Source: Longimicrobiales bacterium (GTDB lineage: Bacteria > Gemmatimonadota > Gemmatimonadetes > Longimicrobiales > Gaopeijiaceae). Taken from it: a stretch of DNA of 46,314 nt. The notes beneath the pieces are model-generated. The model saw only the letters and a program-made list of their open reading frames with translations, was not told the DNA's origin and did no database searches. The translations under genes and the position numbers were made by a program. Positions 1 through 46,314 of the stretch are shown here, piece by piece. The stretch is taken from the NCBI GenBank assembly GCA_048061375.1, contig JBGMRK010000003.1:2524-48837 (forward strand), given 5' to 3'. How positions within the stretch are numbered: the stretch's first letter is position 1; every line of letters begins with the position of its first letter.

Positions 1-94
1 ACTAGATTGCTGTGGGTAGAAAAAAAACATAGTTTCTTCGTGATGCGGTCGATCGGCCGCGTTGCGGTCCTCGGGACGTGCGGGAAGCAGGACG

Positions 95-331
95 ATGTCC
101 GATTCCGTCGACATCAAGATCCTAGAAGTGCTGGAGTCGATTCGACCTGCCCTCCAGGCCGACGGTGGGGACCTCGAGTTCCTGTCGTTCAACCGCCATA
201 ACGGAATCGTCGAGCTCCGCCTCCTGGGCGCTTGCGAATCGTGCCCGATCTCGATGATGACCCTGAAGGAGGGAATCGAACGCCGCCTGAGGGGCAGTGT
301 CCCTGAAGTGACCGCGGTCGACGCGGTGTAG
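95..331 (+). CDS. NifU-like (Nfu-type) Fe-S cluster assembly domain protein
   Basis: ORF 62..331. An internal ATG at 95 is the likely start. Motif LLGACESCPISMMTLKEGIE carries the CxxC typical of the NifU C-terminal domain. Confidence 0.8.
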   Translation: MSDSVDIKILEVLESIRPALQADGGDLEFLSFNRHNGIVELRLLGACESCPISMMTLKEGIERRLRGSVPEVTAVDAV

Positions 332-419
332 GAGCGACCCAGAGCGACCCAGAGGGTTCCAGCGCCGAGAGCGTCCTCTATGGGGCGCCTTTCTTTTAGC
401 CGACGAAAGTGGAGTCTCA

Positions 420-1532
420 ATGAGCAACGATGCCCTGCATCGAGCGGTCCTCGACGCATTGGGGGCCATCATGCACCCTGACGCGGGCAAGGACGTAGTG
501 AGTAGTGGCCTGGTCCGTAACGTGGAAGTCGGAGAAGGCGGATCGGTGAAGTTTTCGTTCGCGCCGGGCCCGCGCGACCCGGGGTCGCTGGCCAAGGAGG
601 CCCGACGGGTTGTCGAGGCGGTGGAGGGGGTCTCGTCGGTCAGAGTGGATGTCCAGCTTCCGCAGACGGCGGCGAGTGGGGAACCGTCGGTTCCACCTTC
701 GCGCGGGCCGGCTCCTGGGTCCGTACCGGCCCCCACGCCCTCGCCGGGTCTGTTGAAGAATGTCGGGGCCATCGTCGCGATCAGTTCGGGCAAGGGTGGT
801 GTCGGTAAGTCCATGGTAGCCGCGAACCTCGCCGCGGCCCTCGCTTCGCGGGGAAAGCGGATCGGCTTGTTGGATGCGGACATTTACGGTCCGAACATCC
901 CCCTGATGTTCGGACAGGACGATCGGCCTCAGGTCACGGGCGATCGCGGCCGGGAGATGATCGAGCCGCTGGAAGCCCACGGAGTGCGCCTCATGAGCTT
1001 GGGATTCCTTCTGGACAAGGAGCAGCCGGCGATCATGCGCGGGCCACTCATCAGCGGAATCCTGCGGCAGTTTCTGGAGCAGGTGGATTGGGGCGAACTC
1101 GACCTCATGGTCGTGGACATGCCGCCCGGGACGGGTGACGCCCAGCTCTCGCTTGTACAGACGATCGACCTTGATGGCGCGGTCATGGTCACGACCCCCC
1201 AGGAGGTGTCCCTCGGGGACGTGCGCCGTGGGATCCGCATGTTCGAACGGGTGAACACGAGGGTGCTTGGTATTGTCGAGAATATGAGCGGACTCGAATG
1301 CCCCCACTGTGGAGAATCGGTGGACGTATTCGGCTCAGGTGGTGGCGAGCGCCTCGCGGAGGAGATGAAACTGCCCTTCCTGGGTCGCGTGCCTCTGGAC
1401 CCGCGGGTCCGGACCGCGGGAGACGAGGGCGTACCGTCCGTACTCGGGGCCAAGGACTCTGACGCCGCCAAGGCGCTCCAAGATGTCGCGAGCGCCGTAG
1501 TTGAGGCGCTCGCCGTCGATGAGCCGGAATGA
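420..1532 (+). CDS. apbC: Mrp/ApbC-type Fe-S cluster carrier ATPase (N-terminal DUF59-like domain, Pro-rich linker, P-loop domain)
   Basis: 370-aa ORF with a deviant Walker A SSGKGGVGKS, DMPPGTGD, and CPHCG near the C-terminus. N-terminal HPDAGKDVVSSGLVRNVEV looks DUF59/MIP18-like. Confidence 0.9.
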   Translation: MSNDALHRAVLDALGAIMHPDAGKDVVSSGLVRNVEVGEGGSVKFSFAPGPRDPGSLAKEARRVVEAVEGVSSVRVDVQLPQTAASGEPSVPPSRGPAPGSVPAPTPSPGLLKNVGAIVAISSGKGGVGKSMVAANLAAALASRGKRIGLLDADIYGPNIPLMFGQDDRPQVTGDRGREMIEPLEAHGVRLMSLGFLLDKEQPAIMRGPLISGILRQFLEQVDWGELDLMVVDMPPGTGDAQLSLVQTIDLDGAVMVTTPQEVSLGDVRRGIRMFERVNTRVLGIVENMSGLECPHCGESVDVFGSGGGERLAEEMKLPFLGRVPLDPRVRTAGDEGVPSVLGAKDSDAAKALQDVASAVVEALAVDEPE

Positions 1533-1774
1533 GGATTGCGCCGCGACCACCCTTATCCCGCAAGGCGTTTGCCGAGATGCCCGTGAATGTCGTGGTGCGT
1601 GACTTTCCAGAGACCCTCCGCGTCCTTGGGAGTGCTCCGGGCTTTTCGCCCAAGTGGGGAGCACTCCGCATTGCGGATCTCGAGGCCGATGTGGACGCAC
1701 TCCTCGACGGCATCGAGTCCGCGACTTCGTGGAGAGGACCGCCGCCGGCCCGAGACCTGCCGCCGCAGGCCTGA
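1529..1774 (+). CDS. small hypothetical protein, possibly DUF1858/ScdA-N-like
   Basis: The ATG at 1529 overlaps the mrp stop (ATGA). Third-position GC looks coding-like. The family assignment is a weak resemblance by eye only. Confidence 0.4.
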   Translation: MRIAPRPPLSRKAFAEMPVNVVVRDFPETLRVLGSAPGFSPKWGALRIADLEADVDALLDGIESATSWRGPPPARDLPPQA

Positions 1775-1812
1775 TACGTGCCGCTGCGGGACTGATACGT
1801 GTCGCCGCAGGT
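1771..1812 (+). repeat. two tandem 21-nt direct repeats (CTGATACGTG-nCGCnGCnGGn), 17/21 identical
   Basis: Unit 1 is 1771..1791 and unit 2 is 1792..1812. Each unit carries TGA-tac-GTG. The unit 1 TGA is the stop of ORF 1529..1774, and the unit 2 GTG (1799) is the GT2 start. Confidence 0.7.
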
Positions 1813-2731
1813 CAGCGTCGTCATGGTGTGCCGAGACGGCCTTCCCTATTTGCTCGAAGCGCTTGGAAGTGTCCTGGCTCAGACCTTCACGGATTGGGAG
1901 TTGGTCTTCTGGGACAACGGCTCGAAGGATGACAGCCGGGAGGCCGCCGCCCGCCTCTCCCCCGACGTCAGGGTCCTCGGAAGCCCGGATCCCATTCCTC
2001 TGGCCGAGGCGAGAAACCGCTTGACCGCCGCCGCGAGGGGCGAATATGTGGCGTTCCTGGATGCGGATGACCTCTGGTATCCCGAGAAGCTCGAGCGGCA
2101 GCTCGAGGCTATGACTGCTCACGGGAGTACGTGGAGCTATACGGATTGTCGCATCGTATCGGCACGCGGAGAGCCGTTGGGCCGGTTCGCCCGGCGCGTC
2201 CCGCAGCGATCCGGGCACGTGACCCGGGCACTACTGCGAGAGAACTTCATTCCGCTCTCCACCGTGGTGATCGATCGCGCGGCCCTCATCGAGGCGGGGG
2301 GCTTCGATGTGACCTTCGGGGTGGCCAACGACTACGATCTCTGGCTGAGGCTCTCCACCCGTACCGCGGTGCTCGGGTGCCCTCGTGTGGCGAGTGCTTA
2401 CCGGGTTCACGGATCCAACCTCACGGGGCGGTACGGGGTCACGTATCGGGAGAATCGCCTAATCTACAGACGCTGGGCGATCGCTGAGGAGCAGCCGGCA
2501 CCCGTGCGCGCAGCGGCTCGTGAAGCCCAAGCGCTACTCAGTTTGAGGTGGGGCCTACGTGAAATCGTCGAGGGCCGAAACCTCAGGCGCGGCTTCAGGC
2601 GTCTGCGAGTGGGTGTCCGAAGGGCAAGGCGTCTACGTACGATTATCCACTTCGCGGTCCGTGCGGTGGCTAGCTCGAGAGTAAGGCTGAAGATGGCCGG
2701 GGAACGCAACCGAGCGCAGCGTAGCAGCTAG
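1799..2731 (+). CDS. family 2 glycosyltransferase
   Basis: 310-aa ORF with a GTG start. N-terminus VSVVMVCRDGLPYLLEALGSVLAQTFTDWELVFWDNGSKDDS and the downstream FLDADD motif are typical of GT-A/GT2. Confidence 0.85.
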   Translation: MSPQVSVVMVCRDGLPYLLEALGSVLAQTFTDWELVFWDNGSKDDSREAAARLSPDVRVLGSPDPIPLAEARNRLTAAARGEYVAFLDADDLWYPEKLERQLEAMTAHGSTWSYTDCRIVSARGEPLGRFARRVPQRSGHVTRALLRENFIPLSTVVIDRAALIEAGGFDVTFGVANDYDLWLRLSTRTAVLGCPRVASAYRVHGSNLTGRYGVTYRENRLIYRRWAIAEEQPAPVRAAAREAQALLSLRWGLREIVEGRNLRRGFRRLRVGVRRARRLRTIIHFAVRAVASSRVRLKMAGERNRAQRSS

Positions 2732-2976
2732 GGCTCCGACCCGGTCTCGCTGTCGAGCCAGCGCCGGTCTGCTGCGGAAAGGGACCCGCCGCGTTTGCGC
2801 TCCATCACCTTGAGCACGACCCAGCCCACGAGAAGTATCGGCGCCACCTTGAAGAGCAGGAAGGCCGCAAGTCCGAGGCCCAGCGACAGCATGGTTCCGA
2901 CCACAGCCAGAGCGACTCCGGCAACCACGAGCGTGACCAACCCAACGGCGAAGAACGTGAGCAACGTACCAATCAT
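2728..2976 (-). CDS. small multi-TM membrane protein (82 aa), last gene of the ECF operon
   Basis: ATG at 2976 is preceded by AGGAG, which overlaps the stop of the upstream gene. The sequence MIGTLLTFFAVGLVTLVVAGVALAVVG... is almost entirely hydrophobic with a charged tail. Its stop overlaps the convergent GT2 stop (CTAG). Confidence 0.6.
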   Translation of the reverse strand: MIGTLLTFFAVGLVTLVVAGVALAVVGTMLSLGLGLAAFLLFKVAPILLVGWVVLKVMERKRGGSLSAADRRWLDSETGSEP

Positions 2977-2986
2977 GTCGTATCTC

Positions 2987-3829
2987 CTAACGGACCCAGA
3001 CGACGTCAATACTTCCGAAGGCTGCATCAATGTCGATCGTGAGGCGCCGATCGGCGTCGTCGTAGTCGAGGGAATAATACGCGTTCCCCCGCTTGACCAG
3101 TCCCTCCGAATCGAACGATGCGAGGAAGGTGTCCTTTACGATCTTGACCCCTAGGCCCACGGGCAACCGGAGTTCCAGAGAGCCGAGGCCCATGTCCACG
3201 GACAATCTCGCGTCACGCTGCCACCTACCGGTGAGGCCCAGACTAATATCACCGACGCCGGCGTCTACCTGAATGGACCTTGCGTTCAGATTACCGAGGC
3301 GACGGGCCGTGAACTCCGCCGCACCCACCTCAAACTGTGCGATATTCATCTCCACAGGGTTCGGCTCTGATACGTCGATGTGCGTCTGCGACGCGCCCGT
3401 CGCAAGGCTCAAGTCGGTGAGCTGGAGTCCGCCCAGGTCGAACTCGGCCTTGACCGCACCGAACTCCATTCGGAGGTCCATAACTACGTTGGTGGACAGT
3501 TCCAAGTCGAATTCGCCGCCCATCTCCCAGCGGCCCAACCGGATGCGGCGCACGAGGTTGTCGGTGCCGAGACGAATCTCGCCGGAGGTGTACTCGGCGA
3601 CCGGTTCGAAGAGCTCTTCGTCGTAACGGAGCCGCATGCGGTAGAGCGCTCCGCCGTCCATCGGGCTTACCGTGAAGTGGCCGGCGCCGTACTGCACGTC
3701 TACCTTCACTTCCTGCTCGTCGCCCAACTGCCTCGACATCGTGACCGTCCGCCAACTCTGTCCGGACAGCCCATTTGCCGAAAGTACCAGGGCAGCCGCG
3801 GCTACCAGCGTGATCCGAGTCCTAGACAT
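2987..3829 (-). CDS. secreted Toastrack-like (DUF2154/DUF4097-like) beta-rich protein
   Basis: The internal ATG at 3829 (MSRTRITLVAAAALVLSANGLSGQ) gives a signal peptide. Repetitive beta-strand units follow (VKAEFDLGG, VGAAEFTARRLG, VGDISLGLTG, GLGSLELRLP), as in the LiaF/LiaG C-terminal domains. There is an 8-nt overlap with the upstream gene. Confidence 0.65.
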   Translation of the reverse strand: MSRTRITLVAAAALVLSANGLSGQSWRTVTMSRQLGDEQEVKVDVQYGAGHFTVSPMDGGALYRMRLRYDEELFEPVAEYTSGEIRLGTDNLVRRIRLGRWEMGGEFDLELSTNVVMDLRMEFGAVKAEFDLGGLQLTDLSLATGASQTHIDVSEPNPVEMNIAQFEVGAAEFTARRLGNLNARSIQVDAGVGDISLGLTGRWQRDARLSVDMGLGSLELRLPVGLGVKIVKDTFLASFDSEGLVKRGNAYYSLDYDDADRRLTIDIDAAFGSIDVVWVR

Positions 3830-5519
3830 CGTTCGCCCCTTCCTCTTCCGCCACGGGCTCCGGCCCGGGCCTGCTGGCATCCCCCTCAACCTCCTGATCG
3901 GCGGCCGTCTCCGGAGCCTCCGAGTCTGGTGCCGCGGCCTGGGCCGCGGGTTCGTCGCGGACCTCCTCGGCCTCAATCACCTCTTCGGCCTCGATGTCGA
4001 CCGTGGGAGTCCAGATGTCGTCGTCGAACGGATCGTGTCCGCCATAGAACTCGGGTTGCCGGCCACCCCTGGTTATGAGTACGGCTCCGAGCCCGATCAA
4101 AAGGGCGGTTATCGTCACGAGGGCCCCTGCTCCCGCTACGAGGGTCTGCAGCACTCCAAGGATCGGCCCGAACATGCCCAGCAAGCTCCCCAAGATCGAT
4201 AGGACCGCGAGGGCCACGATGCCCGCCACCACCGCGTAGAACGTATTGGTGGCCCGCACACGGTCGATGCGACTGAAGTTCTGGTCAGCCAACCACTCGC
4301 CGACATTCCGCGCGACCGCGAGGTATCCGACTCCAACGGCGACCGCGGATACCACCGGGAAGAGCAGGAGCCAGAACGGTAGCGCCAGGATGCCCACGAT
4401 CGAGACCACCAGAGCGATCGACCCGAGGATCCATGCCGGCAGGAAGAGGAAGGCGCCGGCCATCCCGACCATGCCCGCACGAATCGGTGTACGCCGCGCT
4501 GCGTCCGCGATCACGTTCAGCCGATCCTTCCAGAAGAACACGACCAACAGGCTGCCGGCGGCCAGGAGGAACAGCTTGACCAAATCCTCGAAGACCTCTG
4601 CTACTCCTTGCGTGATATCGCCGAAGAATGCCGAAACCCCGGTGTGATCACCACTGGCACGGCCCCCGGTGTTTCTGATCTTGTCGCGGAACTCCGTCTG
4701 AATCTCGGCGCGAAGCCTTCGCTCTACTTGGTCCCGGTCGGACTCCACGGAGACCACCCGGCCCTCGATGGTCCCGCCGTCCCTGTAGAGGCGGGCATCG
4801 ACCAGGCGAAGGTCGCCGGAAATAAGCCCGCCCTCCCCGAGGCGTACCGACCCCTGGGCCACAACGACGTCACCGTCGATCCGGCCTTCAACGGTCAGGT
4901 TACCGTCCACGAGCAAGAGTGGCCCGACGACACGGTCGCCCACGTCCACGACGACGTCCTGCTCCAGATAGATCTGTATCCCCTCCTTCTGCAGGCCGTC
5001 GAGGGCCTCCGCGAGAGCAGAAAGAATGCTCGTCCTCGACAGGAGTTCGAGAAGGTTCAACTCGAAGGAAGGGGAGATTTCATCCACCTCGACGAGACTC
5101 GCATCAACCGTAGGCGGCAGCAGGGCCCCCGCCAGCGCCCCATCCAGCAGCAGCGCGATGTCCGCGGCACTCCCGGTCAATGACGCCAGCGGCTCCCAAG
5201 CGTCGAGCGCACGAGCGAGATCGCCGTCCTCGAGCGTGACTACCTCGCCAAGGAGTTGCCGCCATGCGATATCGAGCTCGTCCCGGCGATCATATGTGCC
5301 CACCAGAGCATCGTCCACGAAGACCTGACCGTCGCGGAACTCGATGTCGAGTCGGCCCTGATCGGCAAACTCGAGATGGATCGACGCCTCCCGTTCCGAG
5401 ATCGCCAGTTGGTTGGAGACCACCTGGCGAACCTGGCCGGACGCGGTAGCCGGCAGCAGCGCGGCGAGCGCTACGGTAAGGAGCGCGGGCGTCAGTCCGC
5501 TAAATCGATGCTTGTGCAT
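3822..5519 (-). CDS. signal-peptide protein with bactofilin-like beta-helix segment, multi-TM C-terminal region and acidic tail
   Basis: The ATG at 5519 (MHKHRFSGLTPALLTVALAALLPATASGQ) gives a signal peptide. VGPLLLVDGNLTVEGRIDGDVVVAQGSVRLGEGGLISGDLRLVDARL resembles polymer-forming cytoskeletal (bactofilin) repeats. About 4-5 hydrophobic helices follow, then an E/D/A/P-rich tail. Confidence 0.65.
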   Translation of the reverse strand: MHKHRFSGLTPALLTVALAALLPATASGQVRQVVSNQLAISEREASIHLEFADQGRLDIEFRDGQVFVDDALVGTYDRRDELDIAWRQLLGEVVTLEDGDLARALDAWEPLASLTGSAADIALLLDGALAGALLPPTVDASLVEVDEISPSFELNLLELLSRTSILSALAEALDGLQKEGIQIYLEQDVVVDVGDRVVGPLLLVDGNLTVEGRIDGDVVVAQGSVRLGEGGLISGDLRLVDARLYRDGGTIEGRVVSVESDRDQVERRLRAEIQTEFRDKIRNTGGRASGDHTGVSAFFGDITQGVAEVFEDLVKLFLLAAGSLLVVFFWKDRLNVIADAARRTPIRAGMVGMAGAFLFLPAWILGSIALVVSIVGILALPFWLLLFPVVSAVAVGVGYLAVARNVGEWLADQNFSRIDRVRATNTFYAVVAGIVALAVLSILGSLLGMFGPILGVLQTLVAGAGALVTITALLIGLGAVLITRGGRQPEFYGGHDPFDDDIWTPTVDIEAEEVIEAEEVRDEPAAQAAAPDSEAPETAADQEVEGDASRPGPEPVAEEEGANDV

Positions 5520-6477
5520 AGGGCTGTTCCGTGCGTCGTGTTTGAAAGAGGTTTGCGTAGAGAATCCATCCCGCCGAACCGGAGAGAGCCGCAAACGCAA
5601 CGGCGCCCGTCAAGGCGATCAGGGGACTCCCCGACAAGAAATCGACAAAAGCGTAGGCCTGGAACGCGACTGCAGACTCGACAGCACCTTCCATCAGCGC
5701 AGATCCGAGCGCCGTACCCAATTCCGTCACCTTCCATGAGAGGAAGGACGCCAGATACCTTGGCGTCAGCACCGGATTGGAGAACACCTCGAAAAGGAGC
5801 ACCGAGCCGATCGTGATGGGTGGCATGGCGAGACCGGCGACGGCCGCCCAGGCCCGACGGGTCCGTGGCACCAGGCGCTTCACTCGGGCGAACGCACCGA
5901 TCCTGGCCGCGGCGGGCTCCCACGCTTCCACGAGCTGGAGCACCCGGTGCTGCGCCATGACGCGCTCGTAGAAGCCCTCCGCGGGCTCCAGGGAATGAAG
6001 CGTTCCGAGGCCCTCGAAGAGCCCCTGCCAGGCGGCCACATCGGAGCGGCACGCCGCACAGCCAGAGATATGTGCCTCGATCCGGGCCACCTGTCGAGCT
6101 GGTACGAGCCCTTCGATGTAGTCCTGGACCCGCTCGGGTGAGAGGTGCTCCTTGGCAGCTCTGCCTCCCACAGAGATCCAAGCGCCGACCTTTTGCCGCC
6201 ATGAAGCAGCGCCGTCTTGAGCGGGCATGTGTTCTAGCACACGCGCAGCGAAGTCATGGGACGGCCCGATCTCCGCCAGGCCGCCGAGCTCCGCATAAAG
6301 AAGTTGCCAGGCTTCGAGATCGGCCTGACAACGGGAGCAGAACACAACGTGCTCCTGGGCGTCAGCGAACTCTCCATCGGAGAGTTGCCCGTCCAGAAGC
6401 GCTTGGATCTGCTGGGCTGTCAGGTGCCTGTTCATTTCACCAGGAAAACCATTCGAAAAGTCATCGTTGTTCCACAT
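5500..6477 (-). CDS. membrane anti-sigma factor with two tandem zf-HC2 (HxxxCxxC) domains
   Basis: HVVFCSRC and HISGCAAC each sit in a repeated unit of about 65 aa. Hydrophobic segments lie at the C-terminus. The gene is immediately downstream of the ECF sigma. The start is ambiguous (6477 or ATG 6435). Confidence 0.8.
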   Translation of the reverse strand: MWNNDDFSNGFPGEMNRHLTAQQIQALLDGQLSDGEFADAQEHVVFCSRCQADLEAWQLLYAELGGLAEIGPSHDFAARVLEHMPAQDGAASWRQKVGAWISVGGRAAKEHLSPERVQDYIEGLVPARQVARIEAHISGCAACRSDVAAWQGLFEGLGTLHSLEPAEGFYERVMAQHRVLQLVEAWEPAAARIGAFARVKRLVPRTRRAWAAVAGLAMPPITIGSVLLFEVFSNPVLTPRYLASFLSWKVTELGTALGSALMEGAVESAVAFQAYAFVDFLSGSPLIALTGAVAFAALSGSAGWILYANLFQTRRTEQPYAQASI

Positions 6478-6532
6478 GCGGCCCTACGGGCCTCCGGAGC
6501 GGAAAGTTTCACCATTATCGTTTGATGCCAGG

Positions 6533-7180
6533 TCATTGTGCGAGGTGGGCCAGATGCTCCTTCAGCTCACTCCTGGCGCGGTGTAGGTACGTCTTCACCG
6601 TACCGAGGGGGAGTTCCATGATTTCTGCGATTTCATCGTACGCATATCCCTCCACATGGCGGAGCAGGATGGCGGTTCGATACTCGGGCCGGAGTTTCCC
6701 GATCGCATGCTCGATTTGGCTCCCCAATTCCTTGTGTTCCACATATTCCTGCGGGCTCTCCTCCCCAGACTCGACCACCAGGCGCGTCTCCTCCTCCTCG
6801 CGGGCCGTGCGGGCATGGGGTGACCCGTGGATCGACACGGTATCGAGCTTGCGCTTTCTAAGGTGATCTATGGTGTGGTTGTTCGAGATCTTGAAGATCC
6901 AACTGCTGAACTTGTACCGAGGATTGTACGAACCGATGGCCCCGAACGCTCGGATGAAGGCCTCCTGCGCAAGATCCTCGGCCAACGATCGATCACGAAC
7001 CATGCGGAATACGAGCGAAAAGATCGGACGTTGGTACCGTCTGAGAAGCTCTCCGAATGCCGCCTGTCTGCCCTCGGCGGCGAGGGAAGCGAGCTCTTTG
7101 TCAGACAGTTCAGCGTAATCCAACGCGACCGAGCTCCCGTGTGAAGATGGTGGCTGGGGAGAGGGTAGCCAGCTCCTCAC
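6533..7180 (-). CDS. ECF-type RNA polymerase sigma-70 family factor
   Basis: Region 2 (RRYQRPIFSLVFRMVRDRSLAEDLAQEAFIRAF, FSSWIFKISNNHTIDHLR) and region 4 (YRTAILLRHVEGYAYDEIAEIMELPLGTVKTYLHRAR) are both present. The true start may be the GTG near 7129. Confidence 0.9.
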   Translation of the reverse strand: MRSWLPSPQPPSSHGSSVALDYAELSDKELASLAAEGRQAAFGELLRRYQRPIFSLVFRMVRDRSLAEDLAQEAFIRAFGAIGSYNPRYKFSSWIFKISNNHTIDHLRKRKLDTVSIHGSPHARTAREEEETRLVVESGEESPQEYVEHKELGSQIEHAIGKLRPEYRTAILLRHVEGYAYDEIAEIMELPLGTVKTYLHRARSELKEHLAHLAQ

Positions 7181-7236
7181 CCCGGCCGGTACCTTGTGGG
7201 GGAAACGACGGTAAAGTTAACCAAGTCACGGATTTC

Positions 7237-7968
7237 ATGGCGACTCTACCCGAAGCGAAACCTTCGAGCGGAGGTGGACGGGCACAGCAGGTGCGACAGA
7301 TTTTCTCGGAGATCGCGCCACGATACGATCTGCTCAACCACGTGCTCAGCTTGAATATCGATCGCCGCTGGCGTGGAAAAGCCGTGGGCGAGTTGGGATG
7401 GGAAACGCAGCCAGAAGGGAGGTATCTGGACGCATGTGCAGGTACGTTCGACCTGAGCCTTGAACTGGCGCGCCGGCCCGGTTTTGGCGGCCATGTGATG
7501 GCGGCCGACTTTGCCCAGCCGATGCTGGTTCAGGGTCGCGCCAAGTTGGACGGAACTCCCGTGTCGGCGGTGTGCGGAGATACCCTTCAGCTGCCGTTTC
7601 CGGACGCGGTTTTCGATGGAGCTTCGGTAGGGTTCGGCGTCCGGAATCTCGCCGATCTCGAACGGGGCCTTGCTGACATGAAGCGGGTTCTGCGTCCAGG
7701 GGCTCACCTGGTTATTCTCGAATTTACTGTACCGACAAATATAATAATGAAAGCATGTTACATGCTTTACTTCACGCAAATTCTACCTATGGTCGGGCGC
7801 CTCGTGTCGGGACACCCTTGGGCGTACACCTATCTGCCGGAGTCCGTGAAGGAGTTCCCGAGCCCTGACGGTCTGGCGGCCTTGATGCGAGGTGCGGGGT
7901 TCGTCGAGGTGCGCTGGAGGACGCTGAGCGGGGGAATCGCCGCGCTGCACGTCGGCGTGGCGCCGTGA
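7237..7968 (+). CDS. ubiE: demethylmenaquinone/ubiquinone C-methyltransferase
   Basis: Internal ATG at 7237. The protein is UbiE/MenG-like throughout: VRQIFSEIAPRYDLLNHVLSLNIDRRWR, LDACAGT, and the C-terminal YTYLPESVKEFPSPDGL. Confidence 0.9.
   Translation: MATLPEAKPSSGGGRAQQVRQIFSEIAPRYDLLNHVLSLNIDRRWRGKAVGELGWETQPEGRYLDACAGTFDLSLELARRPGFGGHVMAADFAQPMLVQGRAKLDGTPVSAVCGDTLQLPFPDAVFDGASVGFGVRNLADLERGLADMKRVLRPGAHLVILEFTVPTNIIMKACYMLYFTQILPMVGRLVSGHPWAYTYLPESVKEFPSPDGLAALMRGAGFVEVRWRTLSGGIAALHVGVAP
7722..7790 (+). other. AT-rich, rare-codon island inside ubiE
   Basis: Visibly AT-rich against the GC-rich background. It contains a perfect TATAAT at 7740..7745, and its codons include AUA AUA, AAU, AAA, UGU, CUU, CAA, AUU and CUA. 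Confidence 0.6.
7750..7768. repeat. 19-bp perfect palindrome AAAGCATGT-T-ACATGCTTT
   Basis: Read directly from the sequence. The 9-bp arms are exact reverse complements around a single central T. Confidence 0.9.
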
Positions 7969-7977
7969 ACGGTGCGG

Positions 7978-9465
7978 TCAGCCATGGGGTGGAGCCGAAC
8001 GCTCCGCCACCTCGATGACGGTGACCGGACCGAGCTTTTCGAGCCCCGGGTCGAGCCTGTTAGGATCGCCCAAAATGAGGATCACCATCCGAGACGGATC
8101 CACGTTGTCCGTGAACGTACGCCACACGCTCCCCGGGTTCACGGCCTGGATACCGCGCAGGTACCGCGCGAGCCAGTCGAGCGGAAGTCCCTGGCTGGCG
8201 TAGAGCATCTGCCTGGAAACGACCTGGCTGGGATCTTGGAAGTTGAACACGAAGCCATTCGCGATCCGGTCTATCGCGTCCCGGACCTCGATATCGCTCG
8301 GGGCTTTCAGCCTCATTCCCTCCATCACTTCGAGGATCGCACGGATCGCCGCCACGGTACTCTCGGGCTTGGTCTGGGCCATCGCGCCGACGATGCCACG
8401 TGACACTACGGGTGTGGTCCACACGGACGTCGCACTGTACGAGTACCCTTCCTCGGTCCTGACCCTCTGGACGAGCCGGCTGCTGAATCCGCTCGCTCCG
8501 AAAATCGAGTGGCCGATCCGCGAACTGAAATACTCAGGTGAGTCTTCCAGGTGGACGTCACTCGGGTGTCCGACGATGATCGTGCTCTGGTCGAGCTCCT
8601 TGGCGATCAAATAGACGCCGGGCGGTGTGGTGAAGTCGGCCTCGGGCGGGTCGGGCAATTCGCCTGGGCATGACGGCCACCCATCGAGCATCTGATCGAG
8701 CAACGGCTTCACGGCGTCCCAGGAGACATCTCCGGTCACGCCCAGAGTAAGGTTCTCCGGGCAGAAGATCCTGCGATGCACCTCACGCAAGACGGCGGGG
8801 GACATCGCCTCTGGCGTCAGGTCCTCCGGTTCCATCTGCCAGCCAACCGGGTGGTCACCGTACATGAGGTGGTTGAACTGAGAAATCGCGAGCCTTCCGG
8901 GTGTATCAGCCGCTCTGCGCACGTCCTCGAGCTCCTGGCCGCGCCAAACCTCCACCCTAGCCGAGTCGAATCCCGGATTGCGAACCATGTCGGTCCAGAT
9001 CGCGATCGCCTCGGGAAGGTACCGGGCAAGGGTGTTGAGACTCGTGAAGGCGCTCTGGCCCCCACCGCCGAAGGCGGTCTGGACGGCGTAGAACTCCAGC
9101 GCGTGATCCACGGAATCAGGGGAGAGAGACGTGGTTCCGGCGCTACGGATCAGCGATGGCAGGGCCGTGGCCGCGCCAAGGCGGGTGCGTGGGAAATTGG
9201 AGGGGCCACCCTTGAAACGTGCGAACACAGAGACGAGTGGGAGTGTCCGGCTCTCGATGTAGAGGACCTTGACGCCGCGGTCGAGCTCGTAGAGTTCCGG
9301 CTGCGTCGGAGTGAACTCGAGCTTCTCGAAATCGAGGTCGCGCACCGCGCCGAGGCCCACCGCCTGTGCCAGTACTCCTCGGGGCACGAACGGTGCGGCG
9401 ATCAAGATTACGGCCATCAGCCGGCGCCCGAACGACGCGGCATGGTCCCGGCTCGCTCCCCTCAT
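7978..9465 (-). CDS. M16 family peptidase, non-catalytic-type subunit (no HxxEH)
   Basis: 495-aa ORF with an N-terminal signal-like segment and M16/insulinase-like length. No HxxEH motif was found. There is a 4-nt overlap with the upstream M16 gene. Confidence 0.8.
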   Translation of the reverse strand: MRGASRDHAASFGRRLMAVILIAAPFVPRGVLAQAVGLGAVRDLDFEKLEFTPTQPELYELDRGVKVLYIESRTLPLVSVFARFKGGPSNFPRTRLGAATALPSLIRSAGTTSLSPDSVDHALEFYAVQTAFGGGGQSAFTSLNTLARYLPEAIAIWTDMVRNPGFDSARVEVWRGQELEDVRRAADTPGRLAISQFNHLMYGDHPVGWQMEPEDLTPEAMSPAVLREVHRRIFCPENLTLGVTGDVSWDAVKPLLDQMLDGWPSCPGELPDPPEADFTTPPGVYLIAKELDQSTIIVGHPSDVHLEDSPEYFSSRIGHSIFGASGFSSRLVQRVRTEEGYSYSATSVWTTPVVSRGIVGAMAQTKPESTVAAIRAILEVMEGMRLKAPSDIEVRDAIDRIANGFVFNFQDPSQVVSRQMLYASQGLPLDWLARYLRGIQAVNPGSVWRTFTDNVDPSRMVILILGDPNRLDPGLEKLGPVTVIEVAERSAPPHG

Positions 9466-10970
9466 CTGCCTGCCGCCTTGGTCACGAGTGTAGTGACCGT
9501 GCGGTTCCTCCGCGTGAAATAGGTGCGCACCACTCGGGACACGTCAGTCGGGTTCACGGCCTGGAGTCGCCTCGAGAACCGGAAGCTCGCGCGCCAATCC
9601 CCGTATAGGGACGCAGAACCCGCCAGCTGCAATGCGAGTCCGAGGTTGGAAGTCAGGCGTCGGAAATCGCCCGCCTCCACCTGGTTGCGAACCCGCTGAA
9701 GGTCGAGGTCCTCGGGCGGATGGGCGGCGAGGCGATCGAGTTCCTCATAGACCACGGCCTCGACGTCGAGCGTGCTGTGTGGAGCCCGGGGAACGGCGCT
9801 TATCGAAAACAACTGGGCGAATCGTGAGCCCGGGCCCATCGAGGACGTGACCGACGTGGCCAACCGCTCGCGCACGACGAGGCGTTGATAGAGCCGCGAC
9901 GTCCGACCTCCGGTAAGGAGCGACGTGAGCATGACCAGCGCGGGCATGTCGTCGTGTAGGTGGTCCACCACATGCCATCCCATAAGGACGAGCGGCTCGG
10001 CGTCGAATTCGATCTCCGTCCGCCGCTCTCCGCGCTGCTCGGGCTCCCGAGCGAGCACCGGCCTCGGGGCTTCTCCGGCCGGGATCGCGCCGAAGTATTC
10101 TTCCGCCCAGTCGATGACCTGATCCGGGTCCACGTCGCCGACGATGGATACCACCGCGTTGTTCGGCCCGTAATAGCGGCGGTAATAATCGACCACTTGG
10201 CGGCGGGTGAGGCTCTGCACGTCAGACATGTAACCCACCACCGGAACGCCGTAGGGGTGCATTTGGAAGGCGGAGGCCAAATGCGCCTGGGAGGTCATCG
10301 CGAATGGCTGCGTGTCGACGCGCATGCGGCGTTCCTCCAGCACGACGTCCCGCTCGCTGTAGAATTCGCGGAAGACGGGGTTCCTCATGCGGTCCGACTC
10401 CATGACGAACCACAACTCGACCCGGTTGGACGGAAGCTCCACGAAGTAGGTGGTGGATTCGGAATCGGTTGTAGCGTTCAGGCTGCGCGCCCCGGACGTC
10501 GAGAGTATCAGGTCGAACTCATTGGCCACCACGTAGGTGCGAGCTGAGTCTTCGAGTGTCCGGATTCGCCCGTTCAGTTCGCCGATTCGGACCGTGTTGC
10601 GCTCGCCGATGCCTGAGCGGAGCATAAGGATCGTGTCCTGAATCGCATCCATTTCGGCGAAGAGTGCCTGCTCGGCCGGGTAGTTGCGCGTGCCGACGGT
10701 GGTGGTGCCTTTGAAGAGCAGGTGCTCGAGTAGGTGTGCGATGCCGGTCGAGCCCAGAACCTCGTTGACGCCCCCCACCGCGTACTGGACCGCGAACGAC
10801 ACGGTCGGCGCCGCCGTCTGGGGCAGGATGAGGAGACGCATACCGTTGTCGAGCGTGTACTCCACGACGGGCAGGCTCTCCCCCGGCGTCGCTTGTGCAC
10901 TTACTCCCGTCGGCGCTCCGTACGGGCCGGCGAGCAGCACCAACGTCGCGAGCCACCCCGTCAGCGGCAT
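9462..10970 (-). CDS. M16 family zinc peptidase, catalytic-type subunit
   Basis: The internal ATG at 10970 (MPLTGWLATLVLLAGP...) gives a signal peptide. The inverted zinc motif GIAHLLEHLLFKGT (HxxEH) is present. Confidence 0.85.
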   Translation of the reverse strand: MPLTGWLATLVLLAGPYGAPTGVSAQATPGESLPVVEYTLDNGMRLLILPQTAAPTVSFAVQYAVGGVNEVLGSTGIAHLLEHLLFKGTTTVGTRNYPAEQALFAEMDAIQDTILMLRSGIGERNTVRIGELNGRIRTLEDSARTYVVANEFDLILSTSGARSLNATTDSESTTYFVELPSNRVELWFVMESDRMRNPVFREFYSERDVVLEERRMRVDTQPFAMTSQAHLASAFQMHPYGVPVVGYMSDVQSLTRRQVVDYYRRYYGPNNAVVSIVGDVDPDQVIDWAEEYFGAIPAGEAPRPVLAREPEQRGERRTEIEFDAEPLVLMGWHVVDHLHDDMPALVMLTSLLTGGRTSRLYQRLVVRERLATSVTSSMGPGSRFAQLFSISAVPRAPHSTLDVEAVVYEELDRLAAHPPEDLDLQRVRNQVEAGDFRRLTSNLGLALQLAGSASLYGDWRASFRFSRRLQAVNPTDVSRVVRTYFTRRNRTVTTLVTKAAGR

Positions 10971-10981
10971 GCGTGGGCCGC

Positions 10982-11812
10982 TCAAGTCTGGCTTTTCTCC
11001 CACGGCTGGCACCTTGGGCACAAGAAGGCGGATCGGTTTCCGAACACGATCCGCTCGATCCCGGTCCCACAGCGGATGCATGGTTGGCTGACACGACCGT
11101 ATACGCCGAGTCTGCGCGCATTATTTCCACGCTCGCCGGAGGCATCCCGGTAGTTCCTCAAGGTGGTACCTCCGTGTTGGATGGCGCTGAGCAACACGGA
11201 CCGGATGGCGCGGAGCAGCGCATCGCCTTCCTTCCGGGTCAGGGTGTTGGCTGGACGAGCAGGGTGGACGCGAGCTCTCCAAAGGGCCTCGTTCGCGTAG
11301 ATATTGCCTACCCCCGCGACACGGCGCTGGTCCAACAACCACGAGCGGATTGGTGAACGTGAGGCCCGCAGTCGTGCGAACATGTCGCGGCCGGTGAAGC
11401 GAGCATCCAGGGGCTCCGGTCCCATGCTGGCCGACCGCGACACCCACTCGCCTCGTGTGAGAATCTCCACAGCGCCGAAGCGCCTCACGTCGTCGTAGAC
11501 CACCACGCGACCATCGTCCAGCGTGAAGCGCACAGCGGGATGGGTCGATGGCGAGGCCGACGGCAGCGTGAGAAGCCGCCCGGTCATGCCCAGGTTGATC
11601 ACCAGGAACCCCGGCGGATCCAATTCCATTACGATGTTCTTGCCACGCCGGCCGACATGCTGGACGCGGCGGCCGGCAACCTGCTTGCGGAAGCGGGCGG
11701 GGGAGGTGCGGAGGATGTCGGGGCGGAGAACCCGGGCTCTTGCGATGACCGCGCCATCGAGCGCGGGGCGCAGACCGCGGACGATCGTCTCGGCTTCAGG
11801 GAGTTCAGGCAC
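10982..11812 (-). CDS. mutM: formamidopyrimidine-DNA glycosylase
   Basis: A GTG at 11812 gives the N-terminus (M)PELPEAETIV required for the catalytic N-terminal Pro. The C-terminal zinc finger is CIRCGTGIERIVFGNRSAFLCPRCQ. The longer 318-aa ORF is an artefactual extension. Confidence 0.9.
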   Translation of the reverse strand: MPELPEAETIVRGLRPALDGAVIARARVLRPDILRTSPARFRKQVAGRRVQHVGRRGKNIVMELDPPGFLVINLGMTGRLLTLPSASPSTHPAVRFTLDDGRVVVYDDVRRFGAVEILTRGEWVSRSASMGPEPLDARFTGRDMFARLRASRSPIRSWLLDQRRVAGVGNIYANEALWRARVHPARPANTLTRKEGDALLRAIRSVLLSAIQHGGTTLRNYRDASGERGNNARRLGVYGRVSQPCIRCGTGIERIVFGNRSAFLCPRCQPWEKSQT

Positions 11813-13118
11813 CCGCTGCGTGCTCGGCGTCGGGCGCCGGAGAGGATCGGGCCAGTTCTCTCCATCCGATGTCGGCGCGGGAGCGCTTGCCGTCGAACTG
11901 GATGCGGGCCGCAGCAGCCCTACTGCGCTCGCCGGCACTCGCCATCGAGCTGCCCAGCCCCGTGACGGCCAGGACGCGTCCCCCGGATGTGACCAACCCC
12001 TCCTCGGTGCGGCGCGTACCCGCGTGAAAGACCAGCACGTCGGGATCGTCCCGTACGTCGTCCGGGATCGTGATAGGGAGGCCTTTGGGATAACTGTCCG
12101 GATAGCCTTTCGATGCCATCACAGTCGTGAGCGCGCAGGCATCATTCCAACGCAGTGGGCGGTCCGCGAGACTGCCGCCTTCTGCCACCTCCGCCAGCAG
12201 GTCCAGGAGGGAGCTATCGAGCAACGGCAGTACGACCTGCGTTTCCGGGTCGCCGAAACGGCAGTTGAACTCGACGACGCTGGGGCCCTCCTTCGTGAGC
12301 ATGAGGCCGGCGTACAGGAGACCCCGAAATTCGGATCCGTCCTCTGCTAGGGCGGCCAGCGTGGGTCGCAGAATGGCCGAGGTCACCTCCTCGATCAGCT
12401 CCGGAGTGGCGAGCCCTACGGGCGCGTAGGCTCCCATGCCGCCCGTGTTTGGACCCGTGTCGCCCTCGCCGATCCTCTTGTGGTCTTGAGCGGGAACGAG
12501 CACCAGAGCTTCACGCCCGTCGGTCAGAGCGAATACGGAGAGCTCCTCGCCGGTCATGAATTCCTCCACGACGATCTCGCGGCCGGCCTCGCCGAAGGCG
12601 CGGTCCTCCATCATCATGCGCGCACCGTCTAGCGCGTCCTCGACGGTTTCGCACACCAGCGCTCCCTTGCCGGCGGCCAGGCCCGAGGCTTTTACCACCA
12701 CCGGCGCGCCCTGCTCTCGGATGTACTCCTGCGCGGAGGCGAGTTCCTCGAACACAGCGTAGGCCGCCGTTCGCACGCCGGCCTGGGTCATGAGGTCCTT
12801 CGCGTAGACCTTGCTGGACTCGATGCGTGCGGCCGCCTGCGTCGGACCAAAGGCCGGGACGCCCTTCGATCTGAGGCGATCGACGATTCCGGCGGCGAGC
12901 GGGCCTTCGGGACCGACGACGGCCAAGTCGATCTTCCGTGCGGCCGCCCACCCGGTGAGTGCCTCGAGGTCGCCCGGGGCGATCTCCACACCCTTGCACA
13001 ACGGTGCCATGCCGCCGTTGGGCTGCGTGGCAAAGAACTCGGCGTCCGGCCGGTCCTTCGCAAGCTTCCAAAGCAGGGTGTGCTCTCTCCCGCCGTTTCC
13101 GATGATGAGGATTCGCAT
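11805..13118 (-). CDS. purD: phosphoribosylamine--glycine ligase
   Basis: 437 aa, with MRILIIGNGGREHTLLWKL and PurD-like sequence throughout. Its stop overlaps the mutM GTG start by 8 nt. Confidence 0.95.
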   Translation of the reverse strand: MRILIIGNGGREHTLLWKLAKDRPDAEFFATQPNGGMAPLCKGVEIAPGDLEALTGWAAARKIDLAVVGPEGPLAAGIVDRLRSKGVPAFGPTQAAARIESSKVYAKDLMTQAGVRTAAYAVFEELASAQEYIREQGAPVVVKASGLAAGKGALVCETVEDALDGARMMMEDRAFGEAGREIVVEEFMTGEELSVFALTDGREALVLVPAQDHKRIGEGDTGPNTGGMGAYAPVGLATPELIEEVTSAILRPTLAALAEDGSEFRGLLYAGLMLTKEGPSVVEFNCRFGDPETQVVLPLLDSSLLDLLAEVAEGGSLADRPLRWNDACALTTVMASKGYPDSYPKGLPITIPDDVRDDPDVLVFHAGTRRTEEGLVTSGGRVLAVTGLGSSMASAGERSRAAAARIQFDGKRSRADIGWRELARSSPAPDAEHAAGA

Positions 13119-13160
13119 CCGGCCACTGTACGGAACGGCGGACGGGCTGTCAAAGCGGGG

Positions 13161-13200
13161 GGAAAAGCAGCGAGGCGACCGGGTTTCCGGTCGCCTCGCT
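13161..13200 (-). terminator. rho-independent terminator candidate downstream of the M48 gene
   Basis: A perfect 14-bp stem pairs AGCGAGGCGACCGG (13169..13182) with CCGGTCGCCTCGCT (13187..13200). On the minus strand the stem is followed by GCTTTTCC. Confidence 0.6.
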
Positions 13201-13237
13201 GGCTCGCCTCGGGCCCGACGTGGGCCGAAACGGTGGG

Positions 13238-14257
13238 CTACTTCTTCGAGCCCAGGACCTCGTCTGCCATACGCTTCGCGGCGCCGGCCATGTGCCCGAA
13301 GAGATCCTTCGCACCCTGCGCGTAGGCCGCCGTAGCCTCGCGCAAATCGTTTCGGTAGGCCGGATCAGGGTCGGTGCGGCGCTGATACTCTCCGCGGATG
13401 ATGCGGTCGTACTCGCCCTGCTCGATCCACGACCGGATTTCGGCGACCCGAAGCACATGGAACGGATGGGTTGTGCCCATGAGGTTGAGCACCTTGAAGA
13501 CCTGGTCGGCCACGTCTCCAGAGTCCCGGTACTCCTCGGCCTGGATGATGAACTCGTCCAGATCGAGCTCCTCGTCGCCGCCGCCGGAGAGCTTGAGAAT
13601 CGCCCTCATCATGCTGTCCGGGTTCTGGATCGTGAGCAGGCCGGCCCGGTCGCTCGAGAGTTCGCTCTTTCTCGACCACTCCAACAGCGCGACCAGAATC
13701 GCCCTCGCAGCGAGGCCGACGATCGGGAAGCCCATGTTGGCGAGCTTGAGCAGCAGTTCCGTCATCGTCTTGTAGAGAACGTGATCGCTCATGATGTGCC
13801 CGAGCTCGTGTCCCATGATGTAGGACACCTGTTCGTCGTCGAGCAGGCTGACCAGGCCCGAATGCAGGATGATGAACGGCTGATCCATGCCGTACGCTCC
13901 AGCGTTCACGACCGGATTCTGGGAGATGAACAGCGGGTACTCCTCCGGGGCATCCAGCGTCTCGAGCACGTCCATATACAGATCGTGGAGTCGGGGGACC
14001 TGCCGGGGGGACACTCGCACGGCGCTCGCGAGGAACGCGAGCCGGATCGGCTTTTCGCCGAAGAACCCGAAGAGCCTCTTCAACACCTCGTCGAAGACGG
14101 GGATCTTCCGGAGCGCCTGCAGCGCAGCACGGTCCGCGGGGTGTTCCCAGGACCGGGGGGCAATATCGGTGAGGATCCGGCGGGCGCGGGTCGGCTCTTC
14201 TTCGCCGCTCCCGTTCCCATTCTCGCCGCCGTCTACTCCCTCGTTCTCACCTGCCAT
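13238..14257 (-). CDS. M48 family metallopeptidase
   Basis: Contains the HELGHIMSDH (HExxH) motif in a 339-aa ORF. A strong AAGGAG SD lies upstream of the ATG at 14257. Confidence 0.85.
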   Translation of the reverse strand: MAGENEGVDGGENGNGSGEEEPTRARRILTDIAPRSWEHPADRAALQALRKIPVFDEVLKRLFGFFGEKPIRLAFLASAVRVSPRQVPRLHDLYMDVLETLDAPEEYPLFISQNPVVNAGAYGMDQPFIILHSGLVSLLDDEQVSYIMGHELGHIMSDHVLYKTMTELLLKLANMGFPIVGLAARAILVALLEWSRKSELSSDRAGLLTIQNPDSMMRAILKLSGGGDEELDLDEFIIQAEEYRDSGDVADQVFKVLNLMGTTHPFHVLRVAEIRSWIEQGEYDRIIRGEYQRRTDPDPAYRNDLREATAAYAQGAKDLFGHMAGAAKRMADEVLGSKK

Positions 14258-14375
14258 GACCGTCCATCTCCTTGGTATCTAGGGTGGAGCCATGCGGCTC
14301 CCACTCTACCCGGCCGTACGGCCCGCTCGCCGGCGAAGTTTCACCGGGTGCGGGAAGTCGGCCCGGCTCATTGGG

Positions 14376-15539
14376 CTATCCTGCGAGCGCTTGGTCGAGG
14401 TCCTCGAGAAGATCCTGCTGATCCTCGATGCCTACGGATAGGCGGACGAGTCCGTCCGTCACTCCCATCACCAATCGCAAATCCTCAGGTACGGAAGCGT
14501 GCGTCTGGAGCGCCGGTACGCTGATCAACGATTCCACCCCTCCAAGACTTTCCGCGAGCGCGAAGATCCGGGTCCGCTCGACCATCGACCGGGCCTTCGC
14601 CGCGTCTCCGAGTTCGACGGCCACCATGCCGGTGAATCCTGTCATTTGGCGGCTGGCCAGTTCATGCTGCGGGTGCGAGGCGAGTCCAGGGTAGTGCACC
14701 CGCTCCACGGCCGGGTGCTGCTCCAGGAACCGAGCGGCGGCCATGCCGTTCTCGTTGTGCCGTTCCATGCGAAGGTGGAGCGTTTTGGTGCCCCGCAGGC
14801 ACAGCCAGCAATCCATTGGCCCGGGTACGGCACCTGTCGACTTCCTGACGAAATGAATATCCTCGGCCAGCGCGTCGTCGTTCACCACGAGGATGCCGCC
14901 GATGATGTCGGAATGGCCGTTGAGGTACTTGGTAGCCGAGTGGACCGTGACGTCGGCCCCGAGTGCAAGCGGGCGTTGGTTGTAGGGTGAGGCAAAAGTA
15001 TTGTCCACCATCAGGATTGCGCCGCCATCGTGTGCGATGCGTGCCGCCTCCTCGATGTCGCAGATACGCATCATCGGATTGGTGGGTGTCTCGACGTGCA
15101 CCAGCTTCGTGTTCGCCTGCATCGCCTCGGCGATACGGCTCGCGTCACGCGTGTCCACGAATGTGAAGTCGATTCCCATCTTCTGGAGCACCTTCGTGAA
15201 CATGCGGGTGACACCGCCGTACGTGTTTTCTTCACTCACGATGTGATCACCCGCCGAAAGGCGCTTCACGACAGACTCGATGGCTGCGAGGCCCGAGGCG
15301 AATGCGATTCCATGGCAGCCGTCTTCGAGCGCGGCGACGTTCGCCTCGAGCGCCTCGCGGGTCGGATTCTTGACCCGGGCGTAGTCGTAGCCGCGCTTGG
15401 GCTTCGCCAGTTCGGGTTGAACGTAAGTAGAGGTCTGGAAGATCGGAGGCATGATGGCTCCGGTGGTCTCTTCCGGCTCCTGGCCGGCATGGACCGCCAA
15501 GGTTCCAAACTTGCCAGAGTTGTGGTGGAGGATCGCCAT
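14376..15539 (-). CDS. Cys/Met-metabolism PLP-dependent enzyme (cystathionine gamma-synthase/gamma-lyase family)
   Basis: The internal ATG at 15539 gives a family-typical 387 aa. Motifs include FGTLAVHAGQEPE and the PLP-lysine motif HSATKYLNGHSD. Confidence 0.85.
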   Translation of the reverse strand: MAILHHNSGKFGTLAVHAGQEPEETTGAIMPPIFQTSTYVQPELAKPKRGYDYARVKNPTREALEANVAALEDGCHGIAFASGLAAIESVVKRLSAGDHIVSEENTYGGVTRMFTKVLQKMGIDFTFVDTRDASRIAEAMQANTKLVHVETPTNPMMRICDIEEAARIAHDGGAILMVDNTFASPYNQRPLALGADVTVHSATKYLNGHSDIIGGILVVNDDALAEDIHFVRKSTGAVPGPMDCWLCLRGTKTLHLRMERHNENGMAAARFLEQHPAVERVHYPGLASHPQHELASRQMTGFTGMVAVELGDAAKARSMVERTRIFALAESLGGVESLISVPALQTHASVPEDLRLVMGVTDGLVRLSVGIEDQQDLLEDLDQALAG

Positions 15540-15690
15540 GTATTTGTGTAACTCCGGATCTTCGATTTTTACGATGCCCCTCACGAGCATCGGCAAATCT
15601 ACTGTCCGAAGTGTAGTCGCCGCTACCGATATTGACCTTTCCAACCCACTTCGGGTAAGATTTGCGACCCTTCCGGACAGGTTCTTATGG
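15540..15690 (-). promoter_or_regulatory. candidate structured 5' leader of the PLP enzyme gene
   Basis: On the minus strand, CUGUCCG(G)AAG (15670..15680) pairs with CUUCGGACAG (15602..15611). That helix encloses GUCGC/GCGAC and ACCC/GGGU helices. A separate CGAUGC-N8-GCAUCG hairpin lies at 15572..15592. Confidence 0.25.
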
Positions 15691-15727
15691 GCGTGTCCAC
15701 ACCGTTCCTCGTCCAACTCGGACGCCG

Positions 15728-17113
15728 ATGTCAATACAGCTTCCCCCCGAATTGGTAGTGAGCGTGTCGGGGTTCCGGGGGCGCGTCGGAGCGCCTCTCA
15801 CCCCGGAACTGGTGTGCTCCGTTGCCGCGGCGTTCGGAGATTGGCTGCGCGTTACCGGACAGGAGATCACGGTGGTGGTGGGGCGCGACTCCAGGACTTC
15901 GGGGCCGATGCTCGTCCGGGGCGTGAACGCGGGGCTGCAGTCGGTCGGCTGCGCGGTGGTGGATCTCGGAATCGTGCCCACGCCCACGCTCATGCTTGCC
16001 GTGGAGCACCATCGGGCGGCCGGCGGCGTGGGCGTCACGGCGAGTCACAATCCGGCAGAATGGAACGCCCTGAAGCTGGCGTCGGCAGAAGGAATGTTTC
16101 TCGATGCCGAGCGCATGGAGTCGTTCCTGAGCCACCTGCGATCGGCAAACCCGCAGAGGGTGGACTGGTCGGCCGTCGGCGAAGTCGTCGATGACGAAGC
16201 GGCCGTGGACCGTCACCTCCAAGCGATCGAACGTCTTCCGCAGCTCACCCTGCCTGCGATCTCGGACGCGGGCATCAAGGTTGCGCTGGACTGCGTTCAC
16301 GGCGCCGGTGGAGGCGTCATGCCGCGTATGCTCGAGTCGTTTGGATGCGAAGTCGTGGGCATCGGGCTCGAAATGGATGGCCGGTTTCCGAGGGATCCCG
16401 AACCCACGGCGGCCAACCTCGGCGATCTCGCGAGGCTGGTGAGGGAGTCCGGAGCGGCCGTGGGGTTGGCCGTCGACCCCGACGTGGACCGGCTGTCGTT
16501 GGTCGACGAGACCGGCCAACCGCTCGGAGAGGACTTCACGCTCGCACTCGCCAGCGCAGTCGTGCTGAACCGGACACCTGGCACCGTTGTGACCAACCTA
16601 TCGACGAGTCAGGTGGTCGATGACGTCGCTGACGCCCACGGTGGGTCGGTCGTGCGTGCGCCCGTCGGCGAGATCCATGTGGCGCGCCGAATGCAACGGG
16701 AAGGAGCCGTCGTCGGAGGAGAGGGTAACGGAGGGGTCATCCTTCCGGATCTGCACCACACGCGCGACGCACCGTTGGCGGCGGCACTCATATTGCAGCA
16801 CCTTGTAGATGAGGGAAAGCCGCTCTCGCAGATTGTGGCTCGCTGGCCGAAATACGGCATCGTGAAGGAGAAGGTCACCTTCCCGCGCGAGGCGATTCAG
16901 GACGCCTACGAGGCTCTGGAGAACGATCTCGCCGGACCGGTGATCGACCGCGCGGATGGGTTGAGGCTGGCATGGCCCGACCGCAAGACGTGGCTGCACG
17001 TAAGACCTTCGGGAACGGAGCCGGTGGTTCGGCTCATCGCCGAGGCGCCGGGTGCTGCCGCGGCGGAGGAGTTGGTGGCCCGAGCGGCCCGTCTGCTCGA
17101 GGGCGTCGCATGA
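15728..17113 (+). CDS. phosphohexomutase family protein (phosphoglucosamine mutase / phosphomannomutase type)
   Basis: Internal ATG at 15728. The active-site loop is GVTASHNPAEWNALK. Its position directly upstream of glmS favours a GlmM-like role. Confidence 0.8.
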   Translation: MSIQLPPELVVSVSGFRGRVGAPLTPELVCSVAAAFGDWLRVTGQEITVVVGRDSRTSGPMLVRGVNAGLQSVGCAVVDLGIVPTPTLMLAVEHHRAAGGVGVTASHNPAEWNALKLASAEGMFLDAERMESFLSHLRSANPQRVDWSAVGEVVDDEAAVDRHLQAIERLPQLTLPAISDAGIKVALDCVHGAGGGVMPRMLESFGCEVVGIGLEMDGRFPRDPEPTAANLGDLARLVRESGAAVGLAVDPDVDRLSLVDETGQPLGEDFTLALASAVVLNRTPGTVVTNLSTSQVVDDVADAHGGSVVRAPVGEIHVARRMQREGAVVGGEGNGGVILPDLHHTRDAPLAAALILQHLVDEGKPLSQIVARWPKYGIVKEKVTFPREAIQDAYEALENDLAGPVIDRADGLRLAWPDRKTWLHVRPSGTEPVVRLIAEAPGAAAAEELVARAARLLEGVA

Positions 17114-17131
17114 CAACAACATGAGAACCGT

Positions 17132-18973
17132 ATGTGCGGAATCGTAGGATATGTCGGATCGCAGGAGGCGGGACCCGTCCTGCTGGAAGGGCTGCGGCGA
17201 CTCGAGTATCGAGGGTACGACTCGGCGGGCATGGCGGTGCTCGATGCCGAGGGCCGACTCCGCGTCGTAAAGCGTGCCGGAAAGCTCGCGGTGCTGGAGG
17301 AGGCCGTAGCCGGCGATATGCCGGCGGGGACGTGTGGCATCGCGCACACACGCTGGGCTACGCACGGGGCTCCAACCGAGACCAACGCTCACCCGCATTT
17401 CAGCGGCACGGGCGATATCGCCCTCATCCACAATGGGATCATCGAGAACGCTCAGGCGCTGCGCCGGAAACTCGTCGAGTTGGGGTATCAGTTCACTACG
17501 GACACCGACACCGAGGCTGTCGTCCACCTGATCGACGAGGCGTTCAAGACGAACTCGACGCTCGAAGACGCCGTGGTGGCGGCTCTTCACCAGGTCGAGG
17601 GTGCGTACGGAATCGCGGTGATCAGTAGTCGGAATTCCGGCAAGATCGTGGTTGCGCGCAACGGTAGTCCGCTGCTTCTCGGAGTGACCCAGAACGGTGA
17701 GTTCCTGGCCGGTTCCGATGCGGCCGCCGTCGTGAAGTACACACGTGATGTGGTCTACCTCGATGACCGGGATTACGCCGTGCTCACCGCCTCGGGATAC
17801 AACACCTACAGTTTGGGCGCGGGTGCAGTCAGCCGCTCGGTACACCACGTCAATTGGGACCTCGAGGCCATCGAGAAGGGTGGCTACGACCATTTCATGC
17901 TGAAGGAGATCTTCGAGCAGCCCGATAGCTTACGCGACGTCATGCGCGGCCGGCTCCTCGAGGAAGAGGGTAACGCGCGCCTCGGCGGTATCACGCTGAG
18001 CGATGACGAATTGCGTGAGATCAAGCGTATCGTGATCACGGCGTGTGGAACGAGCTGGCACGCGGCCCTCCTCGGCGAGTACATGCTCGAGGAGCTCGCG
18101 GGCATCCCGGTGGAAGTGGAGTACGCGTCGGAGTTTCGGTATCGGAACCCCGTGCTGGAGGACGGAACGCTGGTTCTGGCCATCAGTCAGTCGGGGGAGA
18201 CGGCCGACACGCTTGCGGCGCTTCGCGAGGCGAAGCGTCAGGGTGCCCGAACGATGGGGATCGTCAACGTGGTGGGCTCCACGATCGCTCGAGAGACGGA
18301 TTTCGGAATCTACCTCCACGCGGGCCCGGAGATCGGCGTGGCCTCCACCAAGGCCTTCACCAGCCAGATCGTGGCACTCGTGCTCTTCACGCTCTACGTG
18401 GGCCGCCGGCGTGCGTTGTCGATTCTCCAGGGAAGGGAAGTGGTCGCCGCGCTCTACGCGCTTCCGGGTCAGGTCGAAGAGACGCTCCGCTTGAGCGACG
18501 ACCTCCGCGTTCTTGCCGAGGCGTATCAGGAGTGCCGGAATTTTCTCTATCTGGGACGGGGCTTCCAGTTCCCGGTGGCGCTCGAAGGGGCACTCAAGCT
18601 AAAGGAGGTGAGCTATATCCACGCCGAAGGCTATCCCGCCGCGGAGATGAAACACGGTCCAATAGCGCTCATCGACGAGAATATGCCGGTCGTGGTGCTC
18701 GCTCCGCGAGATCAGGTCTACAACAAGGTCGTCTCGAACATCGAAGAAGTGAAGGCACGTGACGGCCGAATCATCGCCGTCGTGAGCGATGGCGGAGGGG
18801 CGGAACTCGAGTCCAAGGTCGACCACCTCATCAAGATCCCGCAGACTGCATCGTATCTGCTGCCGGTCCTGGCCACCGTACCGCTTCAGCTCCTGGCCTA
18901 CCATATGGCCATACTGCGGGAGTGCGACGTGGACCAGCCACGCAACCTCGCCAAGTCTGTCACCGTCGAGTAG
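17132..18973 (+). CDS. glmS: glutamine--fructose-6-phosphate aminotransferase
   Basis: N-terminal MCGIVGYVG nucleophile Cys, two SIS domains, and the C-terminal AKSVTVE. Confidence 0.97.
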
Positions 18974-18987
18974 CGGGTCGCCCTGTC

Positions 18988-19433
<446 letters not shown>

Positions 19434-19437
<4 letters not shown>

Positions 19438-20051
19438 ACTCCGCACCGCCCTTGGTGCTCGCGTCGGCCTCGCCCCGCCGCGCGGAATACCTACGCATGC
19501 TGGGGCTGGAGTTCGAGGTATTCTCAGCGGACATCGATGAGGCGTTGCTCGATGGAGAGGACCCCGCCGCCCATGTCGAGCGGCTTGCGCGCGAGAAAGC
19601 CTCGACGGTGCAGGTTCTGCACCCGGACGCGCTGGTGCTCGCTGGAGACACGGTGGTCGTGCTCGACGGTAGGATCCTGGGCAAACCCACAGACGCTGCC
19701 GACGCCGAAGCCATGCTCATGGTGCTGGCCGGGCGGACGCACACCGTGGCTAGCGCGCTCGCACTCGGTCTTCCCGACGGGCGCGTATTGAGCGGCGTAT
19801 CACACACCGACGTCTCGTTTCGGAGCTTTTCGGCGGATACGGCCCGGCGCTACGTCGCCACGGGTGAGCCGCTGGATAAGGCGGGCTCATACGGGATCCA
19901 GGGTGTCGGGGCCACGCTGGTAGGCGATATCCACGGAGACTACTATACGGTGGTCGGCCTACCCATTCCGCTCCTTATCCGCCTTCTCTTGGAGGGTGGT
20001 TGGGAGTACGGGTTCGGCTCCTTGGTACCGATTGGACGCGGCGGGCCCTGA
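19434..20051 (+). CDS. maf: Maf-like nucleoside triphosphate pyrophosphatase
   Basis: [19 protein letters not shown] and GSYGIQG motifs. The proposed TTG start at 19434 overlaps the dtd stop (GTTGA). The long upstream ORF extension is spurious. Confidence 0.8.
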
Positions 20052-20070
20052 GCCCCCGTAACGGAGTATC

Positions 20071-21564
20071 ATGAGCGTCAGCGCGATCCTTTCCATCGAT
20101 CAGGGGACGACCGGGTCGACGTGCCTCGTGGTCGGCGACGACGGCCGGATTCTGGGCCGCGCCTATTCCGAGTTCACTCAGCACTTTCCCCGCCCTGCTT
20201 GGGTCGAGCACGATGCTACGGAGATCTGGGAGGTCACGCGCCGTGTGGCTCGAGAGGCGGTCTCGGCGGCCCGCGATGCCGACATCCGGGGAATCGGCAT
20301 CACCAACCAACGTGAGACCGTGGTCGTGTGGGATCGCCAGACCCTCGAGCCGGTGCACAGGGCGATCGTGTGGCAGGATCGCCGCACTTCAGCGATCTGT
20401 CAGGAGCTCAAGCGCGCGGGCCACGAGGACGAGGTCCGCCGCCGCACCGGCTTGGTGCTCGATCCGTATTTCACGGCTACGAAGCTGATGTGGCTTCTGC
20501 GTGAGAATCCGGAGTTGCGCTCCCGGGCCGAGGCTGGATTGCTCGCCTGCGGTACGATCGACGCTTGGCTGATCTCGCGGTTCACCGGTGGCGTGGTTCA
20601 TGCGACCGACCCTACCAACGCATCGCGCACGCTCCTGTTCGGGCTGGAGACTGCTACTTGGGACCCCTACTTGCTGGACTTGTTTGAGGTGCCCGCTGCA
20701 CTCCTCCCGGAGGTGCGGCGCAGCAGCGGCGACTTCGGTATCGCGACGGGCGACGCCTTTGGGCTCGAGGTTCCGGTCTCAGGCGTGGCGGGAGACCAGC
20801 AGGCGGCGCTTTACGGACAGGGATGCTGGTCGCCGGGTCTGGCCAAGAACACCTATGGTACCGGTGCGTTCATGCTCCTTTTCACTGGGGACGACCCTGT
20901 ACACTCCGCCCACGGGCTGCTCACCACTGCGGCGTGCGCCAAAGACGGGGGGCTGGCATTCGCATTGGAGGGGTCCGTTTTCATCGCGGGGGCGGCCATA
21001 CAGTGGCTCCGCGATGGGCTCGGGCTGCTCGGCTCCGCTTCCGACTCGGACGAGATCGCGGCGAGCCTGGACTCGAATGACGGCGTTTACTTCGTGCCGG
21101 CGTTCGTCGGCCTCGGAGCGCCCCACTGGGAGCCGGAAGCACGCGGGACCATCGTGGGGCTCACACGCGGCTCCACATCGGCCCACCTCGTGCGTGCGGC
21201 CCTCGAGGCGATGGCCTACGGGACCTTGGAGGTACTCCAAGCCATGGAGGCTGACTCGAGGATCTCAGCGAGCGAACTCCGGGTCGACGGAGGCGCTGCT
21301 CTGAACGACTGGTTGATGCGCTTCCAGGCCGGGGTGTTGAACCTGCCGGTTCGGCGACCCCGGATTGTCGAGACGACGGCCCTCGGTGCCGCTGCGCTGG
21401 CCGGGCTCGCTGTCGGAGTGTGGCCGAGTGCCGACGACTTCCGCGGGGCCGTTGGCGAGGCCGACTCGTTTGAGCCCGACATGACCGACGGGCACCGGGG
21501 GGCGCTCCTGGCCGGTTGGCATCGCGCCGTGCGTTCGGTGAAGTCGTGGGCGGCGGATGGATGA
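20071..21564 (+). CDS. glpK: glycerol kinase
   Basis: 497 aa with LSIDQGTTGSTCLV and ITNQRETVVVWD; the protein is FGGY kinase-like throughout. Confidence 0.95.
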   Translation: MSVSAILSIDQGTTGSTCLVVGDDGRILGRAYSEFTQHFPRPAWVEHDATEIWEVTRRVAREAVSAARDADIRGIGITNQRETVVVWDRQTLEPVHRAIVWQDRRTSAICQELKRAGHEDEVRRRTGLVLDPYFTATKLMWLLRENPELRSRAEAGLLACGTIDAWLISRFTGGVVHATDPTNASRTLLFGLETATWDPYLLDLFEVPAALLPEVRRSSGDFGIATGDAFGLEVPVSGVAGDQQAALYGQGCWSPGLAKNTYGTGAFMLLFTGDDPVHSAHGLLTTAACAKDGGLAFALEGSVFIAGAAIQWLRDGLGLLGSASDSDEIAASLDSNDGVYFVPAFVGLGAPHWEPEARGTIVGLTRGSTSAHLVRAALEAMAYGTLEVLQAMEADSRISASELRVDGGAALNDWLMRFQAGVLNLPVRRPRIVETTALGAAALAGLAVGVWPSADDFRGAVGEADSFEPDMTDGHRGALLAGWHRAVRSVKSWAADG

Positions 21565-22054
21565 CCGGCCGCTCAGGATAGCCGTCATCGGTGCGGGTGA
21601 CGCGAGCCCGAAGGACGTCCTGTGCGCCGAGTCCGTGGGCCGTTTGATCGGGGAGGGTGGTGGGATTCTGATCTGTGGGGGCCTGGGCGGTGTGATGGAA
21701 GCGGCTGCCAGGGGATGCACACGGGCCGGCGGATCGACCATCGGCATTCTTCCGGGCAGAGAGGCCGCGGCTGCGAACACCTGGATCCGTTTGCCGCTCG
21801 CGACCGCGATGGGTGAGGGCCGGAACGTGTTGGTGGTGCGGAGCGCGGAGGCCGTGATCGCCGTGGGAGGATCATGGGGCACGCTGTCCGAGATCGCACT
21901 TGCTCGCAAGATCGGCCGCCCGGTCATCCTGCTGGGAACTCCGCCGGCGGAGGGCTTGGACGCCACCATGGCCGATGACGCGGAGCAGGCGGTAGCATGG
22001 GCGTTGAGCGAGGCTCGCAGCGGGAGGGAACCTGGGGAGACCGGGGGGTTGTAA
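21557..22054 (+). CDS. TIGR00725/SLOG (LOG-like Rossmann) family protein
   Basis: RIAVIGAGDASP...LICGGLGGVMEAAARG...GILPG...IAVGGSWGTLSEIALA matches the LOG/DprA-like pattern. There is an 8-nt overlap with glpK. Confidence 0.7.
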   Translation: MDDRPLRIAVIGAGDASPKDVLCAESVGRLIGEGGGILICGGLGGVMEAAARGCTRAGGSTIGILPGREAAAANTWIRLPLATAMGEGRNVLVVRSAEAVIAVGGSWGTLSEIALARKIGRPVILLGTPPAEGLDATMADDAEQAVAWALSEARSGREPGETGGL

Positions 22055-22160
22055 GGACCCGACCTTCCGATAGCGGTGCCCGATGGGGTGCTGCACAGCA
22101 TGCTTGATGTTCCGGGCCACGAGGGGCCTCGACGTCCGCCGAAACACGGAGACGAATCCG

Positions 22161-22592
22161 ATGGTCAAGAATAGGCGTTTCTTCGTCGGGCTGGTGGGCG
22201 TAGCCGCCGTAGTCACTTATCTGATTTGGACCGGTGTCAGTGAGACCATGGTCTACTACCTGACGCCGGTCGAACTGATGGCCAGATCCACGTCGGACCC
22301 CACGCTTCATCAGGTAGGCGTCAAAGTGAGCGGCCGCATCGTGAAGGGCAGTTGGGAACTCGTGTCGGGTGAGGAGCAGATTCACAGCTTCGCGGTCGAG
22401 GACCTCGAGGACCCGGACATTTCGTTCCCGGTTGAATACCAGGGCCTGCTGCCGGACACCTTCAACGATCAAGAGAATGTCGAGGCCGTAGTGGAGGGGC
22501 GCTTCCGCGAGGACGGGGTCTTCGAGGCCACCACCGTGCTCACGAAATGCGGTAGCAGGTATGAAGCGTCTCCCGAGGCGCTAGCCGGGTGA
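22161..22592 (+). CDS. ccmE: cytochrome c maturation heme chaperone CcmE, CxxxY variant
   Basis: Internal ATG at 22161. An N-terminal TM anchor precedes an OB-fold-like body. The C-terminal VLTKCGSRYE places Cys (22548..22550) where canonical CcmE has the heme-binding His. Confidence 0.85.
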   Translation: MVKNRRFFVGLVGVAAVVTYLIWTGVSETMVYYLTPVELMARSTSDPTLHQVGVKVSGRIVKGSWELVSGEEQIHSFAVEDLEDPDISFPVEYQGLLPDTFNDQENVEAVVEGRFREDGVFEATTVLTKCGSRYEASPEALAG

Positions 22593-24643
22593 CCGTACTC
22601 GGCGAGTTGGCCCTCTGGATCGCTCTTCCCGTCGCGATCTGGGGAATGGTGCTCGCTTTTGTCGGTGGAAAGCACGGCAGGGGCGACCTGGTCCTCAGCG
22701 CCGAGCGAAGCATCTACGCCGTTTTTGCGCTGCTCGTGGCCGCGTCAGCCGGGATCGTGGCCGCGTTTCTAGGCAACCGATACGAGTACCTCTACGTCGC
22801 CAGCTACTCGAACCGCGCGCTCGACACGTTCTACAAAGCGTCGGGCCTGTGGGCCGGCCAGCGCGGCTCCTTGCTTTTTTGGGTGGTCCTGCTGGCGTTC
22901 TTCTCATCGGTCGCGGTCTTCACCAATAAGCGTAAGAACCGCGAGTTCATGCCCTACGTATCGGGCGTGCTGCTGACCATCATCACCTTCTTCATCATCG
23001 TGCTACTTTTCGCCGATGTGAACCCGTTCGAGAAACTGGGTTTCACGCCGGCTGACGGCCAGGGGCTGAATCCGCAGCTCCAGAACTACTGGATGACGAT
23101 CCATCCGCCTACGCTGTATTTGGGCTTCACGGCGTTCGCGATCCCCTTCGCGTTTGCGATGTCCGCATTGCTCTCGGGCAGGCTGGACTCGAGGTGGATC
23201 GTGGTCACGCGCCGGTGGACGCTCCTATCATGGTTCTTCCTGGCGAACGGGATCATCTTCGGCATGCGTTGGGCCTACGAGGAGCTGGGTTGGGGCGGCT
23301 ATTGGTTCTGGGATCCGGTGGAAAACGCGTCGCTACTTCCGTGGCTTACCGCCACGGCCTTCCTCCACTCGGTGATGATCCAGGAAAAGCGCGGTATGCT
23401 CAAGGTCTGGAACATGGCCCTGGTCACTTTGACGTTCGCGCTCACGATCTTCGCGACCTTCCTCACCCGCTCTGGCCTTATCGAGTCGGTGCACTCGTTT
23501 GCCGAGAACACGAAGATTGCGTTCATCTTCCTCGGCTTTCTGGCCGCGGTCATCGGTCTTTCTACCATCCTGATCATCCATCGTCGTCCGCAGCTCAAGA
23601 GCGAGAACGAGATCCAGTCGTTCGTCTCGCGCGAGTCGGCGTTTCTGTTCAACAACCTGATCCTGTTGGCCGTGGCGTTCGCCGTCATCTGGGGAATCCT
23701 GCTGCCGCTCTTGAGCGAAGGGTTGACGGGTGAGGCCATCCAGGTGGGCGCGCCGTTCTTCAACCGGGTCAACCTCCCAATGGGGATCGCTTTGCTCGCC
23801 CTCGTGGGCATTGGGCCCGTGATCGCATGGCGGCGCGCCTCGAAGCGCAACCTGGCCAAGAACTTCACCATTCCGTTGCTCGTTGGAGTCACGGTGTTCG
23901 GCATTTTCGCGATTCGTGGGTCTCGGCACTGGATGTCGTTGACCACGTTTGGCATCTCGGCCTTCGTGATGACCGTCATCGTGGTGGAGTTCTTCAAGGG
24001 GACACGGGCGCGCGCTCAAATAGAGGGAGAGGGAATCCCACGGGCGTTCGTCCACCTGGTCGCCCGTAACAGACGGCGGTGGGGAGGCTACATCGTGCAC
24101 GTGGGAATGGTGATGATCTTCACCGCATTCGCCGGGAACGCGTTCAACGTGAAGGTCATTCAGACCCTGGACCCGGGGCAGTCCATCACTCTGGCCTCAC
24201 CCCTGGGACACGACTACACCCTCACCTACGAGGGGCTGTCGTCCTCCAGAGGTCGCAACATGGTCTGGCAGGCGGTCGCGCTCATGTCCCTCGACCGGGA
24301 CGGCCGGCGCGTCGGTTCGATCACCACCGAAAAACGCATGTATGAAACATCGCCCGCGCCCATGACGGAGGTTGGGATTCACTCCACTCCGTTCGAGGAT
24401 GTGTACGTCATTCTGGCCAACGCGGAGGATCTCATTGCCGGCGCCTACGAGAACGACCCTTCGGCGCAGCGCGCGACGTTCGAATTCCAGATCAATCTGC
24501 TGGTGGCGTGGCTTTGGTACGGCGGGCTGATGCTGACGTTCGGATCGTTGATCGCCATGTGGCCGTCTCAAGGACCGCTTCCCGCGGCGCGGCAGACCGA
24601 GGCGCGTGCCGAAGCCGTACCGGCCGCCGTGGGCGGCGATTGA
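22589..24643 (+). CDS. ccmF: cytochrome c maturation heme lyase subunit CcmF
   Basis: 684 aa and polytopic, with the W-rich motif WGGYWFWDPVEN. The GTG start overlaps the ccmE stop (GTGA). Confidence 0.93.
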   Translation: MTVLGELALWIALPVAIWGMVLAFVGGKHGRGDLVLSAERSIYAVFALLVAASAGIVAAFLGNRYEYLYVASYSNRALDTFYKASGLWAGQRGSLLFWVVLLAFFSSVAVFTNKRKNREFMPYVSGVLLTIITFFIIVLLFADVNPFEKLGFTPADGQGLNPQLQNYWMTIHPPTLYLGFTAFAIPFAFAMSALLSGRLDSRWIVVTRRWTLLSWFFLANGIIFGMRWAYEELGWGGYWFWDPVENASLLPWLTATAFLHSVMIQEKRGMLKVWNMALVTLTFALTIFATFLTRSGLIESVHSFAENTKIAFIFLGFLAAVIGLSTILIIHRRPQLKSENEIQSFVSRESAFLFNNLILLAVAFAVIWGILLPLLSEGLTGEAIQVGAPFFNRVNLPMGIALLALVGIGPVIAWRRASKRNLAKNFTIPLLVGVTVFGIFAIRGSRHWMSLTTFGISAFVMTVIVVEFFKGTRARAQIEGEGIPRAFVHLVARNRRRWGGYIVHVGMVMIFTAFAGNAFNVKVIQTLDPGQSITLASPLGHDYTLTYEGLSSSRGRNMVWQAVALMSLDRDGRRVGSITTEKRMYETSPAPMTEVGIHSTPFEDVYVILANAEDLIAGAYENDPSAQRATFEFQINLLVAWLWYGGLMLTFGSLIAMWPSQGPLPAARQTEARAEAVPAAVGGD

Positions 24644-24660
24644 TAGGAGTCATATAAGCG

Positions 24661-25128
24661 ATGGCACTGATCGTCGGCGCGGCCCTGCTTATCGGCGGGG
24701 TGATTATGTTTATCCTGCTTCCCGTGATACAAGGCCGAAGGGCCTCGCTCGAGCGGAGTGTGGACGAGCTTACCGAATCCGAAGCCAAGAAGCGCGTCAG
24801 CCTCTTGGCCCTTCGCGATGTCGAGTATGATTTCGCCACGGGTAAGTTGGACGAGAAAGATTATAAGGAACTCAAGGGGGAGATCTCCCGTGAAGCGCTG
24901 ATGGCGCTTCGGGCGGTCGAGGCCGAGAGTGATGATCGCTCGCGCGGAGTCATGCGCCCGGCGGCTGAAGTGGCGGGCGGCATCGAAGCCGATATCGCGG
25001 CCGTGCGCGAGGGGCTTCGTACGGGAAGGACCTGCCACACCTGCGGGCACGTGAACGCCGAGGGTAGTCACTTTTGTGCCGACTGTGGCGCCCGCCTCCC
25101 CGCAGCGGCGGGGACGCCACCCGGGTGA
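24661..25128 (+). CDS. single-TM protein with CcmI-N-like helical segment and C-terminal zinc ribbon
   Basis: The N-terminal TM ALIVGAALLIGGVIMFILLPVI is followed by RR. Next comes the helical LLALRDVEYDFATGKLDEKDYKELKGEISREAL, then CHTCGHVNAEGSHFCADCG (CxxC-N10-CxxC, 25033..25086). Confidence 0.7.
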   Translation: MALIVGAALLIGGVIMFILLPVIQGRRASLERSVDELTESEAKKRVSLLALRDVEYDFATGKLDEKDYKELKGEISREALMALRAVEAESDDRSRGVMRPAAEVAGGIEADIAAVREGLRTGRTCHTCGHVNAEGSHFCADCGARLPAAAGTPPG

Positions 25129-25889
25129 GTGATTCCGCCCCCTCAGCGGTGCGGGAGACGGACTCTTCCAGGTCCCGGACCCCCACGCTCGAGGCGCGGG
25201 GGTTGGTACGCGAATTCGCGCGATTCCCAGCGGTGGACGGTATCGATTTTCAGCTCGATGCGGGGCGATTGCTTAGCATCTTCGGCCCTAACGGAGCCGG
25301 TAAGACTACCCTTCTGCGGGTTCTCGCCGGAAGTCTCCGTCCCACCAGGGGGCAGGTTCTCTTGGACGGAAATGCCGTGGATGTCGGCGACCGGGAATGG
25401 CGGCGCCGCATTGGCGTGGTGTCCCACCAGGGGTTTCTGTACGGTCGATTGACGGTGGCGGAGAACCTCGAGTTCTACGGCCGCCTGTTCGGCCTCTCCG
25501 ATATTGCCGAGCGCGTCCCCGAACGGCTGGGCGCTGTAGGGTTGGAGAACCGGTCCCACTCTGCGGTCCGCACCCTGTCGCGGGGCATGCGTCAGCGGCT
25601 GGCCCTGGCGCGCGCGTTGCTGCATGACCCGGAGGTAGTGTTGCTCGACGAGCCGTACACTGGGCTCGACGCCCAGGCGGCGGATGTGTTGCGCGATGTC
25701 CTCGCCTCGCTCAAGGATGGCCGTCGCACGGTGGTGCTCGTCACGCACAACCTCGGCCAGGGGCTCGAGTTGGCGGATCGCGTCGCGATCCAGGTCGCCG
25801 GACGCTTCCGCTGGGTCGACGACCGGGACAGCGTGGAGGCTTCCACGTTCGAGGCCTTCTACCGAGACGTGGTCGAAGAGCGCGCTTGA
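25125..25889 (+). CDS. ccmA: heme exporter ABC ATPase CcmA
   Basis: The GTG at 25125 overlaps the upstream stop (GTGA). Walker A is GPNGAGKTT, the signature is LSRGMRQR, and Walker B is VLLDEP. Confidence 0.85.
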   Translation: MSDSAPSAVRETDSSRSRTPTLEARGLVREFARFPAVDGIDFQLDAGRLLSIFGPNGAGKTTLLRVLAGSLRPTRGQVLLDGNAVDVGDREWRRRIGVVSHQGFLYGRLTVAENLEFYGRLFGLSDIAERVPERLGAVGLENRSHSAVRTLSRGMRQRLALARALLHDPEVVLLDEPYTGLDAQAADVLRDVLASLKDGRRTVVLVTHNLGQGLELADRVAIQVAGRFRWVDDRDSVEASTFEAFYRDVVEERA

Positions 25890-26566
25890 TGGACTACCTT
25901 CGCGTGATCTGGACAGTGGCTCGCAAGGACCTGCTCATCGAGATGCGCACACGCGAGCGCGTCGCCGCGATGGGCTCCTTCGTGGTGCTCGTGGGTGTGC
26001 TGTTCAACTACTCGATCGATACGACAATCGTGCGTCCCCAGGAGATCGCGCCCGGGATCATTTGGGTGACGATCATCTTTGGCGGGCTGCTCGGCATGGG
26101 GCGCACCTTCCACCTGGAGGAAGAGGATGGAGCCTTCTCAGGCGTGCTCCAGTCACCCATTCCTCTGGATGCGCTATACCTGGGGAAGTCAGCGGCCAAT
26201 CTCGTTATCCTCGGCCTGGTCACGGGACTGACCTTCATGGTTTTCGGTGTGTTCTTCAACCTCGCCTTCGGACCCCATCCGTTCGTTCTCCTCACCGTCG
26301 TCGTTCTCGCTTTGCTTGGTTTTGTCGCCTTGTCGACGCTGTTCAGCGCGATGTCCGCCCGCACCACGATGGGCGAGAGCCTGTTGCCGGTGCTGGTGTT
26401 TCCGTTGCTGATTCCCATGGTGATCTTCAGCGTAAACGCCACCACCCGACTCTTTGCGGGGCGGCCGGTGTCCGAGGTGACCGGTAGCGTTAGAATGTTG
26501 GGTGCGTTCGCGATTCTATCCGTGGCGGCGGGAGCGGTGCTATTCCGTCACATCGTAGAGGAGTAG
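25889..26566 (+). CDS. ccmB: heme exporter membrane protein CcmB
   Basis: Polytopic protein of about 225 aa directly after ccmA, with EEEDGAFSGVLQSP resembling the CcmB motif. The start is ATG 25889 (or TTG 25886), overlapping the ccmA stop. Confidence 0.85.
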   Translation: MDYLRVIWTVARKDLLIEMRTRERVAAMGSFVVLVGVLFNYSIDTTIVRPQEIAPGIIWVTIIFGGLLGMGRTFHLEEEDGAFSGVLQSPIPLDALYLGKSAANLVILGLVTGLTFMVFGVFFNLAFGPHPFVLLTVVVLALLGFVALSTLFSAMSARTTMGESLLPVLVFPLLIPMVIFSVNATTRLFAGRPVSEVTGSVRMLGAFAILSVAAGAVLFRHIVEE

Positions 26567-26583
26567 AGCAACTCACGGGAGAT

Positions 26584-27297
26584 GTGAGCAGCATGTCGCA
26601 AAACAGACTACGGTGGACAGGACTATCCCTCGCCGTCCTGGGGACGTTGGGAGCCATTTTGGTTCTGTGGATGGTCTTCTTCTGGGTCCCCACCGAACGC
26701 ACCATGGGGATCGCCCAGCGCATCTTCTACGTCCACGTGCCCGCGGCGTGGATCGCATTCTTCGCATTCGGGATCGTTGCTCTGTGCAGCGCCGTCTACC
26801 TGTGGCTGAAGGATGACCGCCTGGACATGGCGGCGTTGGCAGCCGCGGAGGGAGGCATGGTCTTCGGTACGATCATGATCCTTACCGGACCTCTCTGGGC
26901 GAGGATTTCCTGGGGAACATGGTGGACATGGGAGCCCCGCCTGGTGCTGACTCTCCTGCTATGGTTCATCTATTTTTCGTATTTCCTGGTGCGTAATGCC
27001 GCGGAGAACCCCGAGCAGGGGAAACGCTTCGCGGCTGTGGTAGGGATCATCGGTGTGCTCGATATTCCTCTTATCCACATTAGCGTTACGTGGATGCGAT
27101 CGCTCCATCCGAAGCCGGTGGTTCTCAAGCCCGAGGGCCCCTCGCTCGACCCCGAGATGCTCATCACGCTGATGGTGGGGCTAGCCACCGCGACGTTGCT
27201 TTTCCTGGGACTCTTCCTGATGCGCTACACTCTGGAGTGCCTCAAGCGCGAAGTCGATCAACGGCAGACCGGCACGCAAGCCGCTCAAGGAACCTGA
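26584..27297 (+). CDS. ccmC: heme exporter protein CcmC
   Basis: W-rich motif WGTWWTWEPRL in a polytopic protein. The start is GTG 26584 or ATG 26593. Confidence 0.9.
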   Translation: MSSMSQNRLRWTGLSLAVLGTLGAILVLWMVFFWVPTERTMGIAQRIFYVHVPAAWIAFFAFGIVALCSAVYLWLKDDRLDMAALAAAEGGMVFGTIMILTGPLWARISWGTWWTWEPRLVLTLLLWFIYFSYFLVRNAAENPEQGKRFAAVVGIIGVLDIPLIHISVTWMRSLHPKPVVLKPEGPSLDPEMLITLMVGLATATLLFLGLFLMRYTLECLKREVDQRQTGTQAAQGT

Positions 27298-27299
27298 CC

Positions 27300-27521
27300 A
27301 TGACCAAGATCATCCGTGCCTGTCTGCTCGCGGCGGCCATCCTGGGCATCTCATCCCCCGCGCTGATGGCTCAGGGCACCGACCTCGCATCGCAAACTCT
27401 GGGACGGGCCTACTGGCACGTGTTCGCCGCGTACGCCGTCGGCTGGATCTTGGTTCTCGGGTGGGTGATCAGCATCGCCCGACGCTTGGCCGGCGTCGAG
27501 CGAGCCATGAAGGGCGACTGA
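27300..27521 (+). CDS. ccmD: CcmD-like small membrane protein with N-terminal signal-like segment
   Basis: The ATG at 27300 lies 2 nt after the ccmC stop. The C-terminal half AYWHVFAAYAVGWILVLGWVISIARRL resembles the CcmD TM plus basic flank. The N-terminal MTKIIRACLLAAAILGISSPALMAQG looks like a signal peptide. Confidence 0.6.
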   Translation: MTKIIRACLLAAAILGISSPALMAQGTDLASQTLGRAYWHVFAAYAVGWILVLGWVISIARRLAGVERAMKGD

Positions 27522-27529
27522 CGACCATT

Positions 27530-28918
27530 TTGCCGACCGCGCTGCGGGGAGTAGCCGCGCTGGTCGTCGCGGTGGGGGCCGGCGCCCTCGAGGCGCAGTC
27601 CACGCAAATGCCGAGCACGTTGCGCTACGGCTCGGGCCTCCTGGACGTACCGGTCGCCACCGTCATACCACACCTTACGCTGGTCACGACCTTCTCCGGC
27701 TTTTGGACCAGCCACGACACCGAGATCCTGACCAATGACTTCGGCGTGCAGGTGGGGGAGCGCCCATTCGACGGTGCGTTTCGTAGCGACGCCTCCATCA
27801 CCCTCGGGCTGTTCGACCGCGTAGAGATCGGGACCTCCCTTCAGGCCTTCGAGGACGAAGCAGAGGGGGGCGACGTGGTGGGCGCATTCGGGCGGCTGCT
27901 GATCTTCCGGCCCGAAGTTCACGGCATCGGCCTCGCGGTGGGCGGTAGGTTCCTGACTACACCGGATTTCGGCGACGGTGTGGACCGCGCGCCCGGCCGG
28001 CTGGGTGGCGCCGACATTCGGATTCGGGACCCGATCGCAGGCGAGGACGTGGGCACCGAACGCACCGTGTACGCGGTGGCCAGCGCAACGCTCAGGGGGT
28101 TGGACTCCGACGGGCTCCCGCGCCACGACGTCACGGTTTCGGCGGGATGGGGCACGGGGATGTTTCAAGGGGGCGACCGGTTGCCGTGGTATGAGTTCGC
28201 CGACTCGGAGGGATGGTTCGGCGGCGTCGCTCTTCATGTCGAAGTGGGCGAGCACCGCCTGCTGAACCTCATCGGTGAGTGGAACGGCTTCGACGTGAAC
28301 CTGGGCGCCCAACTGGACCTGGGCGGGCTGCGCGTCGGAGCGTATGTGCTCGGCGTGAACTACGCGCAGGACGTATCCATTTACCGCAGCACGAAGTTCG
28401 GCATCCTCGGATCGGTAGCCCTTTGCCTCCCTGAGTTGGGAACGTGCAGGCCCAAGCTACTAGAGCGCCCGGCACCCAACATGATCCAACTGCCTGCTCC
28501 GCCGCCGGACACGGTGGAGGTGAGTCGCACCGGGCCGCCGCCGCTGGGCACGGGGCGGTCCACCGAAATCTGCTTGGCTTCGGGCGTGGCCATCGACGTG
28601 CTCGTGCTCGCCACGGGTGACACGCTGGTCGGTCCGGACCGCGTGCCGCTCGATAACCTACGGCCTGGATTGGTCTTTGCCGGGACGTACGCCGATGGGC
28701 TCCCGTTCTATGAGGCTGGCGAGCCCGTCAGTCTGGAGGAGCGACGTTATGGGAAAGTGGGCGGGCTACTGGATCTCGCATGCGGAGATATGGTCCAGGT
28801 GGGGGAATTCGCCGGCGTCCCGCTGTTTGCGGAACGTGGAAGTACTCGCCCCCCCGACCGTCTATACGTGCCTGTGCGGCCTGGATTGTGGCACGGATAT
28901 GAGGCCGGCGGGCGTTGA
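27530..28918 (+). CDS. secreted hypothetical protein (beta-rich N-terminal part, globular C-terminal part)
   Basis: The proposed TTG start at 27530 gives the signal peptide (M)PTALRGVAALVVAVGAGALEAQS. The ATG-initiated ORF start at 27461 would overlap ccmD. No family was recognised. Confidence 0.55.
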   Translation: MPTALRGVAALVVAVGAGALEAQSTQMPSTLRYGSGLLDVPVATVIPHLTLVTTFSGFWTSHDTEILTNDFGVQVGERPFDGAFRSDASITLGLFDRVEIGTSLQAFEDEAEGGDVVGAFGRLLIFRPEVHGIGLAVGGRFLTTPDFGDGVDRAPGRLGGADIRIRDPIAGEDVGTERTVYAVASATLRGLDSDGLPRHDVTVSAGWGTGMFQGGDRLPWYEFADSEGWFGGVALHVEVGEHRLLNLIGEWNGFDVNLGAQLDLGGLRVGAYVLGVNYAQDVSIYRSTKFGILGSVALCLPELGTCRPKLLERPAPNMIQLPAPPPDTVEVSRTGPPPLGTGRSTEICLASGVAIDVLVLATGDTLVGPDRVPLDNLRPGLVFAGTYADGLPFYEAGEPVSLEERRYGKVGGLLDLACGDMVQVGEFAGVPLFAERGSTRPPDRLYVPVRPGLWHGYEAGGR

Positions 28919-28942
28919 GTGGCGCGACCAGGCCTCTAGAAC

Positions 28943-29368
28943 TCAGCTTTCTATCGAACCAGTCAGCACCCTGTTGGTGGCGTTCATCAGAGCCATCACG
29001 GCGCCCTTCGCGACATCACGCTCCTCCTCACACGTGAATGAGCCGGTGAGGCGGAGGGCCTCGCCATCGTTCTCTCCCCGCGCCGCAGCGATGATCACCC
29101 AGGTGTCGAACACGCGCACAGCCTTTACGCCGATCAACTCCAGCAGGAGCGAGCCGTTCGTGGCTGCTCCGAGGGCCTGGAGGGCGGCGTGGGCGGCTGC
29201 TCTGAGTTCGCCTTCCATCGTCTGTATGCCTTCTGCTTCTCCGGCGTAGACCACGCCACGCTCCCAACCGAACTGCACACGCGCGGTACAACGGCCATTC
29301 TGAAATTCCTCAAGACTGAACGACTCGAAGCGAAGGCGCTCCCGCTTCGGATCTGAAAGGGCCACCAC
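28943..29368 (-). CDS. hypothetical protein (about 141 aa)
   Basis: The GTG at 29368 is preceded by GGAGG at 5-6 nt, whereas the ORF-track start (TTG 29425) has no SD. Third-position GC is lower than in neighbouring genes. No family was recognised. Confidence 0.5.
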   Translation of the reverse strand: MVALSDPKRERLRFESFSLEEFQNGRCTARVQFGWERGVVYAGEAEGIQTMEGELRAAAHAALQALGAATNGSLLLELIGVKAVRVFDTWVIIAAARGENDGEALRLTGSFTCEEERDVAKGAVMALMNATNRVLTGSIES

Positions 29369-29468
29369 AGGTCCCTCCGACGACTGGATATGAATGTGGG
29401 CGTGGGCCAATACGCTACTGATCAAAGATTTGCACGCCTGGAGCGAGGATCAAGTGAATCTTAGGAGA

Positions 29469-30797
29469 TCACGCCAGCCAGGCGGGCACGTCGGCAGGGT
29501 CGTCGACGTCCGTCAGTGTTTCGAGTAGCCGAACGTCGAGGCCGGCCGCGTTCGCCCGAGTGAGTGTCGATTCCAGCACTCCGTCAGTGCTCCACGGGAT
29601 TTCCTCGAAGAGCTCGGGATGCGGCTCGGATAGGGCAATGAGGTAATATCCGCCATCCCTCGCGGGTCCGAGCACGACGTCGGTTTCGCCGAGGGCTTCG
29701 AAGGCCTTAGACACCCGCGCCGCGTCTAGGTCAGGACTGTCGGTGCCTATTAGGCACACCCGGCGAGAGGTCTCGAGCGCATTTATGATTGCGGTGTTCA
29801 TCCGCTGGCCGAGGTCACCATCGCCCTGGGGCATCAATCGGGGTGAATCCCCCAGCCACGCCCTTATCGCCGGCAAGGCCTCGGCGGGTGAGTATACCAC
29901 CGCTGTTTCGAAATCACCGCCCCGCACGGCTTCGATGATGGCCTTGCCCATGCGGCGATAGAGCTCGGTGGCCCTCGCATCTCCCATTGTTCGCGCGAGT
30001 CGGGTCTTGACCTTGCCCGGAAGGGGAGCCTTGGCGAACACCAGAAGTGAGCGCTCGATAGGTCTGGCCGGGTTTCGGGTCGCGTAGGAAGCAGCCAGGC
30101 GTTCGGGTGACCCCCCAGCGAGGTATCGGACCACGAGCAGAGTGTTGCGGATCCAAGCTCGCCATCGCCCTTCCTCGTGATAGCGGCGGGGGCTCGTGAG
30201 TACCTCGGCTCGCAGGCGCCGGATCGGTCCGCGCTTGCGGAGCCGGTCGAGCAGGGCGACGTCCTCCATGAGCGGGATGACCGGATAGCCGCCCGCAGCT
30301 TGGAAGTCTTCGCCCGAGACGAGGAGTCCCTGATCGCCGTAGGCGAGCCCGGTCATGGTTTCTCGAATCTGTTGTCCGATCTCGATGAAGCGGCAGAACC
30401 ACTCGTCTCCCTCGAGCCGGAAACGGAAAACGGCAGGTGACGTGACCCCCTGTTCGACCTCGGAGGAAATCGCCGCCCTGGTCTCAACCGGGAGCCTGCA
30501 ATCCGCATGCAGAAACAACAGCGTGCTGCTCCGTGCCGCCACGCGGGCACCGACATTCAGTTGACGTGCTCGTCCGGGCGGCGCACTGACGACCTCGGCG
30601 CCCGCTGTGGACGCGACAGATGGGGTTTCGTCCGTGGACCCGCCGTCCACGACGATTACGCGGTGCGGGACCGAGAGTTGGGCCAGATCGCTCAGCAGGT
30701 AGGGGAGATGCTCCGCCTCGTTGAGGGTTGGGATGATGACTGCGAGCTCGAGCGGTGCCGCTCCCCTGCCGGGTTCGTCCGGCTTCACTTCAGCCAC
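29469..30797 (-). CDS. fusion protein: GT2 glycosyltransferase (TIGR04283-like) + DUF2064 (TIGR04282-like)
   Basis: The GTG at 30797 overlaps the upstream gene's stop by 13 nt. The N-terminal half has LAVIIPTLNEAEHLPYLL...VVDGGSTDET...FLHADC. The C-terminal half has LLVFAKAPLPGKVKTRLA...QGDGDLGQRM...LIGTDSPDL...VLGPARDGGYYLIAL. Confidence 0.8.
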   Translation of the reverse strand: MAEVKPDEPGRGAAPLELAVIIPTLNEAEHLPYLLSDLAQLSVPHRVIVVDGGSTDETPSVASTAGAEVVSAPPGRARQLNVGARVAARSSTLLFLHADCRLPVETRAAISSEVEQGVTSPAVFRFRLEGDEWFCRFIEIGQQIRETMTGLAYGDQGLLVSGEDFQAAGGYPVIPLMEDVALLDRLRKRGPIRRLRAEVLTSPRRYHEEGRWRAWIRNTLLVVRYLAGGSPERLAASYATRNPARPIERSLLVFAKAPLPGKVKTRLARTMGDARATELYRRMGKAIIEAVRGGDFETAVVYSPAEALPAIRAWLGDSPRLMPQGDGDLGQRMNTAIINALETSRRVCLIGTDSPDLDAARVSKAFEALGETDVVLGPARDGGYYLIALSEPHPELFEEIPWSTDGVLESTLTRANAAGLDVRLLETLTDVDDPADVPAWLA

Positions 30798-32200
30798 GAG
30801 ACGACTTTCTTGAGCACCTTTCCCGCCGGGCCGTCCAGGCGCGCGCGCTGGTACTCGCTCGCCGCCCGCTTGACGCCCTCGACCATCGTTGGGTAGGGGA
30901 AGATCGTATTCGAGATGTCCGCCAGCGTGAGCCCGTGCGTCTTTGCGAGCACTAGCGGTTGCAGCAGGTCTCCAGCGCCGTGCCCGAGAATCGTCGCACC
31001 CAGAATCTTGCCCTTCCGATCGGCCGAAATTCTCACGAAGCCGGCGGTCTCCGCATCCGTGATCGCTCGGTCGAGGTCGGCAAAATGGTAGGTGTAGGTC
31101 TGCCCTCCCAGCGCTTCCGCTTCCGCCTGCCCCATCCCCACATGGGCGATCTCGGGGTCGGTATAAGTGACCCACGGTACGTTGGCGTAGTCCACGGCGG
31201 TGTTGAGTGGGAGTAAGGCGTTGCGTAGCGCAGTCTTGGCCATGTAGTCGGCCACATGAGTGAACTGAAGTCCGCCAGTCACGTCGCCGGCTGCCCAGAT
31301 GCGGTCGCCGGTCGTCTTCAGGTGCTTGTCGACCCGGACCGCCGCACCGTCGAGCTCGACGCCGGCACGCTCGAGCTCCAAGCTGCCGGTGGCCGGCCTT
31401 CGACCCGTGGCTACGAGGATTTCGTCAGCGGCGAAACGCCTTCCGTCTTCCGTCGTCAGGCATTTCGCATCCCCATCCTTGTCGCCCTGCACGACCTTCG
31501 TCCCAAGCTCTATCGTGATGCCCTCCGCTCGGAGCAGGTCGGCCAGGGCATCCGCTACGTCGGGGTCCTCTTTGGGCAGGATCTGGTCCATCATCTCCAA
31601 CACGGTCACCCGGGCTCCCAGCCGGGCGAACACCTGCGCGAACTCCAACCCGATCGGTCCCCCGCCCAGAATCACCAGGCGCTCAGGGAGAGATTGTGTG
31701 TCGAAGACGGTTTCGTTGGTCAGATACCCGATGTCCGCCAGGCCGGGGATGGGAGGGGCGGTCGAGCATGCTCCGGTCGCGATCACGAAACGGCGCGAAC
31801 GTAGCCGGCCGACTCCTTCGACCTCGACTCGATGAGGGTCGACGAAGCGGGCGTTGCCGAAGTGCACGCCCACTCCCATGTCCCTGAAGCGCTCCGGATC
31901 GTCGTGGTGGGCGACGACTCCCCGGGCTCTCGTCATGCGCTCCATGACCTCTGAGAACGCGTGCACGGGGGCGGCACCGACAAGGCCCAACTTTTCGGCC
32001 TGGCTCATGGTGTGGGCGAGTCGGGCCGACGCGATCAGAGCCTTGGAGGGGACGCACCCGGTCCAGAGGCAATCTCCACCCAGGGCCGCACTCTCGACGA
32101 GTCCGGGTCGCGCGCCCAGGTAGGCGGCTCCGGCGGCGGTCACGAGGCCGGCGGTACCGCCTCCTATGGCGACCAGATCGTATTCGAGTTCTTTGCTCAT
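30785..32200 (-). CDS. FAD-dependent pyridine nucleotide-disulfide oxidoreductase (dihydrolipoyl dehydrogenase / mercuric reductase-like)
   Basis: Internal ATG at 32200. It has YDLVAIGGGTAGL and the redox-active disulfide GGDCLWTGCVPSK. The C-terminal dimerisation region contains HPT. Confidence 0.85.
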   Translation of the reverse strand: MSKELEYDLVAIGGGTAGLVTAAGAAYLGARPGLVESAALGGDCLWTGCVPSKALIASARLAHTMSQAEKLGLVGAAPVHAFSEVMERMTRARGVVAHHDDPERFRDMGVGVHFGNARFVDPHRVEVEGVGRLRSRRFVIATGACSTAPPIPGLADIGYLTNETVFDTQSLPERLVILGGGPIGLEFAQVFARLGARVTVLEMMDQILPKEDPDVADALADLLRAEGITIELGTKVVQGDKDGDAKCLTTEDGRRFAADEILVATGRRPATGSLELERAGVELDGAAVRVDKHLKTTGDRIWAAGDVTGGLQFTHVADYMAKTALRNALLPLNTAVDYANVPWVTYTDPEIAHVGMGQAEAEALGGQTYTYHFADLDRAITDAETAGFVRISADRKGKILGATILGHGAGDLLQPLVLAKTHGLTLADISNTIFPYPTMVEGVKRAASEYQRARLDGPAGKVLKKVVSWLK

Positions 32201-32362
32201 TCGGTTCTCGCGTAAACCGCTGTGGGTGGGTGGTGCTCTCGTCGGTGCATCAACCCGTCCGCCGGATGGGTAGTTCCCGGGTAGGACCTCCGGGAAACAG
32301 GCCCAGACACACATTCCGACGTCCCGGAAGGCTGCTTAAGATGGGGTTCGACCGGACCTCCG

Positions 32363-32403
32363 GCGAGAACACCCTTTCGCTTTATCTTCGGGTCGTGTAG
32401 AAT
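32363..32403 (+). promoter_or_regulatory. candidate recA promoter (-10 TAGAAT 32398..32403) with overlapping imperfect inverted repeat GCGAGA-N6-TTTCGC
   Basis: TAGAAT lies 36 nt upstream of the recA ATG. The inverted repeat at 32363..32380 matches at 5 of the 6 outer positions and sits where the -35 would be. Confidence 0.3.
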
Positions 32404-32439
32404 ACCCTTCAACGCACCGTCCAGAGCAACGAGGAAGCC

Positions 32440-33579
32440 ATGGCCACGGTTGAACCGACCAACCAGTCGAACGACAAGAAGCAGAAAGCCCTCAGCACCG
32501 CGATCAGCCAGATCGAGCGAGCCTACGGGAAGGGCTCGATCATGATCATGGGCGCCGATGGCTCCAGGATCGAGATCGACGTGATTTCGACGGGTGCCAT
32601 CAACCTGGACGCCGCGATAGGGATCGGTGGCATCCCACGGGGCCGGATCACCGAGATCTACGGGCCCGAGTCCAGCGGCAAGACGACACTGTGCCTCCAC
32701 ATTATCGCGAACGCCCAGCGGCAGGGAGGTATCGCCGCGTTCATTGACGCCGAACACGCGCTGGACGTGGGGTATGCCCGCAAACTGGGTGTGGACGTCG
32801 ACAACTTGCTGGTGTCCCAGCCGGACACCGGTGAGCAGGCACTCGAAATCGCCGAGGTGCTCATTCGCAGCAGCGCCATCGACGTGGTGGTCGTGGACTC
32901 CGTCGCGGCACTCGTTCCGCGTGCGGAGATCGAGGGCGAGATGGGTGACACACATGTAGGTCTCCAGGCCCGCCTGATGAGCCAGGCGCTCCGGAAACTC
33001 ACGGGTGCGGTGAACCGGTCCCAGACCTCGGTGATCTTCACCAACCAGATCCGCGAGAAGATCGGCGTCATGTTCGGCAATCCGGAGACCACGAGTGGAG
33101 GGCGGGCGCTCAAGTTCTACGCCTCGCTACGCATGGACATCCGTCGCATCGGCGCGATCAAGGACGGAGCGGACATCATCGGCAATCGCACCCGCGTAAA
33201 GGTCGTGAAGAACAAGTGTGCGCCGCCGTTCAAGCAGGCGGAGTTCGACATCCTCTACGACCGGGGGATCAGTCACGAATCCCTGCTTGTCGACATCGGC
33301 ACGGAGTTCGAGATCATCGAGAAATCTGGATCCTGGTACTCGTACGGGGACCTCCGTCTCGGGCAGGGCAAGGAGAATTCCAGGGAGTTCCTTATCGAGA
33401 ACCCCGACATCCTCGAGGAGGTGGAGGCTAGGGTCCGCATGGCTCTCGGGTTGACGGAAACCGGCGATTCGGCGCCCGAGGAAGCCGTCACGCAGGACGC
33501 GGATACGGGCGAGTCCGCCGAGGCCGTGAAGGTTGTGGGATCGACTGCGGACGAGGCGGCCCAGCCATCGGCGACCTAG
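32440..33579 (+). CDS. recA: recombinase RecA
   Basis: [10 protein letters not shown] and RecA-like sequence throughout. The protein is 379 aa, with an extended acidic C-terminal tail. Confidence 0.97.
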
Positions 33580-33607
33580 CTGATTAGGGAGTTCCCGCGA
33601 GGTTCGA

Positions 33608-33636
33608 GGCCCGGCGCTGCGCCGGGCCTTTTCTCG
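33608..33636 (+). terminator. rho-independent terminator after recA
   Basis: GGCCCGGCG-CTG-CGCCGGGCC forms a perfect 9-bp GC stem, followed by TTTTCTCGTT. Confidence 0.75.
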
Positions 33637-33741
33637 TTCGGAGCGTCGCCCGATTCGTGCCCCGTCCATCGTCGTGTTCTATTGGGCCGGATCATCCTTG
33701 ATCGTTATACTTTGGCCCCATGAACGTCCCAAGAGAGTACC

Positions 33742-36407
<2,666 letters not shown>

Positions 36408-36411
<4 letters not shown>

Positions 36412-36704
36412 GCGAGCTCTCCGACTGGATCGAAAGAAGAGACCCACCGGCTCCAGAGGCTTTCTTGCCCTGGCTGGATGCCCCGGCGGCGGAGCTGGAC
36501 GACATCCCGTCATCCTTGCTCGAGCGTGCGCTCGTGTCGTTGGACGAGGCGCTCGCCCGTCCCGGTCGGAGCAGGGTGGGGGCACTCCACCTGCTCGCCG
36601 CCGATGGTTTCCTCACCTACGCCTGTGAAGCAGCGACGGAAGCCGATGATGTCGGTGCTACGTTGAGAAATCTCCTGGAACGCGTCGCGGAACACGGCGA
36701 GTGA
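36408..36704 (+). CDS. acidic hypothetical protein (98 aa)
   Basis: ATGA overlap with the alaS stop, and GTGA/ATG overlap with the next gene. Third-position GC looks coding-like. No family was recognised. Confidence 0.5.
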
Positions 36705-37537
36705 TGGAGAGCATTCTCGGTGACTTGGGAGACCTCCACAGCCACCTGATCCCAGGTGTGGATGACGGCGCTCAGGCCGTCGAGGACGCCTTGGATGCCG
36801 TCGACCAAATGGTGCGCGCCGGCGTGCGCCGAATCGTGACGACCCCACACCTGGCTGCCGGCCTGATCGATGACTCGGACGAGTTCGAGGCGTATATGGC
36901 CGAGGTAGAAAAGGCTTGGCGGCAGGTGCACGCCTTGGTCTCCAGGCGATTCCCCGAGGTGGGCTTCCACCGGGGATTCGAGGTCGCGATCGACGCGCCG
37001 GATGCGGATCTCTCAGATCATCGCCTGAGAATGGCTGGTACGTCGTTCATGCTCATCGAGTGGCCCAGGCTCCACGTACCTCAGCGCACCGAGCGCGTGG
37101 TAAAGCGCATCCGGGAGACGGGGGTCAAGCCGATCATCGCCCACCCCGAGCGGTATTCTGGAATGGATGCAGAGTTGGCTGTGGTGGGCCTTTGGCGTGA
37201 CGCCGGGGCGTATATTCAGGTGAATCACGGGTCGCTGGTGGGTCGTTATGGCAAGTTCGCGCAACAGATCGCCATGGAGTTGCTCGAGAAAGGCTGGGTC
37301 GATTTTCTGTCCAGTGACTTCCACGCCCGCAGTGGCCTCAAGCCCTACATTCGTGAGTCTAGGGAAGCGCTCTCCGAAGTGGGAGCCGAGGAGCAGTTCA
37401 GGACGCTGACCGCTACCAACCCCGCCCGCCTGTTGACTGACGAGGATCCCATACCTGTTCAACCCCTTTTCGTGGCGCCGGGATGGTGGGATCGGGTCAA
37501 GGGGATGTTCGGGGGTAGCGGGAGGCGTCGGCCATGA
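36701..37537 (+). CDS. PHP-family (CpsB/YwqE-type) protein-tyrosine phosphatase
   Basis: N-terminal DLHSHLIPGVDDGA plus IAHPERY and SDFH metal-binding motifs. Confidence 0.8.
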   Translation: MMESILGDLGDLHSHLIPGVDDGAQAVEDALDAVDQMVRAGVRRIVTTPHLAAGLIDDSDEFEAYMAEVEKAWRQVHALVSRRFPEVGFHRGFEVAIDAPDADLSDHRLRMAGTSFMLIEWPRLHVPQRTERVVKRIRETGVKPIIAHPERYSGMDAELAVVGLWRDAGAYIQVNHGSLVGRYGKFAQQIAMELLEKGWVDFLSSDFHARSGLKPYIRESREALSEVGAEEQFRTLTATNPARLLTDEDPIPVQPLFVAPGWWDRVKGMFGGSGRRRP

Positions 37538-38106
37538 GCACTGCGTCGGCCGCGCTGGCGGCTCTGGCTGATCTCGCAACCAGGGTAGGGGAGGATCACT
37601 CGAACGAGATCGACTCGGTGGCTGTGATGGCGGTGGACGTATTGCGTAAGGGATGCAAGCTGATGTTCTGTGGAAATGGAGGCTCAGCCGCCGATGCCCA
37701 GCACCTTGCCGCCGAGTACGTCGTGCGGTTCAAGCGTCCGCGGAGACCGCTCGCGGCGATCGCGCTCACCACCGATACGTCGGTCCTGACGGCCGGTGCG
37801 AACGACTTTGGCTACGAGTTCGTCTTCGAGCGGCAGGTGCGAGCCTTGGCCATAGAAGGAGATCTTCTCTTCCTTCATTCCACGAGTGGAGAATCCGATA
37901 ACCTCCTGCACGCGGCGCGCGCGGCCCGAGAACTCGGGGTCACGACCGTTGCGTTACTCGCCAAAGGCGGCGGTCGCCTCCGGGAGGAAGTAGACCAAGC
38001 GATTGTGGTGCCGACGGATGACGCCGCGAGAGCGCAGGAGCTTCATCTCGCGATCGGACATGTCGTGTGCGATCTGGTTGACCGCGCGTTTGTAGAGGAG
38101 GCCTGA
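37534..38106 (+). CDS. gmhA: D-sedoheptulose-7-phosphate isomerase (SIS domain)
   Basis: FCGNGGSAADAQHLAAEYV and HSTSGES motifs. ATGA overlap with the upstream gene. Confidence 0.85.
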   Translation: MSTASAALAALADLATRVGEDHSNEIDSVAVMAVDVLRKGCKLMFCGNGGSAADAQHLAAEYVVRFKRPRRPLAAIALTTDTSVLTAGANDFGYEFVFERQVRALAIEGDLLFLHSTSGESDNLLHAARAARELGVTTVALLAKGGGRLREEVDQAIVVPTDDAARAQELHLAIGHVVCDLVDRAFVEEA

Positions 38107-38111
38107 TCCCG

Positions 38112-38525
38112 GTGGAATTCGCACAGGATATACCATCGATTCTAGCGGAGAGTCGAAGGCGTGAGAAGGCGCAAACCCAGTATTACCGGGCGCTGGCGTC
38201 GGTTGCGGAGAGCGTGGGCGACGGTCCGGTGTCGGAGCGCCTCAATGCGATGCACGCGGACGAGCAGCATCATCTCTCTCGCCTTACCGCCAGGCTGATC
38301 GAGCTAGGGGGGACACCCGAGGATCTGTCGACCTTCCCTCCGGAAGAGGCTGCGTACGAGGGCTGGGAGGGTGTGGCCCGGGATCGCGAACTGAGGGAGA
38401 TCGAGTGGTACGAGGGGATCGCAACAGTCATCGACGATCCGGTCACTCGAGAGGTGATCATGGAGATCCTCGAATCGGAGCGGCATCACCAACGGGAGCT
38501 CGGGGGGAAGTGGATGTCGGCATGA
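38112..38525 (+). CDS. ferritin-like/rubrerythrin-like four-helix-bundle protein
   Basis: GTG start. Two ExxH motifs are present (ADEQHH and ESERHH), separated by a helical segment. Confidence 0.6.
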   Translation: MEFAQDIPSILAESRRREKAQTQYYRALASVAESVGDGPVSERLNAMHADEQHHLSRLTARLIELGGTPEDLSTFPPEEAAYEGWEGVARDRELREIEWYEGIATVIDDPVTREVIMEILESERHHQRELGGKWMSA

Positions 38526-39301
38526 CGCCCGCCCCGCCCCGCCCACTCATCGATTTGACCGGCAAGCAGGCGCTCGTGACCGGGGGTTCCCGTGGTGTGG
38601 GACGCGCGACCGCGCTGATGCTCGCTCGAGCTGGCGCCTCGGTCGGTATCGCCTATCGCAGCCGTAAGGAAGACGCCGATCGTACCGCGGACGAGTTAGC
38701 GTCCTTGGGCGTCGCATCGTGGTCCGAGTCCGGTGACCTGTCCGACCCCGCTGAGGCCGAACGGCTGTTCGCCCGCGTCGACGGCGAGTTCGGGGGACTC
38801 GATCTCTTCGTGGGCAATGCGGGTGTGTGGCCCTTGGCGGACGTGGCTTTGGCGGACATGAAGGACGAACAATGGCGCTCCACGATGGGCGCCAATCTGG
38901 ATTCCATCTTCTATACGTGCCGAGCAGCCGCGAGAACAGTGAGAGACGGGGGCGCCATCGTACTGGTGAGCTCGACGGCCGCCCAACGGGGGGAGGCGTT
39001 CCACGGTGACTACGCTGCAAGTAAGGGGGCCATGCTTTCACTCGTGAAGGGCCTGTGCGTCGAGCTGGCTCCGAGGGACGTGACGGTCAACGCTGTGGCG
39101 CCCGGATGGATCGACACCGAGATGTCACGCCCCGCCCTCGGTGACGGCGCGCTCGAGCGGATCAACCAAGCGATTCCGCGGGGGCGGGTCGCATCGCCCG
39201 AGGACATCGCCGGCCCGATCGTCTTCCTCTGCTCGTCGATGGCGCGCCACATTACGGGCGAGATCCTGAACGTCAACGGTGGGGCGGTGTTGGTGGGGTG
39301 A
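38522..39301 (+). CDS. SDR family oxidoreductase (3-oxoacyl-ACP reductase-like)
   Basis: The internal ATG at 38522 has an ATGA overlap. Motifs are VTGGSRGVGRA, NAG and YAASKGA. Confidence 0.85.
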   Translation: MTPAPPRPLIDLTGKQALVTGGSRGVGRATALMLARAGASVGIAYRSRKEDADRTADELASLGVASWSESGDLSDPAEAERLFARVDGEFGGLDLFVGNAGVWPLADVALADMKDEQWRSTMGANLDSIFYTCRAAARTVRDGGAIVLVSSTAAQRGEAFHGDYAASKGAMLSLVKGLCVELAPRDVTVNAVAPGWIDTEMSRPALGDGALERINQAIPRGRVASPEDIAGPIVFLCSSMARHITGEILNVNGGAVLVG

Positions 39302-40587
39302 TGCACGCGATCGCGGAAGCTCCCCGGGAAGTCTTGAGGATCGTGGAGCGCCTCGAGGAGGAGGGATTCGAGACCTGGGCGGTCGGTGGTGTGGTCCGCA
39401 ACCATCTGCTTGGGCGCGATCCAGGGGATTGGGACCTCACCACGCGCGCGACTCCCAGGGACGTCATGCGCCTCTTCAAGAGGACAGTCCCGATCGGACT
39501 CGACCACGGCACGGTGGGAGTCCTGGGGGAGGACCGCACGCTGTTCGAGGTCACGACATTTAGGAAAGACGTCGAGACAATGGGACGTCGGGCGGTGGTG
39601 GAGTTCGCGGAGCGCATCGAAGACGATTTGGCCCGGCGTGACTTCACGATCAATGCCATCGCATGGCACCCGCTCCGCAAGGAGTTTCTGGATCCTTTCG
39701 CCGGCTCAGACGATCTGGACCGGCGTGTGCTGCGAACGGTGGGCAACGCTAGTGAGCGCTTCTCGGAGGATCTTCTTCGGGTGCTTCGCGGCCTGCGCTT
39801 TGCGGCGGCATTCGGACTGACCGTCGACCCGGATACGTGGGTGGCCCTATGCGACGCTGTGGATCAACTGGACATCCTGTCGGGCGAGCGGGTTCGAGAG
39901 GAGTTGCTCAAGGTGCTCGGCTCGAGGCTGCCGTCGGGTGTCCTGTCCCTCTATGCTGCCTCGGGCGTCTTGTCCGCGCTCTACCCCGAGATTGACGCGT
40001 ACGCGGACGAGTGGTCCCTGGCCCTCCTCACCTGTGATGGTCTTTCGGCCTCGCGACCCATTCTTCGATTCACCGCGGTTCTGGATGTTTTGGCAGACGG
40101 ACCGGGGACCGCCGGTGAACGGGCCGCGGTTCTCATGGGACGCCTTCGATTCTCCAATGCCGATGTTCGGTTTGTGACCCGGTTGCTCGACGCTCCGCAG
40201 GTTCCGTCGTCCGAGGCTGAGGAGGCCGACCGAAGGCGGTGGCTCTCGACGGTTGGCCCGGAGCTCGTGGAACCGACGGGGCGGCTGATCGCCGCGCGGG
40301 CTCGGGCTCGGCGCGCTGTGCTGGCTCGCCCGGCCGACGACGCGGTCGCAGCGTGGCGCGGAGTGCAGGCGACCAGACGCCGGCGTCCGCCGCTCACCCT
40401 GGACGACCTGGCGATCAGCGGGGACGACCTGATTATGCTCGGACACGCGCCGGGTCCGAAGTTCGGAGGTGCGCTTCAGTCCATGCTCGACAGCGTTCTC
40501 GAAGACCCTGCGCTCAACACCGCCGAGCAGCTCTCGGCCATGGCCGTAGAGATCTTGGGTGCTCCGGCCGGAAAGGGCGGCTCATGA
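39298..40587 (+). CDS. cca: CCA tRNA nucleotidyltransferase / poly(A) polymerase family protein
   Basis: GGVVRNHLLGRDPGDWDLTT, RRDFTINA and DLLRVLRGLRF motifs. Confidence 0.85.
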   Translation: MMHAIAEAPREVLRIVERLEEEGFETWAVGGVVRNHLLGRDPGDWDLTTRATPRDVMRLFKRTVPIGLDHGTVGVLGEDRTLFEVTTFRKDVETMGRRAVVEFAERIEDDLARRDFTINAIAWHPLRKEFLDPFAGSDDLDRRVLRTVGNASERFSEDLLRVLRGLRFAAAFGLTVDPDTWVALCDAVDQLDILSGERVREELLKVLGSRLPSGVLSLYAASGVLSALYPEIDAYADEWSLALLTCDGLSASRPILRFTAVLDVLADGPGTAGERAAVLMGRLRFSNADVRFVTRLLDAPQVPSSEAEEADRRRWLSTVGPELVEPTGRLIAARARARRAVLARPADDAVAAWRGVQATRRRRPPLTLDDLAISGDDLIMLGHAPGPKFGGALQSMLDSVLEDPALNTAEQLSAMAVEILGAPAGKGGS

Positions 40588-41993
40588 GCGAATTGGAACT
40601 GTTTCCGGGTGAGATGTCCGAGCCGAGGTCGACTGTGCACACCGAGAATTCTCGCGAGAATGAACGGCCGCTCGCGGCTCGGATGCGTCCTGACAGCCTC
40701 GACCGGTTCGTGGGGCAGGAGCATCTCGTGGGCGCGGGCACGGCAGTGCGGTCGATGATCGAGAGCGGCGAGCTGGGGAGTATGATCCTTTGGGGCCCTC
40801 CGGGGAGTGGGAAGACGACCCTGGCACGTCTCCTGGCAGACTCCACCGACGCAGCGTTCGTAGCGTTCAGTGCCGTGACGGAGGGTGTAGCCCGCGTGCG
40901 CGAGGTCATCGCCGAAGCGAAGGCTCGCAGGGCAGCGAACGGTCGTCGCACCATCCTCTTCTGCGATGAGATCCATCGGTTCAACAAGGCTCAACAGGAC
41001 GCCTTTCTTCCTCATGTCGAGGATGGCTCGATCGTCCTGATCGGCGCCACGACCGAAAACCCGTCCTTCGAGGTCGTGCGCCCCTTGTTGTCCAGGGCGC
41101 CCGTCTACGTGCTCGAGGCACTCTCCGAGGCGGATTTGGCCCGGCTCGTAGACCTGGCGCTCTCCGATGAGGAACGCGGGTTGGGCGGACGAGGACTCTC
41201 GGCCGATCCTGATGCGATACGTCTGATCGCCAAGGGCGCCGACGGCGATGCCCGCCGTGCTTTGGGTGTGCTCGAGGGCGCGGCCAAGCTCGCGGGACCG
41301 GATGGCACGGTGAGTACGGCGTTGGTGGAGGAGGCCTTGCAGCACCGCTTCGCCGTGTACGACAAGGGGGGCGAGGAGCACTTCAACCTGATCTCGGCCC
41401 TGCACAAAGCGGTGAGGGGGAGTGACCCGGATGGAGCCCTGTATTGGCTCGCGCGCATGCTTCAGGGTGGTGAGGACGGGATGTACCTCGCGCGGCGTCT
41501 CGTGCGGATGGCCGTAGAGGACATTGGTTTGGCCGATCCGGGCGCCTTGCTCGTTGCGACTTCGGCACGGGACGCGTACCACTTTCTCGGCAGCCCGGAG
41601 GGGGATCTGGCCCTGGCCCAGGCGGCGACCTATCTCGCCACGGCTCCCAAGTCCAACCGCCTGTACACGGCGTACAGGGACGCGAGCCGAGCTGCGGAGC
41701 AAACTCCCGCCGAACCTGTGCCGCTCCATATCAGGAACGCGCCCACCGACCTCATGAAGTCACAGGGATACGGAGTCGGCTATGAGTACGATCCCGATCA
41801 GCCCGAGGGAGTCTCGGCTCAGACCTATCTCCCCGAGAAACTCGATGGACGCAGGTTCTACGAGCCGAGCGACGAAGGCCACGAGGACGCGATCGCCCTG
41901 AGAATGTCGTGGGTGGAGGAGCGGCGGGTGGAAGCCGGGCGCAACACGATGCGGCAGGAGCCCCCCGAACCAGATGACACACCTCCGGGGTAG
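40584..41993 (+). CDS. rarA: replication-associated recombination protein A (AAA+ ATPase)
   Basis: The internal ATG at 40584 has an ATGA overlap. Motifs include LWGPPGSGKTTLA, LFCDEIHRFNK, and a MgsA-like C-terminal domain (ISALHKAVRGSDPDGALYWLARML). Confidence 0.93.
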   Translation: MSELELFPGEMSEPRSTVHTENSRENERPLAARMRPDSLDRFVGQEHLVGAGTAVRSMIESGELGSMILWGPPGSGKTTLARLLADSTDAAFVAFSAVTEGVARVREVIAEAKARRAANGRRTILFCDEIHRFNKAQQDAFLPHVEDGSIVLIGATTENPSFEVVRPLLSRAPVYVLEALSEADLARLVDLALSDEERGLGGRGLSADPDAIRLIAKGADGDARRALGVLEGAAKLAGPDGTVSTALVEEALQHRFAVYDKGGEEHFNLISALHKAVRGSDPDGALYWLARMLQGGEDGMYLARRLVRMAVEDIGLADPGALLVATSARDAYHFLGSPEGDLALAQAATYLATAPKSNRLYTAYRDASRAAEQTPAEPVPLHIRNAPTDLMKSQGYGVGYEYDPDQPEGVSAQTYLPEKLDGRRFYEPSDEGHEDAIALRMSWVEERRVEAGRNTMRQEPPEPDDTPPG

Positions 41994-42048
41994 CAACGGT
42001 GGCACCTGACTGGAGTAGAGCATTCCCACACAGTTGATCGATAATCGC

Positions 42049-43323
42049 ATGCCGGTGGACCGCGCGGTCCTCGTCGGCGCTCCCACCCGCAGCGTCGATG
42101 AGCGGCTGGCCGAGGAGCACATGCGGGAACTCGCGCGCCTTACCGACACCGCCGGTGGCGAGGTGGTCGCGAGCCTCCAGCAGCGGATCCGGGCGCCCCA
42201 TCCCCGATTCTTCATCGGTGAAGGGAAAGCGGATGAGCTGCGGGACCTCGTGGAGGAGTCCGAGGGCGACCTCGTGATCTTCGACGACGAGCTTTCGCCG
42301 GGGCAGGGGAAGCATCTCGAGGAGCACCTGGGGGTCCGGATCATGGATCGTTCGGAACTCATCCTCGACATCTTCGCGTCCCGTGCCCGTACGAGCGAAG
42401 CCAAGATGCAGGTCGAACTGGCGCAGCTCGAGTATTTGCTGCCGAGACTCAAACGCATGTGGAGCCACCTCTCCCGCATACGCGGAGGAATCGGTTTGCG
42501 CGGGCCCGGTGAGACGCAGTTGGAGACGGACCGCCGGCTCATCGGAAAAAGAATCTCCGCCCTCAGGCGGAAGCTCAAGGAGGTCGCCAAGGCTCGGCAG
42601 GTTCAGCGCCAGTCACGCCGGGGCAACTACCGAGTGGCGCTGGTGGGTTACACGAATGCTGGGAAGTCGTCGCTGCTCAGGACCCTTTCGGGCTCGGATC
42701 TCTTTGTCGAGAACCGCCTCTTCGCCACGCTCGACTCCGCCACCCGCTCGGTCGACCTAGGCTCGGGCCATCAGGCTTTGGTCACGGATACGGTGGGCTT
42801 CATCCGAAAGCTCCCGCACCACCTGATCGCTTCGTTCCGATCCACCCTTGAAGAGGCCGGCGAGGCCGATGTAATGGTGCACGTCATCGATGCGTCACAC
42901 CCCGACTGGGAAGAGCAGAAGGAGGTTGTCGAAGAGGTGTTGGTGGAGTTGGGGCTGGAATCGGCCCCGCAGATTCTCGCCTTCAACAAGGTGGACCGAC
43001 TGACCCATGCCGAAGAAGACGCCATGCGGCGGAGGATCCGTAGCTTCGACTCGACCCCGGCTCTGTTTGTTTCGGCGCTAGAGATGGAGTCGCTCGACGG
43101 CCTCAAGGAGACGCTCAAGGCACGCATCCGAGCTAACCTCACTGAGGTCGAGGTCCGTGTTCCATCGCATGACGGAGCTGCACTTGCCACGCTCTACCGA
43201 GAGGGAGAGGTGCTGCGACGGGAGGACAATGGGAAAACGGTCACGATCACCGTGCGGCTGCCCGTGGCGTCGATCGGACGGCTGCGCCAACTGGACGTCG
43301 CTCTAGTGGCTGAGGCGGATTAG
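42049..43323 (+). CDS. hflX: GTPase HflX
   Basis: The ATG at 42049 gives MPVDRAVLVG. Motifs include GYTNAGKSSLL, DTVGF and NKVD. Confidence 0.93.
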   Translation: MPVDRAVLVGAPTRSVDERLAEEHMRELARLTDTAGGEVVASLQQRIRAPHPRFFIGEGKADELRDLVEESEGDLVIFDDELSPGQGKHLEEHLGVRIMDRSELILDIFASRARTSEAKMQVELAQLEYLLPRLKRMWSHLSRIRGGIGLRGPGETQLETDRRLIGKRISALRRKLKEVAKARQVQRQSRRGNYRVALVGYTNAGKSSLLRTLSGSDLFVENRLFATLDSATRSVDLGSGHQALVTDTVGFIRKLPHHLIASFRSTLEEAGEADVMVHVIDASHPDWEEQKEVVEEVLVELGLESAPQILAFNKVDRLTHAEEDAMRRRIRSFDSTPALFVSALEMESLDGLKETLKARIRANLTEVEVRVPSHDGAALATLYREGEVLRREDNGKTVTITVRLPVASIGRLRQLDVALVAEAD

Positions 43324-43329
43324 GCACCG

Positions 43330-44199
43330 ATGGGTGACCATGTCCACTTCGTCGGACCCGGCCGTATGGGGCTTGGCCTCGGCTACGCTCTCTGGCAGGC
43401 TGATGCCCTAGCCTCGTTGGCCTACTTCGGCCGGCGGCCGGAGCCGCCCACACATCCATTGTTCACACAGAGCCTGGCCGCGTACTCGTTCGGTCTGGAA
43501 GGTGTTGACCTCGGTCCCACGATCGTGATTCTTTCGGTGCCGGACGACGCCATCGCCGGGGTGGCCGAGCTAGTGGCTGCCCAAGGACCCGCACCAGAGA
43601 GATGCGCCGCGTTCCACCTCTCGGGAGCGCTCAGCACAGAAGTGCTGGCTCCACTTCACGCGAGCGGTTACGCGGTGGGTTCGCTGCATCCGCTTCAAGC
43701 GGTGGCGAACGCCATTACCGGGGCCGCCAGGCTTCCGGGGTCGTACTTTTCTGTGGCGGGAGAGCCGGGCGCCATCGCCGCGGCTCGCCGGCTCCTCGAG
43801 GCCCTCGGCTCGCCCACGATCAGGGTGCCAGAGCGTGTCCGGCCGATATACCACGCCGCCGCGGTTATGGCCTCCGGTTACCTTGCCACCTTGCTCGCTG
43901 CTGCTGCGCGCCTGATGGTACAGGCGGGCCTACCCGAGGATGAGGCCCTGCCCGCTCTCCTGCCGCTCGCGAGGGGCACTCTGAGTGCGTTGGAGGAGTC
44001 GGAACTGGGACGGGCGATCACTGGGCCGGTGATCCGTGGAGACGTTGAGACCATCGGGCTCCACATGCGGAGCCTGGAGCCGCGTGAGCGTGCGTTGTAC
44101 GCTGCGCTTGGTATGGAGCTTGCGGACCTCATCGAGGGTACGGGCTTCGACAGCGCCGCCCTTTCGGAGATCCGTACGCTCATGGAGAAAGAAGTATGA
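43330..44199 (+). CDS. Rossmann-like / DUF2520 domain protein
   Basis: N-terminal [17 protein letters not shown] dinucleotide-binding motif. The C-terminal half is typical of DUF2520-type proteins by eye. Confidence 0.65.
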
Positions 44200-44936
44200 G
44201 GCTTTACATCAACGTGGACCACGTAGCGACCGTACGCGAGGCGCGGGGCACAGACGAGCCCGACCCCGTCCGCGCGGCTGTTCTCGTCGAGCTGGCAGGG
44301 GCACACGGCATCACCGTCCATCTGCGCGAGGATCGCCGGCACGTGAGCGAGCGCGACGTTCGCCTTCTCATGGCGACCGTACGGACCGGCGTCAACCTGG
44401 AGCTTGCCGCCGCGAGCGACATCCTCGACATCGCGTGTGAGTTGCTGCCCATGCAGGCAACATTGGTCCCGGAAAAGCGGGAAGAGGTGACCACCGAAGG
44501 CGGGTTGGATCTCGCGAGCGAGGCCACCAGGGAGGCCACTAGCGCGGCCGCCGAACGTCTCATGTCCCACGGCATCCGCACGTCGCTTTTCATCGATCCC
44601 GACCCTGACTCCCTGCGGCTGGCGGCCGAGATGGGAGCAGATGCGGTCGAGCTACACACGGGCGAGTACGCCAATGCCGAGCGGGCCGGCGAGGATGCAC
44701 AGCTCCAGCGGCTCGCGGCGGCGGCCCGGCTCGGCGGCCAACTGGGCCTCGCCGTCCACGCCGGGCACGGCCTCACCTACGAGAATGTCACTCCGGTCGC
44801 GGCGGTCCCGGAGGTCGAGGAACTCAATATCGGACACTCGATCGTGTCTCGTGCCGTGCTGGTTGGAATGGAGCGCGCTGTCAGGGAGATGTGGGAGTTG
44901 ATTGCGGCCGCCCGTGCGGGAATCCAATCCCGTTGA
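44196..44936 (+). CDS. pdxJ: pyridoxine 5'-phosphate synthase
   Basis: [26 protein letters not shown] and ELHTG motifs. ATGA overlap with the upstream gene. Confidence 0.95.
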
Positions 44937-45955
44937 AGCGTGCCTGGAGCTGGATCCTCGGCATCACTGTCAGCGCCCTCCTGATCTGGTGGGTCCTGCG
45001 GGACGTCGAGATCGCCGAGGTCGCACAGCAGATCGCGACCGGTAACCTGTGGTGGTTCCTCGGCTCCGTGTTCGTAGGCACGTCGGGGTATTTCATACGG
45101 GCCATGCGCTGGAAGATTTTCCTGCATCCGCTGAAGCCCGACACCACCCTGCATAGCCGATGGGCCGCAATAAGCATCGGCTTCATGGTGAACAACCTCG
45201 TTCCGGGGCGCGTGGGGGAGCTAGCGCGGCCGTACGCGCTGGGGCGGCTGGAGCGGCTGTCTTTTTCAGGTGTGTTCGGGACCCTGGTGGTGGAGCGATT
45301 CCTGGACACCGTGGTCATGCTGTCGTTCCTGTTCATCGCCGTACTCACGCCTGGCTTTCCTGATTCGGTGGCGCTGTTTGAGGGTGATATCGGGTTGCTG
45401 GTCCGAGGTGCCTTCGTGTTCCTGGGCATCCTGATCGTATTGCTAATGGCGATGCTGTTCTTCCCGGAGCCCGTGGTGCGGGCGACCGGGCGCATGGCGC
45501 TGCGGTTGCCGGGTCGATGGAGTGATCGTGTCGTTGAGGCCCTCGAGTCGTTCCTTCAGGCGATGCGACTCTTTCACAGTCCGGTTCTGGTGTTCAAGGC
45601 TCTCGCATGGAGCTATGGATTCTGGTTGTGGCACGGCCTCTCGTTCTGGATGGGATTCAAGGCCTTTGGCGTGGAGGCCGGCTTTGGCGCTGCGATATTC
45701 ACGGAAGCGGTCGTGGCGTTCGCCGTCGCCGTACCTGCCGCTCCGGGCTTTTTCGGGACCTTCCAGGCGGGGGCCGCCCTGGCGCTGATCGAGGTGTACG
45801 GTATGCCGGGACCGCAGACGTTGGCGTTCGCGTTCGGCTACTACGGCGGAGGGTTCGTCCCGATTACGCTGTTCGGTCTGTACTACGCGTGGCGGGTCGG
45901 GTTCTCGCTCAAAGACCTCAAGGTCGGAGAGGGGGAGCCTACCCATGCACCCTGA
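44933..45955 (+). CDS. UPF0104 / lysylphosphatidylglycerol-synthase-TM-region (flippase-like) membrane protein
   Basis: Polytopic protein with RAMRWKIFL and [15 protein letters not shown] motifs. The proposed TTG start at 44933 overlaps the pdxJ stop (GTTGA). Confidence 0.75.
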
Positions 45956-46314
45956 TCGTCGGGGAATCCGCGTAGAGGCGCCTGCAAAAATAAACATCGA
46001 TCTGAAGGTTCTCGGCCAGGACGAGTCGGGGTACCACCAGCTCGAGACGCATTTCGCCGCTGTGGGTTTTTTTGACGTGCTCACGGTGGCGCTGGCGGAC
46101 GGCGGCCTGGAGTTGAGAGTGGAGGGTGCGGACTTGGGTGACCCGCGCGACAATCTGGTGTATCGGGCGGCGGCGGCGTTCATCGCGGAGGCGGCCGTGG
46201 CCGAAGGCGCGCGGATGACGCTCGAAAAGGCCATTCCCGCGGGAGCGGGACTAGGCGGGGGTTCGTCGGATGCGGCAGCTACCCTCAAGCTTCTGAACCG
46301 CCTGCACGGCGATC
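45945..46314 (+). CDS. ispE: 4-diphosphocytidyl-2-C-methyl-D-erythritol kinase (5' partial, runs off window)
   Basis: Not in the ORF track because no stop lies in the window. My translation from ATG 45945 reads [24 protein letters not shown]...IPAGAGLGGGSSDAAATL (GHMP kinase motif). It overlaps the upstream gene by 11 nt. Confidence 0.85.
   Translation, partial: MHPDRRGIRVEAPAKINIDLKVLGQDESGYHQLETHFAAVGFFDVLTVALADGGLELRVEGADLGDPRDNLVYRAAAAFIAEAAVAEGARMTLEKAIPAGAGLGGGSSDAAATLKLLNRLHGD

Follow-up and report, generated by a model that had tools for sequence, protein, structure and literature searches.

A conserved Gemmatimonadota operon encoding a SigW-like ECF sigma factor, a membrane-bound inhibitor, and three uncharacterized cell-envelope proteins

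Five genes on the minus strand of a 46,314-nucleotide stretch of DNA from a Longimicrobiales bacterium (hereafter the window) form a real operon, which encodes an ECF sigma factor, a membrane-bound inhibitor, and three uncharacterized cell-envelope proteins. The operon is a variant, with a predicted function, of a type of stress switch well known in bacteria, and is not a new kind of system. It is probably a conserved SigW-like ECF sigma signaling operon of Gemmatimonadota, wherein the predicted role of the gene 3 product is that of a sensor or co-anti-sigma factor. A role in envelope stress is argued solely from where the products are located and from the predicted M48 peptidase target described below. 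The genes are as follows.

6533 to 7123, minus strand: ECF sigma factor gene (196 aa), likely true start TTG 7123, Sigma70_r2 and Sigma70_r4_2 domains.
5500 to 6477, minus strand: membrane anti-sigma factor gene (325 aa), start ATG 6477, zf-HC2 domain twice.
3822 to 5519, minus strand: gene 3, DUF8173-type membrane protein (565 aa), start ATG 5519, stop TAG 3824-3822.
2987 to 3829, minus strand: gene 4, secreted Toastrack-fold protein (280 aa; AlphaFold and Foldseek), start ATG 3829.
2728 to 2976, minus strand: gene 5, 82-aa membrane protein with a SLSAADRRWLEGE tail, start ATG 2976, stop at 2728.

A first-pass annotation of this DNA had described these genes as one tightly coupled unit, and direct reading of the minus strand places all five genes, their overlaps, and the intergenic gap where that annotation had them. 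The sigma stop codon (TGA 6535-6533) lies exactly 55 nt from the anti-sigma ATG at 6477. The anti-sigma stop (TAG 5502-5500) and the gene 3 ATG at 5519 define a 20-nt overlap, the gene 3 stop (TAG 3824-3822) and the gene 4 ATG at 3829 an 8-nt overlap, and the gene 4 stop (TAG 2989-2987) falls within the AGGAG at 2988-2984 that is the Shine-Dalgarno site of gene 5. Genes on the opposite strand mark both edges of the operon, with a divergent UbiE-type methyltransferase gene upstream and a convergent family-2 glycosyltransferase gene downstream.

The unit is also maintained through evolution. In each of the 25 Gemmatimonadota species loci spanning the region, all five genes share one strand and keep this order, and the 20-nt overlap of the anti-sigma gene and gene 3 is retained in at least 15 of these loci. 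Even the divergent lineage L030, whose anti-sigma factor has a single ZAS domain (ASD), keeps all five genes. However, the whole neighborhood of ~15 kb is syntenic across genomes of the phylum, and therefore co-conservation alone is no proof of a functional link. The flanking genes for M48, PurD, Fpg, two M16 peptidases, UbiE, Mrp, and NifU are equally conserved in order, as would be expected if the five genes were no more than neighbors in a core-genome region of very high synteny, without forming a functional unit. We consider this the least probable reading, and one with hardly any chance of being correct, given that the five genes lie on one strand between genes of the opposite strand, that the 20- and 8-nt overlaps are conserved, that a conserved promoter precedes the last four genes, that some lineages fuse the anti-sigma factor with gene 3, and that a three-gene core recurs in a second phylum within a different neighborhood.

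The open frame of the sigma factor reaches up to GTG 7180 (ORF 7180 to 6533), and the true start is likely TTG 7123. The N-terminus "LDY/LDF..SDKEL," together with the upstream GGAG and the TTG start, is kept in relatives. The protein matches the Pfam models Sigma70_r2 (66 bits) and Sigma70_r4_2 (67 bits) and has a median identity of 77% across the phylum. It resembles Bacillus subtilis SigW, which is its closest relative of solved structure (5WUQ, E 5.6e-31), and its best NCBIfam matches are SigW models, although these fall under their equivalog cut-offs.

The presence, next to this ECF sigma factor gene, of a gene for an anti-sigma factor carrying a duplicated ZAS domain, as originally proposed, is likewise upheld, with zf-HC2 matched twice and above the Pfam cut-off (41 bits, E 2e-10). 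Relatives align to the protein from aa 14 to 16 onward, and an alternative start, ATG 6435 (M15), lies where this conservation begins. A hydropathy scan detects hydrophobic segments at approximately aa 210 to 232 and 280 to 298, which we read as two predicted transmembrane helices, and the flanking charges suggest that the C-terminus is inside the cell. The two domains are located as follows.

6328 to 6426, minus strand: first ZAS domain (ASD1), ligands H18, H43, C47, and C50, pattern H-x24-H-x3-C-x2-C.
6052 to 6150, minus strand: second ZAS domain (ASD2), ligands H110, H135, C139, and C142.

At least two copies of HxxxCxxC are present in 23 of 25 relatives, and the ZAS tandem is kept in 22 of 25 loci, where the exceptions are a third motif in L013, a single motif in L022, and a truncated protein in L026. 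The best zf-HC2 stretch (aa 115 to 144) corresponds to ASD2, and it is with ASD2 that the anti-sigma factors of L030 and L028 align through their only ASD. Because a single-ASD relative is collinear with ASD2 and the transmembrane region, ASD1 appears to have been added as an N-terminal duplicate.

The presence of the full ligand set in both domains, along with the conservation of the tandem, is what might be expected of an RsrA-like thiol/redox switch that responds to cytoplasmic oxidative or disulfide stress, wherein the membrane proteins serve only as an anchor. Yet in many membrane ZAS anti-sigma factors (RsiW, RslA, and ChrR) zinc has a structural role, and these proteins are not known to act as redox sensors. 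Moreover, the anti-sigma factor in this operon is membrane-embedded and coupled to a predicted periplasmic protein set, and the conserved candidate regulon contains an M48 peptidase and envelope proteins but neither thioredoxin nor thiol-repair genes. We thus judge a redox switch to be improbable.

The candidate regulon is outlined by a SigW-type promoter motif, TGAAAC-N17-CGTA, found at two sites.

6485 to 6511, minus strand: ECF-type promoter motif in the gap between the sigma and anti-sigma genes, exact pattern match (-35 at 6511-6506, -10 at 6488-6485).
14317 to 14343, minus strand: second copy of the motif, 59 nt upstream of the M48 peptidase gene.
13238 to 14257, minus strand: M48 zinc-metallopeptidase gene (Pfam Peptidase_M48, 89 bits; HELGH motif), preceded by the motif.

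Chance matches to this pattern are expected 0.31 times per window. The gap copy is present at the same position in 25 of 25 relatives that cover the gap and also in the divergent lineage L030. The only other strong match to a position weight matrix (PWM) in the window is the copy ahead of the M48 gene, ~7 kb from the operon, whose score of 16.6 compares with maxima of 12.3 or less in all 20 shuffled controls. The same motif precedes the M48 orthologue in L008 and in 73 of 78 metagenome loci, versus one background match in 225 kb. The conservation of both sites outlines a small regulon, of which the M48 gene is a candidate member, and some clades carry a third copy upstream of the sigma gene itself. 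The promoter activity of the gap motif and its recognition by this sigma factor are putative, the latter being suggested by position and by likeness to sigma-W promoters.

Gene 3 encodes, in order, a signal peptide, an N-domain, a bactofilin-like beta-helix, a charged helix, five transmembrane helices, and an acidic tail. The signal peptide, transmembrane helices, and tail had been anticipated in the first-pass annotation, and the hydropathy scan and AlphaFold model agree on them. Among 113 homologues, those with a source name are from Gemmatimonadota. The model (pLDDT 77) has a pTM of 0.43, and therefore the domain arrangement is uncertain; it returned no significant structural match in the PDB. 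Three regions can be delineated.

5115 to 5432, minus strand: N-domain (aa 30 to 135), AlphaFold beta-sheet and helices with pLDDT >90, predicted periplasmic.
4746 to 4976, minus strand: bactofilin-like beta-helix (aa 182 to 258), sub-threshold to Pfam Bactofilin, AlphaFold pLDDT >93.
4059 to 4634, minus strand: transmembrane domain (aa 296 to 487), five helices by hydropathy scan and AlphaFold.

Periplasmic placement is predicted from hydropathy, charge distribution, and AXA-like cleavage motifs. The N-domain, in which W86, R87, and W108 are invariant or near-invariant, has no Pfam match and no significant PDB fold match. It is retained in orthologues without the beta-helix and is absent from Anaerolineae relatives. 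The transmembrane domain belongs to Pfam DUF8173 and is the part common to DUF8173 proteins. It is collinear with its counterparts from Anaerolineales (BLASTP of aa 189 to 488 against the DUF8173 protein P0383, E 6e-8) and includes invariant P361, W383, F387, P388, and G407, as well as invariant or near-invariant R347, W409, R484, and R487.

Pfam Bactofilin scores 19.8 bits at aa 203 to 257, the stretch that the first-pass annotation had pointed to, against a cut-off of 27.9. Among relatives scanned, P0034 and P0112 pass this cut-off, and further homologues carry precomputed PF04519 matches or are annotated by their sources as "polymer-forming cytoskeletal protein." Compared with PDB sequences, the family profile has two bactofilins, 6RIA and 2N3D, as its top matches, though at E 0.2. 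If gene 3 encoded a true bactofilin-type polymer for cell shape or envelope organization, the sigma factor would control a morphogenetic program. This reading, and with it the earlier description of the protein as polymer-forming, is very improbable: at ~75 aa, the helix falls short of the 98 positions of the Pfam model; following a signal peptide, it is predicted to be outside the cytoplasm, where bactofilins polymerize; and seven orthologous loci (L018, L019, L021, L023, L024, L025, and L030) lack it but keep the rest of the operon. Because it is dispensable in these loci, the helix cannot be essential to the mechanism.

For gene 4, the Toastrack proposal stands at the level of fold, whereas the Pfam models LiaF-like_C (28.0 bits, cut-off 29) and Toast_rack_N (17.1 bits, cut-off 22) fall just under threshold. 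The AlphaFold model (pLDDT 86.8) has as its top Foldseek match the Toastrack reference 4QRK (E 3.6e-15), followed by 3LYC, 3PET, and 4OPW. PF09922 or PF17115 is found in many orthologues, one of which bears the name "toast rack family protein." The N-terminus, MSRTR followed by a hydrophobic stretch, resembles a Sec signal. The gene 5 protein is hydrophobic over aa 1 to 59, read as two predicted transmembrane helices, and its conserved SLSAADRRWLEGE tail is predicted to be cytoplasmic. Its median identity across the phylum (75%) is as high as that of the sigma factor. The suggested likeness to LiaI was not borne out, with no Pfam or NCBIfam match at E<=1 and no PspA/LiaH gene in the neighborhood of ~15 kb.

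The distribution of DUF8173 bears on the function of gene 3. In Anaerolineae (Chloroflexota), sampled DUF8173 genes directly follow genes for an ECF sigma factor and a protein of ~135 to 180 aa in five of five loci; this protein was scanned in L028 alone, where the ZAS match is just below the Pfam cut-off (E 3e-4). This three-gene core of sigma factor, ZAS anti-sigma factor, and DUF8173 protein has a different neighborhood from that in Gemmatimonadota and lacks genes 4 and 5, which suggests that the latter are add-ons. In addition, a single protein combines the anti-sigma factor with gene 3 in some Gemmatimonadota (P0032, P0035, and L012), an arrangement compatible with the predicted topology. 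The recurrence of DUF8173 beside a sigma/ZAS pair without Toastrack, together with these fusions, makes it more likely that gene 3 encodes a signaling partner of the anti-sigma factor than a Lia/Psp-type effector.

The first-pass annotation had taken the products of genes 3 to 5 as effector-like, and gene 3 may just as well be the principal effector under regulation. Under this reading, the three products would be Lia/Psp-like envelope-protective proteins that repair or stabilize the membrane and have no part in signaling. Consistent with this, they lie downstream of a sigma-type promoter, gene 4 shares its fold with LiaF, LiaG, and YvlB, genes 4 and 5 appear to be add-ons, and B. subtilis sigma-W drives a Toastrack operon, yvlABCD, as an effector set (PMC3498285). 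We nevertheless regard it as a possible but rather unlikely explanation, and for gene 3 probably not the correct one. In two phyla, DUF8173 consistently accompanies the sigma and anti-sigma factors as a third component, and it is fused to the latter in some lineages; the hydropathy scan reveals no sensing domain in the anti-sigma factor itself, translational coupling to the anti-sigma factor suggests a complex of fixed proportions, and no PspA/LiaH, PspC, or LiaI-LiaF-TM domain is present in the operon or its neighbors.

With gene 3 as sensor or co-anti-sigma factor, the switch may operate as follows. By analogy with the family, the sigma factor would be held at the membrane in the resting state by the two complete zinc-binding domains of the anti-sigma factor, whose membrane part, a predicted two-helix hairpin, would expose almost nothing outside the cell. 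The fusions, translational coupling, and gene context suggest that signal input is delegated to the gene 3 product, with its large predicted periplasmic portion (N-domain and short beta-helix) and five transmembrane helices. The Toastrack protein, predicted to be periplasmic, and the 82-aa membrane protein would be subunits added in Gemmatimonadota, made in fixed proportion through translational coupling, that either modulate the sensor or act as first-line envelope effectors. Perturbation of the envelope would release the sigma factor to transcribe from TGAAAC-N17-CGTA promoters. Because one of these lies between the sigma and anti-sigma genes, the anti-sigma factor and genes 3 to 5 would be resynthesized, creating negative feedback. 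Further outputs would include the M48 metallopeptidase promoter and, in some clades, the promoter upstream of the sigma gene.

Our literature search found no paper that describes the five-gene operon, and to this extent the proposal of an undescribed combination holds. ECF control of Toastrack proteins, however, already has a precedent. The yvlABCD operon belongs to the core regulon of B. subtilis sigma-W, which also controls pspA (PMC3498285); yvlB encodes a Toastrack protein, and Toastrack operons linked to sigma factors have already been mentioned (Ravi et al. 2024, PMC11237479).

Direct reading of the minus strand bears out the proposal of the first-pass annotation that five genes form one tightly coupled unit, including the gap and the overlaps that it had claimed, and its description of the parts of the five products was likewise accurate. 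The sigma and anti-sigma genes are separated by exactly 55 nt, the third gene overlaps the anti-sigma gene by 20 nt, the fourth overlaps the third by 8 nt, and the stop codon of the fourth lies within an AGGAG sequence at 2988-2984 that precedes the fifth.

The five genes of the operon, each with the median identity of related proteins to the window protein (three close relatives excluded)
7123-6533, minus strand: sigma factor gene, most likely starting at TTG 7123 (196 aa), stop TGA at 6535-6533; 77%
6477-5500, minus strand: anti-sigma gene, start ATG 6477, stop TAG at 5502-5500; 44%
5519-3822, minus strand: gene 3, membrane protein of the DUF8173 type, start ATG 5519, stop TAG at 3824-3822; 46%
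3829-2987, minus strand: gene 4, Toastrack-fold protein, start ATG 3829, stop TAG at 2989-2987; 60%
2976-2728, minus strand: gene 5, membrane protein of 82 aa, start ATG 2976; 75%

A UbiE-type methyltransferase gene, divergently oriented, bounds the operon upstream; on the other side a family-2 glycosyltransferase gene (window 1799-2731, plus strand) converges on gene 5, and the two ends overlap by 4 nt. Only the three closest relatives (L001-L003) carry the glycosyltransferase gene, and in the other loci Mrp comes almost immediately after gene 5, which suggests that the glycosyltransferase gene was inserted recently. Just past the divergent UbiE gene are two tandem M16-family peptidase genes (window 7978-11081, minus strand) that share a stop/start overlap, ATGA, at 9462-9465; no sigma-type motif was detected in front of the pair. 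Simple scans for sigma-70 promoters and terminators returned sites no more commonly than in shuffled sequence, and an Rfam search of the region gave no match.

Genomes representing GTDB species, one each, were scanned with an eight-sequence alignment, which yielded 26 Gemmatimonadota loci (L001-L026), and the five window proteins were searched against the six-frame ORFs of the scanned loci. All 25 loci that cover the region carry the five genes on one strand with their order unchanged, which upholds the co-conservation expected of a functional unit; the 26th ends at gene 3. A 72-residue match in a Flavobacteriales bin (L027) was dropped because none of the five genes is present there. In a divergent lineage (L030 and L031), the anti-sigma factor has a single zinc-binding anti-sigma (ZAS) domain, the gene 3 protein has the N-domain and no beta-helix, and both a Toastrack protein and a gene 5 product of 71 aa are encoded.

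The surrounding neighborhood is also syntenic, in the order cystathionine gamma-synthase-like, M48, PurD, Fpg, M16, M16, UbiE, the operon, Mrp, and NifU. When window 1-15734 is compared with L001-L026, this order holds though the identity of gene 3 is only 36-50%, which is unusually strong for housekeeping genes. Because the whole neighborhood is syntenic, co-conservation alone is not specific. The conclusion that the five genes are a unit rests on their common strand, the overlaps, a gene fusion, the conserved promoter motif, and recurrence in a second phylum. The 20-nt distance between the gene 3 start and the anti-sigma stop recurs in at least 15 of the 25 loci, and the two genes are joined into a single reading frame of 859-882 aa in one locus of the scan (L012) and in two protein clusters (P0032 and P0035). 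In these fusions, the signal sequence of gene 3 would act as a third transmembrane (TM) helix, an arrangement that fits the predicted topology.

The sigma factor contains only the Sigma70_r2 (66 bits) and Sigma70_r4_2 (67 bits) domains among Pfam families, conforms to the definition of an ECF (group 4) sigma-70 protein, and scores 113 bits against a cut-off of 42.9 for the sigma70-ECF model TIGR02937. Translation most likely begins at TTG 7123, because this codon, the residues after it, and the upstream GGAG are kept in relatives, unlike the region between GTG 7180 and TTG 7123. In NCBIfam the protein matches the SigW models PRK09641 and TIGR02948 best, but with scores (160.3 and 142.9 bits) that fall short of the equivalog cut-offs (209 and 243, respectively). 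The closest solved relative is SigW of Bacillus subtilis (5WUQ, E = 5.6e-31), followed by AlgU, SigE, and RpoE. By these sequence comparisons the protein is SigW-like, yet it is no SigW ortholog as judged by the equivalog cut-offs. The main text of the ECF classification by Casas-Pastor et al. (2021) makes no mention of bactofilin, DUF4097, or Gemmatimonadetes.

Alignment of upstream sequences revealed the motif GAAAC-N17-CGTA, with the fuller consensus TGAAACTTT…CGTAGGGTC. In the window it lies at 6511-6485, within the 55-nt gap, where the chance expectation is 0.31 per window, and it is present at the same position in all 25 loci as well as in L030. The promoter consensus for sigma-W is TGAAAC-N16-CGTA, and the sigma-W-like character of the gap motif fits SigW as the nearest relative of the sigma factor. 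We infer that the operon sigma reads promoters of the form TGAAAC-N17-CGTA. In the window only 7 nt separate the end of the CGTA from ATG 6477, so the anti-sigma mRNA there would either lack a leader or be translated from ATG 6435, the point at which conservation sets in. Other clades have an AGGAG and a GTG start about 25 nt past the −10 element. The geometry of CGTA, 7 nt, and ATG is likewise seen upstream of the sigma gene in L030.

The exact motif also precedes the sigma gene in nine loci (L005, L008, L009, L011, L012, L016, L017, L022, and L030), and is absent from this position in the window clade even when one mismatch is allowed. L005-L012 and L018-L026 share a conserved block, GCCGCGTACCCGGGAAAC-N7-GTTTCCC, some 110-150 nt before the sigma start. 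This block holds a perfect 7-bp inverted repeat (GGGAAAC/GTTTCCC), overlaps the −35 element of the sigma-proximal motif in some clades, and may function as either an operator or an RNA hairpin. A different conserved sequence (GGTTAACTTTACCGTCGTTTCC) occupies the equivalent position in the window clade.

With a position weight matrix built from the gap sites, just one further site in the 46-kb window scores strongly (14348-14309), at 16.6 against a maximum of 12.3 across 20 shuffles. An M48 metallopeptidase gene (Pfam 89 bits, HELGH), about 7 kb from the operon, starts 59 nt downstream of this second site, and the motif also precedes the orthologous gene in L008. When metagenome loci were limited to those with 150 nt or more in front of an M48 ortholog, 73 of 78 carry the exact pattern within 250 nt upstream, whereas the background in the same loci is one match in 225 kb. 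A one-mismatch site at window 24343-24369 (plus strand; TGAAAC-N17-CGGA) lies inside a CcmF-like coding sequence and was judged to be due to chance. We propose that the minimal conserved regulon consists of the anti-sigma gene with genes 3-5 and the M48 peptidase gene.

The anti-sigma factor matches zf-HC2 of Pfam in two stretches (41 bits; cut-off 22.2). The zinc ligands can be read from its sequence as H18/H43/C47/C50 and H110/H135/C139/C142, each a full H-x24-H-x3-C-x2-C arrangement, and with H-x3-C-x2-C plus the upstream histidine ligand the protein conforms to the definition of a class I anti-sigma domain of the ZAS subtype. Tandem ZAS domains are found in 22 of 25 related loci, the exceptions being L013 with three motifs, L022 with one, and L026 with a truncated protein. 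ZAS domain 1 looks like an added N-terminal duplicate, because the single-domain divergent relative is collinear with domain 2 and the membrane part. No sequence relative of the anti-sigma factor was found among solved structures. Hydropathy analysis places two hydrophobic segments after the ZAS domains, with Arg-rich flanks on the N- and C-terminal sides. These flanks lead to a predicted topology in which both termini are cytoplasmic and only about 50 residues are exposed outside. In one Longimicrobiales genome (L026, 7394-8528), the anti-sigma frame is only 111 aa and gene 3 is reduced to its C-terminal membrane part; genes 4 and 5, the sigma gene, and the promoter motif are whole. Either the assembly is in error here or the regulatory pair is decaying.

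For gene 3, an AlphaFold model based on 60 homologs (pLDDT 77, pTM 0.43) begins with a signal peptide (MHKHR, a hydrophobic stretch, then ATA/SGQ) and a confident N-domain at residues 33-133. These are followed by a beta-helix at residues 182-258 (pLDDT >93), a charged helix, five TM helices at residues 296-482, and a disordered acidic tail. The positively charged loops are all on one side, and we therefore predict that the N-domain and beta-helix are periplasmic and the tail is cytoplasmic. The tail (residues 488-565; window 3825-4058, minus strand) has 26 Asp or Glu residues among 79. Every one of the 113 homologs of gene 3 that carries a source name is from Gemmatimonadota.

The beta-helix had led to the suggestion that gene 3 encodes a bactofilin-like protein of a polymer-forming type. 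The helix resembles those of bactofilins (BacA 2N3D, the Thermus protein 6RIA, and CcmA) in being short and right-handed with a G-D-V-x-V-x-G pattern, the two best sequence matches of the family profile in the PDB are bactofilins (E only 0.2), and two relatives, P0034 (29.2 bits) and P0112 (29.4 bits), exceed the cut-off of Bactofilin PF04519. Gene 3 itself scores 19.8 bits, below that cut-off of 27.9, and its predicted location argues against a cytoskeletal role. Unlike in bactofilins, which are cytoplasmic, self-polymerizing proteins, the helix is shorter, predicted to be extracytoplasmic, part of a membrane protein, and dispensable in several orthologs: it is absent from gene 3 of L018, L019, L021, L023, L024, and L025, in which all else is kept. 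Judged by the Pfam cut-off, gene 3 is no true bactofilin, and the polymer analogy is dropped. A Foldseek search of the PDB with the whole model returned nothing significant (best SV2A, E = 8e-3). On sequence grounds, the membrane domain is probably that of Pfam DUF8173: precomputed PF26514 matches exist on many gene 3 orthologs, and residues 189-488 are collinear with a DUF8173 protein of Anaerolineales over 303 aa (E = 6e-8).

This relationship extends beyond the phylum. Both remote matches, P0112 and P0113, combine a signal peptide and a bactofilin-like helix with the membrane domain seen in gene 3 (‘…GLGAVLLTR.G…’), and an acidic or proline-rich tail, and tails of these two kinds also end the Anaerolineae DUF8173 proteins examined. 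A search with P0113 returned 411 relatives, of which the named ones are from Anaerolineae, Anaerolineales, or Chloroflexi, and DUF8173 is annotated on nearly all. The membrane-domain family is large, because a profile search of 1.84 billion cluster representatives retrieved 1505 proteins at E ≤ 1e-10.

In all five Anaerolineae (Chloroflexota) contexts examined, the DUF8173 gene comes directly after genes for an ECF sigma and for a protein of ~135-180 aa, and the frames overlap. In the one context that was scanned (L028), the ~135-180-aa protein matches zf-HC2 at E = 3e-4, just below the Pfam cut-off, and contains HxxxCxxC. The Anaerolineae cassette has the same three-gene order as the operon, with overlapping frames, and in the sequences that were read (P0112, P0113, and P0383) its third protein shares with gene 3 a signal peptide, a bactofilin-like beta-helix, and a homologous TM domain, and ends in an acidic or proline-rich tail. 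It differs from the operon in having a single ZAS domain and no N-domain on the DUF8173 protein, and neither a Toastrack gene nor a gene for a small membrane protein is present in the five contexts. Its sigma factor is only 31% identical to that of the window. A motif of the same kind, TGCAAC-N16-CGTA, lies upstream of the sigma gene in four of the five contexts, and in four of five the sigma and anti-sigma genes overlap without a gap. Taken together, these comparisons indicate that sigma, ZAS anti-sigma, and DUF8173 form a core conserved in two phyla, to which Gemmatimonadota have added the second ZAS domain, the N-domain of gene 3, the Toastrack protein, and the small protein.

Gene 4 had been described as Toastrack-like, and its modeled fold sustains this identity. 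Its sequence scores lie just under the Pfam cut-offs (28.0 bits against 29 for LiaF-like_C and 17.1 against 22 for Toast_rack_N), and the ortholog in L030 exceeds the latter with 29.6 bits. Many orthologs carry precomputed matches to Toastrack families, and one is named ‘toast rack family protein’. The AlphaFold model (pLDDT 86.8) has 4QRK as its best Foldseek match (E = 3.6e-15, TM-score 0.64 by target length), followed by 3LYC, 3PET, and 4OPW (E = 8e-4 for 4OPW). The structures 4QRK and 4OPW define Toastrack in Ravi et al. 2024 (PMC11237479). As modeled, then, gene 4 has the Toastrack fold. The protein has a Sec-type N terminus and no further membrane segment. Docking of gene 4 on the beta-helix of gene 3 was considered and is unlikely: the gene is fully conserved in seven loci in which the helix is missing, and so it cannot depend on the helix.

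Residues 1-59 of the gene 5 product are hydrophobic and can be read as two TM helices, followed by a basic tail and a conserved ‘SLSAADRRWLEGE’. Searches of Pfam and NCBIfam at E ≤ 1 identified no family, the only matches being two chance-level DUFs. The suggested resemblance of this protein to LiaI-type anchors was not borne out, as there is neither a match to LiaI or the LiaI-LiaF-TM domain nor a PspA-like gene nearby.

These parts permit a working scheme. The sigma factor would be sequestered by the cytoplasmic ZAS domains of the anti-sigma factor. Because the anti-sigma factor exposes almost nothing outside, the DUF8173 protein would supply the periplasmic input, probably through intramembrane contact with the hairpin of the anti-sigma factor. 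The other two products, Toastrack and the 82-aa protein, could be extra subunits or first-line effectors, kept in a fixed ratio by translational coupling. Once freed, by proteolysis or by a conformational change, sigma would increase transcription of the anti-sigma gene and genes 3-5, giving negative feedback and replenishment, and would also raise production of the M48 peptidase. Genes 3-5 had all been viewed as effector-like. For gene 3, a role as a signaling partner is more likely, given its fusion and its cross-phylum linkage with the anti-sigma factor; genes 4 and 5 may serve in either role.

Our broadest reading, which we advance tentatively and with less than even confidence, is that DUF8173 is the signal-input subunit of a two-phylum ECF family in which the ZAS anti-sigma factor has no sensor of its own, and that Gemmatimonadota elaborated it into a multi-subunit envelope sensor with a negative-feedback promoter. 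The four elaborations would be the second anti-sigma domain, the periplasmic N-domain, the periplasmic Toastrack protein, and the highly constrained 82-aa protein. If true, this would give DUF8173 its first function and would place a Toastrack protein in signaling outside the cytoplasm. Ravi et al. argue for intracellular Toastrack domains (PMC11237479). The recurrence of DUF8173 as the constant third partner of an ECF sigma/ZAS anti-sigma pair in two phyla provides a concrete functional hypothesis for the domain.

Gemmatimonadota are abundant in soils and sediments, and their regulation has hardly been studied by experiment. The operon is probably a core, phylum-wide ECF stress switch of this group. 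Its additions to the known ECF architectures are threefold: a pair of complete ZAS domains in one anti-sigma factor, a Toastrack protein predicted to be periplasmic, and a small membrane protein that is as well conserved as the sigma factor. Current models are not overturned, and the value of these findings is incremental rather than conceptual. Literature searches found no paper on DUF8173, on bactofilin-like anti-sigma partners, or on ECF regulation in Gemmatimonas.

The joining of an ECF pair to Toastrack-type parts had been regarded as undescribed. We found no paper on this operon type, which agrees with that view, but the link between ECF factors and Toastrack has a precedent in sigma-W and yvlABCD. 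Both yvlABCD and pspA belong to the sigma-W regulon (PMC3498285), YvlB from yvlABCD is a Toastrack protein (PMC11237479), and the regulon includes a Toastrack-encoding operon as well as proteases (PMC3498285, PMC11237479). Ravi et al. also note Toastrack operons tied to a sigma factor (PMC11237479).

Lia and Psp systems likewise pair a stress regulator with a protein of Toastrack fold and a small, hydrophobic membrane protein. Identity with either was rejected, because no histidine kinase, response regulator, PspA/LiaH, PspC, or LiaI-LiaF-TM domain was seen in the operon or its flanks. Gene 4 is also distinct from LiaF in having no TM domain beyond its signal sequence. Here the Toastrack protein is free and secreted, and gene 5 has no detectable likeness to LiaI.

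The sigma-W/RsiW system, with a regulon that contains yvlABCD, pspA-ydjGHI, and sppA, provides the nearest solved sigma relative, the TGAAAC-spacer-CGTA promoter type, and a membrane-bound ZAS anti-sigma factor. RsiW has one TM helix and an extracellular domain, whereas the anti-sigma factor described here has two ZAS domains and a two-helix hairpin. Moreover, the sigma operon itself contains the Toastrack gene, with a product predicted to be secreted, and the gene for a DUF8173 partner, and its conserved promoter lies between sigma and anti-sigma instead of upstream of sigma alone. The rpoE-rseABC operon of Escherichia coli, whose RpoE is with AlgU the next-best structural relative of the window sigma, also places extra envelope regulators after the anti-sigma gene (periplasmic RseB and membrane-bound RseC). 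An internal promoter that depends on sigma-E precedes rseA, and the sigma-E regulon includes an M48 protease, BepA. However, RseB and RseC have no sequence or fold relation to genes 3-5, RseA is no ZAS protein, and the operon-linked M48 protein differs from the sigma-E case in having no signal peptide. By analogy, the operon probably works as these two systems do, with an ECF sigma, a membrane anti-sigma factor, accessory envelope proteins, and regulon proteases, and it is a lineage-specific elaboration of the conserved core of sigma, ZAS anti-sigma, and DUF8173.
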